This document shows positions 1-64,000 of a stretch of DNA of 64,000 bases, one piece after another. Origin of the DNA: Folioceros fuciformis (taxonomy: Eukaryota); NCBI GenBank assembly GCA_049999805.1, contig JBNGIO010005690.1:1-64000 (forward strand). Direction: 5' to 3'. Made by a program: the position numbers and the translations under genes. Each line of letters opens with the position of its first letter. The first letter of the stretch is position 1. Below the pieces are notes generated by a model, which was not told where the DNA came from, searched no databases, and was given only the letters and a program-made list of their open reading frames with translations.

Positions 1-1398
1 CCGCTGAATAAGCTACCGTTTTCAGGCCAGGTTCCGGCTGCTGATCCCACTCCTTCCCACCTCTTCTCTATCTTTCCCATTGCTCATGCTCCTCCCCTAG
101 AGGCTGGCTCAGCCACCAAGGGTGAACAGTTGCAGGGGAAGACTTAGTGGGCGACCATCCAGCAAGGAAGAGGCGGCGTCCGCAGGCCTTTGAAGATCAG
201 GCATCCTTCGAAGTCTCTGGATAGTCTAAGAGGTGGTAGATCCTTGTGGTGCTAGGGCCAGCAGCTCATTGGTGGCAGGTTGTGCTAGAAGTCTAAATAN
301 NNNNNNNNNNNNNNNNNNNNNNNNNNNNNNNNNNNNNNNNNNNNNNNNNNNNNNNNNNNNNNNNNNNNNNNNNNNNNNNNNNNNNNNNNNNNNNNNNNNC
401 TATTTTCTTCCCTATTTTTCTGGATTTAATTCCAGAAATTCCATTTCAACTCCGTTTCACCTGCTTTCTTTTCCTCTTAGTTCAGGGCCTTCCTCAGCAC
501 CCTAGGGTCAGTCTTCCATGCTGAGGAACCATTTCGGCTGGGAGCTGATCCCGCTCAATAAGCTACCGTTTTCAGGCCAGGTTCCAGCTGCTGATCCCAC
601 TCCTTCCCACCTCTTCTCTATCTTTCCCATTGCTCATGCTCCTCCCCTAGAGGCTGGCTCAGCCACCAAGGGTGAACAGTTGCAGGGGAAGACTTAGCGG
701 GCGACCATCCAGCAAGGAAGAGGCGGCGTCCGCAGACCTTTGAAGATCAGGCATCCTTCGAAGTCTCTGGATAGTCTAAGAGGTGGTAGATCCTTGTGGT
801 AGGGCCAGCAGCTCATTGGTGGCAGGTTGTGGGTAGTCAGTTGTTTCATAGGAGGATAACACATCTGAATCTCCAAGTATTGCTACAGGAGCGTATGAAG
901 TTTGATCTACAGGCTCACTTGGTTCCAGAAAAGTCACACTACGAGCAAGTACCATAGCATCAATTTGTGGGTTGTACACTCTAAAAGCTTTGACATGCTC
1001 ATTGTAGCCCACAAAAATGAGACCTTGGGCACGAGCATCTAACTTCCTTCATTTTTCAATGGGAATGTAGGCAAATGCCTTCGATCCAAAAATCCTCGAG
1101 TGGAGCAAGCTTGGTCATCTGTGCCAAAACACCTCATATGGAGTCTTTTGAGGAACAGAGATGGTAAGAACCCTGTTCAATATGTAGGTTGCTGTGATAA
1201 TCACCTTTGCCTAATATCCCTGAGGTAGACTTGCCCAAATCAGCATGCTTCTCGTCATCCCAAGTAGAGTTTGGTTTTTCCTTTCTGAAACACTGTTTTG
1301 TTGTGGCGTGTAAGGTACAGTCAACTGACAAAGGATCCTATGCTCTTGAAGCAATTCATCAAAAGATGAATTTAAAAACTTTGATCCATTGTCTGTCC

Positions 1399-1527
1399 CT
1401 AGAATCTTGAGGAGCATGCCTTAGAATCTTGAGGAGCATCCTTAGAATCTTGAGGAGCATCCTTAGAATCTTGAGGAGCATGCCTTAGAATTTTGAGGAG
1501 CATCCTTAGAATCTTGAGGAGCATCTT
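1399..1527. repeat. Tandem repeat, ~21-22 bp unit (ccttagaatcttgaggagcat), about 6 copies, inside the integrase
   Basis: Directly visible near-perfect copies. Confidence 0.95.
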
Positions 1528-4412
1528 TGAGCAGTAAATAGCTAGTCCTTAAAACAGTTGAATGTGTCTCTCTTCAAATGTGTAGGAAAAGTCCATGTGT
1601 AACGACTGTAGTCATCAGTTAGGGTAAAGAAATATTATGAGCCACCTAAAGATGGTTCTTGGATTTTTCCTGATATGTCTGCATGTACTAACTCCAGAAC
1701 TTGTGTGGCTTTGTGTGCAGGAGTATTAGGAAATGGGGATTCCTTTTGCTTAGCCAAAATACAAGATTCACAAGCTGGTAGGTACTTGAAACATTTGGGA
1801 AGTAGCTCTCTATGACATTCCATAGGTGACATGTTAATCAACTTGGACCTATTTACGTGACCTAGTTTGGCATCCCACAGCATTGCCTCTTGCGTAGCAC
1901 TTACTGAATTTCTTCAAGTGGAATGTGCAACATGTTTAAGGGCAAACGCTTGACTACAAGTAATGTTCAATATATACAAATCATGGTCTAAGATGCCTTT
2001 AAAAACACAGACATCTGGATATTCTTGTCTGTAGAAGGAGTAATGATTAGAATCAGGACGCATATAAAAGGTATGTAAACGCAGTAGTTGGCTCATGGAG
2101 TTGGCATAAGATTTTTAGCCATATTTGGCACATACAAGACATCTTCTAACCTAAGGTCTGTGTTGTCTTACAGTCTAAAAATACAAGTACCTCTGCCTTC
2201 AACCTGTAAGTTGATTGTACTCTACTCATCGCCAAGCAAAACCTTGTCATGGACATGACCAAGGTCAAGGGTAGCTAACGAATCTCTATCTTTATAGATA
2301 TGGGTGGGGGCTCTGGAATCGAGGTACTAGCTGCCATCATCGTGTAGAGAACTGGAAAGGCATACAATGAGTATCTTTACTGGTGCCTTAGTATCTCCAA
2401 AACTCTTTCCTTTGACGGCAGAATTTACTTTGGGTTGTCGTTGTGGCACTCCTGCCTTTTTCTTATGGCATTCTTTTGCCCAATGGCTAGGAATACCACA
2501 CCAATTACATGTGCCTGGCCGTTTAAGAGAAGAAGAGGTGTTGGCGGAATTAGTTCATTGTCCAGCATAAGCTCCAGATTGATTTCCCCCTTTAAATTTG
2601 GCCTTGCCTTTGAAGGGGCGAGAATTCACAGCTAAAACTTTCTCAGCTCTGCTCTTGAGCAACTCTTGAGAGAATGCGGACTTGTTCCTTCTGATAAAGT
2701 GCTCTAGTGATATCCTCAACAATGAGGGTAGTAGTGGCAACAGTTCTCTTAGCCTAGATAGGTCTGTCTTGGCTTGTGACAAAGTTGTGGTTTAAAGGTG
2801 GGAGACTAATGAGGAGTCAGGATACAGCCTCGACTTCTGGCATCTTGTGACCAGTTAGCAACGTGATCTGGGCTCTCAGATGTCAAAACTTGCTGGTATG
2901 TGCAGCAATCTTCTCTCCCTCCTTCATTTTCAATGAGTAGAATTCCATACGTACAGCCGAGAGGGACATCATATAGTGGAGTGATAAGTTTTCTCCAATT
3001 GATCCCAAATCTCCTTTGTTGTTCCTAGGAATTCTATATCGGGTACCAAGTCGGCATCTAGGCCGTTGATAAGAAGGGCCATAGCCACACCATTATAGTA
3101 TTCCCACTTGGCATAATCGTTAGGATCTATGCTGGGATCTGGTTTCTAATAAGAGCCATCAACACTGGACCAAACTCCTCAAGCAAATATAATGGCTTTG
3201 ATCCTGATTCGTCAAATGAGGTAACCAGTTCCCTTAAAATGATCTTTTTCCTTTAGTTCAGAGTTAAACGAGGCTGAAGGTTGATTTGAACCCATGCTTA
3301 CGTTTGATTGCAGGCAAAGATGGCTAAACTGATGAACTACTGCATTCAACTGAGTACCAACGGACATGGACAATTAAGTGACTACAAGAATCTATGGTTC
3401 CTCAAGGATAGATAAGTGGCCATCTTGTGCGTACTCAATTACTAGCCTGCAGCTTAGAGATTGGTTAAGACAACCTGTGTGCTAAACACCCTGAGCAAAT
3501 CACTTAGCCATAAAAAACCGATTTCAACAGCATAACCCTAAAAACTCATGTTGTTTCAAGGAAACGTGAATTAGGGTTTGTGAAACTAAACGTCGTGTCC
3601 TTGCAATGCAGATGGATGCTGACAGGTGGACCAATCAGATGCAAACAAGATTTACAATGCAAACAATGCGTGTTGTCTTGCGACGCTTCAAATCTTGGTA
3701 TGGATTGCTCCTGTGCCAGGACTGCTCCTCTCAATCGCAGCGGAAGTGCTCAAGAAAGATGGTTCTGCTGATCCACAACTGAATGAGGGCCGTCAGTTAC
3801 AAATTCTTGTAGCCTAAAGTTTATTTGTTGAAGAAGATTAATCAAGTAGTTGATGCCTTGCTTATTTTCTTATTTGCTTTCTGAAATTGCACGATTTATG
3901 TTGGAATTTAGGTTGTCAATTCTGCTCCTAATAAGCTCTGATTTGAGATCGCTAGAGACAGTACCTTCTCCACACAAATTAGGGTTACAAGTGCTCTATC
4001 ACCAGTGTTGTTTTTGAATTGTGTGAAATCATTGATAGTGTTGTTCTGTTGTTGTGGTACAGATTGCCTTAGACATGAAGAAGAAGCTTCAGGTCTAAGT
4101 TTGAATAACAAATCTGGATGTTGTCCTCTCCTACGATAGCCCTCCTTATAGATGTGATTAATTTCTTGAGTCCTTTGAGGAATAGGAGCCAATCTAGGAG
4201 TTTTGCTGCGTTGAGGCATAACGCAATTTGGCCAGAAGACAGGGTGGTCGTGATCATAGAGGTTTAGCAACATGTCAAGAGGCAAGGTTGTTGTTTGTCT
4301 TTGTGGATGACCTCCATGACTATAATGTCTTGAAGGCTCGCCACGCCGACTACCTCTAGATCCACCCTGTCTCAGCATGATTAGGAACTCTTAGCATAGA
4401 AAGACAAAACAT

Positions 4413-4425
4413 GGCTCTGATACCA
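4413..4425 (-). promoter_or_regulatory. Primer-binding site (initiator tRNA-Met type) of the copia element
   Basis: The minus strand reads TGGTATCAGAGCC, directly preceded by CA (plus-strand tg at 4426), which is the canonical LTR-end/PBS junction. The far end of the LTR was not determined. Confidence 0.85.
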
Positions 4426-5094
4426 TGTGAAAAAATATGATACCATGTGAAAAAATAGAGCAGGAGCGAAAAAATGCAAAACTCTCATAGTTAGATTAAA
4501 TTATCCGTGCGAGAAGAAATGTTTAAATACTGTCTACGCATCAACTTAAAGATATGAACCTAAATCATATGTCCTTTAATATCATTTATGCTATGGATAA
4601 GTTCACCTAACGATAACCTAACCTAACAACACAAACCCTATGATAAAATAACAAGTAAAGAAATCACAATCACCTTACTTAGATGTGAGAATTTGTGTTA
4701 GCGCTATGTTATTTCACAACGATGCTATTATTGTGTTATTTCACAACTGTGTTATTACTATGTTATTTCGCAATACTATTATTGCCATGTCATTTCACAA
4801 AAGTGGTTTTTCATAGTAAATTTACTAAAAGCTACTTTTAAATATATAACTTCTTGTTTTATCAATCCTTGGCCTTTGAAAATGTATTATTAGCCTTGAA
4901 ATTTTAATTTTCTCGATCTGAGTTCTTGGATTTTGAATATTTCTACACCAAGAAAGGAGTTCTATAAATGTGTCACCAACCCTACTTACTACCTAGTCTT
5001 CAAACAAATTCAACTTTTGGTATCCTTTACTATATTTTCACCGAGTACCCAGTGACTTTTTAACTGTGAAGTCATAACATTTGTTGTGGTGAAA

Positions 5095-5382
5095 ATGATG
5101 TTACTCAAAAGGATTTTGAAGAAGTTAATGAAGAAGTCAAGCTTGATTTCTCACAAGGATACATTTCCGCCGTTAGAATCCGTTGCGGAGACAGATGGAA
5201 CTCATGTTCCTATTATTGGTGCTTTAATACATAAGATCTTCTCTATGCAGCTTAAACAGTCAAAAACCTTTAGCAATCTTAAGATGCTAGATCAGGAGCT
5301 TATGAAAACCAATGATGTGGAGCAGTGTGAGAAAAACACTTGTGTGGCTAGCATTGCTCTTAACTATTATGGCTCATTTTAG
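5095..5382 (+). CDS. Small orphan protein (~95 aa), paralog A
   Basis: ATG at 5095 with TATAAAT ~130 bp upstream. Roughly half the residues are identical to the 6606-6896 ORF, with the same IALNYYGSF-stop end. Confidence 0.55.
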   Translation: MMLLKRILKKLMKKSSLISHKDTFPPLESVAETDGTHVPIIGALIHKIFSMQLKQSKTFSNLKMLDQELMKTNDVEQCEKNTCVASIALNYYGSF

Positions 5383-6605
5383 AGAGGAAACCTTAGCATG
5401 CCCAATGGCAATCTAAAGAATTCTTAAGCTATGGCTTATTTTTTAGTGGAAACCTCAACATGCATAGGGTACAACTTAAAATTCTTCAACTTTTTTTTGA
5501 GAAGCTCACATTATAAGTTTTCATTTCATAAAATGAATTCATTGGGCAAAACAAAAGAAGAGAATAAGTTACAGTCATATTCTTAAATCAGGAGATAGAA
5601 AACTCTTCACTTGGATAAGAAGAATATAAATGCACACTCATATTGATTTTTTTTCTCTGGCAATGATGAATTCGTAATTTTTTATTCCTTCTTGTATCCT
5701 TGAATAAATTCTCATACTTCCTATTTGAAATGAAGTTTCTCCACAACATCATTATGCTACTAATGTCTATTTAACTTCTAAGCTGTGCTACTCATTTTCT
5801 CTTCCTCCATCTTTGAAATCACAATTTATACCGTTAGCGTGAATCTTCATCCTAACACGCATCTTTTAAGGCATGATTCATGACACATGACCCTCAACAT
5901 TGCGAAAAGGTATGTTCAAAGGAAACTAGGCACCAAGAAGTGGGCAGCGGCAAATGCCTTCTAAAGGACAAAAGAGATAGCCCAAGTAGTAATTGCTAGA
6001 TAGTATTGATTTCTAAAAGTGAATGAGCAAGCTCATGCAAAGTGTTCTTATGAGAAATGAAACACCATGTCCTACTCTCTCTTGTCTCAGCAAGTCCTTA
6101 TGCTCGACGAATGTGGAAGCCTATAAGATGTCCAAGAAGCCCTTTATTTTGTGTTTTATGTGTTTTGGGATCTGATATGTATTTAGTGAGTTAAGTGAGA
6201 AGCATCAATATGGTGAATGTACAATAAGGGTGGGATAGACCACTTGGGTAGGAAGTTGAGTCTTTCCTTGAAATACTTGTCCGCCGATGTAGAAGAAGAG
6301 CGAAGTTCCATTGTGCAAATAAGCTTCGTCTACACATGATCTTAATTGAATGTTTTAGTGGTTAAAATATCTTTTGACTAAAATAAAACTTCCAAGACTT
6401 TCCTTGACCTTTGAAAATTAGTAGACCTCTTTGATTTTGAATATCCCTACATAAATTAAGGACTATACATTTGCTTTTTTCCTTGGATTTTGAATATCTC
6501 TACACTAATAGAGGACTATAAATGAGCCACCAATCATATGTTTTTTTTCAAAAGAATTCAAGCTTCTTGATTAGCTAGTGAACTTTTGACTAAGAAGTCA
6601 AAAAG

Positions 6606-6896
6606 ATGTCTGTGAATAGGTTTTCTAAGAAGCTGATGAAGAAATCAGGGTTGATTTTTGAAGAGGATACATTGCCATTATTGACTCCCATGAAATATGA
6701 TGCGAAGGCAAATAACATTTCTCTCCACGTTGCTACTTTGACTTGTAGCTTGTTTTCCATGTCGCTTAAAAAGTCAAAGAGTGTTAGCAACGTTAAGATT
6801 CTAGATAAGAAGGTTTTGAAAACATGTGATATAGAGCATAGTGAGAAAAGTACTTGTGTGGGTAACATCGCCCTCAACTATTATGGTTCATTTTAA
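6606..6896 (+). CDS. Small orphan protein (96 aa), paralog B
   Basis: Upstream TATAAAT at ~6516. Shares KKLMKKS, FSM.LK.SK, EK.TCV and IALNYYGSF with paralog A. Confidence 0.55.
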   Translation: MSVNRFSKKLMKKSGLIFEEDTLPLLTPMKYDAKANNISLHVATLTCSLFSMSLKKSKSVSNVKILDKKVLKTCDIEHSEKSTCVGNIALNYYGSF

Positions 6897-8689
6897 TGAG
6901 GAGAAAACCTGAAGGTTAATGCACGAGTTGCATACTCAAAAATCCTTTAACGACACTTGCCCAAAGATCATGTTAGAGGTTTCCAATTTCGTAAGATCCT
7001 TTGATTGGCTGACAAGGAAGCATAAGCTATTGGGTTAGTGGAGATAAAATTCTTCAATTAAAGATAGTACTTGCAAGAACAATATATATATCAATAGTCT
7101 TTTTAAAATAATAATAATATATTTATAATTTCTTTTCCTTCTAAAGTATCCTTGAATAGAAATCTATACTTCTTATTTGAAATGAAGTTTCTTCGCTTAA
7201 CTTGTTAGTTGTGCTTCTCGTTTCCTCTTCCTCCAACCTCACAACCACAATTTATAGGCCTAGCTTGGATATCGATCGTAACGCACCCCTATAAGGAGTG
7301 CTTCGAAATACTTTGCTTGAAACATGACAAAAGGATGTGTTGAAAGGAATCCAAGCTGATAAAAGACAAATGGACTAATAAAAGGAACCTAAGCAAATTT
7401 CCATGGACACATACAAACTTTGCTAGCAAGGAACTTATGGCCGTGCATGCAAAAAATGATGTCACATGCAGTGGGCGTAGGCAAGTTTATTACACAAAGC
7501 TTCCTGTGAAGAACAACGCCACTTCCCTAAACCATACTTGCTATTCAACACATTTCAAGTCTCAAAGGCTTTCTTCAGTTTTGGGTCTCGGAGGTGATCG
7601 GTTGTACGTCTTTGGGCCACTGCGATCGTACATCTCCAGATGACCTCATGCCTACTCCTACGAGAGTCATCTATATGGAGGAAAGCAACACTAGTAATCC
7701 AAAGACTAGTGAATGAGAAACACAACCAACATTTGAATCCTGATAAGGGGAGGAGATGTTGATCATGCAGTCTCACTACTGATTATCTATTGAATCCAAC
7801 CTGTTAAAAAGCTGACAGACGTTTAATTAAGAGGGAGATCTAGAAGGCGGGCGTAACAACGTTTCCTTAACGGCAGGACGTCGCAAGACAATTTTGGAGC
7901 TTGACTGTCGTATCGTCTCTACCTTCGGGAGCGTCTGCCCTGTAAGAAGGTAGAAACGAACTCGCTTTAATCGGGCATCCATTTGGAAGAACGAAGTTCT
8001 CTCTCCTCACTTGGCACGCCCATGGTCGGCTGCTTTTCGAGTGTAGAGGGCCTGACAGGGCCATGTCGTGGCTGGTTTACGTGTGCGCAAAGGTCAGGAG
8101 CTCTCGATGGTGGTACTGGTGTGCGTGTGTTGGTCCCATGCTTCTCCACCCTCTGCACAAGAGTACTGTGGAAGGTCATGCTTCTCCACAGTACCAGGTG
8201 GTGCAATCGAGATAGATTGGTAATGTAGGTGAAGCATGTATACATCTAAGCCGTTGAGGAGGATAGATGTCCAGATCAAACGAGGAGCAACAAATTCAGC
8301 CACAGCATTCAGAGGGTATGTCTAGTAGCTTGTCGTAAAGGGCTGGCAACGTTTCGCGGGTTTGCAACCAGACATGTGGTCTCATATGAGGGCGCAGAGA
8401 TCACGTTGGCACTACCAAACTATGTAGACAGTGCAACATATCTTGTCACCTCATCTCCTCTAAAAGGAATCTATGCATATTGGCTTAGTCACCAGTCAAG
8501 GTGTATGTATAACTGTCTGCAAGCTTGCGGTTGGCTCTCAAAGTTTCCTGTTAGAATCTGATGCCCATCCGGAGTTCCCCAGTCACATGTAGCCTGTATG
8601 CTCAACTACTTCAGCTGCGTCACGAGCATCAGGTCTACAACCTCTTGAACACTTCATGTAGAGCTAACCGATCAGTAACGGTTCAGCAG

Positions 8690-8850
8690 AAAGGCACAAA
8701 AGTCGAGCTTTTCCACAAAGGTTGTTCACGTGCAAGTCTGGCAGGGCTGGTTGCATTTATGTTGGCCTGGATTGAGTCTGTGTTACAAAAACTAGGACGG
8801 TTCAAGCTGGAAAGATGGGCATGCCACGGTTTACGTCAATGTGGAAGCGA
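8690..8850 (+). pseudogene. Degenerate copy of alpha-expansin exon 1
   Basis: ggttcaagctggaaagatgggcatgccac (~8799) matches ggttcaagctggcaggatgggcatgccac (~10523). The signal-peptide region is also similar but frameshifted, and no exons 2-3 follow. Confidence 0.75.
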
Positions 8851-8865
8851 TAGGATGTGATTAAG

Positions 8866-8935
8866 GGTTTAGGGACACGGTTTAGGGACACGGTGTCCGT
8901 TTGACACGGTTTAGGGACACGGTGTCCGTTTGACT
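8866..8935. repeat. Short nested tandem repeat (gtttagggacacg / gtgtccgtttgac units)
   Basis: Visible repeated units. Confidence 0.8.
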
Positions 8936-9207
8936 GATCCCCTATAGGGACATCAATCAGGCGCCTGCCGAAGAATTGCCGCAGGCTCAGATTTTCTTTG
9001 AATGTGAACTTGCTGGGCAGGGATGCCTCTCTTGCAGGTTCTAAACTTCACAGAAAGAACTCATTGCTCAAGAGTCATGGCCTACTAGATCGTCACAGCC
9101 CCGAAAGTTCCACACTGTGAAACGTGTAGCAGGAGCGATCCTACAAACAGGATGCACCAAGTGACATCGTTAGAACTGTTTGGGTCGGTTAAATAGTACA
9201 GTACGCA

Positions 9208-9305
9208 CTTGCTATGCTGGTGATGAGAGAACCTGAAGACTTGCTATGCTGGTGATGAGAGAACCTGAAGACTTGCTATGCTGGTGATGAGAGAATCTGA
9301 AGACT
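9208..9305. repeat. Tandem repeat, ~32 bp x3 (cttgctatgctggtgatgagagaacctgaaga)
   Basis: Three near-identical copies. Confidence 0.92.
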
Positions 9306-10432
9306 TTATAGAAAAAAAAAGATCAAAATTCCATGTACCCCGTGACAAGGGGAACAACCGCAACGGGAAAAGCCAAGAATGGGGCCTAACCCCCTCGTCC
9401 GTCTTACCTGTAACTCCCTATCGCCGTAGCCTACTTACCACCGGGGCTGAGGGTGATGAGGGCACCCGGTTCCAAAGCCTTGAATTCTACAGATAGCAGA
9501 GATCACGTTGGCTCTGACTCCTAACAATGTCAAGATGACAGGCTTTTGAACTGCACTTGGTTGGAAGCCGAAATCACCCTTCAGTTGCGCATCCTCCTCA
9601 CCTCCCACACTTTATCCGGCATAATCGGTTAGCGCGACACTTCAGAAAGATGCCGCGATCAAAGCTATGGTCATCAGGGCGTTCGTTGAGGGGAGATGTT
9701 CGCCATTGAGGCCGTCATGAAACAAACAGTCTGAGTTTTGTTCCGATTGGAGGAGTCGTCTCTCGTCATTATCACGCGCAGAGGCTTCCATGTGGGAAGG
9801 CCTGCTGGTGTGCAGGCGGTGCAAAGGGTTGGTGTTGATGGTGATTGGAAGATGCAGTATGTCGTGGGCTCATGCCCCTCAGCCACTCCACGAAGTGGTT
9901 GTGGGAAGGGGTGCAACATGCGTGATGGAGACATCCTTGATGCAATGACTTTGTAACCAGCTGCAGAGAAGCGCTGGATCATCAAACAATGCGGAGTTTC
10001 AAAGCTAGTTGCTACCATTTCAAGGGGAGAGCAAATGCCTGGTACAGACATAGCACGTTTGGATGGGGGACAACCAGACACGTTGTTCCAAATCCGAGGC
10101 AGAGATGTTGTTCGGTGTCACAGGCACCGATGATGGGAACGTGCAGCGCAGCAGACACCGCATCTTGTGCCTACATATTGTGTCATGTTCCATCTGCACG
10201 ACCCACATTCAACCCCTGCTTCGTGCACATCTGGAGTCTCTCGCGATTAAGTGCTTCCAATTTCAGTCCTTGCAAGACTTTGCTGGCAGACCTTAAGGCC
10301 CATCATCTGCTTGCTGTTTTCCACTTTGCCCTTGTCTTGTGTCCCGAGTGTATCTCGTTGGATCAGGTGTAGGCTTGATTGCTGAAGTTGTTCTCAATCA
10401 AGTGGATCACATTCAAATCCTGTACAACCAGA

Positions 10433-11401
10433 ATGGCACGACAGTCGAGAGTACTAGGTGTAGCAATGGCTGTGATTGCATTCATGTCCGCATGGCTAAA
10501 GTCTGTGTCAGGAGCCTACGCTGGTTCAAGCTGGCAGGATGGGCATGCCACATTTTACGGAGGGAGTGATGCTTCTGGTACCATGGGTAAGCGTCTGCGC
10601 GGTGCCCAGGGTCCTAGGATCGGATTGCATTTGCGGGATTTCATTTGCCTTGAGAAACAGATTGAAGGTGGATGTGAATTGCTTTGCAGGCGGCGCATGT
10701 GGCTACAGCAACTTGTACAGCCAAGGCTATGGACTTGCCACAGCAGCATTGAGCACATCACTCTTCAACGACGGGCTGTCCTGTGGCGCTTGCTTTGAGA
10801 TCAAGTGCAACCAACCGGAATGGTGTGTTGCGGGAGCATCAAGCATCGTCGTCACCGCCACTAACCTGTGCCCCCCCAACCCTTCTCTCCCCAACGACAA
10901 TGGAGGCTGGTGCAATGAGCCCCTCCAGCATTTCGACATGTCACAGCCAGCCTTCCTGACAATCGCACAGTACAAAGCCGGCATTGTTCCCGTCTTCTAC
11001 CGCAGGTAACAGTTTCTCCAAATTCTACCTCATGCTGAGCCATGCTGAGACAGCAAAGCAGTTGTCAAACTGAACTTCCTTCCGCCTATAGGGTTTCCTG
11101 CATCAAGAAAGGAGGCGTTCGCTTCACCGTGAATGGGCACTCTTACTTCAACCTGGTACTGGTGAGCAATGTGGGGGGAGCCGGTGATGTTCACGCTGTG
11201 TCCATCAAGAGCTTAAACACCGGCTGGGAGCCCGTGTCTCGAAACTGGGGGCAGAACTGGCAGAGCAATTCCAAGCTGGACGGGCAGAGTCTTTCCTTCC
11301 AAGTCACCACAAGCGATGGCCAGACCCTCACGTTCTACGATGTAGCTCCCAACAACTGGACCTTTGGACAGACTTTTGAAGGAGACAGCAACTTCCAGTA
11401 G
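10433..11401 (+). CDS. EXPA: Alpha-expansin; exons 10433-10586, 10690-11005, 11092-11401
   Basis: Signal peptide, [50 protein letters not shown] motif, [19 protein letters not shown] and RNWGQNWQS; two GT-AG introns at the usual EXPA positions. Confidence 0.97.
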
Positions 11402-12137
11402 ACTGGCCTCATCAGATATCCTCCGTCAGATGTACATACCTGGAGACGGGAGCTGGAACATCCAACAATGGGCTCTTGATCAAATCCTGTCTCGAACATC
11501 CAACCATCGACTCTTGACAAATGTAACAACACGAGGTTGCCAGTCTCACATACTTGGCAGGAGACAGCCCACAAATAGAAGGCTATCTTCAACTGTACAT
11601 TATATCCAATAGCATAGAGTCATAGAAGATGCTGTAGGGAACCTGAAGTTGAGTCGCTGCTGAGGTTCAGGATTTGGACAGCCACTACCAAGACACATGT
11701 ACAAACTGTGAACTCCTAAAATAGATCTGCAAAATAGCAGGCAACAATGGGTTGCGTTTGCAAACTGTGCTGTCACATGATGCTTCCTGCAAGCTATACA
11801 GTAACTGTGTTGGAGTAGGGAGTGAGCTTTCAAGGAAATTTAGGCTACTTCAGAAGCAAGCTCGCGAGAAATCGAGAATGTGACTAGGGTCGAGGTACAC
11901 TAGGATAGATTGTAGGCATCTCTTTCTGTCTTCTCAATGCTCGAGTAACTCTTAGTTCGAGTCGTAGCTCAAGTCATTCAGAGCCCAAGATCGTCATCCT
12001 TAAGGACGGTGGTTCAATTCCTAGTGCTGAACAACGAAAGTGCAACTCATCAAGCCTCATTCTTGAAAGTGCATCAAGCAACTCATAAAGCTTAGAAGTT
12101 GCAATTGTCAAGCTTGTCATCAAGCTTCATTCTTGCA

Positions 12138-13380
12138 TGATCAATGTGCTGGAGAAGCAGGACGAGATTGCGGAGAAACGTGGAGCTTGTAGAGCAGCTT
12201 TACGAACAGTTTTGCAGCCTGAACCTGGAGGCGGACAAGAGGCGAGCGGAGAGGAATGGCGTAGCCAAGATGATGATGGGTTAGCTTGATGCCTCCAAGA
12301 GGGAGGACCTGACTGACCAAGGGAAGCAGCTGAAGGATCAGCTGGCCGGGCTGAAATCTGAGCTTGCGGTGCTGCAAGATAGTTTCTGGCGGGAGGGGCA
12401 GCGGATTCCGAATATGACGCACCCGAGTGTGCCTGTGGAATCGGAGGGCGTAGTTGTTGAGAGGAGGGTGGTAGGGATCCCAAGAGAGTTCAATTTTGCA
12501 GTCCGGGATCATGTGCATGTGCAGGTGGGGTTGGCTCTCGATGTGTTCCACTTTGAAGCTGCTCAGCGGCGAGTGGTAACAAATTCTACTATCTAAAGAG
12601 CGGGGGAGTGTTATTAGCGATGGTACTCATTTACTGGACACCGTCGCAGCTTCAGGCCAAAGGGTTGTGCTCCTGACAACACCGGACCTTGTCCGGTCTA
12701 GGGTGCTGGAGAAATACGGGTTTCAGCCTCGAGGTGCTAATACTCAGGTTTACTCTGTGGAAGGCATGGATCTGTGTCTATCAGTGACGGCAAAGGTTCC
12801 TCTAGGCGGGCTCTACATGGACAAGATACTGCCCGAGCTTGCTCGACCTTTGAAGCTGGTTGCATTTTCTCACTGCTTCCGGGCAGAGGCAGGAGCTGCT
12901 ATTGCTGACACTAGGCATCTCTAACGAGTGCACCAGTTCAGCAAGGTGGAAATGTTTGCACTTCGCGGACCAGATGAGAGCGATCCTCGTCATGAGAAGC
13001 TCATGACAATCGAAGAAGACCTCGCCACCCTTCTGGGCCTGCATTTACAGGATTTGGACTTGTCCACTGAGCACCTACGAGCTCCTGCCCCTAGAAACTT
13101 CGATATCGAGGTATGGATGCCTGCCTGGGCTTGGTCGGAATGGTGAGATCTCTATTGCATACAACTGCACCGACTATCAGAGCCGACGGTTGAACATCCG
13201 GTTCGGACCCAAACCGTCTGCAGTTCCTAAACCGCAAGCAAAACCTATATGCCGTTTCCACAATCTGTACACACTCTGAATGCTACTGCTTGCGCTATTC
13301 CTTCGACGATGAGAGCCATTTTTGAGAACTTTCAACAAGAGGGCGGCTCGGTGACAATACTCGAGACCTAGCGGTCATCT
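12138..13380 (+). pseudogene. Organellar-type seryl-tRNA synthetase pseudogene, intronless
   Basis: Coiled-coil arm, [94 protein letters not shown] and ENFQQEGGSVTI, interrupted by in-frame stops and frameshifts. Confidence 0.9.
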
Positions 13381-15871
13381 CTTCTACAGCTAAAAGCTGA
13401 AGCAGTTAGCAAAGTTTGAGAACCAGTGCAGTAACGAAGCTATGATACGCTGAATATTGCTTCCTCACAAGCATCTTCCTTCACAATTCTTATGTGAATT
13501 ATCCTGGCCCACTTACCTGGTCAGTTTCTCGTTTGGAAGCTCCGATGAATTCATTAACCCGTCTACACAGAAGCTTAAACGGACAGCGCAAGCTGAAATG
13601 CCTGTCGACATGTTGGTTCCATTTTGGTGGGAGAACAACTGTAATTCACAGATCGGTAAGGTTGTTGCATCTGTCTACTAACGGACCGGATTAAAATATC
13701 GTTTAGGGTTGCACCTGCAGAGAATGTGTGTGTGCTTACCTCCAGAACTGTGCAGCCAGGCCCCAACAAGAATACATGTATGCGTACTGTGCCCTCAAGT
13801 AGAGAGGATCAGTGGAGGATCGAAGATGCCCGATAGGTGAAAACTACAGCATCCTCCCTTTTTATCCTTTCGGAGGATCAACAGCATGTGTTAGCCCATC
13901 CATATTGCATTGGGAGAGTGCCTCTCCAGTCTCTTCCTTGCCAACTGCCCTCACTGGGGTCATGTTACCAGAGCATATGATATGAGGAAGCCAATTATCT
14001 TGACATGAAGGGCGAGGCCGAGAACAAAATTCCACTAACTTCTGGTTCTTCGTAGCAAGGAAACTAGGTCACTCCTGCAGGGGCATCAATCGTTGGCAAG
14101 TCGGAATTCCAGCAGCAACAGAGGAGCAGCTTGGAACCATGACATACCCCTAAAGAAGGTGACAGTCTGTGAAGCTAGTTGGAACAGAAACGCTCTCGAA
14201 GGGAAAGGGGAAGGTCTTGGTGCACTTCAACTTGCGCAGAGATTACAAGTACCGAACTACTTTGAGCCTCAAAGTACCCAAGCCAAATCTTCCACATCCA
14301 GCCCCCGGCATACTCACACAGCCCCACTGGCAGCTTCCGTGCGTTCGTTTTCATCTCCTGTATCGTGGCCAGCAATCCAGCCATGTATGGTGCTGCCACT
14401 ACCGAGTGCACCAGTTCAGCAAGGTGGATACATCCAGCCCTCAACAAGCGGGCAATCTACGTATGCTAATTGCCTTCCCGGGAATTTGTTTCTCGAGGTC
14501 CCACATCGTATTTAGGGAAGGAAGACGGCACTGCCCGTCAAACATTCCAGAGGCGATCCATATTGGCATTTTGGGCGATTCATGAAAATTGGGTCCTTAA
14601 GTCGTGGCTTCCGTGTCGCCGGAAATGGCCGCCTTGTCTCCTCCAGTCCGCAGGGGAGAGGAGTAGAAGACATCGGCATCCACTCTGGATTTGTTGCACA
14701 AAATGTGCCCACAGCAGTACGTTGTTGGCTTCAGCGAACGCCATCGGACCCCATGCAACACCCACAAGAGCTTCAGCCCATTTCCCAGATCCACGCAACC
14801 CACTTCCCAGATCCTGCACACAAGCCGACCCACCTTTCTCAGCGCCGGCAATGATGTCCAGAAACTGCAGATCTATTGCCACTAGGTTGGGGTTCATGGT
14901 CCGCTCCATCTGCCGGTTGGGAGCAAACAGGTTGGGATACCTGCCCGCCCGGCGGCACAAGGCCCGGAACACATTTACCTGCGGCTCCATACTCTCCTGG
15001 TTGTCCCAATTCCAGGGCTCACAGGTTGCCCCCAGGCTCCACCTTTCCCAACCACTCTAGCAAGTAATTCTGAGAATGCTGTGAAAGAGTCCGGGCATTC
15101 TCCCAGAGCTCAACGATCGATTTGGCTCTTCTTGCAAGCAGCACAACCAAATGCTGATCGATGGGATGGACCGTTCATTGCTACAGGAATGGAAACCTGT
15201 ACGTTGTGTTCCCAAGGTGGGAGGATAAGAGCCAACAAATGTTCTTTCGTTGCCTTTTCTCCTCCCAAGGTGAGCAAAACGTTTTTTCTTCGATTCGCAT
15301 AACTTGTCAAAGTCTCCCCCTTTAGAACGAGAGCGAACTGCTTTGTTTTGCACCCCAACCCCAAGCCAGATCGTCTCCTGAGAAGTCGGTAGTGGCCTCC
15401 TCTTCGGAGTATTACACTGTTTGCATTATGGCTAAACGGACGATAGGAGCGTTGTGTCATAGGTTTGCCATGTGCATCTCGTAAGGGCATTTTATGTGCT
15501 GTTTGGGAAGCGCTGGCTTTTGCTGGTTCAGGTTTAGCCGTCCCTCGAGTCAAAAATTGAAATCAATAGGTAGGTATCTGCTATGCCGACTGCCCTTCGC
15601 CAGGATATTGGGATATTTGGAGTCGACGGATTTTAAAAAAATTGGTCTTCCACAGGGATTCTTGGAGTGACAATGAAGGGAATGACGTACGTACTGTAGG
15701 TCTTTATTGACTTTGACTTGACATGTTGCGCAAATTTCAAACAAATGTCTGACCCTGTCCTCTCGCAGTGGGAATCTCCCTGGCAAAAAGATGACGCGTT
15801 GCTGGATGCGGGTTAGGATCCCGGGACTACGATCAACTGGAAGGCGAGGCTGCGGAGGCAGAAAATGAACC

Positions 15872-18685
15872 ATGGCCGTGGCATCTGTCTCCAAGAACAG
15901 ATCGGGCCGATGGTTTCTCCACCGTTCTGCTCTCATCCTCACCGTTTTGCTGAGCTTGACTACCCCGATCGGCAGCCAGAGCGTGAGCCTGTCGATCACA
16001 AACTTCTCCGAGGCTCAGGACTTGCTATTGTGTGAATATCCATGCGTCATCCAAGGCAGCGTTGTCGGCCTGCCGCTCACTGACTTGCAGCACAGCGCAG
16101 CCAGGGTGATGTACACAAGGCCTGTTCAGTTCTACGATCCTGCTGCGGGGGCCTACGCATCCTTCACCACCTCCTTCCTCCTCACCATCCCATCCGGCTC
16201 GAGCGCGATCGCCGACGGCCTGGCCTTCGTCATCGCGCCCAACATCTCCACCCCGACCGACCCCAGCGCAACAGGAGGCGCGTTGGGTCTCTTCCCAACG
16301 GTGCCGGGAGGATCGGGAGCTCCGTCGGATGGTAGCACGCACCTGGTAGCCGTGGAGTTCGATACCTTCTACGGGAGCGGTGCGGACTCCTGGGACCCGA
16401 ACTACGCTCCTCACGTCGGACTGGACCTCAACAGCCTGAATTCCATAGCTTTGTCGCAGGAGCTGCCGGGAATCAAAGCTGGAAACACGATAAAGGCCTG
16501 GATCGAATACTCGGCTGTGTTCCAGCAGCTGAGTGTGAACATCTCTGTCGCCCAGTCTCCTCACCTGCCCACGCACGCGGATTCGCAGCAGGTGCTGGCT
16601 TTCTCCAGCTTCAATCTCTCTGCCTTCGTGAGGGAGAGATCCTTCNNNNNNNNNNNNNNNNNNNNNNNNNNNNNNNNNNNNNNNNNNNNNNNNNNNNNNN
16701 NNNNNNNNNNNNNNNNNNNNNNNNNNNNNNNNNNNNNNNNNNNNNNNNNNNNNNNNNNNNNNNNNNNNNNNNNNNNNNNNNNNNNNNNNNNNNNNNNNNN
16801 NNNNNNNNNNNNNNNNNNNNNNNNNNNNNNNNNNNNNNNNNNNNNNNNNNNNNNNNNNNNNNNNNNNNNNNNNNNNNNNNNNNNNNNNNNNNNNNNNNNN
16901 NNNNNNNNNNNNNNNNNNNNNNNNNNNNNNNNNNNNNNNNNNNNNNNNNNNNNNNNNNNNNNNNNNNNNNNNNNNNNNNNNNNNNNNNNNNNNNNNNNNN
17001 NNNNNNNNNNNNNNNNNNNNNNNNNNNNNNNNNNNNNNNNNNNNNCCCAGCTTAGTCCCGGTGTCGCCGCCCGCCGCTGCTCCCCAAAGCACGGCTCCCA
17101 GCTTAGTCCCGGTGTCGCCGCCCGCCGCTGCTCCCCAAAGCACGGCTCCCAGCTTAGTCCCGGTGTCGCCGCCCGCCGCTGCTCCCCAAAGCACAGCTCC
17201 CAGCTTAGTCCCGGTGTCGCCGACTGCCGCTGCTCCCCGAAGCCCAGGAGTTGAGCAGCGCCCTCGTTCTGCTGCTCCCGCCGCGGGAAAGAAGCTTGGA
17301 CTTGTATTCGGGGTCGGGCTGCCGATGTTGCTGGCAGCGACCATCTGTTGTGGAAGCTGGTGTTACTGTAGTCAAAGGAAGAGGACGCAATCGAGTCACA
17401 GTCTCCATCTCCCGAAAGCGGGATACGGACCTCGCCGCATCGCCTACGGCCAACTCAAGAAGGCCACCTGCAATTTCAGAACCGTGCTAGGGGAGGGCGG
17501 CTTCGGGTCTGTGTACAAGGGAGTCATGGCAGATGGGGGTTTCGTAGCGGTGAAGAGGATCAAACGGCGTTCCAAGAATGGAGAGAAACAGTTCGTCGCG
17601 GAGGTAGACCTAAATCCGTCTGGTCTGATTTTCACAACTGCACTCTGAATGGTTTTTTTGTGATGAATAACAAGCAGATTTTGTGTGCGCTGCGGTATCG
17701 TAGGTGACGAGCATCGGGCAGCTGAGCCACAAGAATGTGGTCCCGCTCAGAGGATGGTGCGCAGAGCACGAGGAGCTGCTGCTGGCGTATGAGTACATGC
17801 CTAACGGTAGTCTTGACAGGCACCTCTACCCTACAAAGGACGACAGCCAGCTTGACCTGGAGGAACTGGCAGTAGGAACTGGTTTGGATTGGGGGACGAG
17901 GGTTAGCATAATACAGGGGGTGGCGGATGCTCTGTGTTACCTGCATCGAGGGTGGCAGCAGGCAGTGATACACAGGGACATCAAACCCAGCAACATCATG
18001 TTGGATGCCAGCTTTGTTCCTCGAGTGGGTGATTTCGGGCTGGCAGTTGCTATGAACAAGGACAAGCTGTTCCAAACAATTACGGCCGCGGCAGGTACTG
18101 TGTTGGACGATATAGGTTGCGTGTGGATAAGCATGACCTTGGCATGAGAGCTTTGTAGGTTTGTCAAGCTAACCTTGGGTGGATGGACTGGCAGGGACGG
18201 CGGGGTACTTAGCTCCAGAATGCCACGAGAAGTTCAAAGTGGGGGCGGAATCGGACGTGTTCAGCTTCGGAGTGATGGTCCTGGAGATGGTGTGTGGGCG
18301 GAAACCAATGGATTGGCGTAGGCCGCACAAGGAGTATCATCTTGTGACTTGGGTGTGGAGCCTCTACGTGGAAGACGAGAACTCGCTGAGGGATGCAATA
18401 CCCCCGTCCATCAGAGTAGGGTGCGATCCGGAGAAAGCGATGATGCTGTTGCGGCTGGGTCTGATGTGCTCCTTCCCCAATCCCTCAGTCAGGCCCAGCA
18501 TGATTTTGGTGACCCAGTACTTATCAGGATCCCTCCAGCTGCCTGAGCTTCCCAGAGAGGTTCCACCTGCCTTCTGTGAGGCTCCCACAACCGTCGTGGC
18601 AAAACGGTATGCTGCAGACATGGAAGCTTACAACAGTGCAACTAACTCCATAAGTTACTCTGGCACCGACTACAGACCGGCCTGA
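15872..18685 (+). CDS. L-type (legume) lectin receptor-like kinase; exons ~15872-17603 (spans a gap), 17704-18094, 18195-18685
   Basis: Signal peptide; legume lectin motifs (ADGLAFVIAP, VAVEFDTF, HVGLDLNS); Pro-rich stalk; TM LGLVFGVGLPMLLAATICC; kinase motifs GEGGFGSVYKG, VAVKR, HRDIKPSN, DFG, GTAGYLAPE and DVFSFG; frame-consistent GT-AG introns. Continuity across the 400-N gap is assumed. Confidence 0.92.
17046..17240 (+). repeat. Coding 51-bp tandem repeat (PSLVPVSPPAAAPQSTA), at least 3.5 copies, running into the gap
   Basis: Near-identical copies visible. Confidence 0.93.
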
Positions 18686-19099
18686 TGTCTTGCATTCTAG
18701 ACAGCAATAAGGATTCTGCAGCCAGGAACGGATCATTGGGCTAAACCTTGCCAGGAGATGTCAAACAACGAAACCTTCATCATCAACTTGTGTGCTGCAT
18801 GGTGGAGAAGGTAGGCAAACCGTGCTGGTCTCGGTGAACGGAGGTGACGGATGAACTCCTCTAGTTTAAGAAATGGGTTTGGGGTTCAGATTAAACCCTA
18901 AACCCCCAACCTCAACCTCATCTTCTTGTGTGAGTCACAAGGTGCTAGAGGCCGAAAGAAAGCCTAAATGGAAAAAAAAAAAGGAGGGGAGGGCAAGCCT
19001 GTATGAAAATGAACTTTCGTTTGTTTTCTACTAGTGAAAACCCAGTTCGGTAGCTGCAGTGTGAGAGATTGGTTTTGCTTGCAGCTTCATTCCACTGGC

Positions 19100-19780
19100 C
19101 TGCCACATCCACGACCTCGCGTCGCTGCCAATGTATCTCAGCAAGCAGGCCGCAAAGTAGAAAGAAACTTTGAGGAAAACCCGCGAGCAGCAAGTTCGAC
19201 AACACAAAGTAGACAGACGTAACATTTCAACTTCTTGCATTAATGCACTCTTGGGGCCTTGGATTGCAGGTCAGAAGATATGAGAGCGATAGAAGAATGT
19301 CGTAAACGAAGTTCCGCCTTCACAGTGAGCTGCTGTTGGTGTATGGCTGCAAACCTAATGCGAGTGTCGACAGACACCTCTACCCTGCTAAGGACGACAT
19401 CAAGCTTTGGATAGAGCAGGTCCCAGCAGCAGTGGGAACTGGATTGGATCAGGGGACGAGGACGGGGTGGCAGTTTCTCTCTGTCATCCGCGTTGAGGGT
19501 GACAGTAGCTTGTGACACATAGAGACATCAAGCGCAGCAAAGTTATGAGAGATCCCTGCTACATTCCTCGACTCCAGAGGGGGTTGTGGACCGGGACAAG
19601 GACAAGCTCTCACAAACAGTCACTCGCGCGGCAGGTTAGCGCACACACTCTCCAGCATAAGCTTTACCGCACAGGCCTTCGAACATTGAACCTTCTGCCA
19701 TGATCGTTAAGCAAGTTTCTACGACTGGTTATTCCTGCTCACCAGCGGGAAGCCATAGCCAGTAAGTAGCTAAGGAGTCG
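19100..19780 (+). pseudogene. Degenerate partial duplicate of the LecRK kinase region
   Basis: gacagacacctctaccctgctaaggacgac matches gacaggcacctctaccctacaaaggacgac (~17815); HRDIKRSKVM remnant; frameshifted. Confidence 0.8.
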
Positions 19781-21100
19781 GCGAGCTTGAGCTGGTCATC
19801 AAAAAAAGTCAAATGTGTAAAAAACATTTGCCGCCGTAGTGTATATCGCACTTGTGGTTTAGTGGTAGAACTATACTCTGCAGCGATGCAAACTCGGGTA
19901 GGATTATCAGCCAGTGCATCCATGTCAACCACTATTTTGGCACCCGTCAAAGGTACTTTCTCAAGCTTGTGTTCTTCTACTCATCTCCCCTAGCGTCGCA
20001 ACTTGGTGCAAATCCCTTGGAGTGGGCCAAATCACCGTTTAGGCAACCTCGAGGTGTTTGCCTCAATCTTGTACTCGAACTCGACTTCCGCTGCCCGTCT
20101 AGGTGTCATGATCTCAACGGGTCACAGCTAGGTGCAAATCCCACTCCAGAGTGTTGACCCACTGCGTTTGTCTCGGAATAACACCAGAGCAGAAGGAAAG
20201 CTAGAACAAAACCCGTCAGCAGCCAGATTGACAAAACAACGTTCATAAGCGACATTATCACCCAATGCCCTTTCGCGCAGCAGTCACCCCCTTTCAAGGG
20301 CCCTTGAAGTGGTATGGGCACCAGAAAGAACTGGGAGGGACCCTCCACAAGGTATTCCTGGGATTTATTGGTGCAGAGCATGCATCCACCGTGTTGAGAC
20401 ACGCACAATTTGTGAGCCACAGGCTGAGAGCAACTTTTCGTCGGAAACAGCGCTGTCCAGTTTTGTCCTGGACGGCCCCAAAAGCGAATAAAGAAGACGT
20501 TAAGAAGCGCGTGACATCTTGCCAGCCTCGGGTAATTATGTCCCAAGCCTTCACACACATATGCACATGGTACCTCTAGATCAACCATTCCCGCTGTTGG
20601 TCATGGATACGTCATGTGACTCGCCGTATTGTGAGATTTTTCTGACCAGAATGTTACATAGATTGAGTGGCAGTCTCGTCCATAGTGCCCCAAGCCGTAA
20701 CCCAGTATCCATTGAAGAAAATGCTGGCAATGCCCGTGAGACGTCGTAAAGTTTCGGGTGTAGGGAAGTTATAAATGTCATCACAGGAACAGGAAGTTCC
20801 CTGTGTACCAGAGCCTCTCAACGGACACCAAGCACACAGACACCGGTAACATTGTCTGTCTCATCGCATACCATCAAACACGAGAGCCTTCGGCTCTCAG
20901 GTCACTCCAAACTTTCATTGGTTGGTCTTTCCCGTCGTATCTTGCTCCCGTGTTTCTGCATCGTAGACAAAACCCATTGCAACTTCCCGTAGTTCTGAAG
21001 TATCCTGGACTTTGTAGATGCCCCTTTTCCTACAGTATTCGCATGTATTCATGACTGACCGTGTCAAACAAATCCTTCCAACGTTGCCTCCTCCGACAAG

Positions 21101-22603
21101 ATGTGCCCCTGTATGGACGGGTGGTCGGCAAACCTCCGGTCTCCATACACTGCACTTGTCTTCTTGCTACTGTTCTGCAGCTTGCAGCTTGCTATCTGCA
21201 ATACATACACCACACCAGCGGCCTCAGTGGCGGTGAACTACTCAAATGACCAGAGATACACTGACCTCGTGGAGCTGCAAGCTGTGTATGACGTGATGTC
21301 AGCCACGGGAAATACGTGGGTCAGGGACATTCCGGATGTCTGCTTGCAGCGGTGGCATGGGATAGAATGTTCAGAATTCAGTGACAACGTCTTCCATGTC
21401 ACCTCATTGTCGTTCGGTGTCATCTCCGATGACACTGCATTTCCAGTCTGTGCTCCCGGTTCCTACATACCCACTTCCATACACAAGCTGACCTACCTCC
21501 GAAACCTGTTCTACTACCAGTGTGGCAGAGACAACCCCCTCCCCATCCCGAGAGAGATAGGCAAGCTGGGCGAGTCATTAGAGTCCCTGGTGCTTAGAGA
21601 GAATGGACACACAGGAGGCATCCCCTCCGAGTTCGCCAACCTCACCAAGCTCACCGTGTTGGATCTTCACGGCAACACTCTCCGCGGCAGCATCGCATCA
21701 TGGCTTCCACATTCCACATGTCTCCAGTACCTGGATGTGAGCAGCAACCGCCTAGAAGGACCCATACCCGATGGAATCGACGTCCTACCCCGGAGCCTGG
21801 TCATCCTCAACCTCAGCGACAACCGGCTGGAAGGATCCATCCCGCAGCAAACCATGAGCCATCTCTCGGAACTCGAAAAGCTGGATCTGAGCGGGAACAG
21901 GTTGAGCGGACCCATCCCAAGCAGTGTAGGCAGCCTCCGCCGCCTGGCGCTCCTGGATCTAAGTGGCAACACACTGACTGGAGGTATCCCGGACGCGGTT
22001 TGTGGGCTCATCTCCCTCCAGGCCCTGCTCTTGCGGGACAACAAATTCCGAGCTCCTCTGCCCAGTTGCATTGGGGATCTGGCGCGCCTCCAGGTGCTGT
22101 CGCTCTCCAACTCCGAGCTCACAGGTCAGGCGCCCAGCTCCTTGGGGAGGCTCTCAGGGCTCAAGGCGCTCCATCTGGACGGTAACCAGCTGACAGGCGT
22201 GATACCTGAGGAGCTGGAAGGGCTCCGCAGCCTGAGCGAGCTCAACATGAGCAACAACAAGCTGGCTGGGCCCGTCCCCTTCTCCCGCTCCTTCGTACAA
22301 CAGCTCGGGCCACGGCTGCTGCTGCGGGACAACGCTAACCTGTGTTCTCGGGAATGGCCTCGAGCGGGCCCCGGTCTCAAAGTGCAGGTTTTGATGGGCT
22401 TGAGAAGCTGCAGGCGAAAGAATGCTAAGCTTCCGGGAGTAATGGTGTCTCCCCCACTGCACCAACACCGTCCTCGGCTTTCCACACCCAGATCGTCAAA
22501 TGCTATCACCAAGCAACCTACAACTTCATCGGCTTCACAAGTTGCTGGAATCAGTGAGAAGGTCGTCTTGGCCATGTTATTGTTTCTTTGGATAGATGCA
22601 TGA
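21101..22603 (+). CDS. TMM: LRR receptor-like protein TOO MANY MOUTHS orthologue (single exon)
   Basis: The N-cap AVYDVMSATGNTWVRDIPDVC..RWHGIEC....NVFHVTSLSFGVISDDTAFPVC is the TMM signature. It is followed by LESLVLRENG, plant extracellular LRRs and a hydrophobic C-terminus, with no kinase domain. The true start ATG could be slightly downstream of the ORF-track start. Confidence 0.9.
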   Translation: MCPCMDGWSANLRSPYTALVFLLLFCSLQLAICNTYTTPAASVAVNYSNDQRYTDLVELQAVYDVMSATGNTWVRDIPDVCLQRWHGIECSEFSDNVFHVTSLSFGVISDDTAFPVCAPGSYIPTSIHKLTYLRNLFYYQCGRDNPLPIPREIGKLGESLESLVLRENGHTGGIPSEFANLTKLTVLDLHGNTLRGSIASWLPHSTCLQYLDVSSNRLEGPIPDGIDVLPRSLVILNLSDNRLEGSIPQQTMSHLSELEKLDLSGNRLSGPIPSSVGSLRRLALLDLSGNTLTGGIPDAVCGLISLQALLLRDNKFRAPLPSCIGDLARLQVLSLSNSELTGQAPSSLGRLSGLKALHLDGNQLTGVIPEELEGLRSLSELNMSNNKLAGPVPFSRSFVQQLGPRLLLRDNANLCSREWPRAGPGLKVQVLMGLRSCRRKNAKLPGVMVSPPLHQHRPRLSTPRSSNAITKQPTTSSASQVAGISEKVVLAMLLFLWIDA

Positions 22604-22849
22604 CTTTTGGATTTGGGATCTCGTTCATGAGCTCCCTATCTGTAAACGTATGTATCTATATCACGGAAGTGGACAGTTTGATCAGCACCGCTTGCCGGGA
22701 ACAATGTACCTACATACCGACTTTGCAATTAAATATTCTACATCTCTGGTAGAGCTTCGTAATCGCACACAGGCGTTTGCTGCCCTTGAGGCTAGTGTGG
22801 TCATTCACAGGACCATACCATAATCTGTTGTTAGACTCAATGTTCCGAC

Positions 22850-25528
22850 AGTGGTGGCTGAAGGATGGCCACAGTATGGCAACCGGGCCGGTTGTGGACC
22901 CAACAAAATGGTGTCTGTACAAGGATTCCAAGAGGAGCTCCCGCTCACTCCAATTCTGGCAGTGAATGCCCGGCAACCAACCAAGCCTGTAGGTGTAAGA
23001 GTGGAAGAAGCCCACCACTTTCACTTCTGAGAAAATGCGTGGATGGGAAGGGATTTTCCAGCGATGGTCGTCGCAAGGAGCAGGAGCACTTGTGGAAACA
23101 GTTCTTTCTGGAGCCTACCATGTGGTGGGACAACAGACGAGATAAGAAGAGCTCCCGTGCGCCTGACTCCAGGCGGAAGGGATTTCGCAAGATCCTGTGG
23201 TCAAATAGCTTCTCTAGGCCAGGTTGGGTTGTAGAGCAGCTCGTGTCCTTGGATGTGCAGATAGGTCATGGTAGGTCCTTCCAGGTCGAGTTTTTTCGGA
23301 AGATCCTGAACCCGGCAGGCCAGAAGGATCTGGAATTTGGTCCTTGAGCGGCAGTGTTGGGAGCCCAGCGCTTTCCCTTGAAGGTGAATGTGTGGATGGG
23401 GATCGCCAGGAGTGGGAGCACTTGTTTCAGCAATGTTTCCTGGACCCTACGGTGCGGTGGGACGACATATGAGAGAAGAGCTGTCGTTCGCCTGAATTTC
23501 GGCGTAAGGGGTCCGGTGAGGTCCTGAGATTGAACAACAAGTCTAAGCCAGGTTGGATGGATGGGCAGCTCGTACGTTGAATGTGCAGATGGGTTGCGGT
23601 GCCTTACCTTCCAAGTCGAGCTCTCAGGATAAGCCTGAACCTGGCAGGCGTGAAGGGTCGGGAATGAGTGTCGTCCCGGCTGGAACCGTGAACATATCAT
23701 GTCAGCAGGGGAAGCTTTCTGAGGCCGTTGAAGCCCTGGAATCTCTGGCGCAGACAGGCTCCATGTGTTTCACTGTGCTGAAACTGTGAGCAGGTGAGAA
23801 GCATTTGGTCATGGGGCGACAAGTTGATGATCTGGCTGTCAAACTTCGGTACGATTCGAATGCATGTTCGGTGAATCATATCGTGCGCATGTATGCATCT
23901 GGAGGTAGGCTAGACGAGGCCATGGATGTGCTCACTAGGGTGGACAAACAAGATGTCTTCATGTGGTCTTCCATAATCTCTGTATATGCTAAGCACGGGA
24001 AACCTAGGGAGGCTATCCAACTGTAACGGGATATGCCCATGTCAGGGGTGGTGGCGAATGCCCCCGTCTTTGTAGCGACCCTTCTAGCTTGTGCACTTGC
24101 CAGCGACTTGGAATCTGGCAGAAAATTGCGTGGTGAGGTGTCGCACAGTGGCATCCCGACTGACTCGTTTGTTGGCAACTGCTTGGTGCACATGTATCCA
24201 AAACGTGGGGAACTGAAAGATGCAAGCCAGGTTTTTGACAGCATTGCTGGCCACGAAGGATGTGGTGACACGGAATGCTCTTATATCTGGGGATGCAAAA
24301 TGTGGTGCGATGAAAGATGCATGCCAGGATTTTGACAGCATGAGCACGAAGAATGTGGGGACACGGAATGCCCTGATAGCTGGGTATGCCGAGCAAGGGC
24401 TTGGACATGAGGCTCGTGTTTTGTAAGGGCAAATGGAGCAGGAGGGGCTAATTTGGGCCAACAATGTTAGTTTCGCTTGCTTTCTATTGCCTGTGGAAGC
24501 GCCGGTGGCTTACAGAGGGGCAGGGAGCTGCACTCACAGATTGTGGAAAGAGGACTGCTGGATAACGTTGTTTTGGGCACTGGCCTGGTAGACATGTATG
24601 CAAAATGTGACGAACTGGAGGATGCACGCCAGTTGTTCGACAGCATGAAGACACAGAATGTGGCGACATGGAATGCCCTGGGTATGGAACTTTTGATGAT
24701 GGTGAGAGAGCACTAGCTGGTTTTCAGTAATATTAGTTGCCGGCATTCTGCCTGATGGTGCTACTTTTAGTTGCCTTCTAGTGGCGTGCAGTCATGAGGG
24801 ACTGGTGGAGGAGGGTCGCAAGCTCTTTCATTCCGTGCCTGAACAGCATGGCATCGATCCTACAACTGAGCATTGCAATTGCATGATTGATCTCTCCGGG
24901 CGTGCAGGCCATCAAAGAAATGTTGTGGGCGAGAGGTCTTTTTTGAATGCCTGCAGAAATCACGGGGATATAGAGACTGAGGGCAATAAGGTGTTTTGAG
25001 AGAATTGTCAAGCTGGACCCCCAGCGAGCGTCTGCCTACGTCCTCATGGCCCATGACTATGCAGATGCAGACGCCGGTAGGTGGACCGATGTAGACTTGA
25101 TTGAAACACAGAGAAAGGCAGCAGGAGCGAGCAAGAAACTTGCAGTGCCAAGCATTGAGGTGAGGAAGGTGGTACATACATTTGCGATGGGAGAAAACAG
25201 AGATGATATTGCGCTCAAGGTAGGTAGAGTGCACGAATGCACTTCTGAAGCAGGAAGGAGGCCACGTACCTAACACAAAGTGGGAGTTGAATCCACTACC
25301 TGAGAAGGAAAAGGAAGGTGTCATTTCTGGGAATGCGGAGAAGCTAGCTCTGGCGTTTGGTCTCTTGAACACCCCAGCTGGAACGCCTATGGTGGTAACG
25401 AAGAACCTACGCATGTGCACGCACAGAAATTATGTCAAGGCTTGTATACAAAGTCATTGTTGTAAGGGATGGGTATCGTGTGCATCGATTCACAAATGGT
25501 TGTTGCAGTTGTAATGGTCGACCCTTAG
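22850..25528 (+). pseudogene. PLS-type PPR gene with N-terminal PDF-like motifs and a C-terminal DYW:KP (GRP-ending) domain, disrupted
   Basis: PPR fragments (DVFMWSSIISVYAKHG, LVDMYAKC, ACSHEGLVEEG, EHCNCMIDLSGRAG), followed by KKLAVPSIEV, GNAEKLALAFGLLNTPAGTPMVVTKNLRMC and VVRDGYRVHRFTNGCCSCNGRP; several stops and frameshifts. Confidence 0.88.
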
Positions 25529-25916
25529 GACTGTGTAAAACCAACGAGGCCTCTGGTGTGTAAGTCAGCGAACATTGTTTCCATTCTTGGATAAGCGTGC
25601 TCACCCCACTTCAATCCCTTCCAAACCCAGACATGGGTGGCGAACACCGAGTCGCACCTCATCGTGACAGAAATGACCACAATTGAGTCTTCCTGTCTGT
25701 ATCGATATGCCTCATCTAGAGTGAGCTCATTACACTTCATCTACTACGAATACATTTCTCGTTCTGGGATGAAGGCCTTCTAGACTGATCAGAAATTTAA
25801 GTGTCAACCAGTCAATATTGTACAGAGGCGGAGGAAGTTTGTGGCCGTTTGCGAAAACCATGTTGGCTTCTTTCCACTACTGTTGACAGACCAAAGAGAA
25901 GGAACGAGATTCACTG

Positions 25917-27570
25917 CTACTTATTCAGGTCCACCGAGTGAAGGACACTGCCAAAGGCGTCGTGGAAGAGCATTCGCAATGAGTCCGACGCCACAGACAC
26001 CGAGACAAATCCTTGGCCATCGTAATAGAACTGAGCCCCATTTTCGGTGTCGGGGGTTCTGACATTCTTCCAAGCCTTGGATCCACCTCCACTTGTTATA
26101 TACCGAAGCTTACTGCACACGGCAAATACGAGTGTGAGGTCCTGAAACTCCTGGATCCTTCTTCCGAGCGTTTAAGGACGAAAGCAAAGGAGGGAAGCAA
26201 AATGTAACCTGTCTTGACTCTTGATGTCTTGGAGGGTGTGATCGTGACCGTTAATATATAAGTCTACCTTGTATGCCTGGACAGAGAAAGTGAACAACAT
26301 TCATCACCCATGGCTCTTTTCTCTACCACCGCACGATGGACAAAAAACTTACACATGCTGACCTTTAACAGGGGATTCACAACTTCTGCCACGTCAGTTG
26401 TATCACCGTGTACACCGGTACTTCGAATTGTATGATGACCTATCACCAGCTTCCACGTGGCATTTGAGCTCCTCAAGTTCGATTCCAAACGCTGTGGTCA
26501 CACGCACCGTTTTGTTGAGGGCGATCCGCAGAATGAGGAGCCGTTCTCGTGGAGAGTATGAAGGAGAAACGATACATACCAGTGCCTGTAGCCGCAACTG
26601 CTCCTCGCGAGGTTCCAGAAGGCCATCCCAGTAGTGTTTATGGGACGCGTTAACAGACCAGTAGTCGTTTACAAACGGGGTCGTGTCGATGAAGAAGAAT
26701 TCAATGGAGCTGTCGCATGTGCCTGTAGAGAGAACAAGCTCAGAACAACGTAGCACGCCACGTGTCCATCATTTTGCTGGCTTTCATAGGATGAGCCGCG
26801 TGCTTAAGTGGATTTGCGGGCTGACAACAAAACCATTCTCAAACCGCCACGTTTCATCGTCGTAAAAGAGCTTGCCTACCTGTTTGAGCTGACTTGCTAC
26901 ACAGAGGAAGTAGTAGCTCAAATTCCCTTTGACACCACCACCGGCCATCCCTTCGCTTCAAAGTCTCACTCAATTGTGCAGGAACATTGCCTCTGTAGTC
27001 GTGATTCCCCAAGACTGGTCTTCGACAGTCCGATACGTAGGCACATTAGGTGAGGCGAACGGCCTCAAAAGCTAACGCTAGAAATGCAGACAACAACGCA
27101 ACATCGCACCTGTGAACCAAGTCTTTCGCAAGCTCGGGGCTGTGTAGATATCAGAATACGAAGTTTCGAACTGGGGATCATCTTCCCCATCTAGTCCGTA
27201 GTCATAGAAATTGTCCCCTGTAGATACGATAAAATCAATATTGAGTTCTTCCCCTACTCGCCCCATCTGTCAGACACCATACCATTAGTTAGAAACCACC
27301 CAAGGCAGCCTCACGACATTCTGAGGGAGCGCTTCTCAGTCCTGCGCGAGACAACAACCTGCTCCGCGACAAAGGTTTGATTGTAGTTGCCATCACGCCC
27401 CCAGTCGCCAACAACCAAAAAGTTCAGCGGGTAAACAGACGACGAGTCTGCCCGGAACGCTGGGCCAGGCCTCCAAGTGACATATCCAATGCAAACGCCA
27501 AGGATCAAAGCTGCAGCTATGAGCAGAGTCAGAGCTTTAGTCCATGACTTCACTCGAGACCCTCTTCCCT
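25917..27570 (-). CDS. Purple acid phosphatase (small, PAP17/TRAP-like), multi-exon; 5' end uncertain
   Basis: All five metal-ligand motifs occur across exons (GDWG, GDNFY, LGNHDY, VIGHH, NGHDH), plus TSGGGSKAW and an N-terminal hydrophobic anchor; stop at 25917. No in-frame ATG was identified, so there is probably an upstream exon. Confidence 0.9.
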
Positions 27571-28773
27571 GTGTCTGCCACCGTAAATTCCATCACGCCG
27601 TCACCAGAAAGCTCATCACAGATAGACGGAAAGGATCCTGTCTTGACCGTTGTACCTCAATCACATCGTCAAGCCTCGAATAGCCGATCTCGTGATCGAG
27701 CATGATGCGGGCCATTCCCTTCGCCCCTCGATTCCACAGGTCGTCAAGCTTCCAGATAACAGATCTATCCTTCGAGATGTTAAAATATCGAGCGGGTGGC
27801 TGTGGTCACCTACACACACCGTACCGAGAACGAGCGGAGCTAAAGCACATGCGGGAGCGCAAACCACGAGCTCATCAGCTTGGAAGCCGACAGGAATACG
27901 CTCCGGAATTGAAGAGAAACAATCAAAATCACTTCTCGAAAGAACAAGAATCAGCAAGAATCACTTCCAAGCGCCGTACGCTACATTCCCAAGCACGAGG
28001 TTCCCACCCCCGATCACAATACAGTAACCTCGCGCCATCACCGTCATCAGATTTCGCAACACGAACGCACAAGGAAACAGAGAGCAGAAGCCCGCGCACC
28101 TCCGCCTGCCGTCAGCCGGCTGCCGCGCTCCTCACCTGCCTCCGGAGGCGAGGCTGCCGTGGCGTGCACGCAGTGTGGAGGAGACAAAGGCACTGCGGCC
28201 CTCGTCAGTGCCTTACCTGAGGTCGCACCTCGCCCGGACGATGGATCAGCCGTGGAATATCCCCGACAGCAACTCCGTTGTATGCTCGCTTTCATCAACT
28301 CGACGCAACCGAGTACAGTCCAGGTGCCGTGGAACATGAAACAAGATGGCGTGTTAAAACACCGTCGACTCCCACGGCGAGTGTCGGGCTAAGCATGTCA
28401 TTCCGCAGGCCCTGATTGACTCGTATAGTCGGGCCGTCACCGGCTCGCGACCGGGAGTAGCCAGTTGCAGGTGGCGACCAGTATCTCGTTGGCATGTACC
28501 TTTGAACCGCAGCATATGCTGTGGGACTTGCTGATTGGACAATTTTGGGCACATAAAGGCACCACGATTGGGAATAGTAGTTTTTTGATGTCCCAGATAG
28601 CAGGAGTGCAGCAGGTTGAGGACTCAAGGGGTAGGTAGAACTGAAAAGTGCGCGTGGACAAATCGCGGGTAGCAGGATGCAGCTTGGCGTGTATCACATT
28701 CCAGTGGTCAGAGCCTGTCCATTCTTTTAACCGATATATCAGATCTGAGAAAGAGTCGTGGCAGAAGAGAACG

Positions 28774-29997
28774 CTACTTGGCAGATGCAGGACGGTCCCT
28801 GGGTGTCACTGTGACAGACGAAGGTACTGAGTTCTTGTTTTTCTTCTTGAGGTTCCTCTTTTGCTTCCTAGTCATGGTCTCCGATACCTTTTTGGACACT
28901 GGAGGAAGTAATGCAGGGCTGGCTGCAGCTGATTTCACACTGCTAGTTATTACCACCACTTCAACCTGCTCACTCTTGGTGGTCGAGGACGTGGTGGAAG
29001 CTTGGGGTGGTGAAGGCAGGTTCTCTTTCTCTGGAGGGCTGATCTCGGGCTTCCACACTGTGTCTGCAGGCTTGTCTAGGGGGGACGGTGGTGCCTGCTC
29101 GGCGCCAGTGCCCGTCCCAGTCCCAGTCTCAGGGGTAGTGCCTATGAGGGTCTGGACCAGGGACTCCAAGACGGAAGGCTCCAGAGCGGATGGCTCATCC
29201 AGGTCATCCTCCTGGACAAAAGAGAAGCCAGAGGAGCCAGAAGGGGAGGAGGAGAGGGAGGGGGAGAAAGACAAAGAACGCTGCCAGCCCTGCTGCTGCT
29301 GGGGCTCCGTGACCTTGGATGATGGGGCACTGCGCTTTCTTCTCTTCTCCTGGCCTTGCTCGCAGTCGGGAAGAGCAAGCAGCATCTCTGCATCATGAAA
29401 TGCTGATGACCCCGATGCAAATCTGGGCTTGAAGTAATCATCTTGACCAACTGCATGGGCTGCAGCCTGCACCCAGAACATGCATGCATTAGCCTGTGCC
29501 TCCAGGGCCTTCTCGGCCCAGCCCCGCCCATTCACCCGCTGCAGCGCCAGGATGAGGGCCTGCAGGGCTGTCAGAGCGGCTGCTGCTGCCAGGAACAGAG
29601 GCTCATTGTGGCCCCAGCCAGCGGCCTTTATTTTGCTCTCGGATCCACTCCCAGTGCTACCACTACCGTCCCCCTTGCAGCCAGGCCTCTTCCCCGTCCA
29701 CGGCACACCCTTGAGGGTACTGAATGCAGTGCTGCACAGGCAACACGACATGGGGCATGCACATGTGGCACACATCTTCTGCTCATACACGCAGCTCACG
29801 CTGCTGCTGTTTATGGACGACTCATGGCTACCGTCCTGCCTACTGCTAGAGCTCCCGCTACTGCTAGACTGGTCGGTGCCTTTGACGGCACCGGCCTTGA
29901 GCTGAGCCTCCCCTGTAGGCTGACTAGTGACAGTGTGTATCACTATCTTGTTACCGCTATTCCTTGGGGCTGGCCTCCGTCGCAGAACGGTGGCCAT
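28774..29997 (-). CDS. Hypothetical protein (407 aa), Ser/Pro-rich with a Cys cluster and a basic C-terminus
   Basis: Long ATG-initiated ORF; no recognisable family. Confidence 0.55.
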   Translation of the reverse strand: MATVLRRRPAPRNSGNKIVIHTVTSQPTGEAQLKAGAVKGTDQSSSSGSSSSRQDGSHESSINSSSVSCVYEQKMCATCACPMSCCLCSTAFSTLKGVPWTGKRPGCKGDGSGSTGSGSESKIKAAGWGHNEPLFLAAAAALTALQALILALQRVNGRGWAEKALEAQANACMFWVQAAAHAVGQDDYFKPRFASGSSAFHDAEMLLALPDCEQGQEKRRKRSAPSSKVTEPQQQQGWQRSLSFSPSLSSSPSGSSGFSFVQEDDLDEPSALEPSVLESLVQTLIGTTPETGTGTGTGAEQAPPSPLDKPADTVWKPEISPPEKENLPSPPQASTTSSTTKSEQVEVVVITSSVKSAAASPALLPPVSKKVSETMTRKQKRNLKKKNKNSVPSSVTVTPRDRPASAK

Positions 29998-31075
29998 TGT
30001 CAGCGGTAAGAATCAGACAATTACTGCAAGACATACACCTTGCCCGACACTCAAAAGCAAACAACACTTATCTTCCTCTCCGCAGTTGTGTCCTATAAGC
30101 TGCACTGCCCTCCACAACACCGAACCCCAAGCCCGGCTATGGCACCCAACAACTGTGCACGATCCAACGCTGCCACACCCCTCGACATAACAATCAGAAC
30201 CTCTTTACCTCCAAGCCCGCACCTTACCCCTTACCTCCTTCCCTGCAACCCAATCCTACGGAATGCGACACAACACCCATACCTTGCCTCCCCTCGCTGC
30301 AACCAAAATCTACATACCTTTCTGTCCAATCACCACGGAGCAAGCAAGCCTTGCTGAAATCGAACAACTAGGTGAATCCACACATGCAACCTAATCCTTC
30401 ACCGGTAGTCCCGCACTGCATCTGTGTAAGAGAAGGCCTTACCCTAGCAAACCCTACCTGTGCCAGATACCCTTCACTAATCGAGACCGGTCGTGGTTCG
30501 TGGAGAAGTGACAGAAGCCAGCCAGATTAGCAAGGGGAAGAGACGATCCCCGATACAGGGCGGCCCTCCCTATGCGTGCAGGGACAAAATTGAAAGACTG
30601 AAATCGAAACTGTTTCATACCTCAGGAGAGCCGATGCTGCCAAGATGTCACCTGGTTTGAACCTGCCAAACGCTGCGCAGCCGCCTCTTGCAGATCGGGA
30701 ACTCCAGAAACCCCGACAGACCGGACTCAGAAGCAACGAGGAAGAGGTGCAGCAAGGGAAAGGAAGGGAACTAATACGCAGGGTTCTTGATAACAGCAGC
30801 GATCAAACCAACAAACAGCATAGCCGGGAGGTACGCTTTTTTGAGGAGAAGAAAGGAAACAAGGAAAACAATCTGAAGAAACAGGACAAAGCAGAAGTCT
30901 ACCATGAGGCCAGGCTGATGGGAAATCGGGGGCAGAGAAGGAGAGGAAAGAATGAGGCGGCCTCCATCGCAAAGCACATGTGAGAGCCTTCCAAGGGACG
31001 TGAGATCCTCCACCGGGCGCGACGCTTGCCTCTAGACCCTTTGACATCCGGAATTTCTGGGATACGTATGCGTAG

Positions 31076-32185
<1,110 letters not shown>

Positions 32186-32543
32186 CCAGGAGTGGGGACT
32201 CGTTTCGAGTGTGATCTGTTACGAGGTTCACGTGTGACTGTGCACTGGTGCACTCGGAATCTCGAGTGCGCATCATTTTTCTGCTCCTATTCGCTTCTGT
32301 TACACGAGAACCAGGAGGTGGAGCCATTCATACTTTGCCCGTAAAAGTTGCAACACTCAGCAAGTGATCAGATTTTCGGACATCAGACACTCTGTATTGT
32401 TTTGAACATGGGACTTCCGATGTCTTGCATATCGTTAACGGCTGATGAGTTTGCTGGCCCAGTTCATACGACACATCCTTCATCTCTCAATCAGACTACT
32501 GGATATGATTGCTCACCTAGACACTGTCCACACACCCAAAATG

Positions 32544-35500
32544 TCAGCGTGCCTGCAGTAGTGATCTTCCTCTCCGTGACGAGGCCATCTGTGGCACATA
32601 TCCATCGTTCTGCGTTTTCAGAAACACTTGCTCTATCTTTCCTGGACCGTCGGGATGCCTCTTATCCCGAACCAAAAATCTGTGGCCAACGCCGTCGACG
32701 TCTGTCCACCAGCTCTGGCCCGGCTGCTTCCATGCCCTCATTCTTTTCCTCCTCTCCTGCATCTCCTGTGCCTGCTCCCACATTTGGGCACCCAAGTATA
32801 TGTTTGACATCGACACGTACGCTGCAGCGTTTTTTTCGTCTAGCTTCACTGCTTGCTCGAAAGCGTGAAGTCCAACCTCCACGTTGCCCCACTTTCGGCA
32901 AGCACCCAGCAGAGTGTGCCAGACTGCAGCACTGGGAGGTCCTGGCATTGTCCTTGCCAAAGCTAGTCCCTCATCCAGTTGGCCTGCACGACCCAGGAGG
33001 TCTACCATGCACGTGTAGTGTTCCACGGTGGGTTTGATGCCGTAATGTTTGCTCATTGATGCGAAGTATTCCCTCCCCTTCCTAACTAGACCCGCATGGC
33101 TGCATACCGTTAGTACACTAAGGAATGTGATGCCCACTGGTTGAATCCCGTCCTCTCTCATTTCTCGCACCAAGTTGAACACCACGTCACTATCTCCTTG
33201 AAAGGCGTAGCCTGCAATCAGTGCACTCCATGTGACAACGTCTCTGTGAGGCAATGCATCAAACACGCGCTGTGCAGCAACCATGCTCCCGCATTTTCCA
33301 TACATGTTAATCAAACTGCTGGCTACAACCGTATCAGCTTGGAGTCCTTGCCGCTTTACCTGTAGGTGCAGCTGTCTTCCCAGATGCAAAGCGGCTACAT
33401 TTGCACATGCCTGTAGGAGGCACATAAATGTCACCGAATTTGGTAGCGCAACGCTCTCCATTTGCATTGCACTGTAAAGCCGAAAGGCTTCCTGGCACAT
33501 TCCCTGCTGAGTATACCCAGCGATCATGGCATTCCATGTGACCAGGTCTTTTCGGCCAAGTCTATCAAACACCAGACGCGCGTCTTCTAGGCTTCCACAC
33601 TTTGCGTACATGTTTACCAAACTACTGGCTACGAACATGTCAGCTTGGTGTCCTCGTTTGGTAATTTGTACGTGAAGCTGCTTGCCCTTCTTCAGGGCTG
33701 GGGAGCCCAGATTTGCACATGCCTGTAGGAGGCACACAAATGTCACGGAATTGGGTATGCACATGCCTTCTTCTTGCATAGCATTGTACAGACCAAGAGC
33801 TTCCTGGGCCATGCCCAGGTGGGAATACCCCGCGATCATGGCATTCCATGTCACCACGTCTTTTTGACGGAGTCCATCAAACACGCTCTGAGCGTCTTCC
33901 AAGCTACCACACTTGGCATACATGTTCACCAAACTGTTGGCTACGAATCGATCTGCTTCATGTCCTTGTTCTCGAACTTGAGCATGAAGCTGCTTCCCCA
34001 TTTCCAGAGCTGTTTCGCCCACACTTGCACATGCCTGCAGGAGGCTCACAAACGTTACGGAATTGGGCACAGCAATGCCTCCTTCTTGCATAATATTGTA
34101 CTGGCGGAGGGCTTCCTGGCCCATGCCCTGCTGGGAAAGTCCTGCTATCATGGCATTCCATGTCACATTATCTTTTTGATCAAGTCCGTCGAAAAGTCCC
34201 TGAGCATCTGCTACGCTTCCACACTTTGCATACATGTTCACCAAACTGCTGGCTACAAACTCGTCAGCTATATGTCCTCGGTCTCTAATCCGTTCATGAA
34301 GCTCCTTTCCTATTCCCAAAGCTGGGACGCCCACACTTGCACAGGCCTGCAAGAGGCATACATAAGTGACAGAGTCAGGTTCAACCATCGCTTCTTCTTG
34401 CATAGCGCTGTAGAGACGGAGGGCTTCGCTCCCCATGCCCTGCTGGGAATAGCCTGCTATTAGCGCATTCCATGTCACCACATCCTTTTGACCAAGTTCG
34501 TCAAACACCCTTTGAGCGTCTTCCAAGCTACCACACTTTGCATACATGTTTACCAGACTGTTAGCTACAAACACATCAGCCTGGTAGCCTTGCTCTCTAA
34601 TGTCTAAATGAAGCTGCTTTCCATTCTCCAAAGCTGCAGTGCCCACACTTACACATGCCTTCAGGAGGCAGACAAATGTCACCGAAGTGGGAAAAGCAAT
34701 GCCTTCCCTTTGCATAGCACTGTAAAGACCAAGGGCTTCCTGGCCCATGCCCTGCTGGGTATATCCTGTTATCATGGAATTCCACGTCACAGCATCTTTT
34801 CTACTCAGTCCGTCGAAGACTCTTTGAGCGTCTTTCAGGCTGCCACACTTTGCATACATGTTTACCAAGCTATTGGCTATAAATGCATCAGCCTGGTATC
34901 CCAGTTTTCTAAGTTGTGCATGAAGCTGCTTCCCCTTCTTCAAAGCTGGGGTGCCCACACTTGCGCATGCCTGCAGGAGGCACACAAAGGTCACAGAATC
35001 GGGTACAGCAATGCCTTCATCTTGCATAGCGCCGTAGAGTTGAAGGGCTTCCTGACCCATGCCCTGCTGGGCATACCCTGCAATTAGAGCAGTCCATGTC
35101 ACCACATCTTTTGCACTAAGTCTATCAAACACTGTTTGAGCGTCCTCCAAGCTGCCGCACTTGGCATACATGTTCACCAGACTACAGGCTACCACGACAT
35201 CAGCCTGATGACCGTGTTCTCTAATTTGAGCATCCAGCTGTTTCCCCATCTTCAAAGCGGAGGGACCCACACTTGCACAGGCCTGCAGGAGGCATAGATA
35301 CGTAACGGAATCAGGTATAGTCATGCCTTCTTCTTGCATGAGACTGTACAGGCGAAGGGCCTCCTGCCCCATGCCCTTCAGAGAATACCCTGCTATTAGA
35401 GCATTCCAACTCGTGACATCTTTTTGGCCAAGACCGTCGAATAATCTTTGAGCATCTTCCAAGCTGCCACACTTTGCATACATGTTCACAAGACTATTAC

Positions 35501-37112
35501 TAATAATCACATCACCCTGGTGTCCTCCGTCTCTAATTTGTGTGTGTAGCTGCTTCCCTGTCTCCAGCGCTGGGGAACCCAGACTTGCACATGCCTGCAG
35601 AACGGAGACAAATGTGACAGAATTGGGAAGAGCCTTACCATCTTCTCGCATAGCAGAATAAAGATGAAGGGCTTCCTGACCCATTCCCTGCTGGGAATAT
35701 CCTGCAATCAAAGCAGTCCATGTGACCACATCTTTTTTATCAAGTCTGTCGAACACTCTGTGACCATCAACTAGGCTGCCACACTTTGCATACATATTCA
35801 CCAGACTGCTGGCCACAAACATATCAGATAGAAATCCTTGTTCTGTGATTTGCAAATGAAGCTGCTTCCCCTTGTCCAAGGCAGGAGCGCCGGTAGTTGC
35901 ACAGGCCTTCAGGAGGCGCACAAAAGTCACAGAATCCGGCACAGCTATGCCTTCTTCTTGCATAGCACTGTAAATACGAAGGGCTTCCTGGCCCATCCCC
36001 TGTTGTGAATACCCTGCAATCATGGCAGTCCACATCACCACATCTTTTTGGACAAGTCCATCAAAAGCAGATTGAGCGTCTGCCAAACTGCCGCACTTTG
36101 CGTACATGCTCACCAAACTGCTAGCTACAAACACATCAGCTTCATGTCCTCGTTCTCGAAGTTGTGCATGAAGCTGCTTCCCTGTCTCCAACGCTGGGGT
36201 GCCCACACTTGCACATGCCCGCAGGAGGCACATAAATGTCACGCCATTGGTTACAGCAATTCCTTCATCTTGCATAGCACTGTAGAGGTGAAGGGCTTCC
36301 TGGCCCATGCCCTGCTGAGAATAGCCTGCTAATAGAGCTGTCCAGGTGACGACGTCTTTCTGAGCAAGTCCATCAAACACTCGTTGTGCATCTTTCAAGC
36401 TACCACACTTTACATACATGTCCACCAAGCTACTACAAACGAACAAATGACGCTCAACGCCACTCGCCAGAATATCAGCATGCACCTGCTCCCCTGTTTT
36501 CAGGTCTGCTCCCTTTCCACATGCCTGAAGGGCTGCCACAAACACATGCCCATCTGGCTTCACACCAGACCGGCGCATGCGTTGATAAAGTTCTATGGCC
36601 TGCTTGTTCTGCCCCCGTCTAACATGCGCAGAAATTATGGCAGACCAAAGGAAGACATTTGGTTCAGGAAACACTGCAAACACATCCATTGCGTCTTGCA
36701 ACCTACCATGAGAAGCATACATTCGGATGAAATGATTGCCCAGGAACGAGTCCCCCTGATACCCCTTTCTCACCGACAAAGCATGAACTCGACGACCCAA
36801 AACCAGATCCTTCTTTCCAGAACATTTCGTCACAACTGTATTAAACAGGGATTTGGAGATAAAACTGCCTGTCCGCACCAGAACTCCCAAAGCCTCCACA
36901 GCCTCAGTAAGATGGTCCTCATGGCAAAGCCTGATCACTTCTTCTGCAGTTACGCCCCTTTCAAATCCTTCAGACCTGGGAGGATTGGCATCATCCGGCA
37001 AGCTCCATTTCGCAACAAAGGTACGCCAACCCATCAATCGTCCCGGTGCGTGACATGAGTCATTCTGCTTCCCGATGGTCTTCTGCAAGCTTCCGCAGAG
37101 GTACATCCTCAT
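32544..37112 (-). CDS. Giant PLS-class PPR protein (1522 aa, ~13 PLS triplets, E domains, truncated WW-type C-terminus); likely organellar RNA-editing factor
   Basis: Intact single-exon ORF with repeated P-L-S motifs, then CSHAGLV, HYTCMVDLLGRAG, WKQPGQSWWTD and GYVP; no HxE/CxxC deaminase motif. Confidence 0.95.
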   Translation of the reverse strand: MRMYLCGSLQKTIGKQNDSCHAPGRLMGWRTFVAKWSLPDDANPPRSEGFERGVTAEEVIRLCHEDHLTEAVEALGVLVRTGSFISKSLFNTVVTKCSGKKDLVLGRRVHALSVRKGYQGDSFLGNHFIRMYASHGRLQDAMDVFAVFPEPNVFLWSAIISAHVRRGQNKQAIELYQRMRRSGVKPDGHVFVAALQACGKGADLKTGEQVHADILASGVERHLFVCSSLVDMYVKCGSLKDAQRVFDGLAQKDVVTWTALLAGYSQQGMGQEALHLYSAMQDEGIAVTNGVTFMCLLRACASVGTPALETGKQLHAQLRERGHEADVFVASSLVSMYAKCGSLADAQSAFDGLVQKDVVMWTAMIAGYSQQGMGQEALRIYSAMQEEGIAVPDSVTFVRLLKACATTGAPALDKGKQLHLQITEQGFLSDMFVASSLVNMYAKCGSLVDGHRVFDRLDKKDVVTWTALIAGYSQQGMGQEALHLYSAMREDGKALPNSVTFVSVLQACASLGSPALETGKQLHTQIRDGGHQGDVIISNSLVNMYAKCGSLEDAQRLFDGLGQKDVTSWNALIAGYSLKGMGQEALRLYSLMQEEGMTIPDSVTYLCLLQACASVGPSALKMGKQLDAQIREHGHQADVVVACSLVNMYAKCGSLEDAQTVFDRLSAKDVVTWTALIAGYAQQGMGQEALQLYGAMQDEGIAVPDSVTFVCLLQACASVGTPALKKGKQLHAQLRKLGYQADAFIANSLVNMYAKCGSLKDAQRVFDGLSRKDAVTWNSMITGYTQQGMGQEALGLYSAMQREGIAFPTSVTFVCLLKACVSVGTAALENGKQLHLDIREQGYQADVFVANSLVNMYAKCGSLEDAQRVFDELGQKDVVTWNALIAGYSQQGMGSEALRLYSAMQEEAMVEPDSVTYVCLLQACASVGVPALGIGKELHERIRDRGHIADEFVASSLVNMYAKCGSVADAQGLFDGLDQKDNVTWNAMIAGLSQQGMGQEALRQYNIMQEGGIAVPNSVTFVSLLQACASVGETALEMGKQLHAQVREQGHEADRFVANSLVNMYAKCGSLEDAQSVFDGLRQKDVVTWNAMIAGYSHLGMAQEALGLYNAMQEEGMCIPNSVTFVCLLQACANLGSPALKKGKQLHVQITKRGHQADMFVASSLVNMYAKCGSLEDARLVFDRLGRKDLVTWNAMIAGYTQQGMCQEAFRLYSAMQMESVALPNSVTFMCLLQACANVAALHLGRQLHLQVKRQGLQADTVVASSLINMYGKCGSMVAAQRVFDALPHRDVVTWSALIAGYAFQGDSDVVFNLVREMREDGIQPVGITFLSVLTVCSHAGLVRKGREYFASMSKHYGIKPTVEHYTCMVDLLGRAGQLDEGLALARTMPGPPSAAVWHTLLGACRKWGNVEVGLHAFEQAVKLDEKNAAAYVSMSNIYLGAQMWEQAQEMQERRKRMRAWKQPGQSWWTDVDGVGHRFLVRDKRHPDGPGKIEQVFLKTQNDGYVPQMASSRRGRSLLQAR

Positions 37113-37420
37113 TTCAACAAAACCATGCAGATGAACCCGAATTTCACATGACGGAAACTTAATTCAATCGGCTGGAGCGCATGCTTTGACGAGGTGAATA
37201 GCCTGGAGTTCATCCTCCACTCTAAAGACTTTATTCTCTGATCCTCTACAGAGCTCCATCGTCATCGATGAGTCGATCCACTAAAACCCAACACTATATG
37301 AGCAACTTTTGCAAACAGACAATTGCTTGAGTGAGGGGCTTCCTTTGAGCGAATTCCTGGTGATACCGTCGGGCTCGTTGTTGAGAGGTGCCATGACCTC
37401 TGCTCACGCTCCTGCGAGGC

Positions 37421-40400
37421 ATGGCTGCCTCAAAATGTGCAGGCATTCGAGGACGAGCTGGTTCTGGCCTCATCTCTGGGAACCAAGCGTTGGGGACCTT
37501 CAAGGAATACGTGAGGTGGAGCAACACCTTTGTAAGCAACACAGGCCGCGCAGGAGAACGTGTGGGTAGAGACGGATCTTCCAGGGAGGGTCGTCGGCAG
37601 GAGCTACTTTGGGACCCCACTCTCGGGTGGGACAAGCGGCGGGATAAGAGGAGCCTCCGTTCGCCTGAATTTCGGCACACGCAGTCACAGGATGTCCTCT
37701 GCCTGAACGACAGGCACGAGCCAGCTTGGGTGGATGTGGAGCTTGCTGCTTTGGAAAGGAAGGTGGGTCGTGCTGATGCTGGCAGGCCTGCAGGATACGA
37801 AAGTTGCGGAACGGATGACACCGTGAGCAGATTGTGCCATCAGGGCCGTCTCAGAGAGGCTGTGGATGCTCTGGAGATTCTGGTGGAGACAGATTGCTCG
37901 ATTCCAAAGTCCCTGTTTTATGCTCTGGTGAAGAAGTCGGTGCTGAAAAAGGACCTTGTTCTGGGTCGGCGCGTACATGCTTGTACGGTGAAGAAGGGAT
38001 TTCAGTCAGACACGTTCCTGTGCAACCACATCATGCGGATGTACGCTTCCCATGGCAGGTTGCAAGATGCGATGGATGTGTTTGCAGTGGTTGAGGAGCC
38101 AGATGCCTTCATGTGGTCGTCAATTATCTCTGCCCATGTGAAGCACGGACGAGTCAAAGCAGCCATGGAGTTGTATCGCGAAATGGGCAGGTTGGGTGTG
38201 AAGCCAGATGGGCATGTGTTTGTGGCGGCCCTTCAGGCGTGCGCAAGGGGAGGAGACTTGAAAGCTGGGCACCAGGTGCATGCCGATGTGTTGGCCAGTG
38301 GGATCGAACCTGATTTGTTTGTTTGTAACTGTCTGCTGGATATGTATGCAAAGTGTGGTAGCTTGGAAGACGCTCAAAGATTTTTTGATGGACTGGGCAA
38401 GAAAGATGTGGTGACTTGGACTGCCTTAATTGCCGGGTATGCCCAGCAGGGCATGGGGCAAGAAGCCCTCCGTCTGTTCGGTGCTATGGAAGAGGAAGGA
38501 ACCGCTGTACCCAATTCGGTGACATTTATGTGCCTCTTGCAGGCTTGTGCAAGCGTGGGTGAGCCCGCTTTGGAGATGGGGAAGCATCTTCATGTTCAAA
38601 TCATAGATGGAGGTCATCAAGCTGATGTATTTGTGGCCAGCAGTTTGGTCAACATGTACGCAAAATGCGGCAGCCTAGAGGACGCTAAGGCTGTGTTTGA
38701 TGCACTCGGCGAGAAAGACATCGTGACGTGGACTGCCATGATAGCAGGGTATTCCCAAAAGGGCATGGGTCAGGAAGCTCTAAGCGTCTACGATGCTCTG
38801 CAAGAAGAAGGCCTTTTCGCACTTGATTCTATGACGTTTGTGCGCCTCCTGCAGGCATGTGCAAGTGTTGGCACAACAGCTCTGCAGACAGGGAAGCAGC
38901 TTCACGAGCAAATAAGACAGCAAGGACATCATGCTGATGTCTTCGTAGCCAATAGTTTGGTGAACATGTATGCAAAGTGTGGCAGCCTGGTAGACACTCG
39001 CAGAGTGTTTGACGGGCTTTGTAAAAAGGATGTGGTAACATGGAATGCCATGATGGCAGGGTATTCTCAGCAGGGGATGTGCCAGGAAGCCCTTAGTCTC
39101 TACCGCTCTATGCAAGAAGATGGCATGGTGATTCCTGATTCTGTTACGTTTGTGTGCCTCTTGCAGGCATGTGCAAGTGTAGGTAACAATGCTTTGGCGT
39201 CAGGGAAGCAGGTTCATACAGAAATCAGAGATCAAGGACACCAAGCTGATATGTTTGTAGCAAACAGTTTGGTAAACATGTATGCAAAGTGTGGCAGCTT
39301 GGAAGACGCCAGAAGAGTGTTTGACGAACTAGATCCGAAGGATGTGGTCACCTGGAATTCTCTAGTTGCAGGGTATTGCCAGCAGGGGATGGGCCAGGAA
39401 GCCCTTGATCTCTACACTGCCATGCAAGAGGGAGACTTGGCTGTACCCAACTCTGTGACATTTGCAAGCCTCCTCCAGGCATGTGCAACTGTTGGCACCC
39501 GAGCATTGGAGACAGGGAAGCAACTTCACGTACAAATTAGGGCACGTGGATATCAAGCTGATGTGTTCGTGGCCAACAGCTTGGTTAACATGTATGCGAA
39601 ATGTGGCAGCTTGGAAGACGCTCTCAACGTTTTTGACAGACTGGGTCAAAAAGATGTCGTGACTTGGACAGCCCTAATTGCAGGATATTCCCAGCAAGGC
39701 ATGGGCCAGGAAGCCCTTGATCTCTACGATGCTATGCAAAAGGAGGGCTTGGCTGTCCCCAATTCTGTGACATTCCTGTGCCTGTTGCAGGCATGCGCAG
39801 GTGTCGGAAACACAGCATTGGAGAAGGGAAAGCAGCTTCATACGCAACTTAGAGAACGAGGACTTCAAGTTGATGTTTTGTTAGCAAACAGTCTGGTGAG
39901 CATGTATGCAAAGTGTGGCAGCTTGACAGATGCTCAAAGAGTGTTCGACAAACTTTGTGAAAAGGACGTGATCACATGGACCTCGATGATAGCAGCGTAC
40001 TCCCATGTGGGCATGGGCCAAGAGGTCCTTCGTCTCTACAGTTCTATGCAAGAAAATGGCACGGTGTTACCTGATTCCGTGACATTGGCGTGCCTCCTGC
40101 AGGCTTGTGCAAATGTGGGCTCTCCAGCGTTGGAGATGGGAAAGCATCTTCATGCTCAAATTAGGAATGGCGTTGAGGAGGCTGATATGTTTCTAGCCAG
40201 CAGCTTGGTCAACATGTATGCAAAGTGTGGCAGCTTAGAAGGTGCTCAGAGCGTGTTTGAGAGACTCGGTCAAAAAAATGTGGTGACCTGGAATGCCATG
40301 ATAGCCGGATATTCCCAACAGGGGATGGGCCAGGAGGCCCTCGATCTCTACAGTGCAATGCAAGAAGAGGGCATCACGGCACCTGATTCTGTGACATTTG

Positions 40401-41572
40401 TGTGCCTCCTGCTGGCATGTGCAATTGTGGGCAACCCAGCTTTGGAGATGGGGAAGCAGCTTCATGCCCAAATTCGAGAACAAGGTTATCTTGTTGATGT
40501 TTTTGTATCCAACAGTTTGGTAAACATGTACTCAAAGTGTGGCAGCCTGGAAGACGCCCACCGAGTGTTTGATGGGCTCAAGGCTAAAGATGTGGTGACA
40601 TGGAATGCCATGATAGCAGGGTACTCTCAGCGAGGCATGGGCCAGAAAGCTCTTCATCTCTACCGTGACATGAAAGAAGAATGCATTGCGCCACCCAATT
40701 CTGTGACGTTTGTGTGCCTGCTGCAGGCATGTGCCGACTTGGCAGCTTTGCATCTGGGAAGGCAGGCACACGCACAGATTGAAGAACAAGGACTCCAATC
40801 TGATCTTTTTGTCGCGTGCAGTTTGATAAACATGTATGGCAAGTCCGGAAGCATCGCTGATGCACAGCAGGTATTTGATGCACTACCCGCAAAAGATGTT
40901 TTCGCCTGGAGTGCACTGACTGCTGGCTACGCCTGTCTAGGAGACAGTGAAATGGTCTTTGACTTGGTGCGGAGAATGAGAGATGACGGGATACAACCAG
41001 TCGGCATCACATTCCTTAGTGTTCTGACGGTCTGCAGCCATGCAGGTCTAGTAAACAAGGGGAGGCATTACTTTCAGGGCATGACCAGAGACTATGGCAT
41101 AGAGCCCACAATGGAGCACTACACATGCATGGTTGACCTCCTGGGCCGCTCAGGCCTCCTGGATGAAGCTCTAGCCTTGGTGAGGACAATACCTGTACCG
41201 CCCTCTGGTGCAGTTTGGCACACTCTATTGAGTGCTTGTCGAAACTGGGGCAACGTTGAGGTGGGCCGCCTTGCTTTCAACCAAGCGGTCTTGTTAGACA
41301 ACTCGGATGCTTCATCGTATGTCCTCATGTGGAGCATATACACCGGTGCTCAGATGTGGGTGCAGGCAGACGAGATGCAAGCAAGAAGAATAAGAACCAA
41401 AGCATGGAAGCAGCCGGGTCAGAGCTGGTGGACGGACATGGACGGTCTTGTGCATAGCTTTGTGGTGGGAGATCAAAAGAGCTCCAAACGTGAAGCAAGG
41501 CTAGACCTTGTGCTGCCAAAGTTTGAAAACGAAAGGCCTGTGTCACGTGTGAGCTGTCCAGCCGATGTTTGA
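37421..41572 (+). CDS. Giant PLS-class PPR protein (1383 aa, ~11 triplets, E domains, WW-type end) with an N-terminal PDF-like motif
   Basis: Intact single-exon ORF with 312-bp triplet periodicity and WKQPGQSWWTD; N-terminal WDPTLGWDKRRDKRSLRSPEFRH...VLCLN...PAWV. Confidence 0.95.
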   Translation: MAASKCAGIRGRAGSGLISGNQALGTFKEYVRWSNTFVSNTGRAGERVGRDGSSREGRRQELLWDPTLGWDKRRDKRSLRSPEFRHTQSQDVLCLNDRHEPAWVDVELAALERKVGRADAGRPAGYESCGTDDTVSRLCHQGRLREAVDALEILVETDCSIPKSLFYALVKKSVLKKDLVLGRRVHACTVKKGFQSDTFLCNHIMRMYASHGRLQDAMDVFAVVEEPDAFMWSSIISAHVKHGRVKAAMELYREMGRLGVKPDGHVFVAALQACARGGDLKAGHQVHADVLASGIEPDLFVCNCLLDMYAKCGSLEDAQRFFDGLGKKDVVTWTALIAGYAQQGMGQEALRLFGAMEEEGTAVPNSVTFMCLLQACASVGEPALEMGKHLHVQIIDGGHQADVFVASSLVNMYAKCGSLEDAKAVFDALGEKDIVTWTAMIAGYSQKGMGQEALSVYDALQEEGLFALDSMTFVRLLQACASVGTTALQTGKQLHEQIRQQGHHADVFVANSLVNMYAKCGSLVDTRRVFDGLCKKDVVTWNAMMAGYSQQGMCQEALSLYRSMQEDGMVIPDSVTFVCLLQACASVGNNALASGKQVHTEIRDQGHQADMFVANSLVNMYAKCGSLEDARRVFDELDPKDVVTWNSLVAGYCQQGMGQEALDLYTAMQEGDLAVPNSVTFASLLQACATVGTRALETGKQLHVQIRARGYQADVFVANSLVNMYAKCGSLEDALNVFDRLGQKDVVTWTALIAGYSQQGMGQEALDLYDAMQKEGLAVPNSVTFLCLLQACAGVGNTALEKGKQLHTQLRERGLQVDVLLANSLVSMYAKCGSLTDAQRVFDKLCEKDVITWTSMIAAYSHVGMGQEVLRLYSSMQENGTVLPDSVTLACLLQACANVGSPALEMGKHLHAQIRNGVEEADMFLASSLVNMYAKCGSLEGAQSVFERLGQKNVVTWNAMIAGYSQQGMGQEALDLYSAMQEEGITAPDSVTFVCLLLACAIVGNPALEMGKQLHAQIREQGYLVDVFVSNSLVNMYSKCGSLEDAHRVFDGLKAKDVVTWNAMIAGYSQRGMGQKALHLYRDMKEECIAPPNSVTFVCLLQACADLAALHLGRQAHAQIEEQGLQSDLFVACSLINMYGKSGSIADAQQVFDALPAKDVFAWSALTAGYACLGDSEMVFDLVRRMRDDGIQPVGITFLSVLTVCSHAGLVNKGRHYFQGMTRDYGIEPTMEHYTCMVDLLGRSGLLDEALALVRTIPVPPSGAVWHTLLSACRNWGNVEVGRLAFNQAVLLDNSDASSYVLMWSIYTGAQMWVQADEMQARRIRTKAWKQPGQSWWTDMDGLVHSFVVGDQKSSKREARLDLVLPKFENERPVSRVSCPADV

Positions 41573-42369
41573 ATCGATCATGATGTCTTTCCATCGCATT
41601 TCAGAGATCGCATCCAGCACATTCAGTGATATGTACATCTCACCGCCGAACAGAGTGAGGGTGAACTTCAGGCTTAGAGAGAGCGGTTCCTTCCATCCTG
41701 AGACGAGGTGGCTGTTGAGCTCTGCAAGTAGGAAGCATGGAACGGATATGGGCATTTATGGGTGGTGAGCGTAACTTAAGTTACACTTCTCGACCGCTCC
41801 GACAATACAGTACAGTACAGATGCCACCAATGTAATGAAGAACGCATCTTCTGGTCGGACCTTCTGGTGTTTTCGCGCACAGAGTATGTACCTGCATACA
41901 TCTGAACAATTGTACGTAGGCCTGCTTAATAAGGTTTACAGGACAATTTACGGCCGTTTGAATTAGCTGGCATCTCCTCACCCTGTCTCAATCTCCCGCT
42001 CAATTCGTGCACTTCACGCCTCCTGGTCTGCAAAATTGAACGATAGCAGCGGCCTTGCTCAAAATTCAGTCTTGTTTCTGATGAGGCATTTGCGTCCACA
42101 GCCTGTCTGGTTTGCGCTCCTTTGGACTATAGTGGAATTTGAATCGGTGCTCCATTTGCGGACCTGACAGTCTGGAGATTTGCAGCCATTTGATGCCGTG
42201 AAGGTGATTGTGGTCCATGCACGGACAATTTTCGTGGAGAAGCTACCGTCTAGCCTGCGTAAGGTCTGTGTTTTGTCATTTGCTTGAGATCGGAGGTTCA
42301 TGCAGCCCCTCTTTCTCAATTCTCACCACTTTCACTGTAGTGCAGAGTGGCATTTTGGAGGTCTGGAGG

Positions 42370-44394
42370 ATGAAGTCTAATGTCGTCTTCCGCATTTTTG
42401 CTATCCTCGGGTTGTATCAACTTTTCGCCACCTTGTCACCGGCCATATGTCACTTACAGGCATCGACAAGGGGGGCGGATGGAAAGAAACAAGGTGCGAC
42501 GACACCAGCCATGGGTCCTACGCAAGGGCTGGCAGCGATGGCAAGTACGACGCAAAGGGGAGGATTTCCAGCGACCGCTACGGCACGGCGTCCGAGGGGA
42601 ACGGCGAGGGCAAACATGCCAACAGCGGAACTGCTGGCTATTGTTCCTGGACGAAGTACAGCACCGGAGAGAAGGACGCGAAGTGGAGGATCACCAATTG
42701 TTGCTCCGGCACCACTCTCAACAGGACGGTGCAGTACACCAGCAGTAGGATCGCCGGCCATAATTCCTGCACAAGGTTCGGCAGGGATTGCAGGCAACAC
42801 AGCAACGTGGAGGTCACTAGCCATGGCTCCAGACCTAGCTCCCGGACTGAGTCCGACCGAGGTTTACGCGAGTATGGATCCTGCTGAACGACAGGCCCTG
42901 TTCGCCGTGATGAATGCTATGGCGGAGGGAGAAGACTGGTCTACAACTCATCCGGATGCTTGTGGTGAAGGCATCTGGCACGGTCTCGAGTGTTCTGGGC
43001 CGCTTGACTCGGATCCTGATCTGCATGTCGTCACTCTGACTTTCGGGCTTCTCAATCCCTTGGATCCGAACCCGGCTTGCAGATATGATGCATACATTCC
43101 AAATGATATTGAGCAGCTGACCTTTCTCGAGAATCTCCTCATATTCGGCTGCTTTGTGCACACTGAGACAACGCTTCCGAGCTCACTTGGACGGCTAACA
43201 TCGCTGGAGATAATCGACATGCGAAATAATTCGAAACTTGTGGGTCCCATCCCGTCTGAGCTTGGTAACCTTCCCAACCTTCAGGTATATTTCCACCGAT
43301 CTCTAAACCTCTAGAACCTGCCGCCTAGCTGAATCGGGTCTTTTTGGCTGGGATGGATTCTTTGTCTGAGTAGGGAATTTAGACCTGAACGATTCCTCTC
43401 ACGTGCTCGATACTGCAATGGACAGGCCCTCAACCTCCTCCTGAACGGCATATCAGGGAGAATTCCGGAGCTCAGGAACTTGCAGTCTCTAGAAGAATTG
43501 GATCTCAGCTATAACAATCTAAACGGGCCTATCCCTCCGTCTGTTGGCCAGCTTAGCATGCTGCAGATTCTGAGTCTCCGAGGCAACCAACTTCAAGGTC
43601 TCATTCCATCGACTCTAGGTGAACTGAAGAATCTCAAGAAACTGGATTTGGGGGAGAACGAACTGCAGGGATCACTGCCAAGATCTTTAGGGGACCTTTC
43701 TTTTCTAATTCTTCTTGCCGTCGACAACAACAAGCTGATACATGGTCTGCCAGAGTCCTTTGGCAACCTGGTCAGCTTGCAATATCTGATTGCGCACGGC
43801 AATCCGATGCACAGTAGGCTGCCGGCGTTCTGGGGGAAGATGGGAGATAACTTGGTTTACTTATCCCTCGCCAACTCGTCTTACAATGGCTCCATTCCGG
43901 GTTCTATTGGCGACATCGGTAACCTTACGTATGTGGGTCTGAACGACAACGAGCTAACAGGAGAAATTCCTGAGGAATTTGAAAACCTCAGCCAGCTGTC
44001 TTTGTTAAACTTGAGCGGGAACAACCTATCTGGTCCTGTTCCGTTTTCGGCTGCTTTCCTTGACAATCTTGGTTCTGGTCTGATCTTGGACCATAACCCA
44101 GCTTTATGTGAGCTGCCATCATCGAAGACTACACCGACTGGAAAGTTGAGACTTCGTCCGTGTACAGAATCTGATGGTACTTATCCCAACCCTTGGGCGC
44201 CGCCGAGTCCTGCTCCTCACGCTGCAATGCCAAGTATTGCAACTCCATCCAACGACAACCAGAAGACGCCTGAAAGCAACAACCGAATTTCCAGTGCTCA
44301 GTGCAGCTCAGTCTTCCAAGCAGGCATTGCAATACTCCTCACGCCTTGCTTAAGCCTGCTTCATATTTATGATTTGGCTTCTTTTCCACTTTGA
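42370..44394 (+). CDS. LRR receptor-like protein (TMM/RLP29/PII-2-like clade); exons 42370-43284, 43426-44394
   Basis: Signal peptide MKSNVVFRIFAILGLYQLFATL, Ala/Pro/Thr-rich region, N-cap DWSTTHPDAC...WHGLEC...HVVTLTFG...NPAC, LRRs, hydrophobic C-terminus and a phase-0 GT-AG intron. Confidence 0.9.
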
Positions 44395-45572
44395 GTAATC
44401 CCGATGGGTGATGAACTGATCAAAGAACACAAAGCAATTGAGATTGAATGGAATTGCCTAGCCGATTACGTGTACGTGTATTCTTTATAAATCCTATATT
44501 TCAACAAGTCCGAAGTGAGGGTAACCAAGATCTTGTAGAAGTTGATGATAGATCCAATATGAGTCTATCTATGCAAAAAGGTTATCTTGTGCACCCTCAA
44601 CATCAATATAATTATGTTTATAATTTTCACCTTTTGATGTCTGTGCTTGGCAGCCACCACCTCCCAATACAAGGCTTGAAATTAAGTAATATGATTACAT
44701 GCACTGGTAACATCAAGTCTTGTATCCTATGAACCACATCCTATATATTGCCCTTAATGCCTTTATAGATTATATATTTTTTATTTCTTTCAATATCTTT
44801 GCAAATGTGCTTGAACACATTCGCGGCTAGAGGGAGAATTTGTATTCATGGTTTACCAAATTATGGATACAAATTATTAAAAAAAAAAAAACTACCACTA
44901 GGAAAGAGGGAGAATCTCATTCCTATGTCTCGTTCCAATGACTATGATACATCTTTTTTAAAGTAATGGATATAATTTATATAAAAAAAAACTACCTTAC
45001 ATCTTTTATAAGGTCATCGATATAAATTATAAATTATAAAAAAACGCTACCAATAAAGAGAACCCCATTCTTATGACTATTATACATTGTTCTATTATAT
45101 ATCGTTTAGGATTTGAGGTAGATGGATTTCTCATTTCTTCTAAATAAACTATACAAAGTTGATTAATAATATATTATCCAAATCATTTTAATGATATATT
45201 ATATGTACATTTATATTTGAAGTCAATTCAATGATTGACATTGCCCAAGACCATCTTTGAACACCCCTCACCTTCAAACTAACAGCTCCCCTCGCAACTC
45301 AAGGATTCCAAGCAATTTGTGGAGTGACGTCGTGATTGAAATTGGAAGAGCGTGAGGTTAACTATTCCTGATCCTGAGGAGCCACTTAAAGATCAGGATC
45401 TCAGGATTCTTTGCTTCACGTTTAAACAAAATTTCTCCTCCAAGATTGCAACGTGGTAGTCTCATCGTTGGACAAGAAGTATACCATTTAACCTCGGAGT
45501 CCCACCTCCAACGCTCTGAATCTCGGAGGAGCTTTCAAACAAAGTCGGTGCTGCCTGCGGCCTATACATAAA

Positions 45573-48500
45573 TTACATTACAATTTCAAGGGAGTTCTCA
45601 GGGCATCCTTTCTCGGGTTTTACTAAAAAGCTATGGACTCGTCCATCCATGTCTGTCCACCAGCTCTGACCCGGCTGCTTCCATTCCCCCAGTACCTCCA
45701 CATTGCCGAACATTCGACAAGCACCCAACATCGTGTGCCAAATTGCAACGTTAGGCATTTCAGGCATTGCCCTCACCAAAGCTAGTGACTCTTCCAGGTT
45801 GACTGCACGGCCCAGCAGATCTACCATGTACGTGTAATGCTCCAATGTGGGTGTGATGCCATAGTCTCCACTTATGGATTCGAAGTACTGTCCCCCCTTG
45901 GTCACCAGACCTGCGTGACTGCATGCCGTTAGTACGCTGAGAAACGTGATGCCGATTGGCCGTATGCCATCCTCGCTCATTCTCTGCATCCTATCGAAGA
46001 CCACTTCAGTGTCACATTGACAGGTGTAGCCTGCAATAAGTGCACTCTAGGTGACAACGTCTCCCCTGCATCGAGGACCTGCTGGGCTTCAACCATGCTT
46101 CCGGACTTGCCATACCTATTTATCAAACTGCCGGCTACAGAAACATGAGTTTGAAGACCTCGTTCTTCAATCTGCGCATGTAGCTGCCTTCCTAGATGCA
46201 AAGCGGCCACGTTAGCACATGCCAGCAGGAGGCACATAAATGTCACAGAATTTGGCAGAAACACTTTCTCTTCTTGCATAGCACTGTACAGCTTAAGTGC
46301 TTCCTGGCCCATGCCCTGCTGGGCATACCCAGATATCATAGCATTCCACGTCACAACATCTCTATGACCACCTCTGTCAAACAGTCTCTGCGCGTCCTTC
46401 AAACTGCCACACTTTACGTACATGTCTATCAGACTGTTGGCGATGAAGATATCAGATTCATGTCCCCGTTTTCTAACTTGTGCATGCAGCTGCTTTCCTT
46501 TCTCCAATGCTGGGGCCCCCACACTCGCACATGCCTGCAGGAGGCACGCAAATGTTACACTATCAAGGAAAGCCATGCCTTCTTCTTGCATTGAACTGTA
46601 GAGATCAAGGGCCTCCATGCCCATGCCCTGCTGAGAATAGCCAGCTATCATGACATTCCACGTCACCACATCTTTTTGAACAAGCTCAGCGAACACACTC
46701 TTGGCATCTTCCAAGCTGCCACACTTAGCGTACATGTTTACCAAACTGTCGGCTACATACACATCCGCCAGATGACCTTCTTGTTTAATTTGCCCGTGAA
46801 GCTGTTTTCCCATATTCAGAGCTGAGGTTCCCATACTCGCGCATGCATGCAGGAGGCAAACGAAGGTTACAGAATTGGGCTTGGTGATTCCCTCTTCTTG
46901 CATGAGACTGTAGACCCGAAGGGCTTCCTGTCCCATGCCCTGCTGGGAATACCCTCCTATCAAGGCCGTCCACAAGACCACGTCCTTTTGACTAATTTCG
47001 TCAAACACTCTCTGCGCATTTTCCATGCTGCCACACTTTGCATACATGTTCACCAAATTGTTAGCTACAAACCCATCAGCATGGTGTCCTTGTTCTCTAA
47101 TTTGTGTATGCAACTGCTTTCCATCCTCCAATGTCGGCATGCCCAGACTTGCACATGCCCGGAGAAGGCACACAAATGTCACTGAATTAGGTGCAGCAAT
47201 GCCTCTTTCTTGCATTGCATTGTAGAGCTGAAGGGCTTTCTGAGCCATGCCCTTCTGGGAGTATCCTGCGATCAGAGCAGTCCACGTGACTACATCGTTT
47301 TGATCAAGTCCGTCAAATACTGTTTGCGCGTCTTCCAAGCTGCTACATTTTGCATACATGTTCACCAAACTGTTACTGCAAAACACATCAGTTTGATGTC
47401 CTTGTTGTCCAATTTGCACATGAAGATGCTTCCCCTGTTCCAATGCAGGGATGCCTACATCTGCACATGCCTGAAGGAGAGATACAAAAGTCATGGAGTT
47501 TGGCACAGCTATTCCTTCTTGCATAGCACTGTAGAGTTGAAGGGCCCGCTGCCCCATCCCCTGCTGAGACTATCCAGCAATCAGAACCGTCCACGTCACC
47601 ACATCCTTTTGGCCAAGACCATCAAGCACTCGTTGAGCGTCTTCCAAGCTCCCACACTTCACATACAGGTTCACCAAACTGCTGGCTACAAACACATCAG
47701 CTTGATACCCTTTCTCTCTTATTTGCTCATGAAGCTGCTTCCCTTCCTCCAACCCCCGAAAGCCCATACTTGCACATGCCTGCAGTAGGCACACAAATGT
47801 GACTGAGACAGGTACAGCAATGCCCTCATGTTGCATAGCCCTGTAAAGGCCAAGGGCTTCCAGGCCCCTACCCTGCTGGGAATACCCTGCTATCATGGCA
47901 GTCCACGTCACCACATCTTTTTCGACAAGCTCATCAAACAACGCCTGAGCATCCTCTAGGTTGCCACACTTTGCATACATGTTTACCAAACTGCTGGCTA
48001 AAAAGACATCAGCTTCTTGTCGTCGTTCTCTGATTTGCGCATGAAGCCGCTTCCCCACCTTCAAACTCGGGCTGCCCACGCTTGCACATGCCTGCAGGAG
48101 GCACACATATGTAGTGAAATTGGGTATGGCAATGCCTCCTCCTTCCATGACAGTACACAGCCGAAGGGCTTCCTGGCCCATGCCCTGCTGGGAATACCCT
48201 GCAATTAGAGCAGTCCATGTGATGACATCCTTCTCATGGATTCCCTGGAAAACCCTTTCAGCGTCTTCTAGGCAGCCGCACTTCGCATACATGTTTACCA
48301 AACTGTTGGCTACTACCGCATCCGCCTGATGGCCTCACTCTGTTACCTGCGCGTGAAGCTGCCTACCCGGCTCCAGAGCACGGGTGCCCACGCTTGCACA
48401 CGTCTGCAGGAGGCACAGAAATGTCACAGAATCGGGTACAGCGATGCCTTCTTCTTGCATAGCAGCGTACAGACGAAGGGCTTCCAAGCCCATGCTCCGC

Positions 48501-49250
48501 TGGGAATAGCCTGCAGGCAGAACAGTCCATGTCACTACATCCTTTTGACAAAGTACATCGAAGAGCCCTTGAGCGTCTTCTAAGCTGCCACACTTCGCGT
48601 ACATGTTCACCACATTGTTTGCTGCAAACACATCACCTTCAACTCCTCGTTCTCTAACTTGCGCATGAAGGTGCTTCCCCCTGTCTACACCCAGATTTCC
48701 CACACTGGCATATGCTTGCAGGAGGCACACAAATGTCACGGAGTTGGGTAGTGTCATGCCTTCTTTCTGCATAACATTGTAGAGACCACATGAAGGCATC
48801 TGGTGTGGCAACCATTTCAAACACATCCATCGCGTCTTGCAACATCCCATGAGCTGCATACATTCGGAGAATGTGGTTGCTTAGGAACGTGTCCGACTGA
48901 TACCCCTTCCTCACCGTCATCTCATGCACGCGGCGACCCTGCACAAGATCCTTCTTCAACACACATTGCTTTAGCACAGTATAAAACAGCCATTTGGAAA
49001 TACAACACACTCCACCCACCAGCACTCCGAAGGCCTCAACGTCCTCCTTGACATGGCCATCCTGACAGAGCTTGTTCACGGTCTCAGTGATCACGCCCCG
49101 TTCGTATCCCGTCAGCATGCTAGTTGGAGCTCTTCCCAGAACGCCTGTCGTCCTCAAGGCGGCCATGGCACATCTTGCGACGTGCCAAGCATGTCAGGAC
49201 ATCATCCCCCATTGTCGATTGCATGTGCTTGCTTGCCGCAGGTCACCAAC
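45573..49250 (-). pseudogene. PLS-class PPR pseudogene, paralog of the two intact giant PPRs
   Basis: Same triplets and KQPGQSWWTD end, but with in-frame stops (TAG ~47570, TGA ~48335), frameshifts (~46000, ~48790) and a deletion in the E region. Confidence 0.9.
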
Positions 49251-49676
49251 ATGATCTAGAGGTACCCTTCCGGCGACGATCTGGGACCGGACCTTGCTCG
49301 AGAGCCCGTTGTATCCACTACTGGTGGACAGCAATGGACTACATGGGCTTCGGGGCTCCGTGCAGAACGCATGGCAGACAGACGTCGGCGCCTCGATCGA
49401 GTGAACTGTTGATCCGCCCTGATGCAGAGCTCTTTGATGTCACTAAGAAGCTGGCCGGAGAGCAGGGTGAGACAATCTTCATTCAAAGCAAAAGCACTGA
49501 GATGAGGCCATCAGACGCTGCTTCTGGCCACGATCTCCCGTACATGTTGGGCAATCCGTCTTCACTACAGCTCGCAATCTCTGACCAGTATCTCGTATAC
49601 CAGGAGACCATGCTAAACGTCAAGGCTCTCCTGACTTCCCCACAGTGCTTTTGGACAGACGTCGACTCTCTCGAGT

Positions 49677-51524
49677 TTATCGAGAGGAAGCATTCTTGCT
49701 GTTCCAATGCGAAGCCAGTGCAAATCCCATCAAAGTCATTACAACCACCTGCAAAAGCAAAGGCCGACGTCTTCTTCAGTCTTGTGCCTGCTTAGCGTCT
49801 ACCTCACAGAAATGAGAGGAAAACACTTACAGATACGGCGGAGGCCACGCCAACCGAAGGGTCCACGAAGAAAGTGTTTGCCAGAGCCAGACTAAGTAGA
49901 CTGCTTTGCATGCCTATCAGGAGAAGACTTCATGAGACCCACGAGCCGTGAGATATCTTCCCAAGGAAAGAAGCCCCTGGAATCCTCAATCTTACCTGTC
50001 TCAAGAGAGATGGCTTTTGAAAGACCATCCAGATCTGGAGCGGAAGGGAAAACAACCTGAGGTAGTTTGTAGCCAACTACAAATGCAACTGCATGGAAAC
50101 CGAGCACCGGCACCAGCAGTGCCAGCCCATTCCAAGAGCGAAGTATGTGGATGTTGCAGGCCAAGGGAGAACCAACACAGAGGCATGTAACTATCACCGA
50201 CAAAGCTGGCAGGAAGGCCTTGATGGATCCGGTGAGACGAGGGATGAATCTGCATCCAGAGTGATGCTACCACTTTAGCACCTGCTGAAGAATTCTCGGA
50301 AAGCAGTGCCCTGAGCATCACAAGACTTGATGGCACACCGAGGTCGCACACATTGTGCTGTGGTACTTGACCTGTTGAGGAGGAGACCGGCTGTGATGGG
50401 AACAACCACAATCTGTGTGATGTTTCTCACCATGCCTGGTACATCCACAGGAAGTCGGCGCCCCAAGAGCAGAAGTGTCAGCAATGGGGTCACAAATACA
50501 GCAGTCGCTGTTGACAGTGCCGTCATCACTATACTCAGAGGAGCCATGGCCGGTTCTACCATATAAGTTGCATAGTTTGATAACTGGGCGCCACTCACAC
50601 ATGACATTAGCAGAAGCCCAGATCCTGCGGCCAAATTCATGTGAGCTTGAAAGCAATTTCTTGAAGCCTGGTGCAACTAGAGGCTTTCTACATCGACCAC
50701 CCCTTACCAATAGCCTCAGGAAGGCCAAGAGTAGAGACAGCCACTGAGGCAAACAGCAGACCAAGAATTGGCTTCACTACATATTGGCCAGCATAACCTA
50801 GGGCGATGATCCAAGGACGCTGAAGGACCTGAAAAAAATCATCCAAACTCAGGTTGATGCCGACTGCAAACATCAAGTAGCCTAACGCAGGAGCATAGTA
50901 TCTACAAACAGGTGGATATAAAAGCCTTGGTCAGTCGTGCACAGTAACACCAAAACATGATGAATCTTCAAGGTTGATGCCAGCTGCAGAACAGGTATCA
51001 TCCTACCTTGTTGAAAACCATGTAAATGAAGGTGGGTGGGCCAAAGCCAGAACTGTACTTCCGACGACAGCATGAGGTAAGACACGGTTAGCGTTCTTGA
51101 GCAGCTGCGTCACGGACTGCACCTTCTGCAAGCCTTTCAACAAACCTGTCAGCTGACTTTTGACTCAACCTGGATAGCGAGTGAGAGGTTTCCAGCTGCT
51201 GTACAAGCTTCCAGCTCCCATCACCAAATCCTCGATGTTAAACCATCAAAGTGCGCATGGCTCTGTACCTTCTGAGAGTCGGCTCCAGGATCAGCACCAC
51301 GGCTTGCTGAGCCCCTGATTGTTCGAGATAGCGACTGCAGTTGTGCAAGTCTGTGATAGCGTAGAACTTCTGCACCAGGAGCAGAACTAAATGCCTGAAT
51401 CCACGGCTACCAGAGATTGCCTTCTAGTTTCTTTCGTTCGCAGGGTAACCGGAAAACAGAATTATGACTCACTCGGGGACAAGGCTACAGCTGGGATTCT
51501 GAAGCCGTTTGCGTTCGATGCCAT
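49677..51524 (-). CDS. BASS6: Bile acid:sodium symporter family plastid transporter (BASS5/BASS6 type), multi-exon; start approximate
   Basis: YYAPALGYLMFAVGIN, GYAGQYVVKP, MSCVSGAQLSNYATY, LSIVMTALSTATAVFVTPLL, CVGSPLA, SLETGMQSSLLSLALA and last exon VVVMTLMGFALASHW; stop at 49677-49679. Confidence 0.9.
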
Positions 51525-52399
51525 CGCCCCATAGCTCAACGTGGGAACAAATGCCCCTGCCAAACGAGTTGCTTTACACTGGGCCATGGTTGTGGACCTC
51601 CCTCTGCGGCGGAGAGACACTATCACAAATGTAGCCTCCTTCGAGATAAGAAGGAGAAGAAGTCTATCCCAAAGCTACACCTAGATTACTATGAAACATG
51701 GAATACTCTTCTCGTCACCGTAATGCAGTAGGCATTCGAGATATTCGATCGACGTTGAGCCTTGTTTCGAGCACTCTACCAGGTGGGAATGCAAATGCTT
51801 GACCGATGCAAGCTCTCCTTTCGTGCAACCATTTTCATGCTGCTTAGCTTTATGGTTATGGGCACATAGCACTATGCGCACCTACATCGCTATATCTAAG
51901 ATTCTCTCATATTATACATCCCATAGCTTGGGTCAGCCACTTATTCCCATAGCTTGGGTCAGCCACATATAAGTGGCAGAGAAACACACAATCTTGGTGT
52001 ATGCTAGAAAAGTTTTGATGGGTGTTGAATCATTGTCATCCTACTGTTTTGGCTTACTTAGGACTTTCATAAGTTTTGCATAGTGCATTGCACATTTATG
52101 TCTTTCACACAAAGCTAGCCCCTTTGAAATTTGCAAGGCTGCAACTCACCATCGCACCTAACCCAAGGCTATTTCAAGACCTCATTTACAAGAAGATTGC
52201 AGTACTTTCCCCTTCACGCCTTAATATTGCTCTAATTCACAAAGCTTGTTCCACAAATTGCAACAGGAACCCATCATAAGGTAATGGTATGAGATCATAC
52301 TAATGAAGGAGGCCTGCAATTGCATGCTAGGTTGAACAAATTGATACATGAAAGTCTCCAACATTATTCCGACAAAAGGCTTTTATAAAGATACTCATC

Positions 52400-52735
52400 T
52401 AGGCTGAGACCATTTTGTGTTGAGACCATTTTGTGTTTGCCTACCTTCTGCAGGCTCGTGTAAGCACTAATGTTATCTGTCCATCTATCTACATCTGCCC
52501 GCCTACCTACATCTGCGTAAAGATATTGGTGCAGGTATTCCAGCCTAAGAATGCTTTCAAAACACCACATTACCCTAGCTATATCACCATGGATTGTGCA
52601 AGCATTCAACAATGGGTCATATCCTAGGGCATGACGTTACTCTGGCCACCACAAGGCAAAAGCATCTTTTGTGCCTCATTTAAACGGCCCAAGAGCCCAA
52701 GAAGATCAACCATACAACAACATAAGAAATTCCCC
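52400..52735 (-). pseudogene. PPR E-domain fragment
   Basis: CMVDLLGLLGRLNEAQKM and MLNACTIHGDIA...LYADVGRRADV resemble S2/E1/E2 motifs; isolated and disrupted. Confidence 0.65.
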
Positions 52736-52739
52736 GCAG

Positions 52740-53040
52740 GTTCTCACATGAGTCTTAAACCCCTTAGTCTGATTCATACAGACCTCGTAAGACCTAATAA
52801 TGCAAACCTCCTCCCTACAAGGTTTTCTTCATCCAATCACCTTCACGGATTACTCGTTTTGGACATTGGGTATACTTTCTATCCGCCAAAACCCCTCCCT
52901 ACAAGGTTCTCTTCATCCAGTCACCTTCATAGATTACTAGTTTTGGACATTGGGTGTACTTTCTACCGGCCAAGTGGTAGAAACTCAAGCCAATACAAAG
53001 GTAAAGATCCTTAGAAGTAATGGTGGTGGGGAGTTCGACG
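52740..53040 (+). mobile_element. Copia integrase fragment with an internal ~80-bp duplication
   Basis: PLSLIHTDL, ITFTDY/ITFIDY-like and SNGGGEF remnants; the block ctccctacaagg...ggacattggg...ctttcta occurs twice. Confidence 0.6.
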
Positions 53041-53114
53041 ATATTTAAGTGCTTTTAGTCATACATCTAATAGATTTTAGTAAAAAATACTTTTATAAGA
53101 GGAATGAAGCATGT

Positions 53115-53188
53115 GGCCTATTAGCTCAGTTGGTTAGAGCGTCGTGCTAATAACGCGAAGGTCACAGGTTCGAAACCTGTATAGGCCA
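53115..53188 (+). tRNA. tRNA-Ile(AAT): tRNA-Ile, anticodon AAT
   Basis: GGCCTAT/ATAGGCC acceptor stem, D arm TAGCTCAGTTGGTTAGAGC, anticodon arm TCGTG-CTAATAA-CGCGA and T arm CAGG-TTCGAAA-CCTG. Confidence 0.96.
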
Positions 53189-53744
53189 TTGATGGCTATC
53201 GCTTGGTTGTGTTTTATTTTGTGTCGTACTTGTGTTTTGGGCTTGCAGTACCCCATGGCACTGCAAGCCTTGAAGGCATTCACTTGATTCCTGCATACGA
53301 TGTCAGGCTTGTCACTCTGGATTCACTTGATTCCTGCATACAATGTCAAGCTTGGCCATGAGTGACAAGGGCTGCAGGGGCGGACCCAGCTTGTTCTAGA
53401 CGTCGAACATCGCCTTACCATGGGGTGCAGTAGACTAACCCACACAGAAAGGATGTCCGCCCGCTTCGCGGTGTTCAGACTGTAAGTTCACGGTGTTCAG
53501 GCTTGGGTTTAAACAAGTCCATCCTAACCCGTCAGGAATTTTGGGTGAGAAAATGTCCCAAGTCATTCACAGATGGATCACCATGCTCGTGTCTCTACAT
53601 CTCGTGCTGGGTCAGTCGACGTCGAACCAGGAGATGATGCGAGTACTTGGATTACATTTCATACATGGCTGAACAACATGGCACGTGCCTCGAACGTACT
53701 AGTCTAATGAGCATTAGATCATGCAGCCTTGAGATCACCTTGGC

Positions 53745-54185
53745 ATTGCCTTGGTTATGATGCACTTCCTTGGCCTGGGCTCACCTAATGGGTCTCCGTG
53801 TATTACAGCAGATTGCACTGATTGATAGAAAGGCTAGGTTACAATGCCTTGGTTATGATGCACTTCCTTGGCCTCGGCTCACCTAATGGGTCTNNNNNNN
53901 NNNNNNNNNNNNNNNNNNNNNNNNNNNNNNNNNNNNNNNNNNNNNNNNNNNNNNNNNNNNNNNNNNNNNNNNNNNNNNNNNNNNNNNNNNNNNGGCTCAC
54001 CTAATGGGTCTCCGTGTATTAAAGCAGATTGCATGGATAGAAAGGCTAGGTTACATGTTGTTCAAGTTTCAGGCTAGGTTACACTTTCTTGGCCTAGCAC
54101 TGATTGATAGAAAGGCTAGGTTACATGTTGTTCAAGTTTCAGGCTAGGTTTCACTTTCTTGGCCTCGGCTCACCTAATGGGTATC
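53745..54185. repeat. Nested tandem repeats flanking a gap (ggctcacctaatggg, gatagaaaggctaggttac units)
   Basis: Multiple visible copies on both sides of the N run; copy number is unreliable. Confidence 0.8.
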
Positions 54186-54936
54186 CGTTCAATAGGTTCA
54201 AGTTTCTGTTACTATAAAAAAATCTTTTTAATAAAATAGATAATTTGAGAAAACAGTACTCAAAACTAGAGCCCATGCCCTTTTGTTAGGGTCGAATCAG
54301 TAAAAGGCGCTTTTGTTAATCCTTATCTTATCAACCATTACATGGAGTGTTGAAAGAAGATATGTAATTATAGAATGTAAGGAAAGAATGACATGTTCGT
54401 ATTATGAGAAGAAAACCTAGTTACAGGGGATAGATTTGTTTAGAGGAAAAAGCTCTCAAAATTCATCATTTTGCAGCCACACTACATGCTTCTTGGAAGC
54501 AACAAAGATCCTTCAAGATAGAAGGAGAGGATTTGAAGACAAGTAGCAAAAATGTGACAAGTGAAGACAAAACATGTGTGATATGCAACTGTACCTCTAG
54601 AGTACTCTTTTCACCAAATTAAATTGAAAGAGAGGAAGATCTCTTGGTTTAGTGCTATGTTCATTACTATTCAAGAGGGTTAATTAAGAGGAGTGCAACA
54701 TGGCTTCAAGGCTCATGAAATACTCGGTTCTTTGGACAAGAGTACCATTTTAGAATATGTTGATCATGGAGTATACACTTCATTTCTTCTGGCACATGAG
54801 ATCTCTAAGAACCCAAAATGAAGCTGACAAGCATAGTCCATTGTGAAGTGTCATATTCTCATGGAAAGTAGACCTAGTGAAGGTCATACTTAAGGACTTT
54901 CAAACTTATGAAATCCCTCATTACCCACATTTTACC

Positions 54937-57900
54937 ATGTCTGAAGCAGTTGTTGCTCCTCCTATCGTGGCCCCTGAGCCTGTGGTGATCAGAGAATGGT
55001 CTGATCAAAATGCAGATGTGGACGTTGAACACCCATTGAAAGAAGTAAGTAACCTTTTTAGAGACAAAAGAGTTAGTTGTGCTTGCTTTTGTTGCTACAA
55101 CTGGATGGTTGTTGGTAAACTTATTTGCTAATCATACTCCGTGTTCGACAATAGCATCGCAGAGATGCTGGAAGAACAAAGGAAGAGATTGAGCGGTTCA
55201 GTATTGATGAGAACCTTGGTGAACTGGATCGTGCTAAAATGTTTTTGGCACTTGATGCACATAGGGCAAGTAGCAATCTACATGTGAAAGCATGTGTTCA
55301 TCTTTTCATTTCAAACACAAATTAATCACATGAATGTGATTGTTCAATGATTCCAGCTGCAACAAAGTTGTGCCTTGGAGAAGCTTCCTCTTCTATTTCG
55401 TGAGCATGGGTACGCAGTATATGAGGCATTGTTTGTTACTTTGAATGAAAATCTTGAGCAGTATGGACCTCAGCTTCAGGTATGTGTGGTATCTTCTACT
55501 ACTTTGTTCACACANNNNNNNNNNNNNNNNNNNNNNNNNNNNNNNNNNNNNNNNNNNNNNNNNNNNNNNNNNNNNNNNNNNNNNNNNNNNNNNNNNNNNN
55601 NNNNNNNNNNNNNNAAGAAGTAATACTTCTATCCTTTTGAAATTTTATTATACTTTCACAACTTGTAATGTAAAACCTTAATAATCACAGAAAGAAAGAA
55701 AAAATTGTATATATTTTAAAAAAATCTTTTAGTTTTAGTTTTAATTTTAATTTTGTGAATATCAAGTAGGTTTCTTCATGGTTACTTCCCACTGTTATAC
55801 AAATGTTGAATATAAATCGAAGTACTGAGGTGATGCGAGTGTGGTTGGAAGTTCTTTGTTTAACTATTCCTTTGCTTCCTGTGAAGGTATAGAGCATGTC
55901 TTTTTTCACAGCATATCTCTACCTTATAAAAGGGGGAAAAAAAAAAACATATTGAATAGCCACAATGATTGTGATGATTTATTAGCTTGCAGGTTGTTGT
56001 TAGTGACTTATTGCAATTAGCATTGACGAAAGGGGTGGTAGACGAGATTGCGCAATCTCGAATCGTGTGTTGTCGAATTCTAGGAGCTATTGCACCTTTA
56101 TTGAGTCGGCAAGAAATCGAACAAACATTCCTTCAAAAAGCAATGTCATTATGTCAAGTGAGTTTAATCACAATTCTAATACTCCATGAATTGCGTTACT
56201 GATTCTCTGGATTGTGATCACTTATGCACATTACCCCTTCAAGGATTGACACCAGAACATGAAGTCATTGAAACTTCACAATTAAGTATCAATGAGACTA
56301 ATTAGTGGTTGGATGGGTCCAAGCTATGCATAACTTCTCGTACCCATAGAGCCCATTATGGCCTTGTTTCCGTTACATATTAGTGTTCAATCAAATTACT
56401 GGAAATCAAAATTCGAGCACGAGACTTCTAACTAAATGTTGTATAGAACATTTGTCGAGTCTAATTATTCTCCATAATAATCAAGTTTTATAGTCTAATG
56501 TTATTGTATTGCAGGATACAGATGCTGAGGTTCGCATCTGCATGTGTGAACAACTCAATGGAATAGCACGAGCTATAGGAGTTGAAACAACTCAGGTGAA
56601 ATATATGTTTCGCAACTAGATGATTTTTTCATATTTTTTTTAACAATTCACGTTATGAATCCAAAACTTTTACAATACTAAATACATGGCGTCGGAAATT
56701 GTTGCATTTGAGAAGAAAACTGTCTTGGTGGAACTCTATGAGCTCTTGAAAGATGAAGAAGTATTAGTACACAACGCTGCATTTGAGTCACTAGTCCAAC
56801 TCCTTAACTTTTTATCTTCTGAAATTAAGAAGACCCAAGTTTTACCTTTCATTCGATCGTAATTCTTCAGTGACTTCTTCTTCGATCCTAGAAGCTGATT
56901 ATTTATTGAATACTCTACTTTTTTCATTAATAACGCACGGGGTTGTCAGATAACATGTGTTCCGTGTTATGAAAGCATTGTTTGTTTCTTTCATCTTGTA
57001 GGTTCTGCGTCCAAACAGACCAATCTTCTCTCATATGTTTGGCAAGGTTATTTGGTGACATGATGTTTAAGGTACATTTTCTAAATTGAATTCGGAGTAT
57101 GACTAATGAAGAATTGTTTAAGACCGTAACATATACTGTCTTCCACCTACAAAAAAGGCAATGTTAAGTGAATATTGCAGATGTCCAATGACTTGTCTGA
57201 TGACGATATTCAAAACTTGGTGGATGCATATAAAACACTCTCGCGACGATTACATGAAGAAATTCGAACGGTATTAAACCTTTCGAGTTATAATCTATGC
57301 TGTAAAATCTACTTCGAGCATAAAAAGAAGATATTTTAATTTTAAAATAATTAAGATATAAAATATTCTTAAAATAAATAAATATTTTTTAAAATTTTGT
57401 AGTTGTGTGCACAAAATTTTTTATCTGTTCTAAAAGCGGTTGGTGTAAGGAGATATGCTATGAGTTTACATGTTGTGTATTTGCAATTTGTGCAAGATCC
57501 TTCAATTTTAGTTCGAAAAAGCATGGCAACATCTTTCCTTGAGGTACAATTACACAACAATTTTTTATTTTATTTTTTATCACAGGTTTCTTCAACAAAA
57601 TTTACAAGTAATTGATCACATGATAGCAACTTGTATGTTACATGAAAAGGATGTGAGAATACTTAGGGGCATAAAGAGAAATCTATCTTGTAACAAAGAT
57701 CAAATGTTAAAGACTTTTCACCTCATGATCTCATTGTAACTTAAAAATCATGACAGCGGCAAATAGGTTTCAAAAATTTTAGGGAAAGAACGAACTGCTA
57801 CATATCTTAAAGAGCCCTTCATAATGTTGCTTAAAGATTCTTCATGTGACATTCTCAAGGCTTTCCTCCCTACTCTTCGAGAAGTTCTAGGTGCTATTGA

Positions 57901-59907
57901 CATACTTACATTTGATTTGTCTCATACTTATGAACGAGTGCTAATTCATGTTTTGAATGTAATTTTAGCCCAATTTCTTGTGACAAATCAACAACAAAAA
58001 GGGGTTCTCTATACTGGACTTATTCCTGCTCTCGTCCAAGCTGAAAAAACGGTTAGCCATACCAAACAATGGAGACTTCAACTCGAGCTAATCAATGCCT
58101 TTGCTGAACTAATTGNNNNNNNNNNNNNNNNNNNNNNNNNNNNNNNNNNNNNNNNNNNNNNNNNNNNNNNNNNNNNNNNNNNNNNNNNNNNNNNNNNNNN
58201 NNNNNNNNNNNNNNNCTAATTGTGAGTTATTAAATATATTTATTATTTTTTACAAGCTGTGTTGTAAAAAAAAAAACAAAGAAAAAAAAATACCATAAAT
58301 CTTGCTTCAGGAATATTTCACAAGCGAACAAATTTATGAATTTTTTGTGCCTATATGCTTTAGATATATGGCTGATGCTTTACTGCCAGTGAAAACTGCT
58401 GCTACCTTAACCTTAGCTATCTTCATCCGGTATGATAATCCATATGAAGTAATTGAATGGTTTTGAATATCTTTAAATAATTTTACGGATTGAAATTGTT
58501 GTTGTATGTAATTTTTTTTAAAAGAAATAATCGCAAAATTGCACAACGATATGAAATGGCACAAAAAGTGGTGAGAGATTATGGACATGCAAGAAGCTAT
58601 TGGGCACGTTTGTTGTACGTGGATTATTGCCGGAATATGTATAAGTAAGAAATAAAAATATAATTATTATGCTGGATAATTTTTTTAGATTGTGTTTCTA
58701 GAACGAAGAGTTTGTAAATGAAAGATCACCCAAGATGTTTATCCTTCCTTCTGCATTTGCAACAGAGTTGCAAGTACTCAGATGTTTAAGGAGAATTGCA
58801 TAGATGCAGCTTTAACAACTTTGCAGGTTTTAATACTTGGCTTAGCATTTGTGTTTGGATTTTGATAGAATGATGTGTGGACTATGTGTTGTATGTATCT
58901 GGTTAAAATATTGAGACATTTTATTTTGCAGGATCCTGTCCCTAGTGTCAGAATGCGGGCATGTAGTCTACTCCCCTTACTGAAGGCCTCTATAAAATTA
59001 CCTGAAGATGTTGCTTATCTCGAGCGTGTGAATTTCTTCACAACTCAAAGATTGAATGATGTGAATCCTCAAGTAGTTGCTATAGCTAAAAGTCTAGCAG
59101 ATGGTTTGAAGAAGGCGACCGTGAGAAGTTCAAGACTAGAATCATTTGGGGACTTTCCAGAGGCTCAGGTAGTGTGTTGAAATCTACTTCATGTATGAAA
59201 AGAGGAGAATAATGTCTATTAATGGATGATTTGAAATAGATAAAATTTGAAGAAATTGATAAGCAGCGGGAGGAAGAAGAATGGAACATGCTTAGCAAGG
59301 AGGAGCAGGTAAGACTTCTCGTGGCTGGGAGGTAGTGGAGTGCATTTGAGATATCTGGGAAAAGAAATGATTAACAGTACCCTCCGGATCTGACAAGAGT
59401 TTTTATGAGTCTTGATAGGATGAGAAAAGAAAACTGGACGAAATGTTGCAGCGATTGAAGATGGAGTCACAGAAGAAGATGAGCGGGTCTGGATCGGTTA
59501 TGGGTGGCAGTGTAAGTGGCAGTGCCCGGGGTGGCAGTGCAATTTTGGCTCGCACTCCCTCCACAATGGAGAAGTTGAGCGGTAGCACAAAAGGGAGGGC
59601 ATCAGCTACAAACCCTGCTGGACCCAACTCGACAAGCTCTAGAATCTCTCTCAAGGACCGGAACTCTGTTGGTTATAAAGGAGCGGTGGGATTTGGGACT
59701 GCTTTTAGTCCCTCCTTCACTCCGATTTCTGAAGCAAGTCCTTCCCTAAGCTCCAGTGTCCCACTCACACCATCTCGTATAGGGACTGGCACTTCCAAGG
59801 ACATTGTTGAGGCATCTAGTAGTCCGTCGCCTTCCCTGCCAACTAATAGGACCAGCCAATCCAAGGTGAATGTAAAAAGCTCTCAGCCAACTCCAAAGAA
59901 AACATGA
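54937..59907 (+). CDS. PPP4R4: HEAT-repeat protein resembling protein phosphatase 4 regulatory subunit 4; many short exons, spans two gaps
   Basis: Spliced reading: SRIVCCRILGAIA...KAMSLCQ|DTDAEVRICMCEQLNGIARAIG...LVELYELLKDEEVLVHNAAFESLVQLL, QWRLQLELI, DPVPSVRMRACSLLPLLK, then a Ser-rich tail. The pattern is recalled from PPP4R4; a PP2A-A-like HEAT protein is the fallback call. Confidence 0.75.
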
Positions 59908-60067
59908 CATGCCGATAATGAAGTGTATGCATTTAGTGAGTCTCTTGGCCATGGAAGCCCAACACCTCTAGAGAGCGAATCTATCATCTTTCTCTATGTC
60001 TAGATTAGTTCTTCGATGGAGGATCTGCGGGCAAGGAGAGGATCACGGACCGCTGATCCTTCGAACC

Positions 60068-63000
60068 TTATTCACAGGCGAGCTTGTTGTCCAGGCTTGA
60101 AAGGCAGATCATGAAAGCCTGTACGTGGGCGGGGAGGGACTCAGCTTAGATGGGGACACGACAGGAGTGAGCGACTCAGAACAAAAAAAATCCAAGACAA
60201 ACATGCCTGCAATGCTGACATTGGGTGTTGATAGTCCATTGTGAAAAAATTTCGACCCACCTATAACCACAAGAAAGCCACTTGTCAGAAAGGACCGAAG
60301 AGGAATCCTTTCGAGTCAAGTGACGGGTACCTTCCCAAACTGTAGTATCACATTCTCCTGATCCGATTCCGTCACGAGCTGCAGACGAAAACATACAATG
60401 AGACGGGTTGTCAAAGGGTCAAACTAGGTTTGCACGAGGGCAAGACTGTTCGCCGGCCCTGAGATTCGTAGCTGTACAGACCTGGAAATTCTTCACAGAT
60501 GCCTGGGTTACGCGACCGTTGAAGCTTAGGCAATAAGCACCAATCTGTGAGACCATCAGAGTCCATCTAAGAAATAACTACGTACGGAATTGGTTGACAT
60601 AGCCAAAAAAAAAAAAAACAAGAACTTTAAAATCCGACCTCGGGATTCCACCTTGGCGCCTTGTTATACATGGTAATCATCTTCTCTGTATCCTCCCCCA
60701 TGTTGTATTTCTCAAGAATAACATGTGAACCATTCTGCTTTGGGGGGAAGACATAAGGTTTGCCTTCATCATCGACAGTGGGAATGATAGCCACCATTTT
60801 GCGGGGCCCTCGCATTCCAAGAACGTTGTGCTGATAACTCACGGCACCCAACTCCACTCTTTCGCTAATTTGGAACTGACTGGAAACGCCAAGGTGGATC
60901 AAACGTTGAACAGCAAGCAATGTAAGTCCAACGACCTAAAGCATCAGCTAGCTTCATCGTTCACGATGTTTCCAGCCATAATGTTCACTGGCTTTACTCA
61001 GCTTTCTCAGCAACTGGGCGATACTTCTGTAGAAGCTACCTTACAGGCATATTATTTGCATATGTTCTGCAGCTATAGCTATATCTTGAAAGGAACCTAC
61101 AAGTGCAGAACACTTACTACAGCAACTCATTGTCAGGGCTGGGACGTAGTCCTCTGTCGTAAAACCAGAACTCAGTCCCAAGAAAATTTGATCGCACCTG
61201 CACTTCAATGATTTATATAGAGATGACCTGATTGTCAGGGCATATCCTTTGCTCCACAGCACTCTGTTCGAGGAGCTGAATCGTAGTATATGGGCGGAAA
61301 TCACCTGACCTTTCCAAAGTAGTTTCCTGTTCTGTTGCTGATCTCGTCTTCATCGAGCGAAACGACGTAATTGCTGCATCTGGCACTCTGTTTCTTTCTT
61401 GCAGCCAGAAGGAAACGGTCTCCCTCTGATAGATGGAGCTTGTACCTGAAACGACGGATGCAATTAGACAAACGGTTTATGGATGTAAAGCTTGACTCTG
61501 CTTCTCCTCCAGCACAAAAGAGGATGGGTGAGAAATGACGAATGGTCCAAGTGGCACCAGCCCGAGACAAGGAACCGGCTGAGAGACCTGGGACTCGTCC
61601 AGTTCGCATGGACTTCTCGCCGGATATGACACTGAATGACACCACGATCCTTGGGGCCAGGGCGAATGAGAAAGATCCGGAGATCTGAAATGGCAGTGGA
61701 AGCCATCTTCACGCTGCAGGCTGTTGTATCCACATGCTTGTAGGGGTCATAGTAAGGAGTGATTCCTTGCTCTAGCAGTCTTCTTCCCAATTCCTACCGC
61801 CCACAAACGAATGACACCGTTATTTGGGCAGCACCTAGACTCCCTGTCAGAGTACGTCTGCCACCATAGTATACCCAAGTACCAGTGTTTCTGCATTAGG
61901 ATAATTTGCTGACCTTTGCTTCTTCAGAAATTTCACAGCCATCTTCAAATGCTGCATTGTCGAATCGAGTTTGACGTGGCTGCAGTGCGACAGGATGCAG
62001 ACACATTGATCCCACAGCAATTCTTCTTGAGCTTCTTACAGGTCAGCTTGAGGAAGTCGTGCGTTACTTGAAGGCGCCAATGTAGAAGGCTACCTGAGGT
62101 GACTGTAAGTTCTTGGTATGCTGGCTCCTAAGGCTATCAGGCAGCAATGGCGTAAGATTTGTCTTGTCCAGCTTGGGTGTCACACTGCTTGTGCCAACAG
62201 GTTCTCCTCTGCCATCCAAGACAGCGCCCAGCTAAGAAACTTGATGGACTCCAGATGTTGTGAGCTTAAGTTTTTCGAGCGGCAGACTCACATTATTGTA
62301 AAATGATGCTTGAGCTAGCTGCACAGTTTCAAGTAAGAGACTCATTCACTCAAGTGAAACTGTCTCACAAGACCAGACCCTCAAAAAACCGCGAGAATCC
62401 ACCCACAAACTCTGTGCTACCACAATCCTACCTTCCAGCTACTGAGGCTGAGCATCCGTCTTGACCGGTACCAGGTAGCCATTCTGTAGCTTGAGCTGAG
62501 GAACACAATCGTGACCTTGGGAGTACGAAGTCGTTGCTTGCAACCGAATCTGCTACAGAAAACGAGGACGCCTAAGAACATGTTTCAATGCCTTAACTCA
62601 AGCTCTGGCAGCAGCTACTTACTTCCGCAGAGTGATCTCTCCCGCCTTCGACGGGCTGCCAGAACTCTGATCTGTTCTAGTTGCAAAATGTTCCCAGGCT
62701 GCATGCAAGGGGTGACCTGTGAGGCACAAACACCGAATTTCACCGCCCTGTAAGAAAACCTCCAAAATCCGGAATCACCACGGTCTTCAACGTCAAGCTG
62801 CTGAGAAAATTCAAGGGCACATCTGCAAGAATTGTCGCCTACCGGTGACTCGCAGAAACTGTCAGTGTCAAGAGACGATGAAAAATCCCCTCCGACCTCG
62901 TCGTCATCCAAGTCGTCCTTATCAAACAGTTCGTTGTCGTAATGCGTCACTGGTGATCAAGACACGGTCATCAGGCCTCTTACTGTTAGCTCGCTTCATG

Positions 63001-64000
63001 CTTAGCACAAGCTCTGATGAGATCATGCGCAATTTCTAGTACCGGCTCGATGCATTTTTGTGTGATCTTGCGTGTGAGATTCCTCTTCACACGTGGAATC
63101 GACTTCGGATTCCATGTCTGTATCGGATTCCATGTCCTTCCCCGATTCCATGTCCCTCCTTACACCTGTAGCTTGATGCGACTCTGCACACCAACTGTGC
63201 ACGCTTGGTGATGAATGTTTAACTTCCGACACAATCTCATGAAGGTTTTCTGTGCGTGGATGGCTTGCAGCTGTCCATCTAATGGCTCAACTGCCACATG
63301 CGTCCGAAAGGCGCAGACAGACAGTTCCAATCTGTAAAGGCTCGTTGAATTTATGGCAGACGAAGGGAATGCGCTGCACGTACTTATCTGCTTTGTGCTT
63401 TGACTACAATTGTGTGAGCCGGTCTCGGAGGTGTACAGTAGGTGTGTCATGGCTCTGTTTAGGGCTTTATTTCTCTGGGGCTTTTAACGGTTTTGCTGAC
63501 ATTCGTGGTCGATTCACTACGAACTAGGGTTTGAGTGATGTTGATCAGTAGCCTCCCTTCGCTTATGTGCTTGGTGGAGGATCAGCTGATCGATGCAAAT
63601 TGGAACATACAGAAACTTGAGTACGTTGTGGCATGAATCCATCACCTCTTGTGGGGATTGTAAAACGGGGTAGCTGATACTCGCTGGTCGTGTGTGGCTG
63701 TTTGCCGTAGGTGAGGTGTGCCGTGATCTGTGGTCCGATGTTTTGCGCTAGAACTGTAAGGTACAGAAATTTACCTGCTTCTGAGACGTGGGATTATCAG
63801 TCATGAATTCGTCTCGATCAGTTGTGGTTCCCTTGGTGGCTACTGTTGCTGCCGCAGCAGCTACAGTTGCAGGTGGTTTTCTTTTAGACCAATTGGTTTT
63901 GTTGTTCATGAGGGTTGGTATACACAGGAGGAGCCTGAAATAATTCTGTGCATTTGTAACCTGGGAATCTGGCTTTGCAGCTTACACATCGATAAGATTG
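60068..64000 (-). CDS. Tubby-domain protein with a long low-complexity N-terminal region; 5' end not resolved (may lie beyond the window)
   Basis: Exons encode IQCHIRRE, RFLLAARKK..CSNYVVSLD, VRSNFLGTEF, NVLGMRGPRKM, NKAPRWN, AYCLSFNGRVTQASVKNFQ, ILQFGKVG..FTMDYQHPMSALQ and AFMICLSSLDNKLACE-stop (60068). Confidence 0.9.

Follow-up and report, generated by a model that had tools for sequence, protein, structure and literature searches.

Does an organellar-type PPR gene of Folioceros fuciformis encode, ahead of its repeats, a nucleic acid-binding motif of the OSB proteins, and what would such a motif do in a PPR protein? The question is raised by a stretch of 64,000 nucleotides (positions 1 to 64,000 of contig JBNGIO010005690.1; referred to here as the window), in which a preliminary description had noted a giant intact PPR open reading frame (ORF) with an OSB-type "PDF" single-stranded DNA (ssDNA)-binding motif at its N terminus. 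We analyzed the ORF, its motif, its relatives within the window and the proteins that carry the same motif in other plants.

Gene structure and protein class of the 1383-aa ORF

Reading-frame translation of the ORF (37421..41572, forward strand) revealed no internal stops. All 1383 codons are open, and positions 37595 to 37756 (residues 59 to 112) encode exactly the peptide that had been quoted, so the description of a giant intact PPR ORF with an N-terminal motif was confirmed. The features of this ORF and of its relatives in the window are listed in Table 1.

Table 1. Coordinates of the 1383-aa ORF, its parts and the related loci in the window
Feature	Coordinates	Strand	Description or basis
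Degraded locus, PDF motif 1	23081..23251	+	P-D-S for P-D-F; HMM
Degraded locus, PDF motif 2	23383..23571	+	P-E-F; C-terminal half 23.2 bits (HMM)
Degraded locus, remains of PPR array and DYW	23577..25514	+	Several frames with stops; tblastn, Pfam
Head-to-head paralogue, 1522 aa	32544..37112	-	PLS PPR and E motif, no PDF; Pfam, alignment
Intact ORF, 1383 aa	37421..41572 (including stop codon)	+	Leader, one PDF motif, PLS-type PPR array, E motif; no DYW
N-terminal leader, residues 1-58	37421..37594	+	Candidate organelle presequence, from composition
Diverged OSB-type PDF motif, residues 59-111	37595..37753	+	phmmer and profile HMMs
Linker, PDF motif to first PPR-like helix pair	37754..37822	+	
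PLS-type PPR array	37823..41248	+	Pfam and tandem-repeat detection
E motif, residues 1277-1336	41249..41428	+	Pfam PF20431; 47 residues from E motif to ORF end

Pfam analysis of the protein identified PPR_2 (2.3e-155, 16 stretches), PPR (1.6e-136, 20 stretches) and E_motif (PF20431; 6.2e-09, 36.4 bits against a cut-off of 27.3). Within the PPR array, a tandem array was detected at 38342-40734, with a unit of 312 bp (104 codons), 7.7 copies and 72% matches. Neither SSB (PF00436) nor DYW (PF14432) was found among the best 25 of the 32 Pfam families of the protein, the other 7 all having E > 0.033. There was no DYW-like frame in the 630 nt 3' of the stop codon; a DYW domain concealed by a frameshift or an intron was ruled out, as no DYW remnant lies downstream. 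By its domain content, the protein is a PLS-class PPR protein of the E type and falls outside the DYW subgroup. Since it has no DYW deaminase domain, it could by itself serve as a specificity factor and no more.

The ATG is preceded, 8 codons upstream, by an in-frame stop. The second in-frame Met is residue 205, which is already within the PPR array, so that no alternative start preserves the whole array. The reading frame thereby supports the placement of the PDF motif inside the sole plausible coding sequence of an apparently intact PLS-type PPR gene. Residues 1 to 28 of the leader contain four R or K residues and no D or E, with a high content of A, G and S; a possible interpretation of residues 1 to 58 is that they form an organelle presequence.

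An 897-nt contig assembled from a public run matches positions 37184 to 38080 with no differences, spanning the ATG and the whole motif; the kind of library is unrecorded. Being an assembled contig, it gives neither a start nor a strand, and bins 37070-37133 were uncovered in the run.

The motif might lie outside the working protein, in a 5' UTR, in a transit peptide that is cut off, or in a silent or dying gene. Three upstream ATGs (37268, 37298 and 37393) occur in the 237 nt covered by the public contig, and an out-of-frame ORF of 58 codons starts from the one at 37393. A collection of 15 billion proteins does not contain the exact 1383-aa protein, the protein has no DYW domain, and its sister locus is a pseudogene. 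However, a start at Met 205 would behead the PPR array and leave no presequence, and the motif begins at residue 59, past the acid-free part of the leader (residues 1 to 28). The 4.1-kb frame is open, and full-length PDF-PPR relatives likewise have the motif behind a short leader. We consider it highly improbable that the motif is excluded from the protein.

Homology and divergence of the PDF motif

Residues 1 to 128 of the ORF were used as a phmmer query against 1,835,955,588 representative proteins. This search returned 65 matches at E <= 1e-3, 6 of which were at E <= 1e-10 (best, 2.1e-23), and in every one of the 65 the best-matching stretch fell on the part of the query that holds the motif. 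The matches included proteins named OSB3 by their source, from Chenopodium (XP_021726667.1; E = 1e-11) and Euphorbia (WCJ35362.1; E = 4.2e-07), and Pfam SSB was present in 24 of the 65.

Two profile HMMs of the motif were built. The broad PDF HMM comprised 131 motif instances from non-PPR matches (58 model positions), and the strict PDF HMM comprised 93 motifs from 35 matches bearing the OB-fold region of the source-named OSB3 proteins. Against residues 59 to 111, the broad model aligned over positions 6 to 57 of 58 with 39.9 bits (E = 1.2e-14, Z = 1). The preliminary description had held that these residues follow the PDF pattern, and this stood up when they were scored against the OB-fold-linked motifs only, with 33.8 bits (E = 1e-12, Z = 1). 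Over the 1322 six-frame segments of the window, the strict model again recovered residues 59 to 111 (E = 7.1e-10), and the top score in 5000 shuffles of the N-terminal 128 residues was 9.6 bits. On these comparisons, the assignment of residues 59 to 111 as a homologue of the OSB-type PDF motif is statistically secure.

Searches of other kinds were less productive. The word-index search gave no matches for residues 45 to 125 against long proteins and none for residues 1 to 200 among 2208 candidates, and for an Adiantum motif (residues 15 to 85 of P0057) it returned, from 16 candidates, just the motif itself plus two close relatives. The ESM Atlas feature search gave no usable match.

R, G and S are abundant in the leader, and no Pfam family was found in the first 170 residues at E <= 10, as might be expected if the likeness to PDF had arisen by chance in a low-complexity, arginine-rich sequence. 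The Pfam result is unsurprising, because in the 65 PDF-bearing matches Pfam reports SSB, PPR and others but never a motif-specific family. The E-values run from 1e-12 to 2e-23, none of the 5000 shuffles exceeded 9.6 bits, and the 1383-aa protein is collinear with other PDF-PPR proteins. Chance similarity is refuted by phmmer, by both HMMs and by the shuffles, and its probability is close to nil.

The motif of the 1383-aa ORF also had been described as diverged, with P-E-F for P-D-F, and this was evident in the HMM alignment, in the scores and in the alignment of 29 motif rows (A2). In A2, the motif retains 7 of 7 invariant columns with exact spacing. Three near-invariant columns are altered (W to R, D to E and W to C), and a G occupies the first W of the double-W. 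With the broad HMM, the motif scored 40.8 bits against a family median of ~85. This is below all 131 OSB-side motifs (minimum, 58.9), whose scores are inflated because they trained the HMM, and below 12 of the 13 PPR-linked motifs, the exception being one degenerate Diphasiastrum copy. In a tree of the motifs, its terminal branch was 1.0, versus a median of 0.31.

Two further observations count against degeneration. P0062 (401 aa) and the 1383-aa protein are collinear over a stretch that begins at the PDF motif and extends into the PPR array, with 43% identity over 336 columns, and a hand count from the alignment gave ~21 of 43 identical positions in the motif. Motif identity is therefore not clearly below that of the PPR region, which argues for residual constraint and against simple decay. 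P-E-F also is shared with the second motif of a degraded locus in the window; the variant therefore would predate the 1383-aa gene and may be a form that this lineage tolerates. In favor of degeneration, on the other side, are two relatives in the window: a 67%-identical paralogue that does without the motif and a PDF-PPR-DYW locus that has become a pseudogene. Taken as a whole, the sequence of the motif is probably that of a degenerating copy, so that its own functional importance would be modest and its value would be that of a pointer to the PDF-PPR family.

An AF2 model of residues 49 to 128, made with the 29-row alignment, predicted a small helix, hairpin, helix unit with a mean pLDDT of 67.5. 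Because this confidence is moderate, we base no structural argument or fold assignment on the model. When the model was compared with the PDB by Foldseek, there were 12 matches at E <= 10, none of which reached E <= 0.001. A PDB sequence search with the motif peptide gave no matches, and one with the PDF-bearing P0015 gave three (E = 0.53 to 0.65), all outside the motif.

PDF-PPR proteins in the window and in other plants

The 1522-aa paralogue has 67% identity to the 1383-aa protein over 283 residues. Protein similarity starts at residue 118 of the 1383-aa protein and residue 42 of the paralogue, and DNA similarity (73.6% over 360 nt) starts from 37783 and 36978, respectively. No PDF-HMM match was found near the paralogue in any of the six frames, and a PDF remnant upstream of it was thus ruled out.

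The second locus, at 22.9-25.5 kb, is on its reading frames a pseudogene of the PDFx2-PPR-DYW type. Its first motif scored 60.7 bits with the broad HMM (E = 5.3e-18 over the six-frame set) and 56.0 bits with the strict HMM, and its second motif contains an in-frame stop at 23470-23472. The tblastn pieces of this locus fall in frames 3, 1, 3 and 1, with 27 to 48% identity to the intact 1383-aa protein, and 25224-25514 matches Pfam DYW_deaminase (4.5e-14) over model positions 1 to 59 of 93.

The preliminary description had proposed that the fusion might represent a family. Indeed, Pfam identified PPR repeats in 10 of the 65 phmmer matches, a share that is not to be read as a frequency because all 65 were found from one query, residues 1 to 128 of the 1383-aa ORF. 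In all nine of these ten in which the motif could be located, PDF was N-terminal to the PPR array. We provisionally group as PDF-PPR the proteins in which one frame encodes a PDF motif N-terminal to a PPR array, an arrangement that the uninterrupted 1383-aa ORF has. Examples were found in Adiantum capillus-veneris (KAI5076972.1 and KAI5061374.1), Pteridium aquilinum (a transcript ORF), Diphasiastrum complanatum (KAJ7570437.1, with an 11-member cluster), Sphagnum compactum (CAM6033764.1) and Sphagnum jensenii (CAK9868833.1). Among the phmmer matches, the group thus occurs in Sphagnum mosses, one lycophyte and ferns; it is present also in the organism of the window. The S. compactum protein has the order leader, PDF, PPR, E and a complete DYW domain. 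An OSB gene and a PPR gene joined by gene prediction were ruled out by the single uninterrupted ORF here and by the transcript-derived ORFs elsewhere.

The 13 PPR-linked motifs, which were outside the HMM training, had a median of 85.3 bits, versus 85.4 for the OSB-side motifs. In the motif tree, which rests on just 58 columns and in which 7 of 124 branches were starred, 12 of the 13 PPR-linked motifs and all three motifs of the window fell in one 32-row subclade (SH-aLRT, 82). A constrained tree holding 21 PPR-linked motifs together against 79 OB-linked ones was not rejected (p-AU, 0.879, with groups whose final definition was made in knowledge of the tree), and its log-likelihood was 38.2 units above that of the free quick tree.

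The source annotations of the named fusions are "hypothetical," "uncharacterized," "unnamed protein product" or plain "pentatricopeptide repeat-containing." In the literature searched, PDF motifs were nowhere mentioned as parts of PPR proteins and, in agreement with the preliminary description, no functional description of such a fusion was found; subscription papers and supplements, including large PPR catalogues, were outside the reach of the search and may contain one. A term search of the available text of a 2024 PPR review found no occurrence of "PDF," "ssDNA" or "single-stranded DNA" (PMC11897456). Judged from the sequences collected here, PDF-PPR is an old family, undescribed in the searchable literature, with one to three PDF motifs between the leader and the PPR array.

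Proposed role of the PPR-linked motif

Maize PPR4 carries an N-terminal RRM, so its additional module is placed as PDF is here. PPR-SMR and PRORP also are PPR proteins with an added nucleic acid-binding or nuclease domain, and the added domains covered in the available text of the 2024 review are bZIP, coiled-coil, WQQ, SMR and NYN (PMC11897456). All three resemble the PDF-PPR proteins in joining a sequence-specific PPR tract to a second, generic nucleic acid module. Unlike their modules, PDF is short, unrelated to them and known just from OSBs, with a reported preference for ssDNA, and a sequence search gave no solved structure for it. With the PLS-class PPR editing factors of the E/DYW type, the 1383-aa protein shares a long P-L-S array and an E motif; what sets it apart is the PDF motif added on the N-terminal side and the absence of a DYW domain. 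Its PPR/E organization is like that of the 1522-aa neighbor and of the fern, lycophyte and moss relatives.

OSBs are reported to carry their PDF motifs on the C-terminal side of a central SSB/OB-like domain (PMC6963530, PMC4166229, PMC13393729). At least one PDF motif is expected of an OSB, and residues 59 to 111 provide one; this motif of ~50 residues is common to both, as probably is an N-terminal organelle leader. Unlike OSBs, the 1383-aa protein has a single PDF directly upstream of a PPR array, and its motif is off consensus at several conserved positions, P-E-F included. Without an SSB/OB domain, it does not qualify as an OSB. According to two reviews, the PDF motif of Arabidopsis OSB1 suffices for ssDNA binding and binds single-stranded nucleic acid without sequence specificity, OSBs favor ssDNA over RNA, and high-affinity ssDNA binding is described for OSB1 and OSB2 (PMC6963530, PMC4166229). 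OSB2 is reported to be a tetramer (PMC6963530).

As a whole, the data are best explained by an organellar PLS-E PPR protein from the PDF-PPR family whose copy of the motif is degenerating, a reading to which we give about an even chance. The protein would be nuclear encoded, probably organelle targeted, and would serve as a specificity factor for RNA sites, having no deaminase of its own. Since the PPR-linked PDF is kept as well as in OSBs, PDF in this family most likely would have the same activity as that of OSB1, binding single-stranded nucleic acid sequence-nonspecifically. When a PPR array binds RNA, its N-terminal repeats face the 5' end of the RNA, and PDF therefore may be located 5' of the PPR footprint. 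There it could serve as an auxiliary clamp, either on RNA or on the displaced ssDNA of a transcribing nucleoid. The 1383-aa copy has its invariant core and spacing intact, but three of the conserved tryptophans are gone, as is the acidic D. Its binding is probably weak or absent, and the 1383-aa protein therefore would work mainly as an ordinary PLS-E PPR protein.

In the reading that takes up the mechanism of the preliminary description, the motif is fully functional and tethers the PPR protein to ssDNA or the nucleoid, which would make RNA recognition or editing co-transcriptional or place it at R-loops. The ORF is indeed open over its whole length, the invariant columns and spacing of the motif are preserved, the PDF-PPR family holds the motif as strictly as OSBs do, and the PDF of OSB1 is reported to suffice for binding to ssDNA, which OSBs are reported to prefer to RNA. 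However, this copy is the lowest-scoring PDF compared, bar the degenerate Diphasiastrum one. Its three conserved tryptophans are now R, G and C, and a close paralogue, the 1522-aa protein, has no motif. A functional tether in this protein seems to us rather unlikely.

The PPR-linked PDF also might be a protein-protein or oligomerization module, for example, one that recruits partners of an editing complex, and not a nucleic acid binder. E-type PPR proteins depend on partners that supply the deaminase. The tetrameric state reported for OSB2 fits such a role, as would the predicted unit of a helix, a hairpin and a helix, for which none of the 12 listed Foldseek matches was at E <= 0.001. However, the conserved residues are the same in the PPR-linked and the OSB motifs, with equal median scores, which points to the same ligand, and the Sphagnum member with its own DYW domain still retains the motif. 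We regard a partner-binding module as improbable and retain the reading of a nucleic acid-binding family motif that is degenerating in this copy.

A wider proposal is that PDF-PPR proteins constitute an ancient, unnamed class of organellar PPR proteins or editing factors of non-seed land plants, in which PDF would couple RNA recognition to the nucleoid or the nascent transcript and hence make it co-transcriptional. In this full form we hold the proposal to be unlikely. If it were true, the window would show three stages in the loss of the module within one lineage: a gene that is intact but has a worn motif, a paralogue from which the motif is absent, and a PDFx2-PPR-DYW gene that is dead. PPR editing factors and OSBs have been studied well but separately, the former in organellar RNA processing and the latter in organellar genome maintenance. 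The fusion of the OSB ssDNA-binding motif with PLS-type PPR arrays, at least one of which has a full DYW domain, would bridge both machineries and may offer a handle on whether the recognition of editing sites takes place at the nucleoid, on nascent transcripts. The fusion further indicates that PDF is portable between protein contexts and not restricted to OSBs.

The PDF motif of the 1383-residue PPR protein

The preliminary description had recognized, near the N terminus of an intact giant PPR protein, a diverged PDF motif of the kind with which OSB proteins bind single-stranded DNA (ssDNA). Translation of the motif region gave exactly the peptide quoted there. Residues 1-128 were used as a phmmer query against 1,835,955,588 representative proteins. 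This search returned 65 matches at E ≤ 1e-3, six of them at E ≤ 1e-10 (best, 2.1e-23); the best stretch lay over the query's motif region in all 65, and many proteins were matched in 2 to 9 stretches. OSB3 is the source name of two matches, XP_021726667.1 from Chenopodium quinoa (E = 1e-11) and WCJ35362.1 from Euphorbia peplus (E = 4.2e-07). Pfam analysis placed SSB domains in 24 of the 65 and PPR repeats in 10, and found no family specific to the motif among them.

To collect motif instances, we required P-[DE]-[FY], an aromatic-x-[DN]-x-[RKQ] element no more than 22 residues before it, and a context of 50 residues or more. An HMM built from 131 instances in non-PPR matches aligned residues 59-111 to model positions 6-57 of 58 and scored the 1383-residue protein at 39.9 bits (E = 1.2e-14 for a single protein). 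A stricter HMM, limited to 93 instances from the 35 matches that share an OB-fold region with the two OSB3-named proteins, gave the motif 33.8 bits (E = 1e-12; E = 7.1e-10 over the window's 1322 six-frame segments); when residues 1-128 were shuffled 5000 times, the top score was 9.6 bits. The HMM training proteins were themselves found with the window query; the phmmer E values are independent of this. The significant PDF-HMM match confirms the original observation. Nothing usable came from PDB fold and sequence searches or from an AF2 model, which showed a small hairpin between two helices at a mean pLDDT of 67.5.

The protein has a very long PPR array (PPR_2, 2.3e-155; PPR, 1.6e-136 in 20 stretches) and, at residues 1277-1336, an E motif (6.2e-09; 36.4 bits versus a cutoff of 27.3). 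Neither a DYW deaminase nor an SSB domain was found among the best 25 of 32 Pfam families, a separate search of the first 170 residues produced no Pfam match at a threshold as loose as E ≤ 10, and no DYW-like frame was seen in the 630 nt downstream of the stop. It is a PLS-class PPR protein of the E type. We rejected an OSB identity: the PDF motif is common to both, but the window protein has no SSB/OB domain and carries the motif ahead of a PPR array.

The next in-frame methionine, residue 205, is within the array and an in-frame stop lies 8 codons 5' of the main ATG, so the motif belongs to the sole start-to-stop reading that has the whole array. Residues 1-28 (four basic, none acidic) have a composition compatible with an organelle presequence. 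Three upstream ATGs (37268, 37298, and 37393) lie within 37184-37420, which is covered by a public contig; that at 37393 opens an out-of-frame ORF of 58 codons overlapping the main start.

Features of the PDF-PPR neighborhood
Feature	Position	Strand	Details
Legume-lectin-domain ORF	15872-17254	+	
ORF antisense to the lectin ORF	16025..17344	-	439 aa
LRR-repeat locus	21101-22603	+	flanks PDF-PPR loci
Degraded PDF-PPR locus	22862-25514	+	~14 kb upstream of intact gene; two PDF motifs, short PPR array, DYW fragment
Degraded locus, motif 1	23081-23251	+	60.7 bits; reads P-D-S
Degraded locus, motif 2	23383-23571	+	in-frame stop at 23470-23472
Degraded locus, DYW fragment	25224-25514	+	Pfam DYW_deaminase, 4.5e-14
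Head-to-head neighbor	32544..37112	-	1522 aa; PLS with E motif
Tandem array in neighbor	33397-36428		312 bp, 9.7 copies
ORF across leader and PDF motif	37294-37821	-	175 aa; noted as a reading frame only
PDF-bearing PPR ORF	37421..41572	+	1383 aa, uninterrupted
PDF motif region	37595-37756	+	residues 59-112
Tandem array in PDF-bearing gene	38342-40734		312 bp, 7.7 copies; within PPR array
LRR-repeat locus	42208-44394	+	flanks PDF-PPR loci
Further PPR ORF	45977-47557	-	526 aa; no PDF match

PDF-PPR proteins in other plants

The suggestion of a PDF-PPR fusion family was borne out. In all nine PPR-bearing matches located by BLAST, every PDF motif precedes the array. The architecture recurs in ferns, namely Adiantum capillus-veneris (KAI5076972.1, a one-motif protein of 801 aa; KAI5061374.1, with two PDF motifs) and Pteridium aquilinum (a transcript ORF), in Diphasiastrum complanatum (KAJ7570437.1, a two-motif protein of 1140 aa whose cluster comprises 11 isoforms or alleles), and in Sphagnum jensenii (CAK9868833.1) and Sphagnum compactum (CAM6033764.1, 564 aa), where the order is leader, PDF, PPR, E, and a complete DYW domain. 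In five short phmmer matches grouped at first count as non-PPR (P0027, P0040, P0049, P0055, and P0065), a PPR array begins directly after the motif; one is source-named "pentatricopeptide repeat protein," and others cluster with Sphagnum proteins. The best phmmer match (P0002, unnamed, 1371 aa) has three PDF motifs ahead of its array. Another unnamed match (P0062, 401 aa), whose own motif is canonical (78.7 bits), shows collinearity with the window protein that starts at the motif and extends across the first PPR repeats (336 columns, 43% identical). Since motif and array share one uninterrupted ORF here and occur together in transcript-derived ORFs elsewhere, an artifact of merged gene models was rejected.

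Other matches showed further arrangements: nine PDF repeats and little besides (P0003, 719 aa), an OB region surrounded by twelve PDF motifs (P0018, 1160 aa), an OSB-like protein bearing an extended coiled-coil-like tail (P0036), and an OB region with five PDF motifs (P0004, from a MAG source-named Sanguina aurantia). For Chlamydomonas, the available parts of two papers conflict on the presence of PDF motifs or OSB genes (PMC4166229 versus PMC13393729).

A motif tree (127 rows, 58 columns; 20 of the 131 non-PPR rows removed beforehand as >80% identical) was poorly resolved, with 7 of 124 inner branches starred. One 32-row subclade (SH-aLRT, 82) held 12 of 13 PPR-linked motifs and all three window motifs. 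With groups refined after inspection of the tree (21 PPR-linked and 79 OB-linked rows, 27 unknown left out), the free tree required five label changes. A tree in which the 21 PPR-linked motifs were kept together could not be rejected (p-AU, 0.879); it exceeded the free quick search by 38.2 log-likelihood units. This is consistent with, although not proof of, a single origin of the PPR-linked motifs.

The author of the preliminary description knew of no functional account of such a fusion, and our searches of open full texts found no PPR protein described as carrying a PDF motif; the original OSB1 publication, paywalled articles, or supplementary files may mention one. Neither "pentatricopeptide" nor "fusion" occurs in the accessible part of a 2026 survey of 182 OSB genes (PMC13393729). 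The accessible part of a 2024 PPR review names other added domains and mentions neither PDF nor ssDNA (PMC11897456).

Preservation of the window copy

For the 13 PPR-linked motifs, none of which had trained the OSB-side profile, the median score with that profile was 85.3 bits (12 of 13 at 71.7-91.8). The 131 OSB-side motifs had a median of 85.4 bits and scored no lower than 58.9, values that are inflated because these motifs are the training rows. The window copy scored 40.8; the one motif with a lower score (32.0) was the first copy in the Diphasiastrum protein, which is degenerate. In a 29-row alignment the window copy retains all seven invariant columns, has R, E, and C at columns occupied by W, D, and W in at least 90% of rows, and carries G in place of the first W of the double-W. 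In the 127-row tree, its end branch is 1.0 (median, 0.31), compared with 0.42 and 0.62 for the two motifs of the degraded locus.

The head-to-head neighbor is 67% identical at the protein level, and the two genes lie 308 nt apart. Protein similarity begins at residue 118, just past the motif (residue 42 of the neighbor), and DNA similarity (73.6% over 360 nt) begins at 37783 / 36978; no PDF profile match was found in any frame near the neighbor's 5' end. Because homology ends just 3' of the motif, the neighbor, an inverted duplicate, is without it, and a close paralogue thus does without the PDF motif. The tandem arrays of the two genes (72 to 74% matches; one unit equals 104 codons) suggest that both PPR arrays grew through internal unit duplication. 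At the degraded locus, PPR pieces are scattered over several frames, and the stops and frame changes mark it as a pseudogene; its first motif is nevertheless better preserved than that of the intact gene. This neighborhood tells the same story as the wear of the window motif.

That the copy has diverged is therefore clear; that it is decaying is less certain. The low score, long branch, and lost tryptophans favor decay. Against simple decay speak the intact motif spacing, the identity to P0062 within the motif (~21 of 43 by manual count, not clearly below that of the PPR part), and the P-E-F variant, which recurs in the pseudogene's second motif and so predates the intact gene. On balance, three missing conserved tryptophans, a long branch, a paralogue devoid of the motif, and a dead sister locus make it seem more probable that binding is impaired than that the copy is fully functional.

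Possible role of the motif

The available parts of two reviews state that the OSB1 motif is sufficient for ssDNA binding and that OSBs favor ssDNA over dsDNA or RNA (PMC6963530, PMC4166229). Beyond the demonstrated homology, position, family distribution, and relative divergence, PPR-linked motifs most likely bind a ligand of the same kind, as they keep the residues of OSB motifs. When a PPR array binds RNA, its N-terminal repeats point to the 5' end, so an N-terminal PDF motif would lie 5' of the PPR footprint. Placed there, it could clamp single-stranded RNA; alternatively, it might clamp non-template DNA at a transcribing nucleoid. Of the fusion as first proposed, the true motif in an intact PPR ORF, the family, and the divergence stand, and the coupling of RNA recognition to ssDNA or nucleoid binding is hypothetical. 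We regard a PDF-PPR protein as a PLS PPR protein carrying an accessory motif derived from OSB proteins, and the window gene as a diverged member of the group. The value of the finding is moderate to high for the PDF-PPR family and modest for the worn copy in this window.
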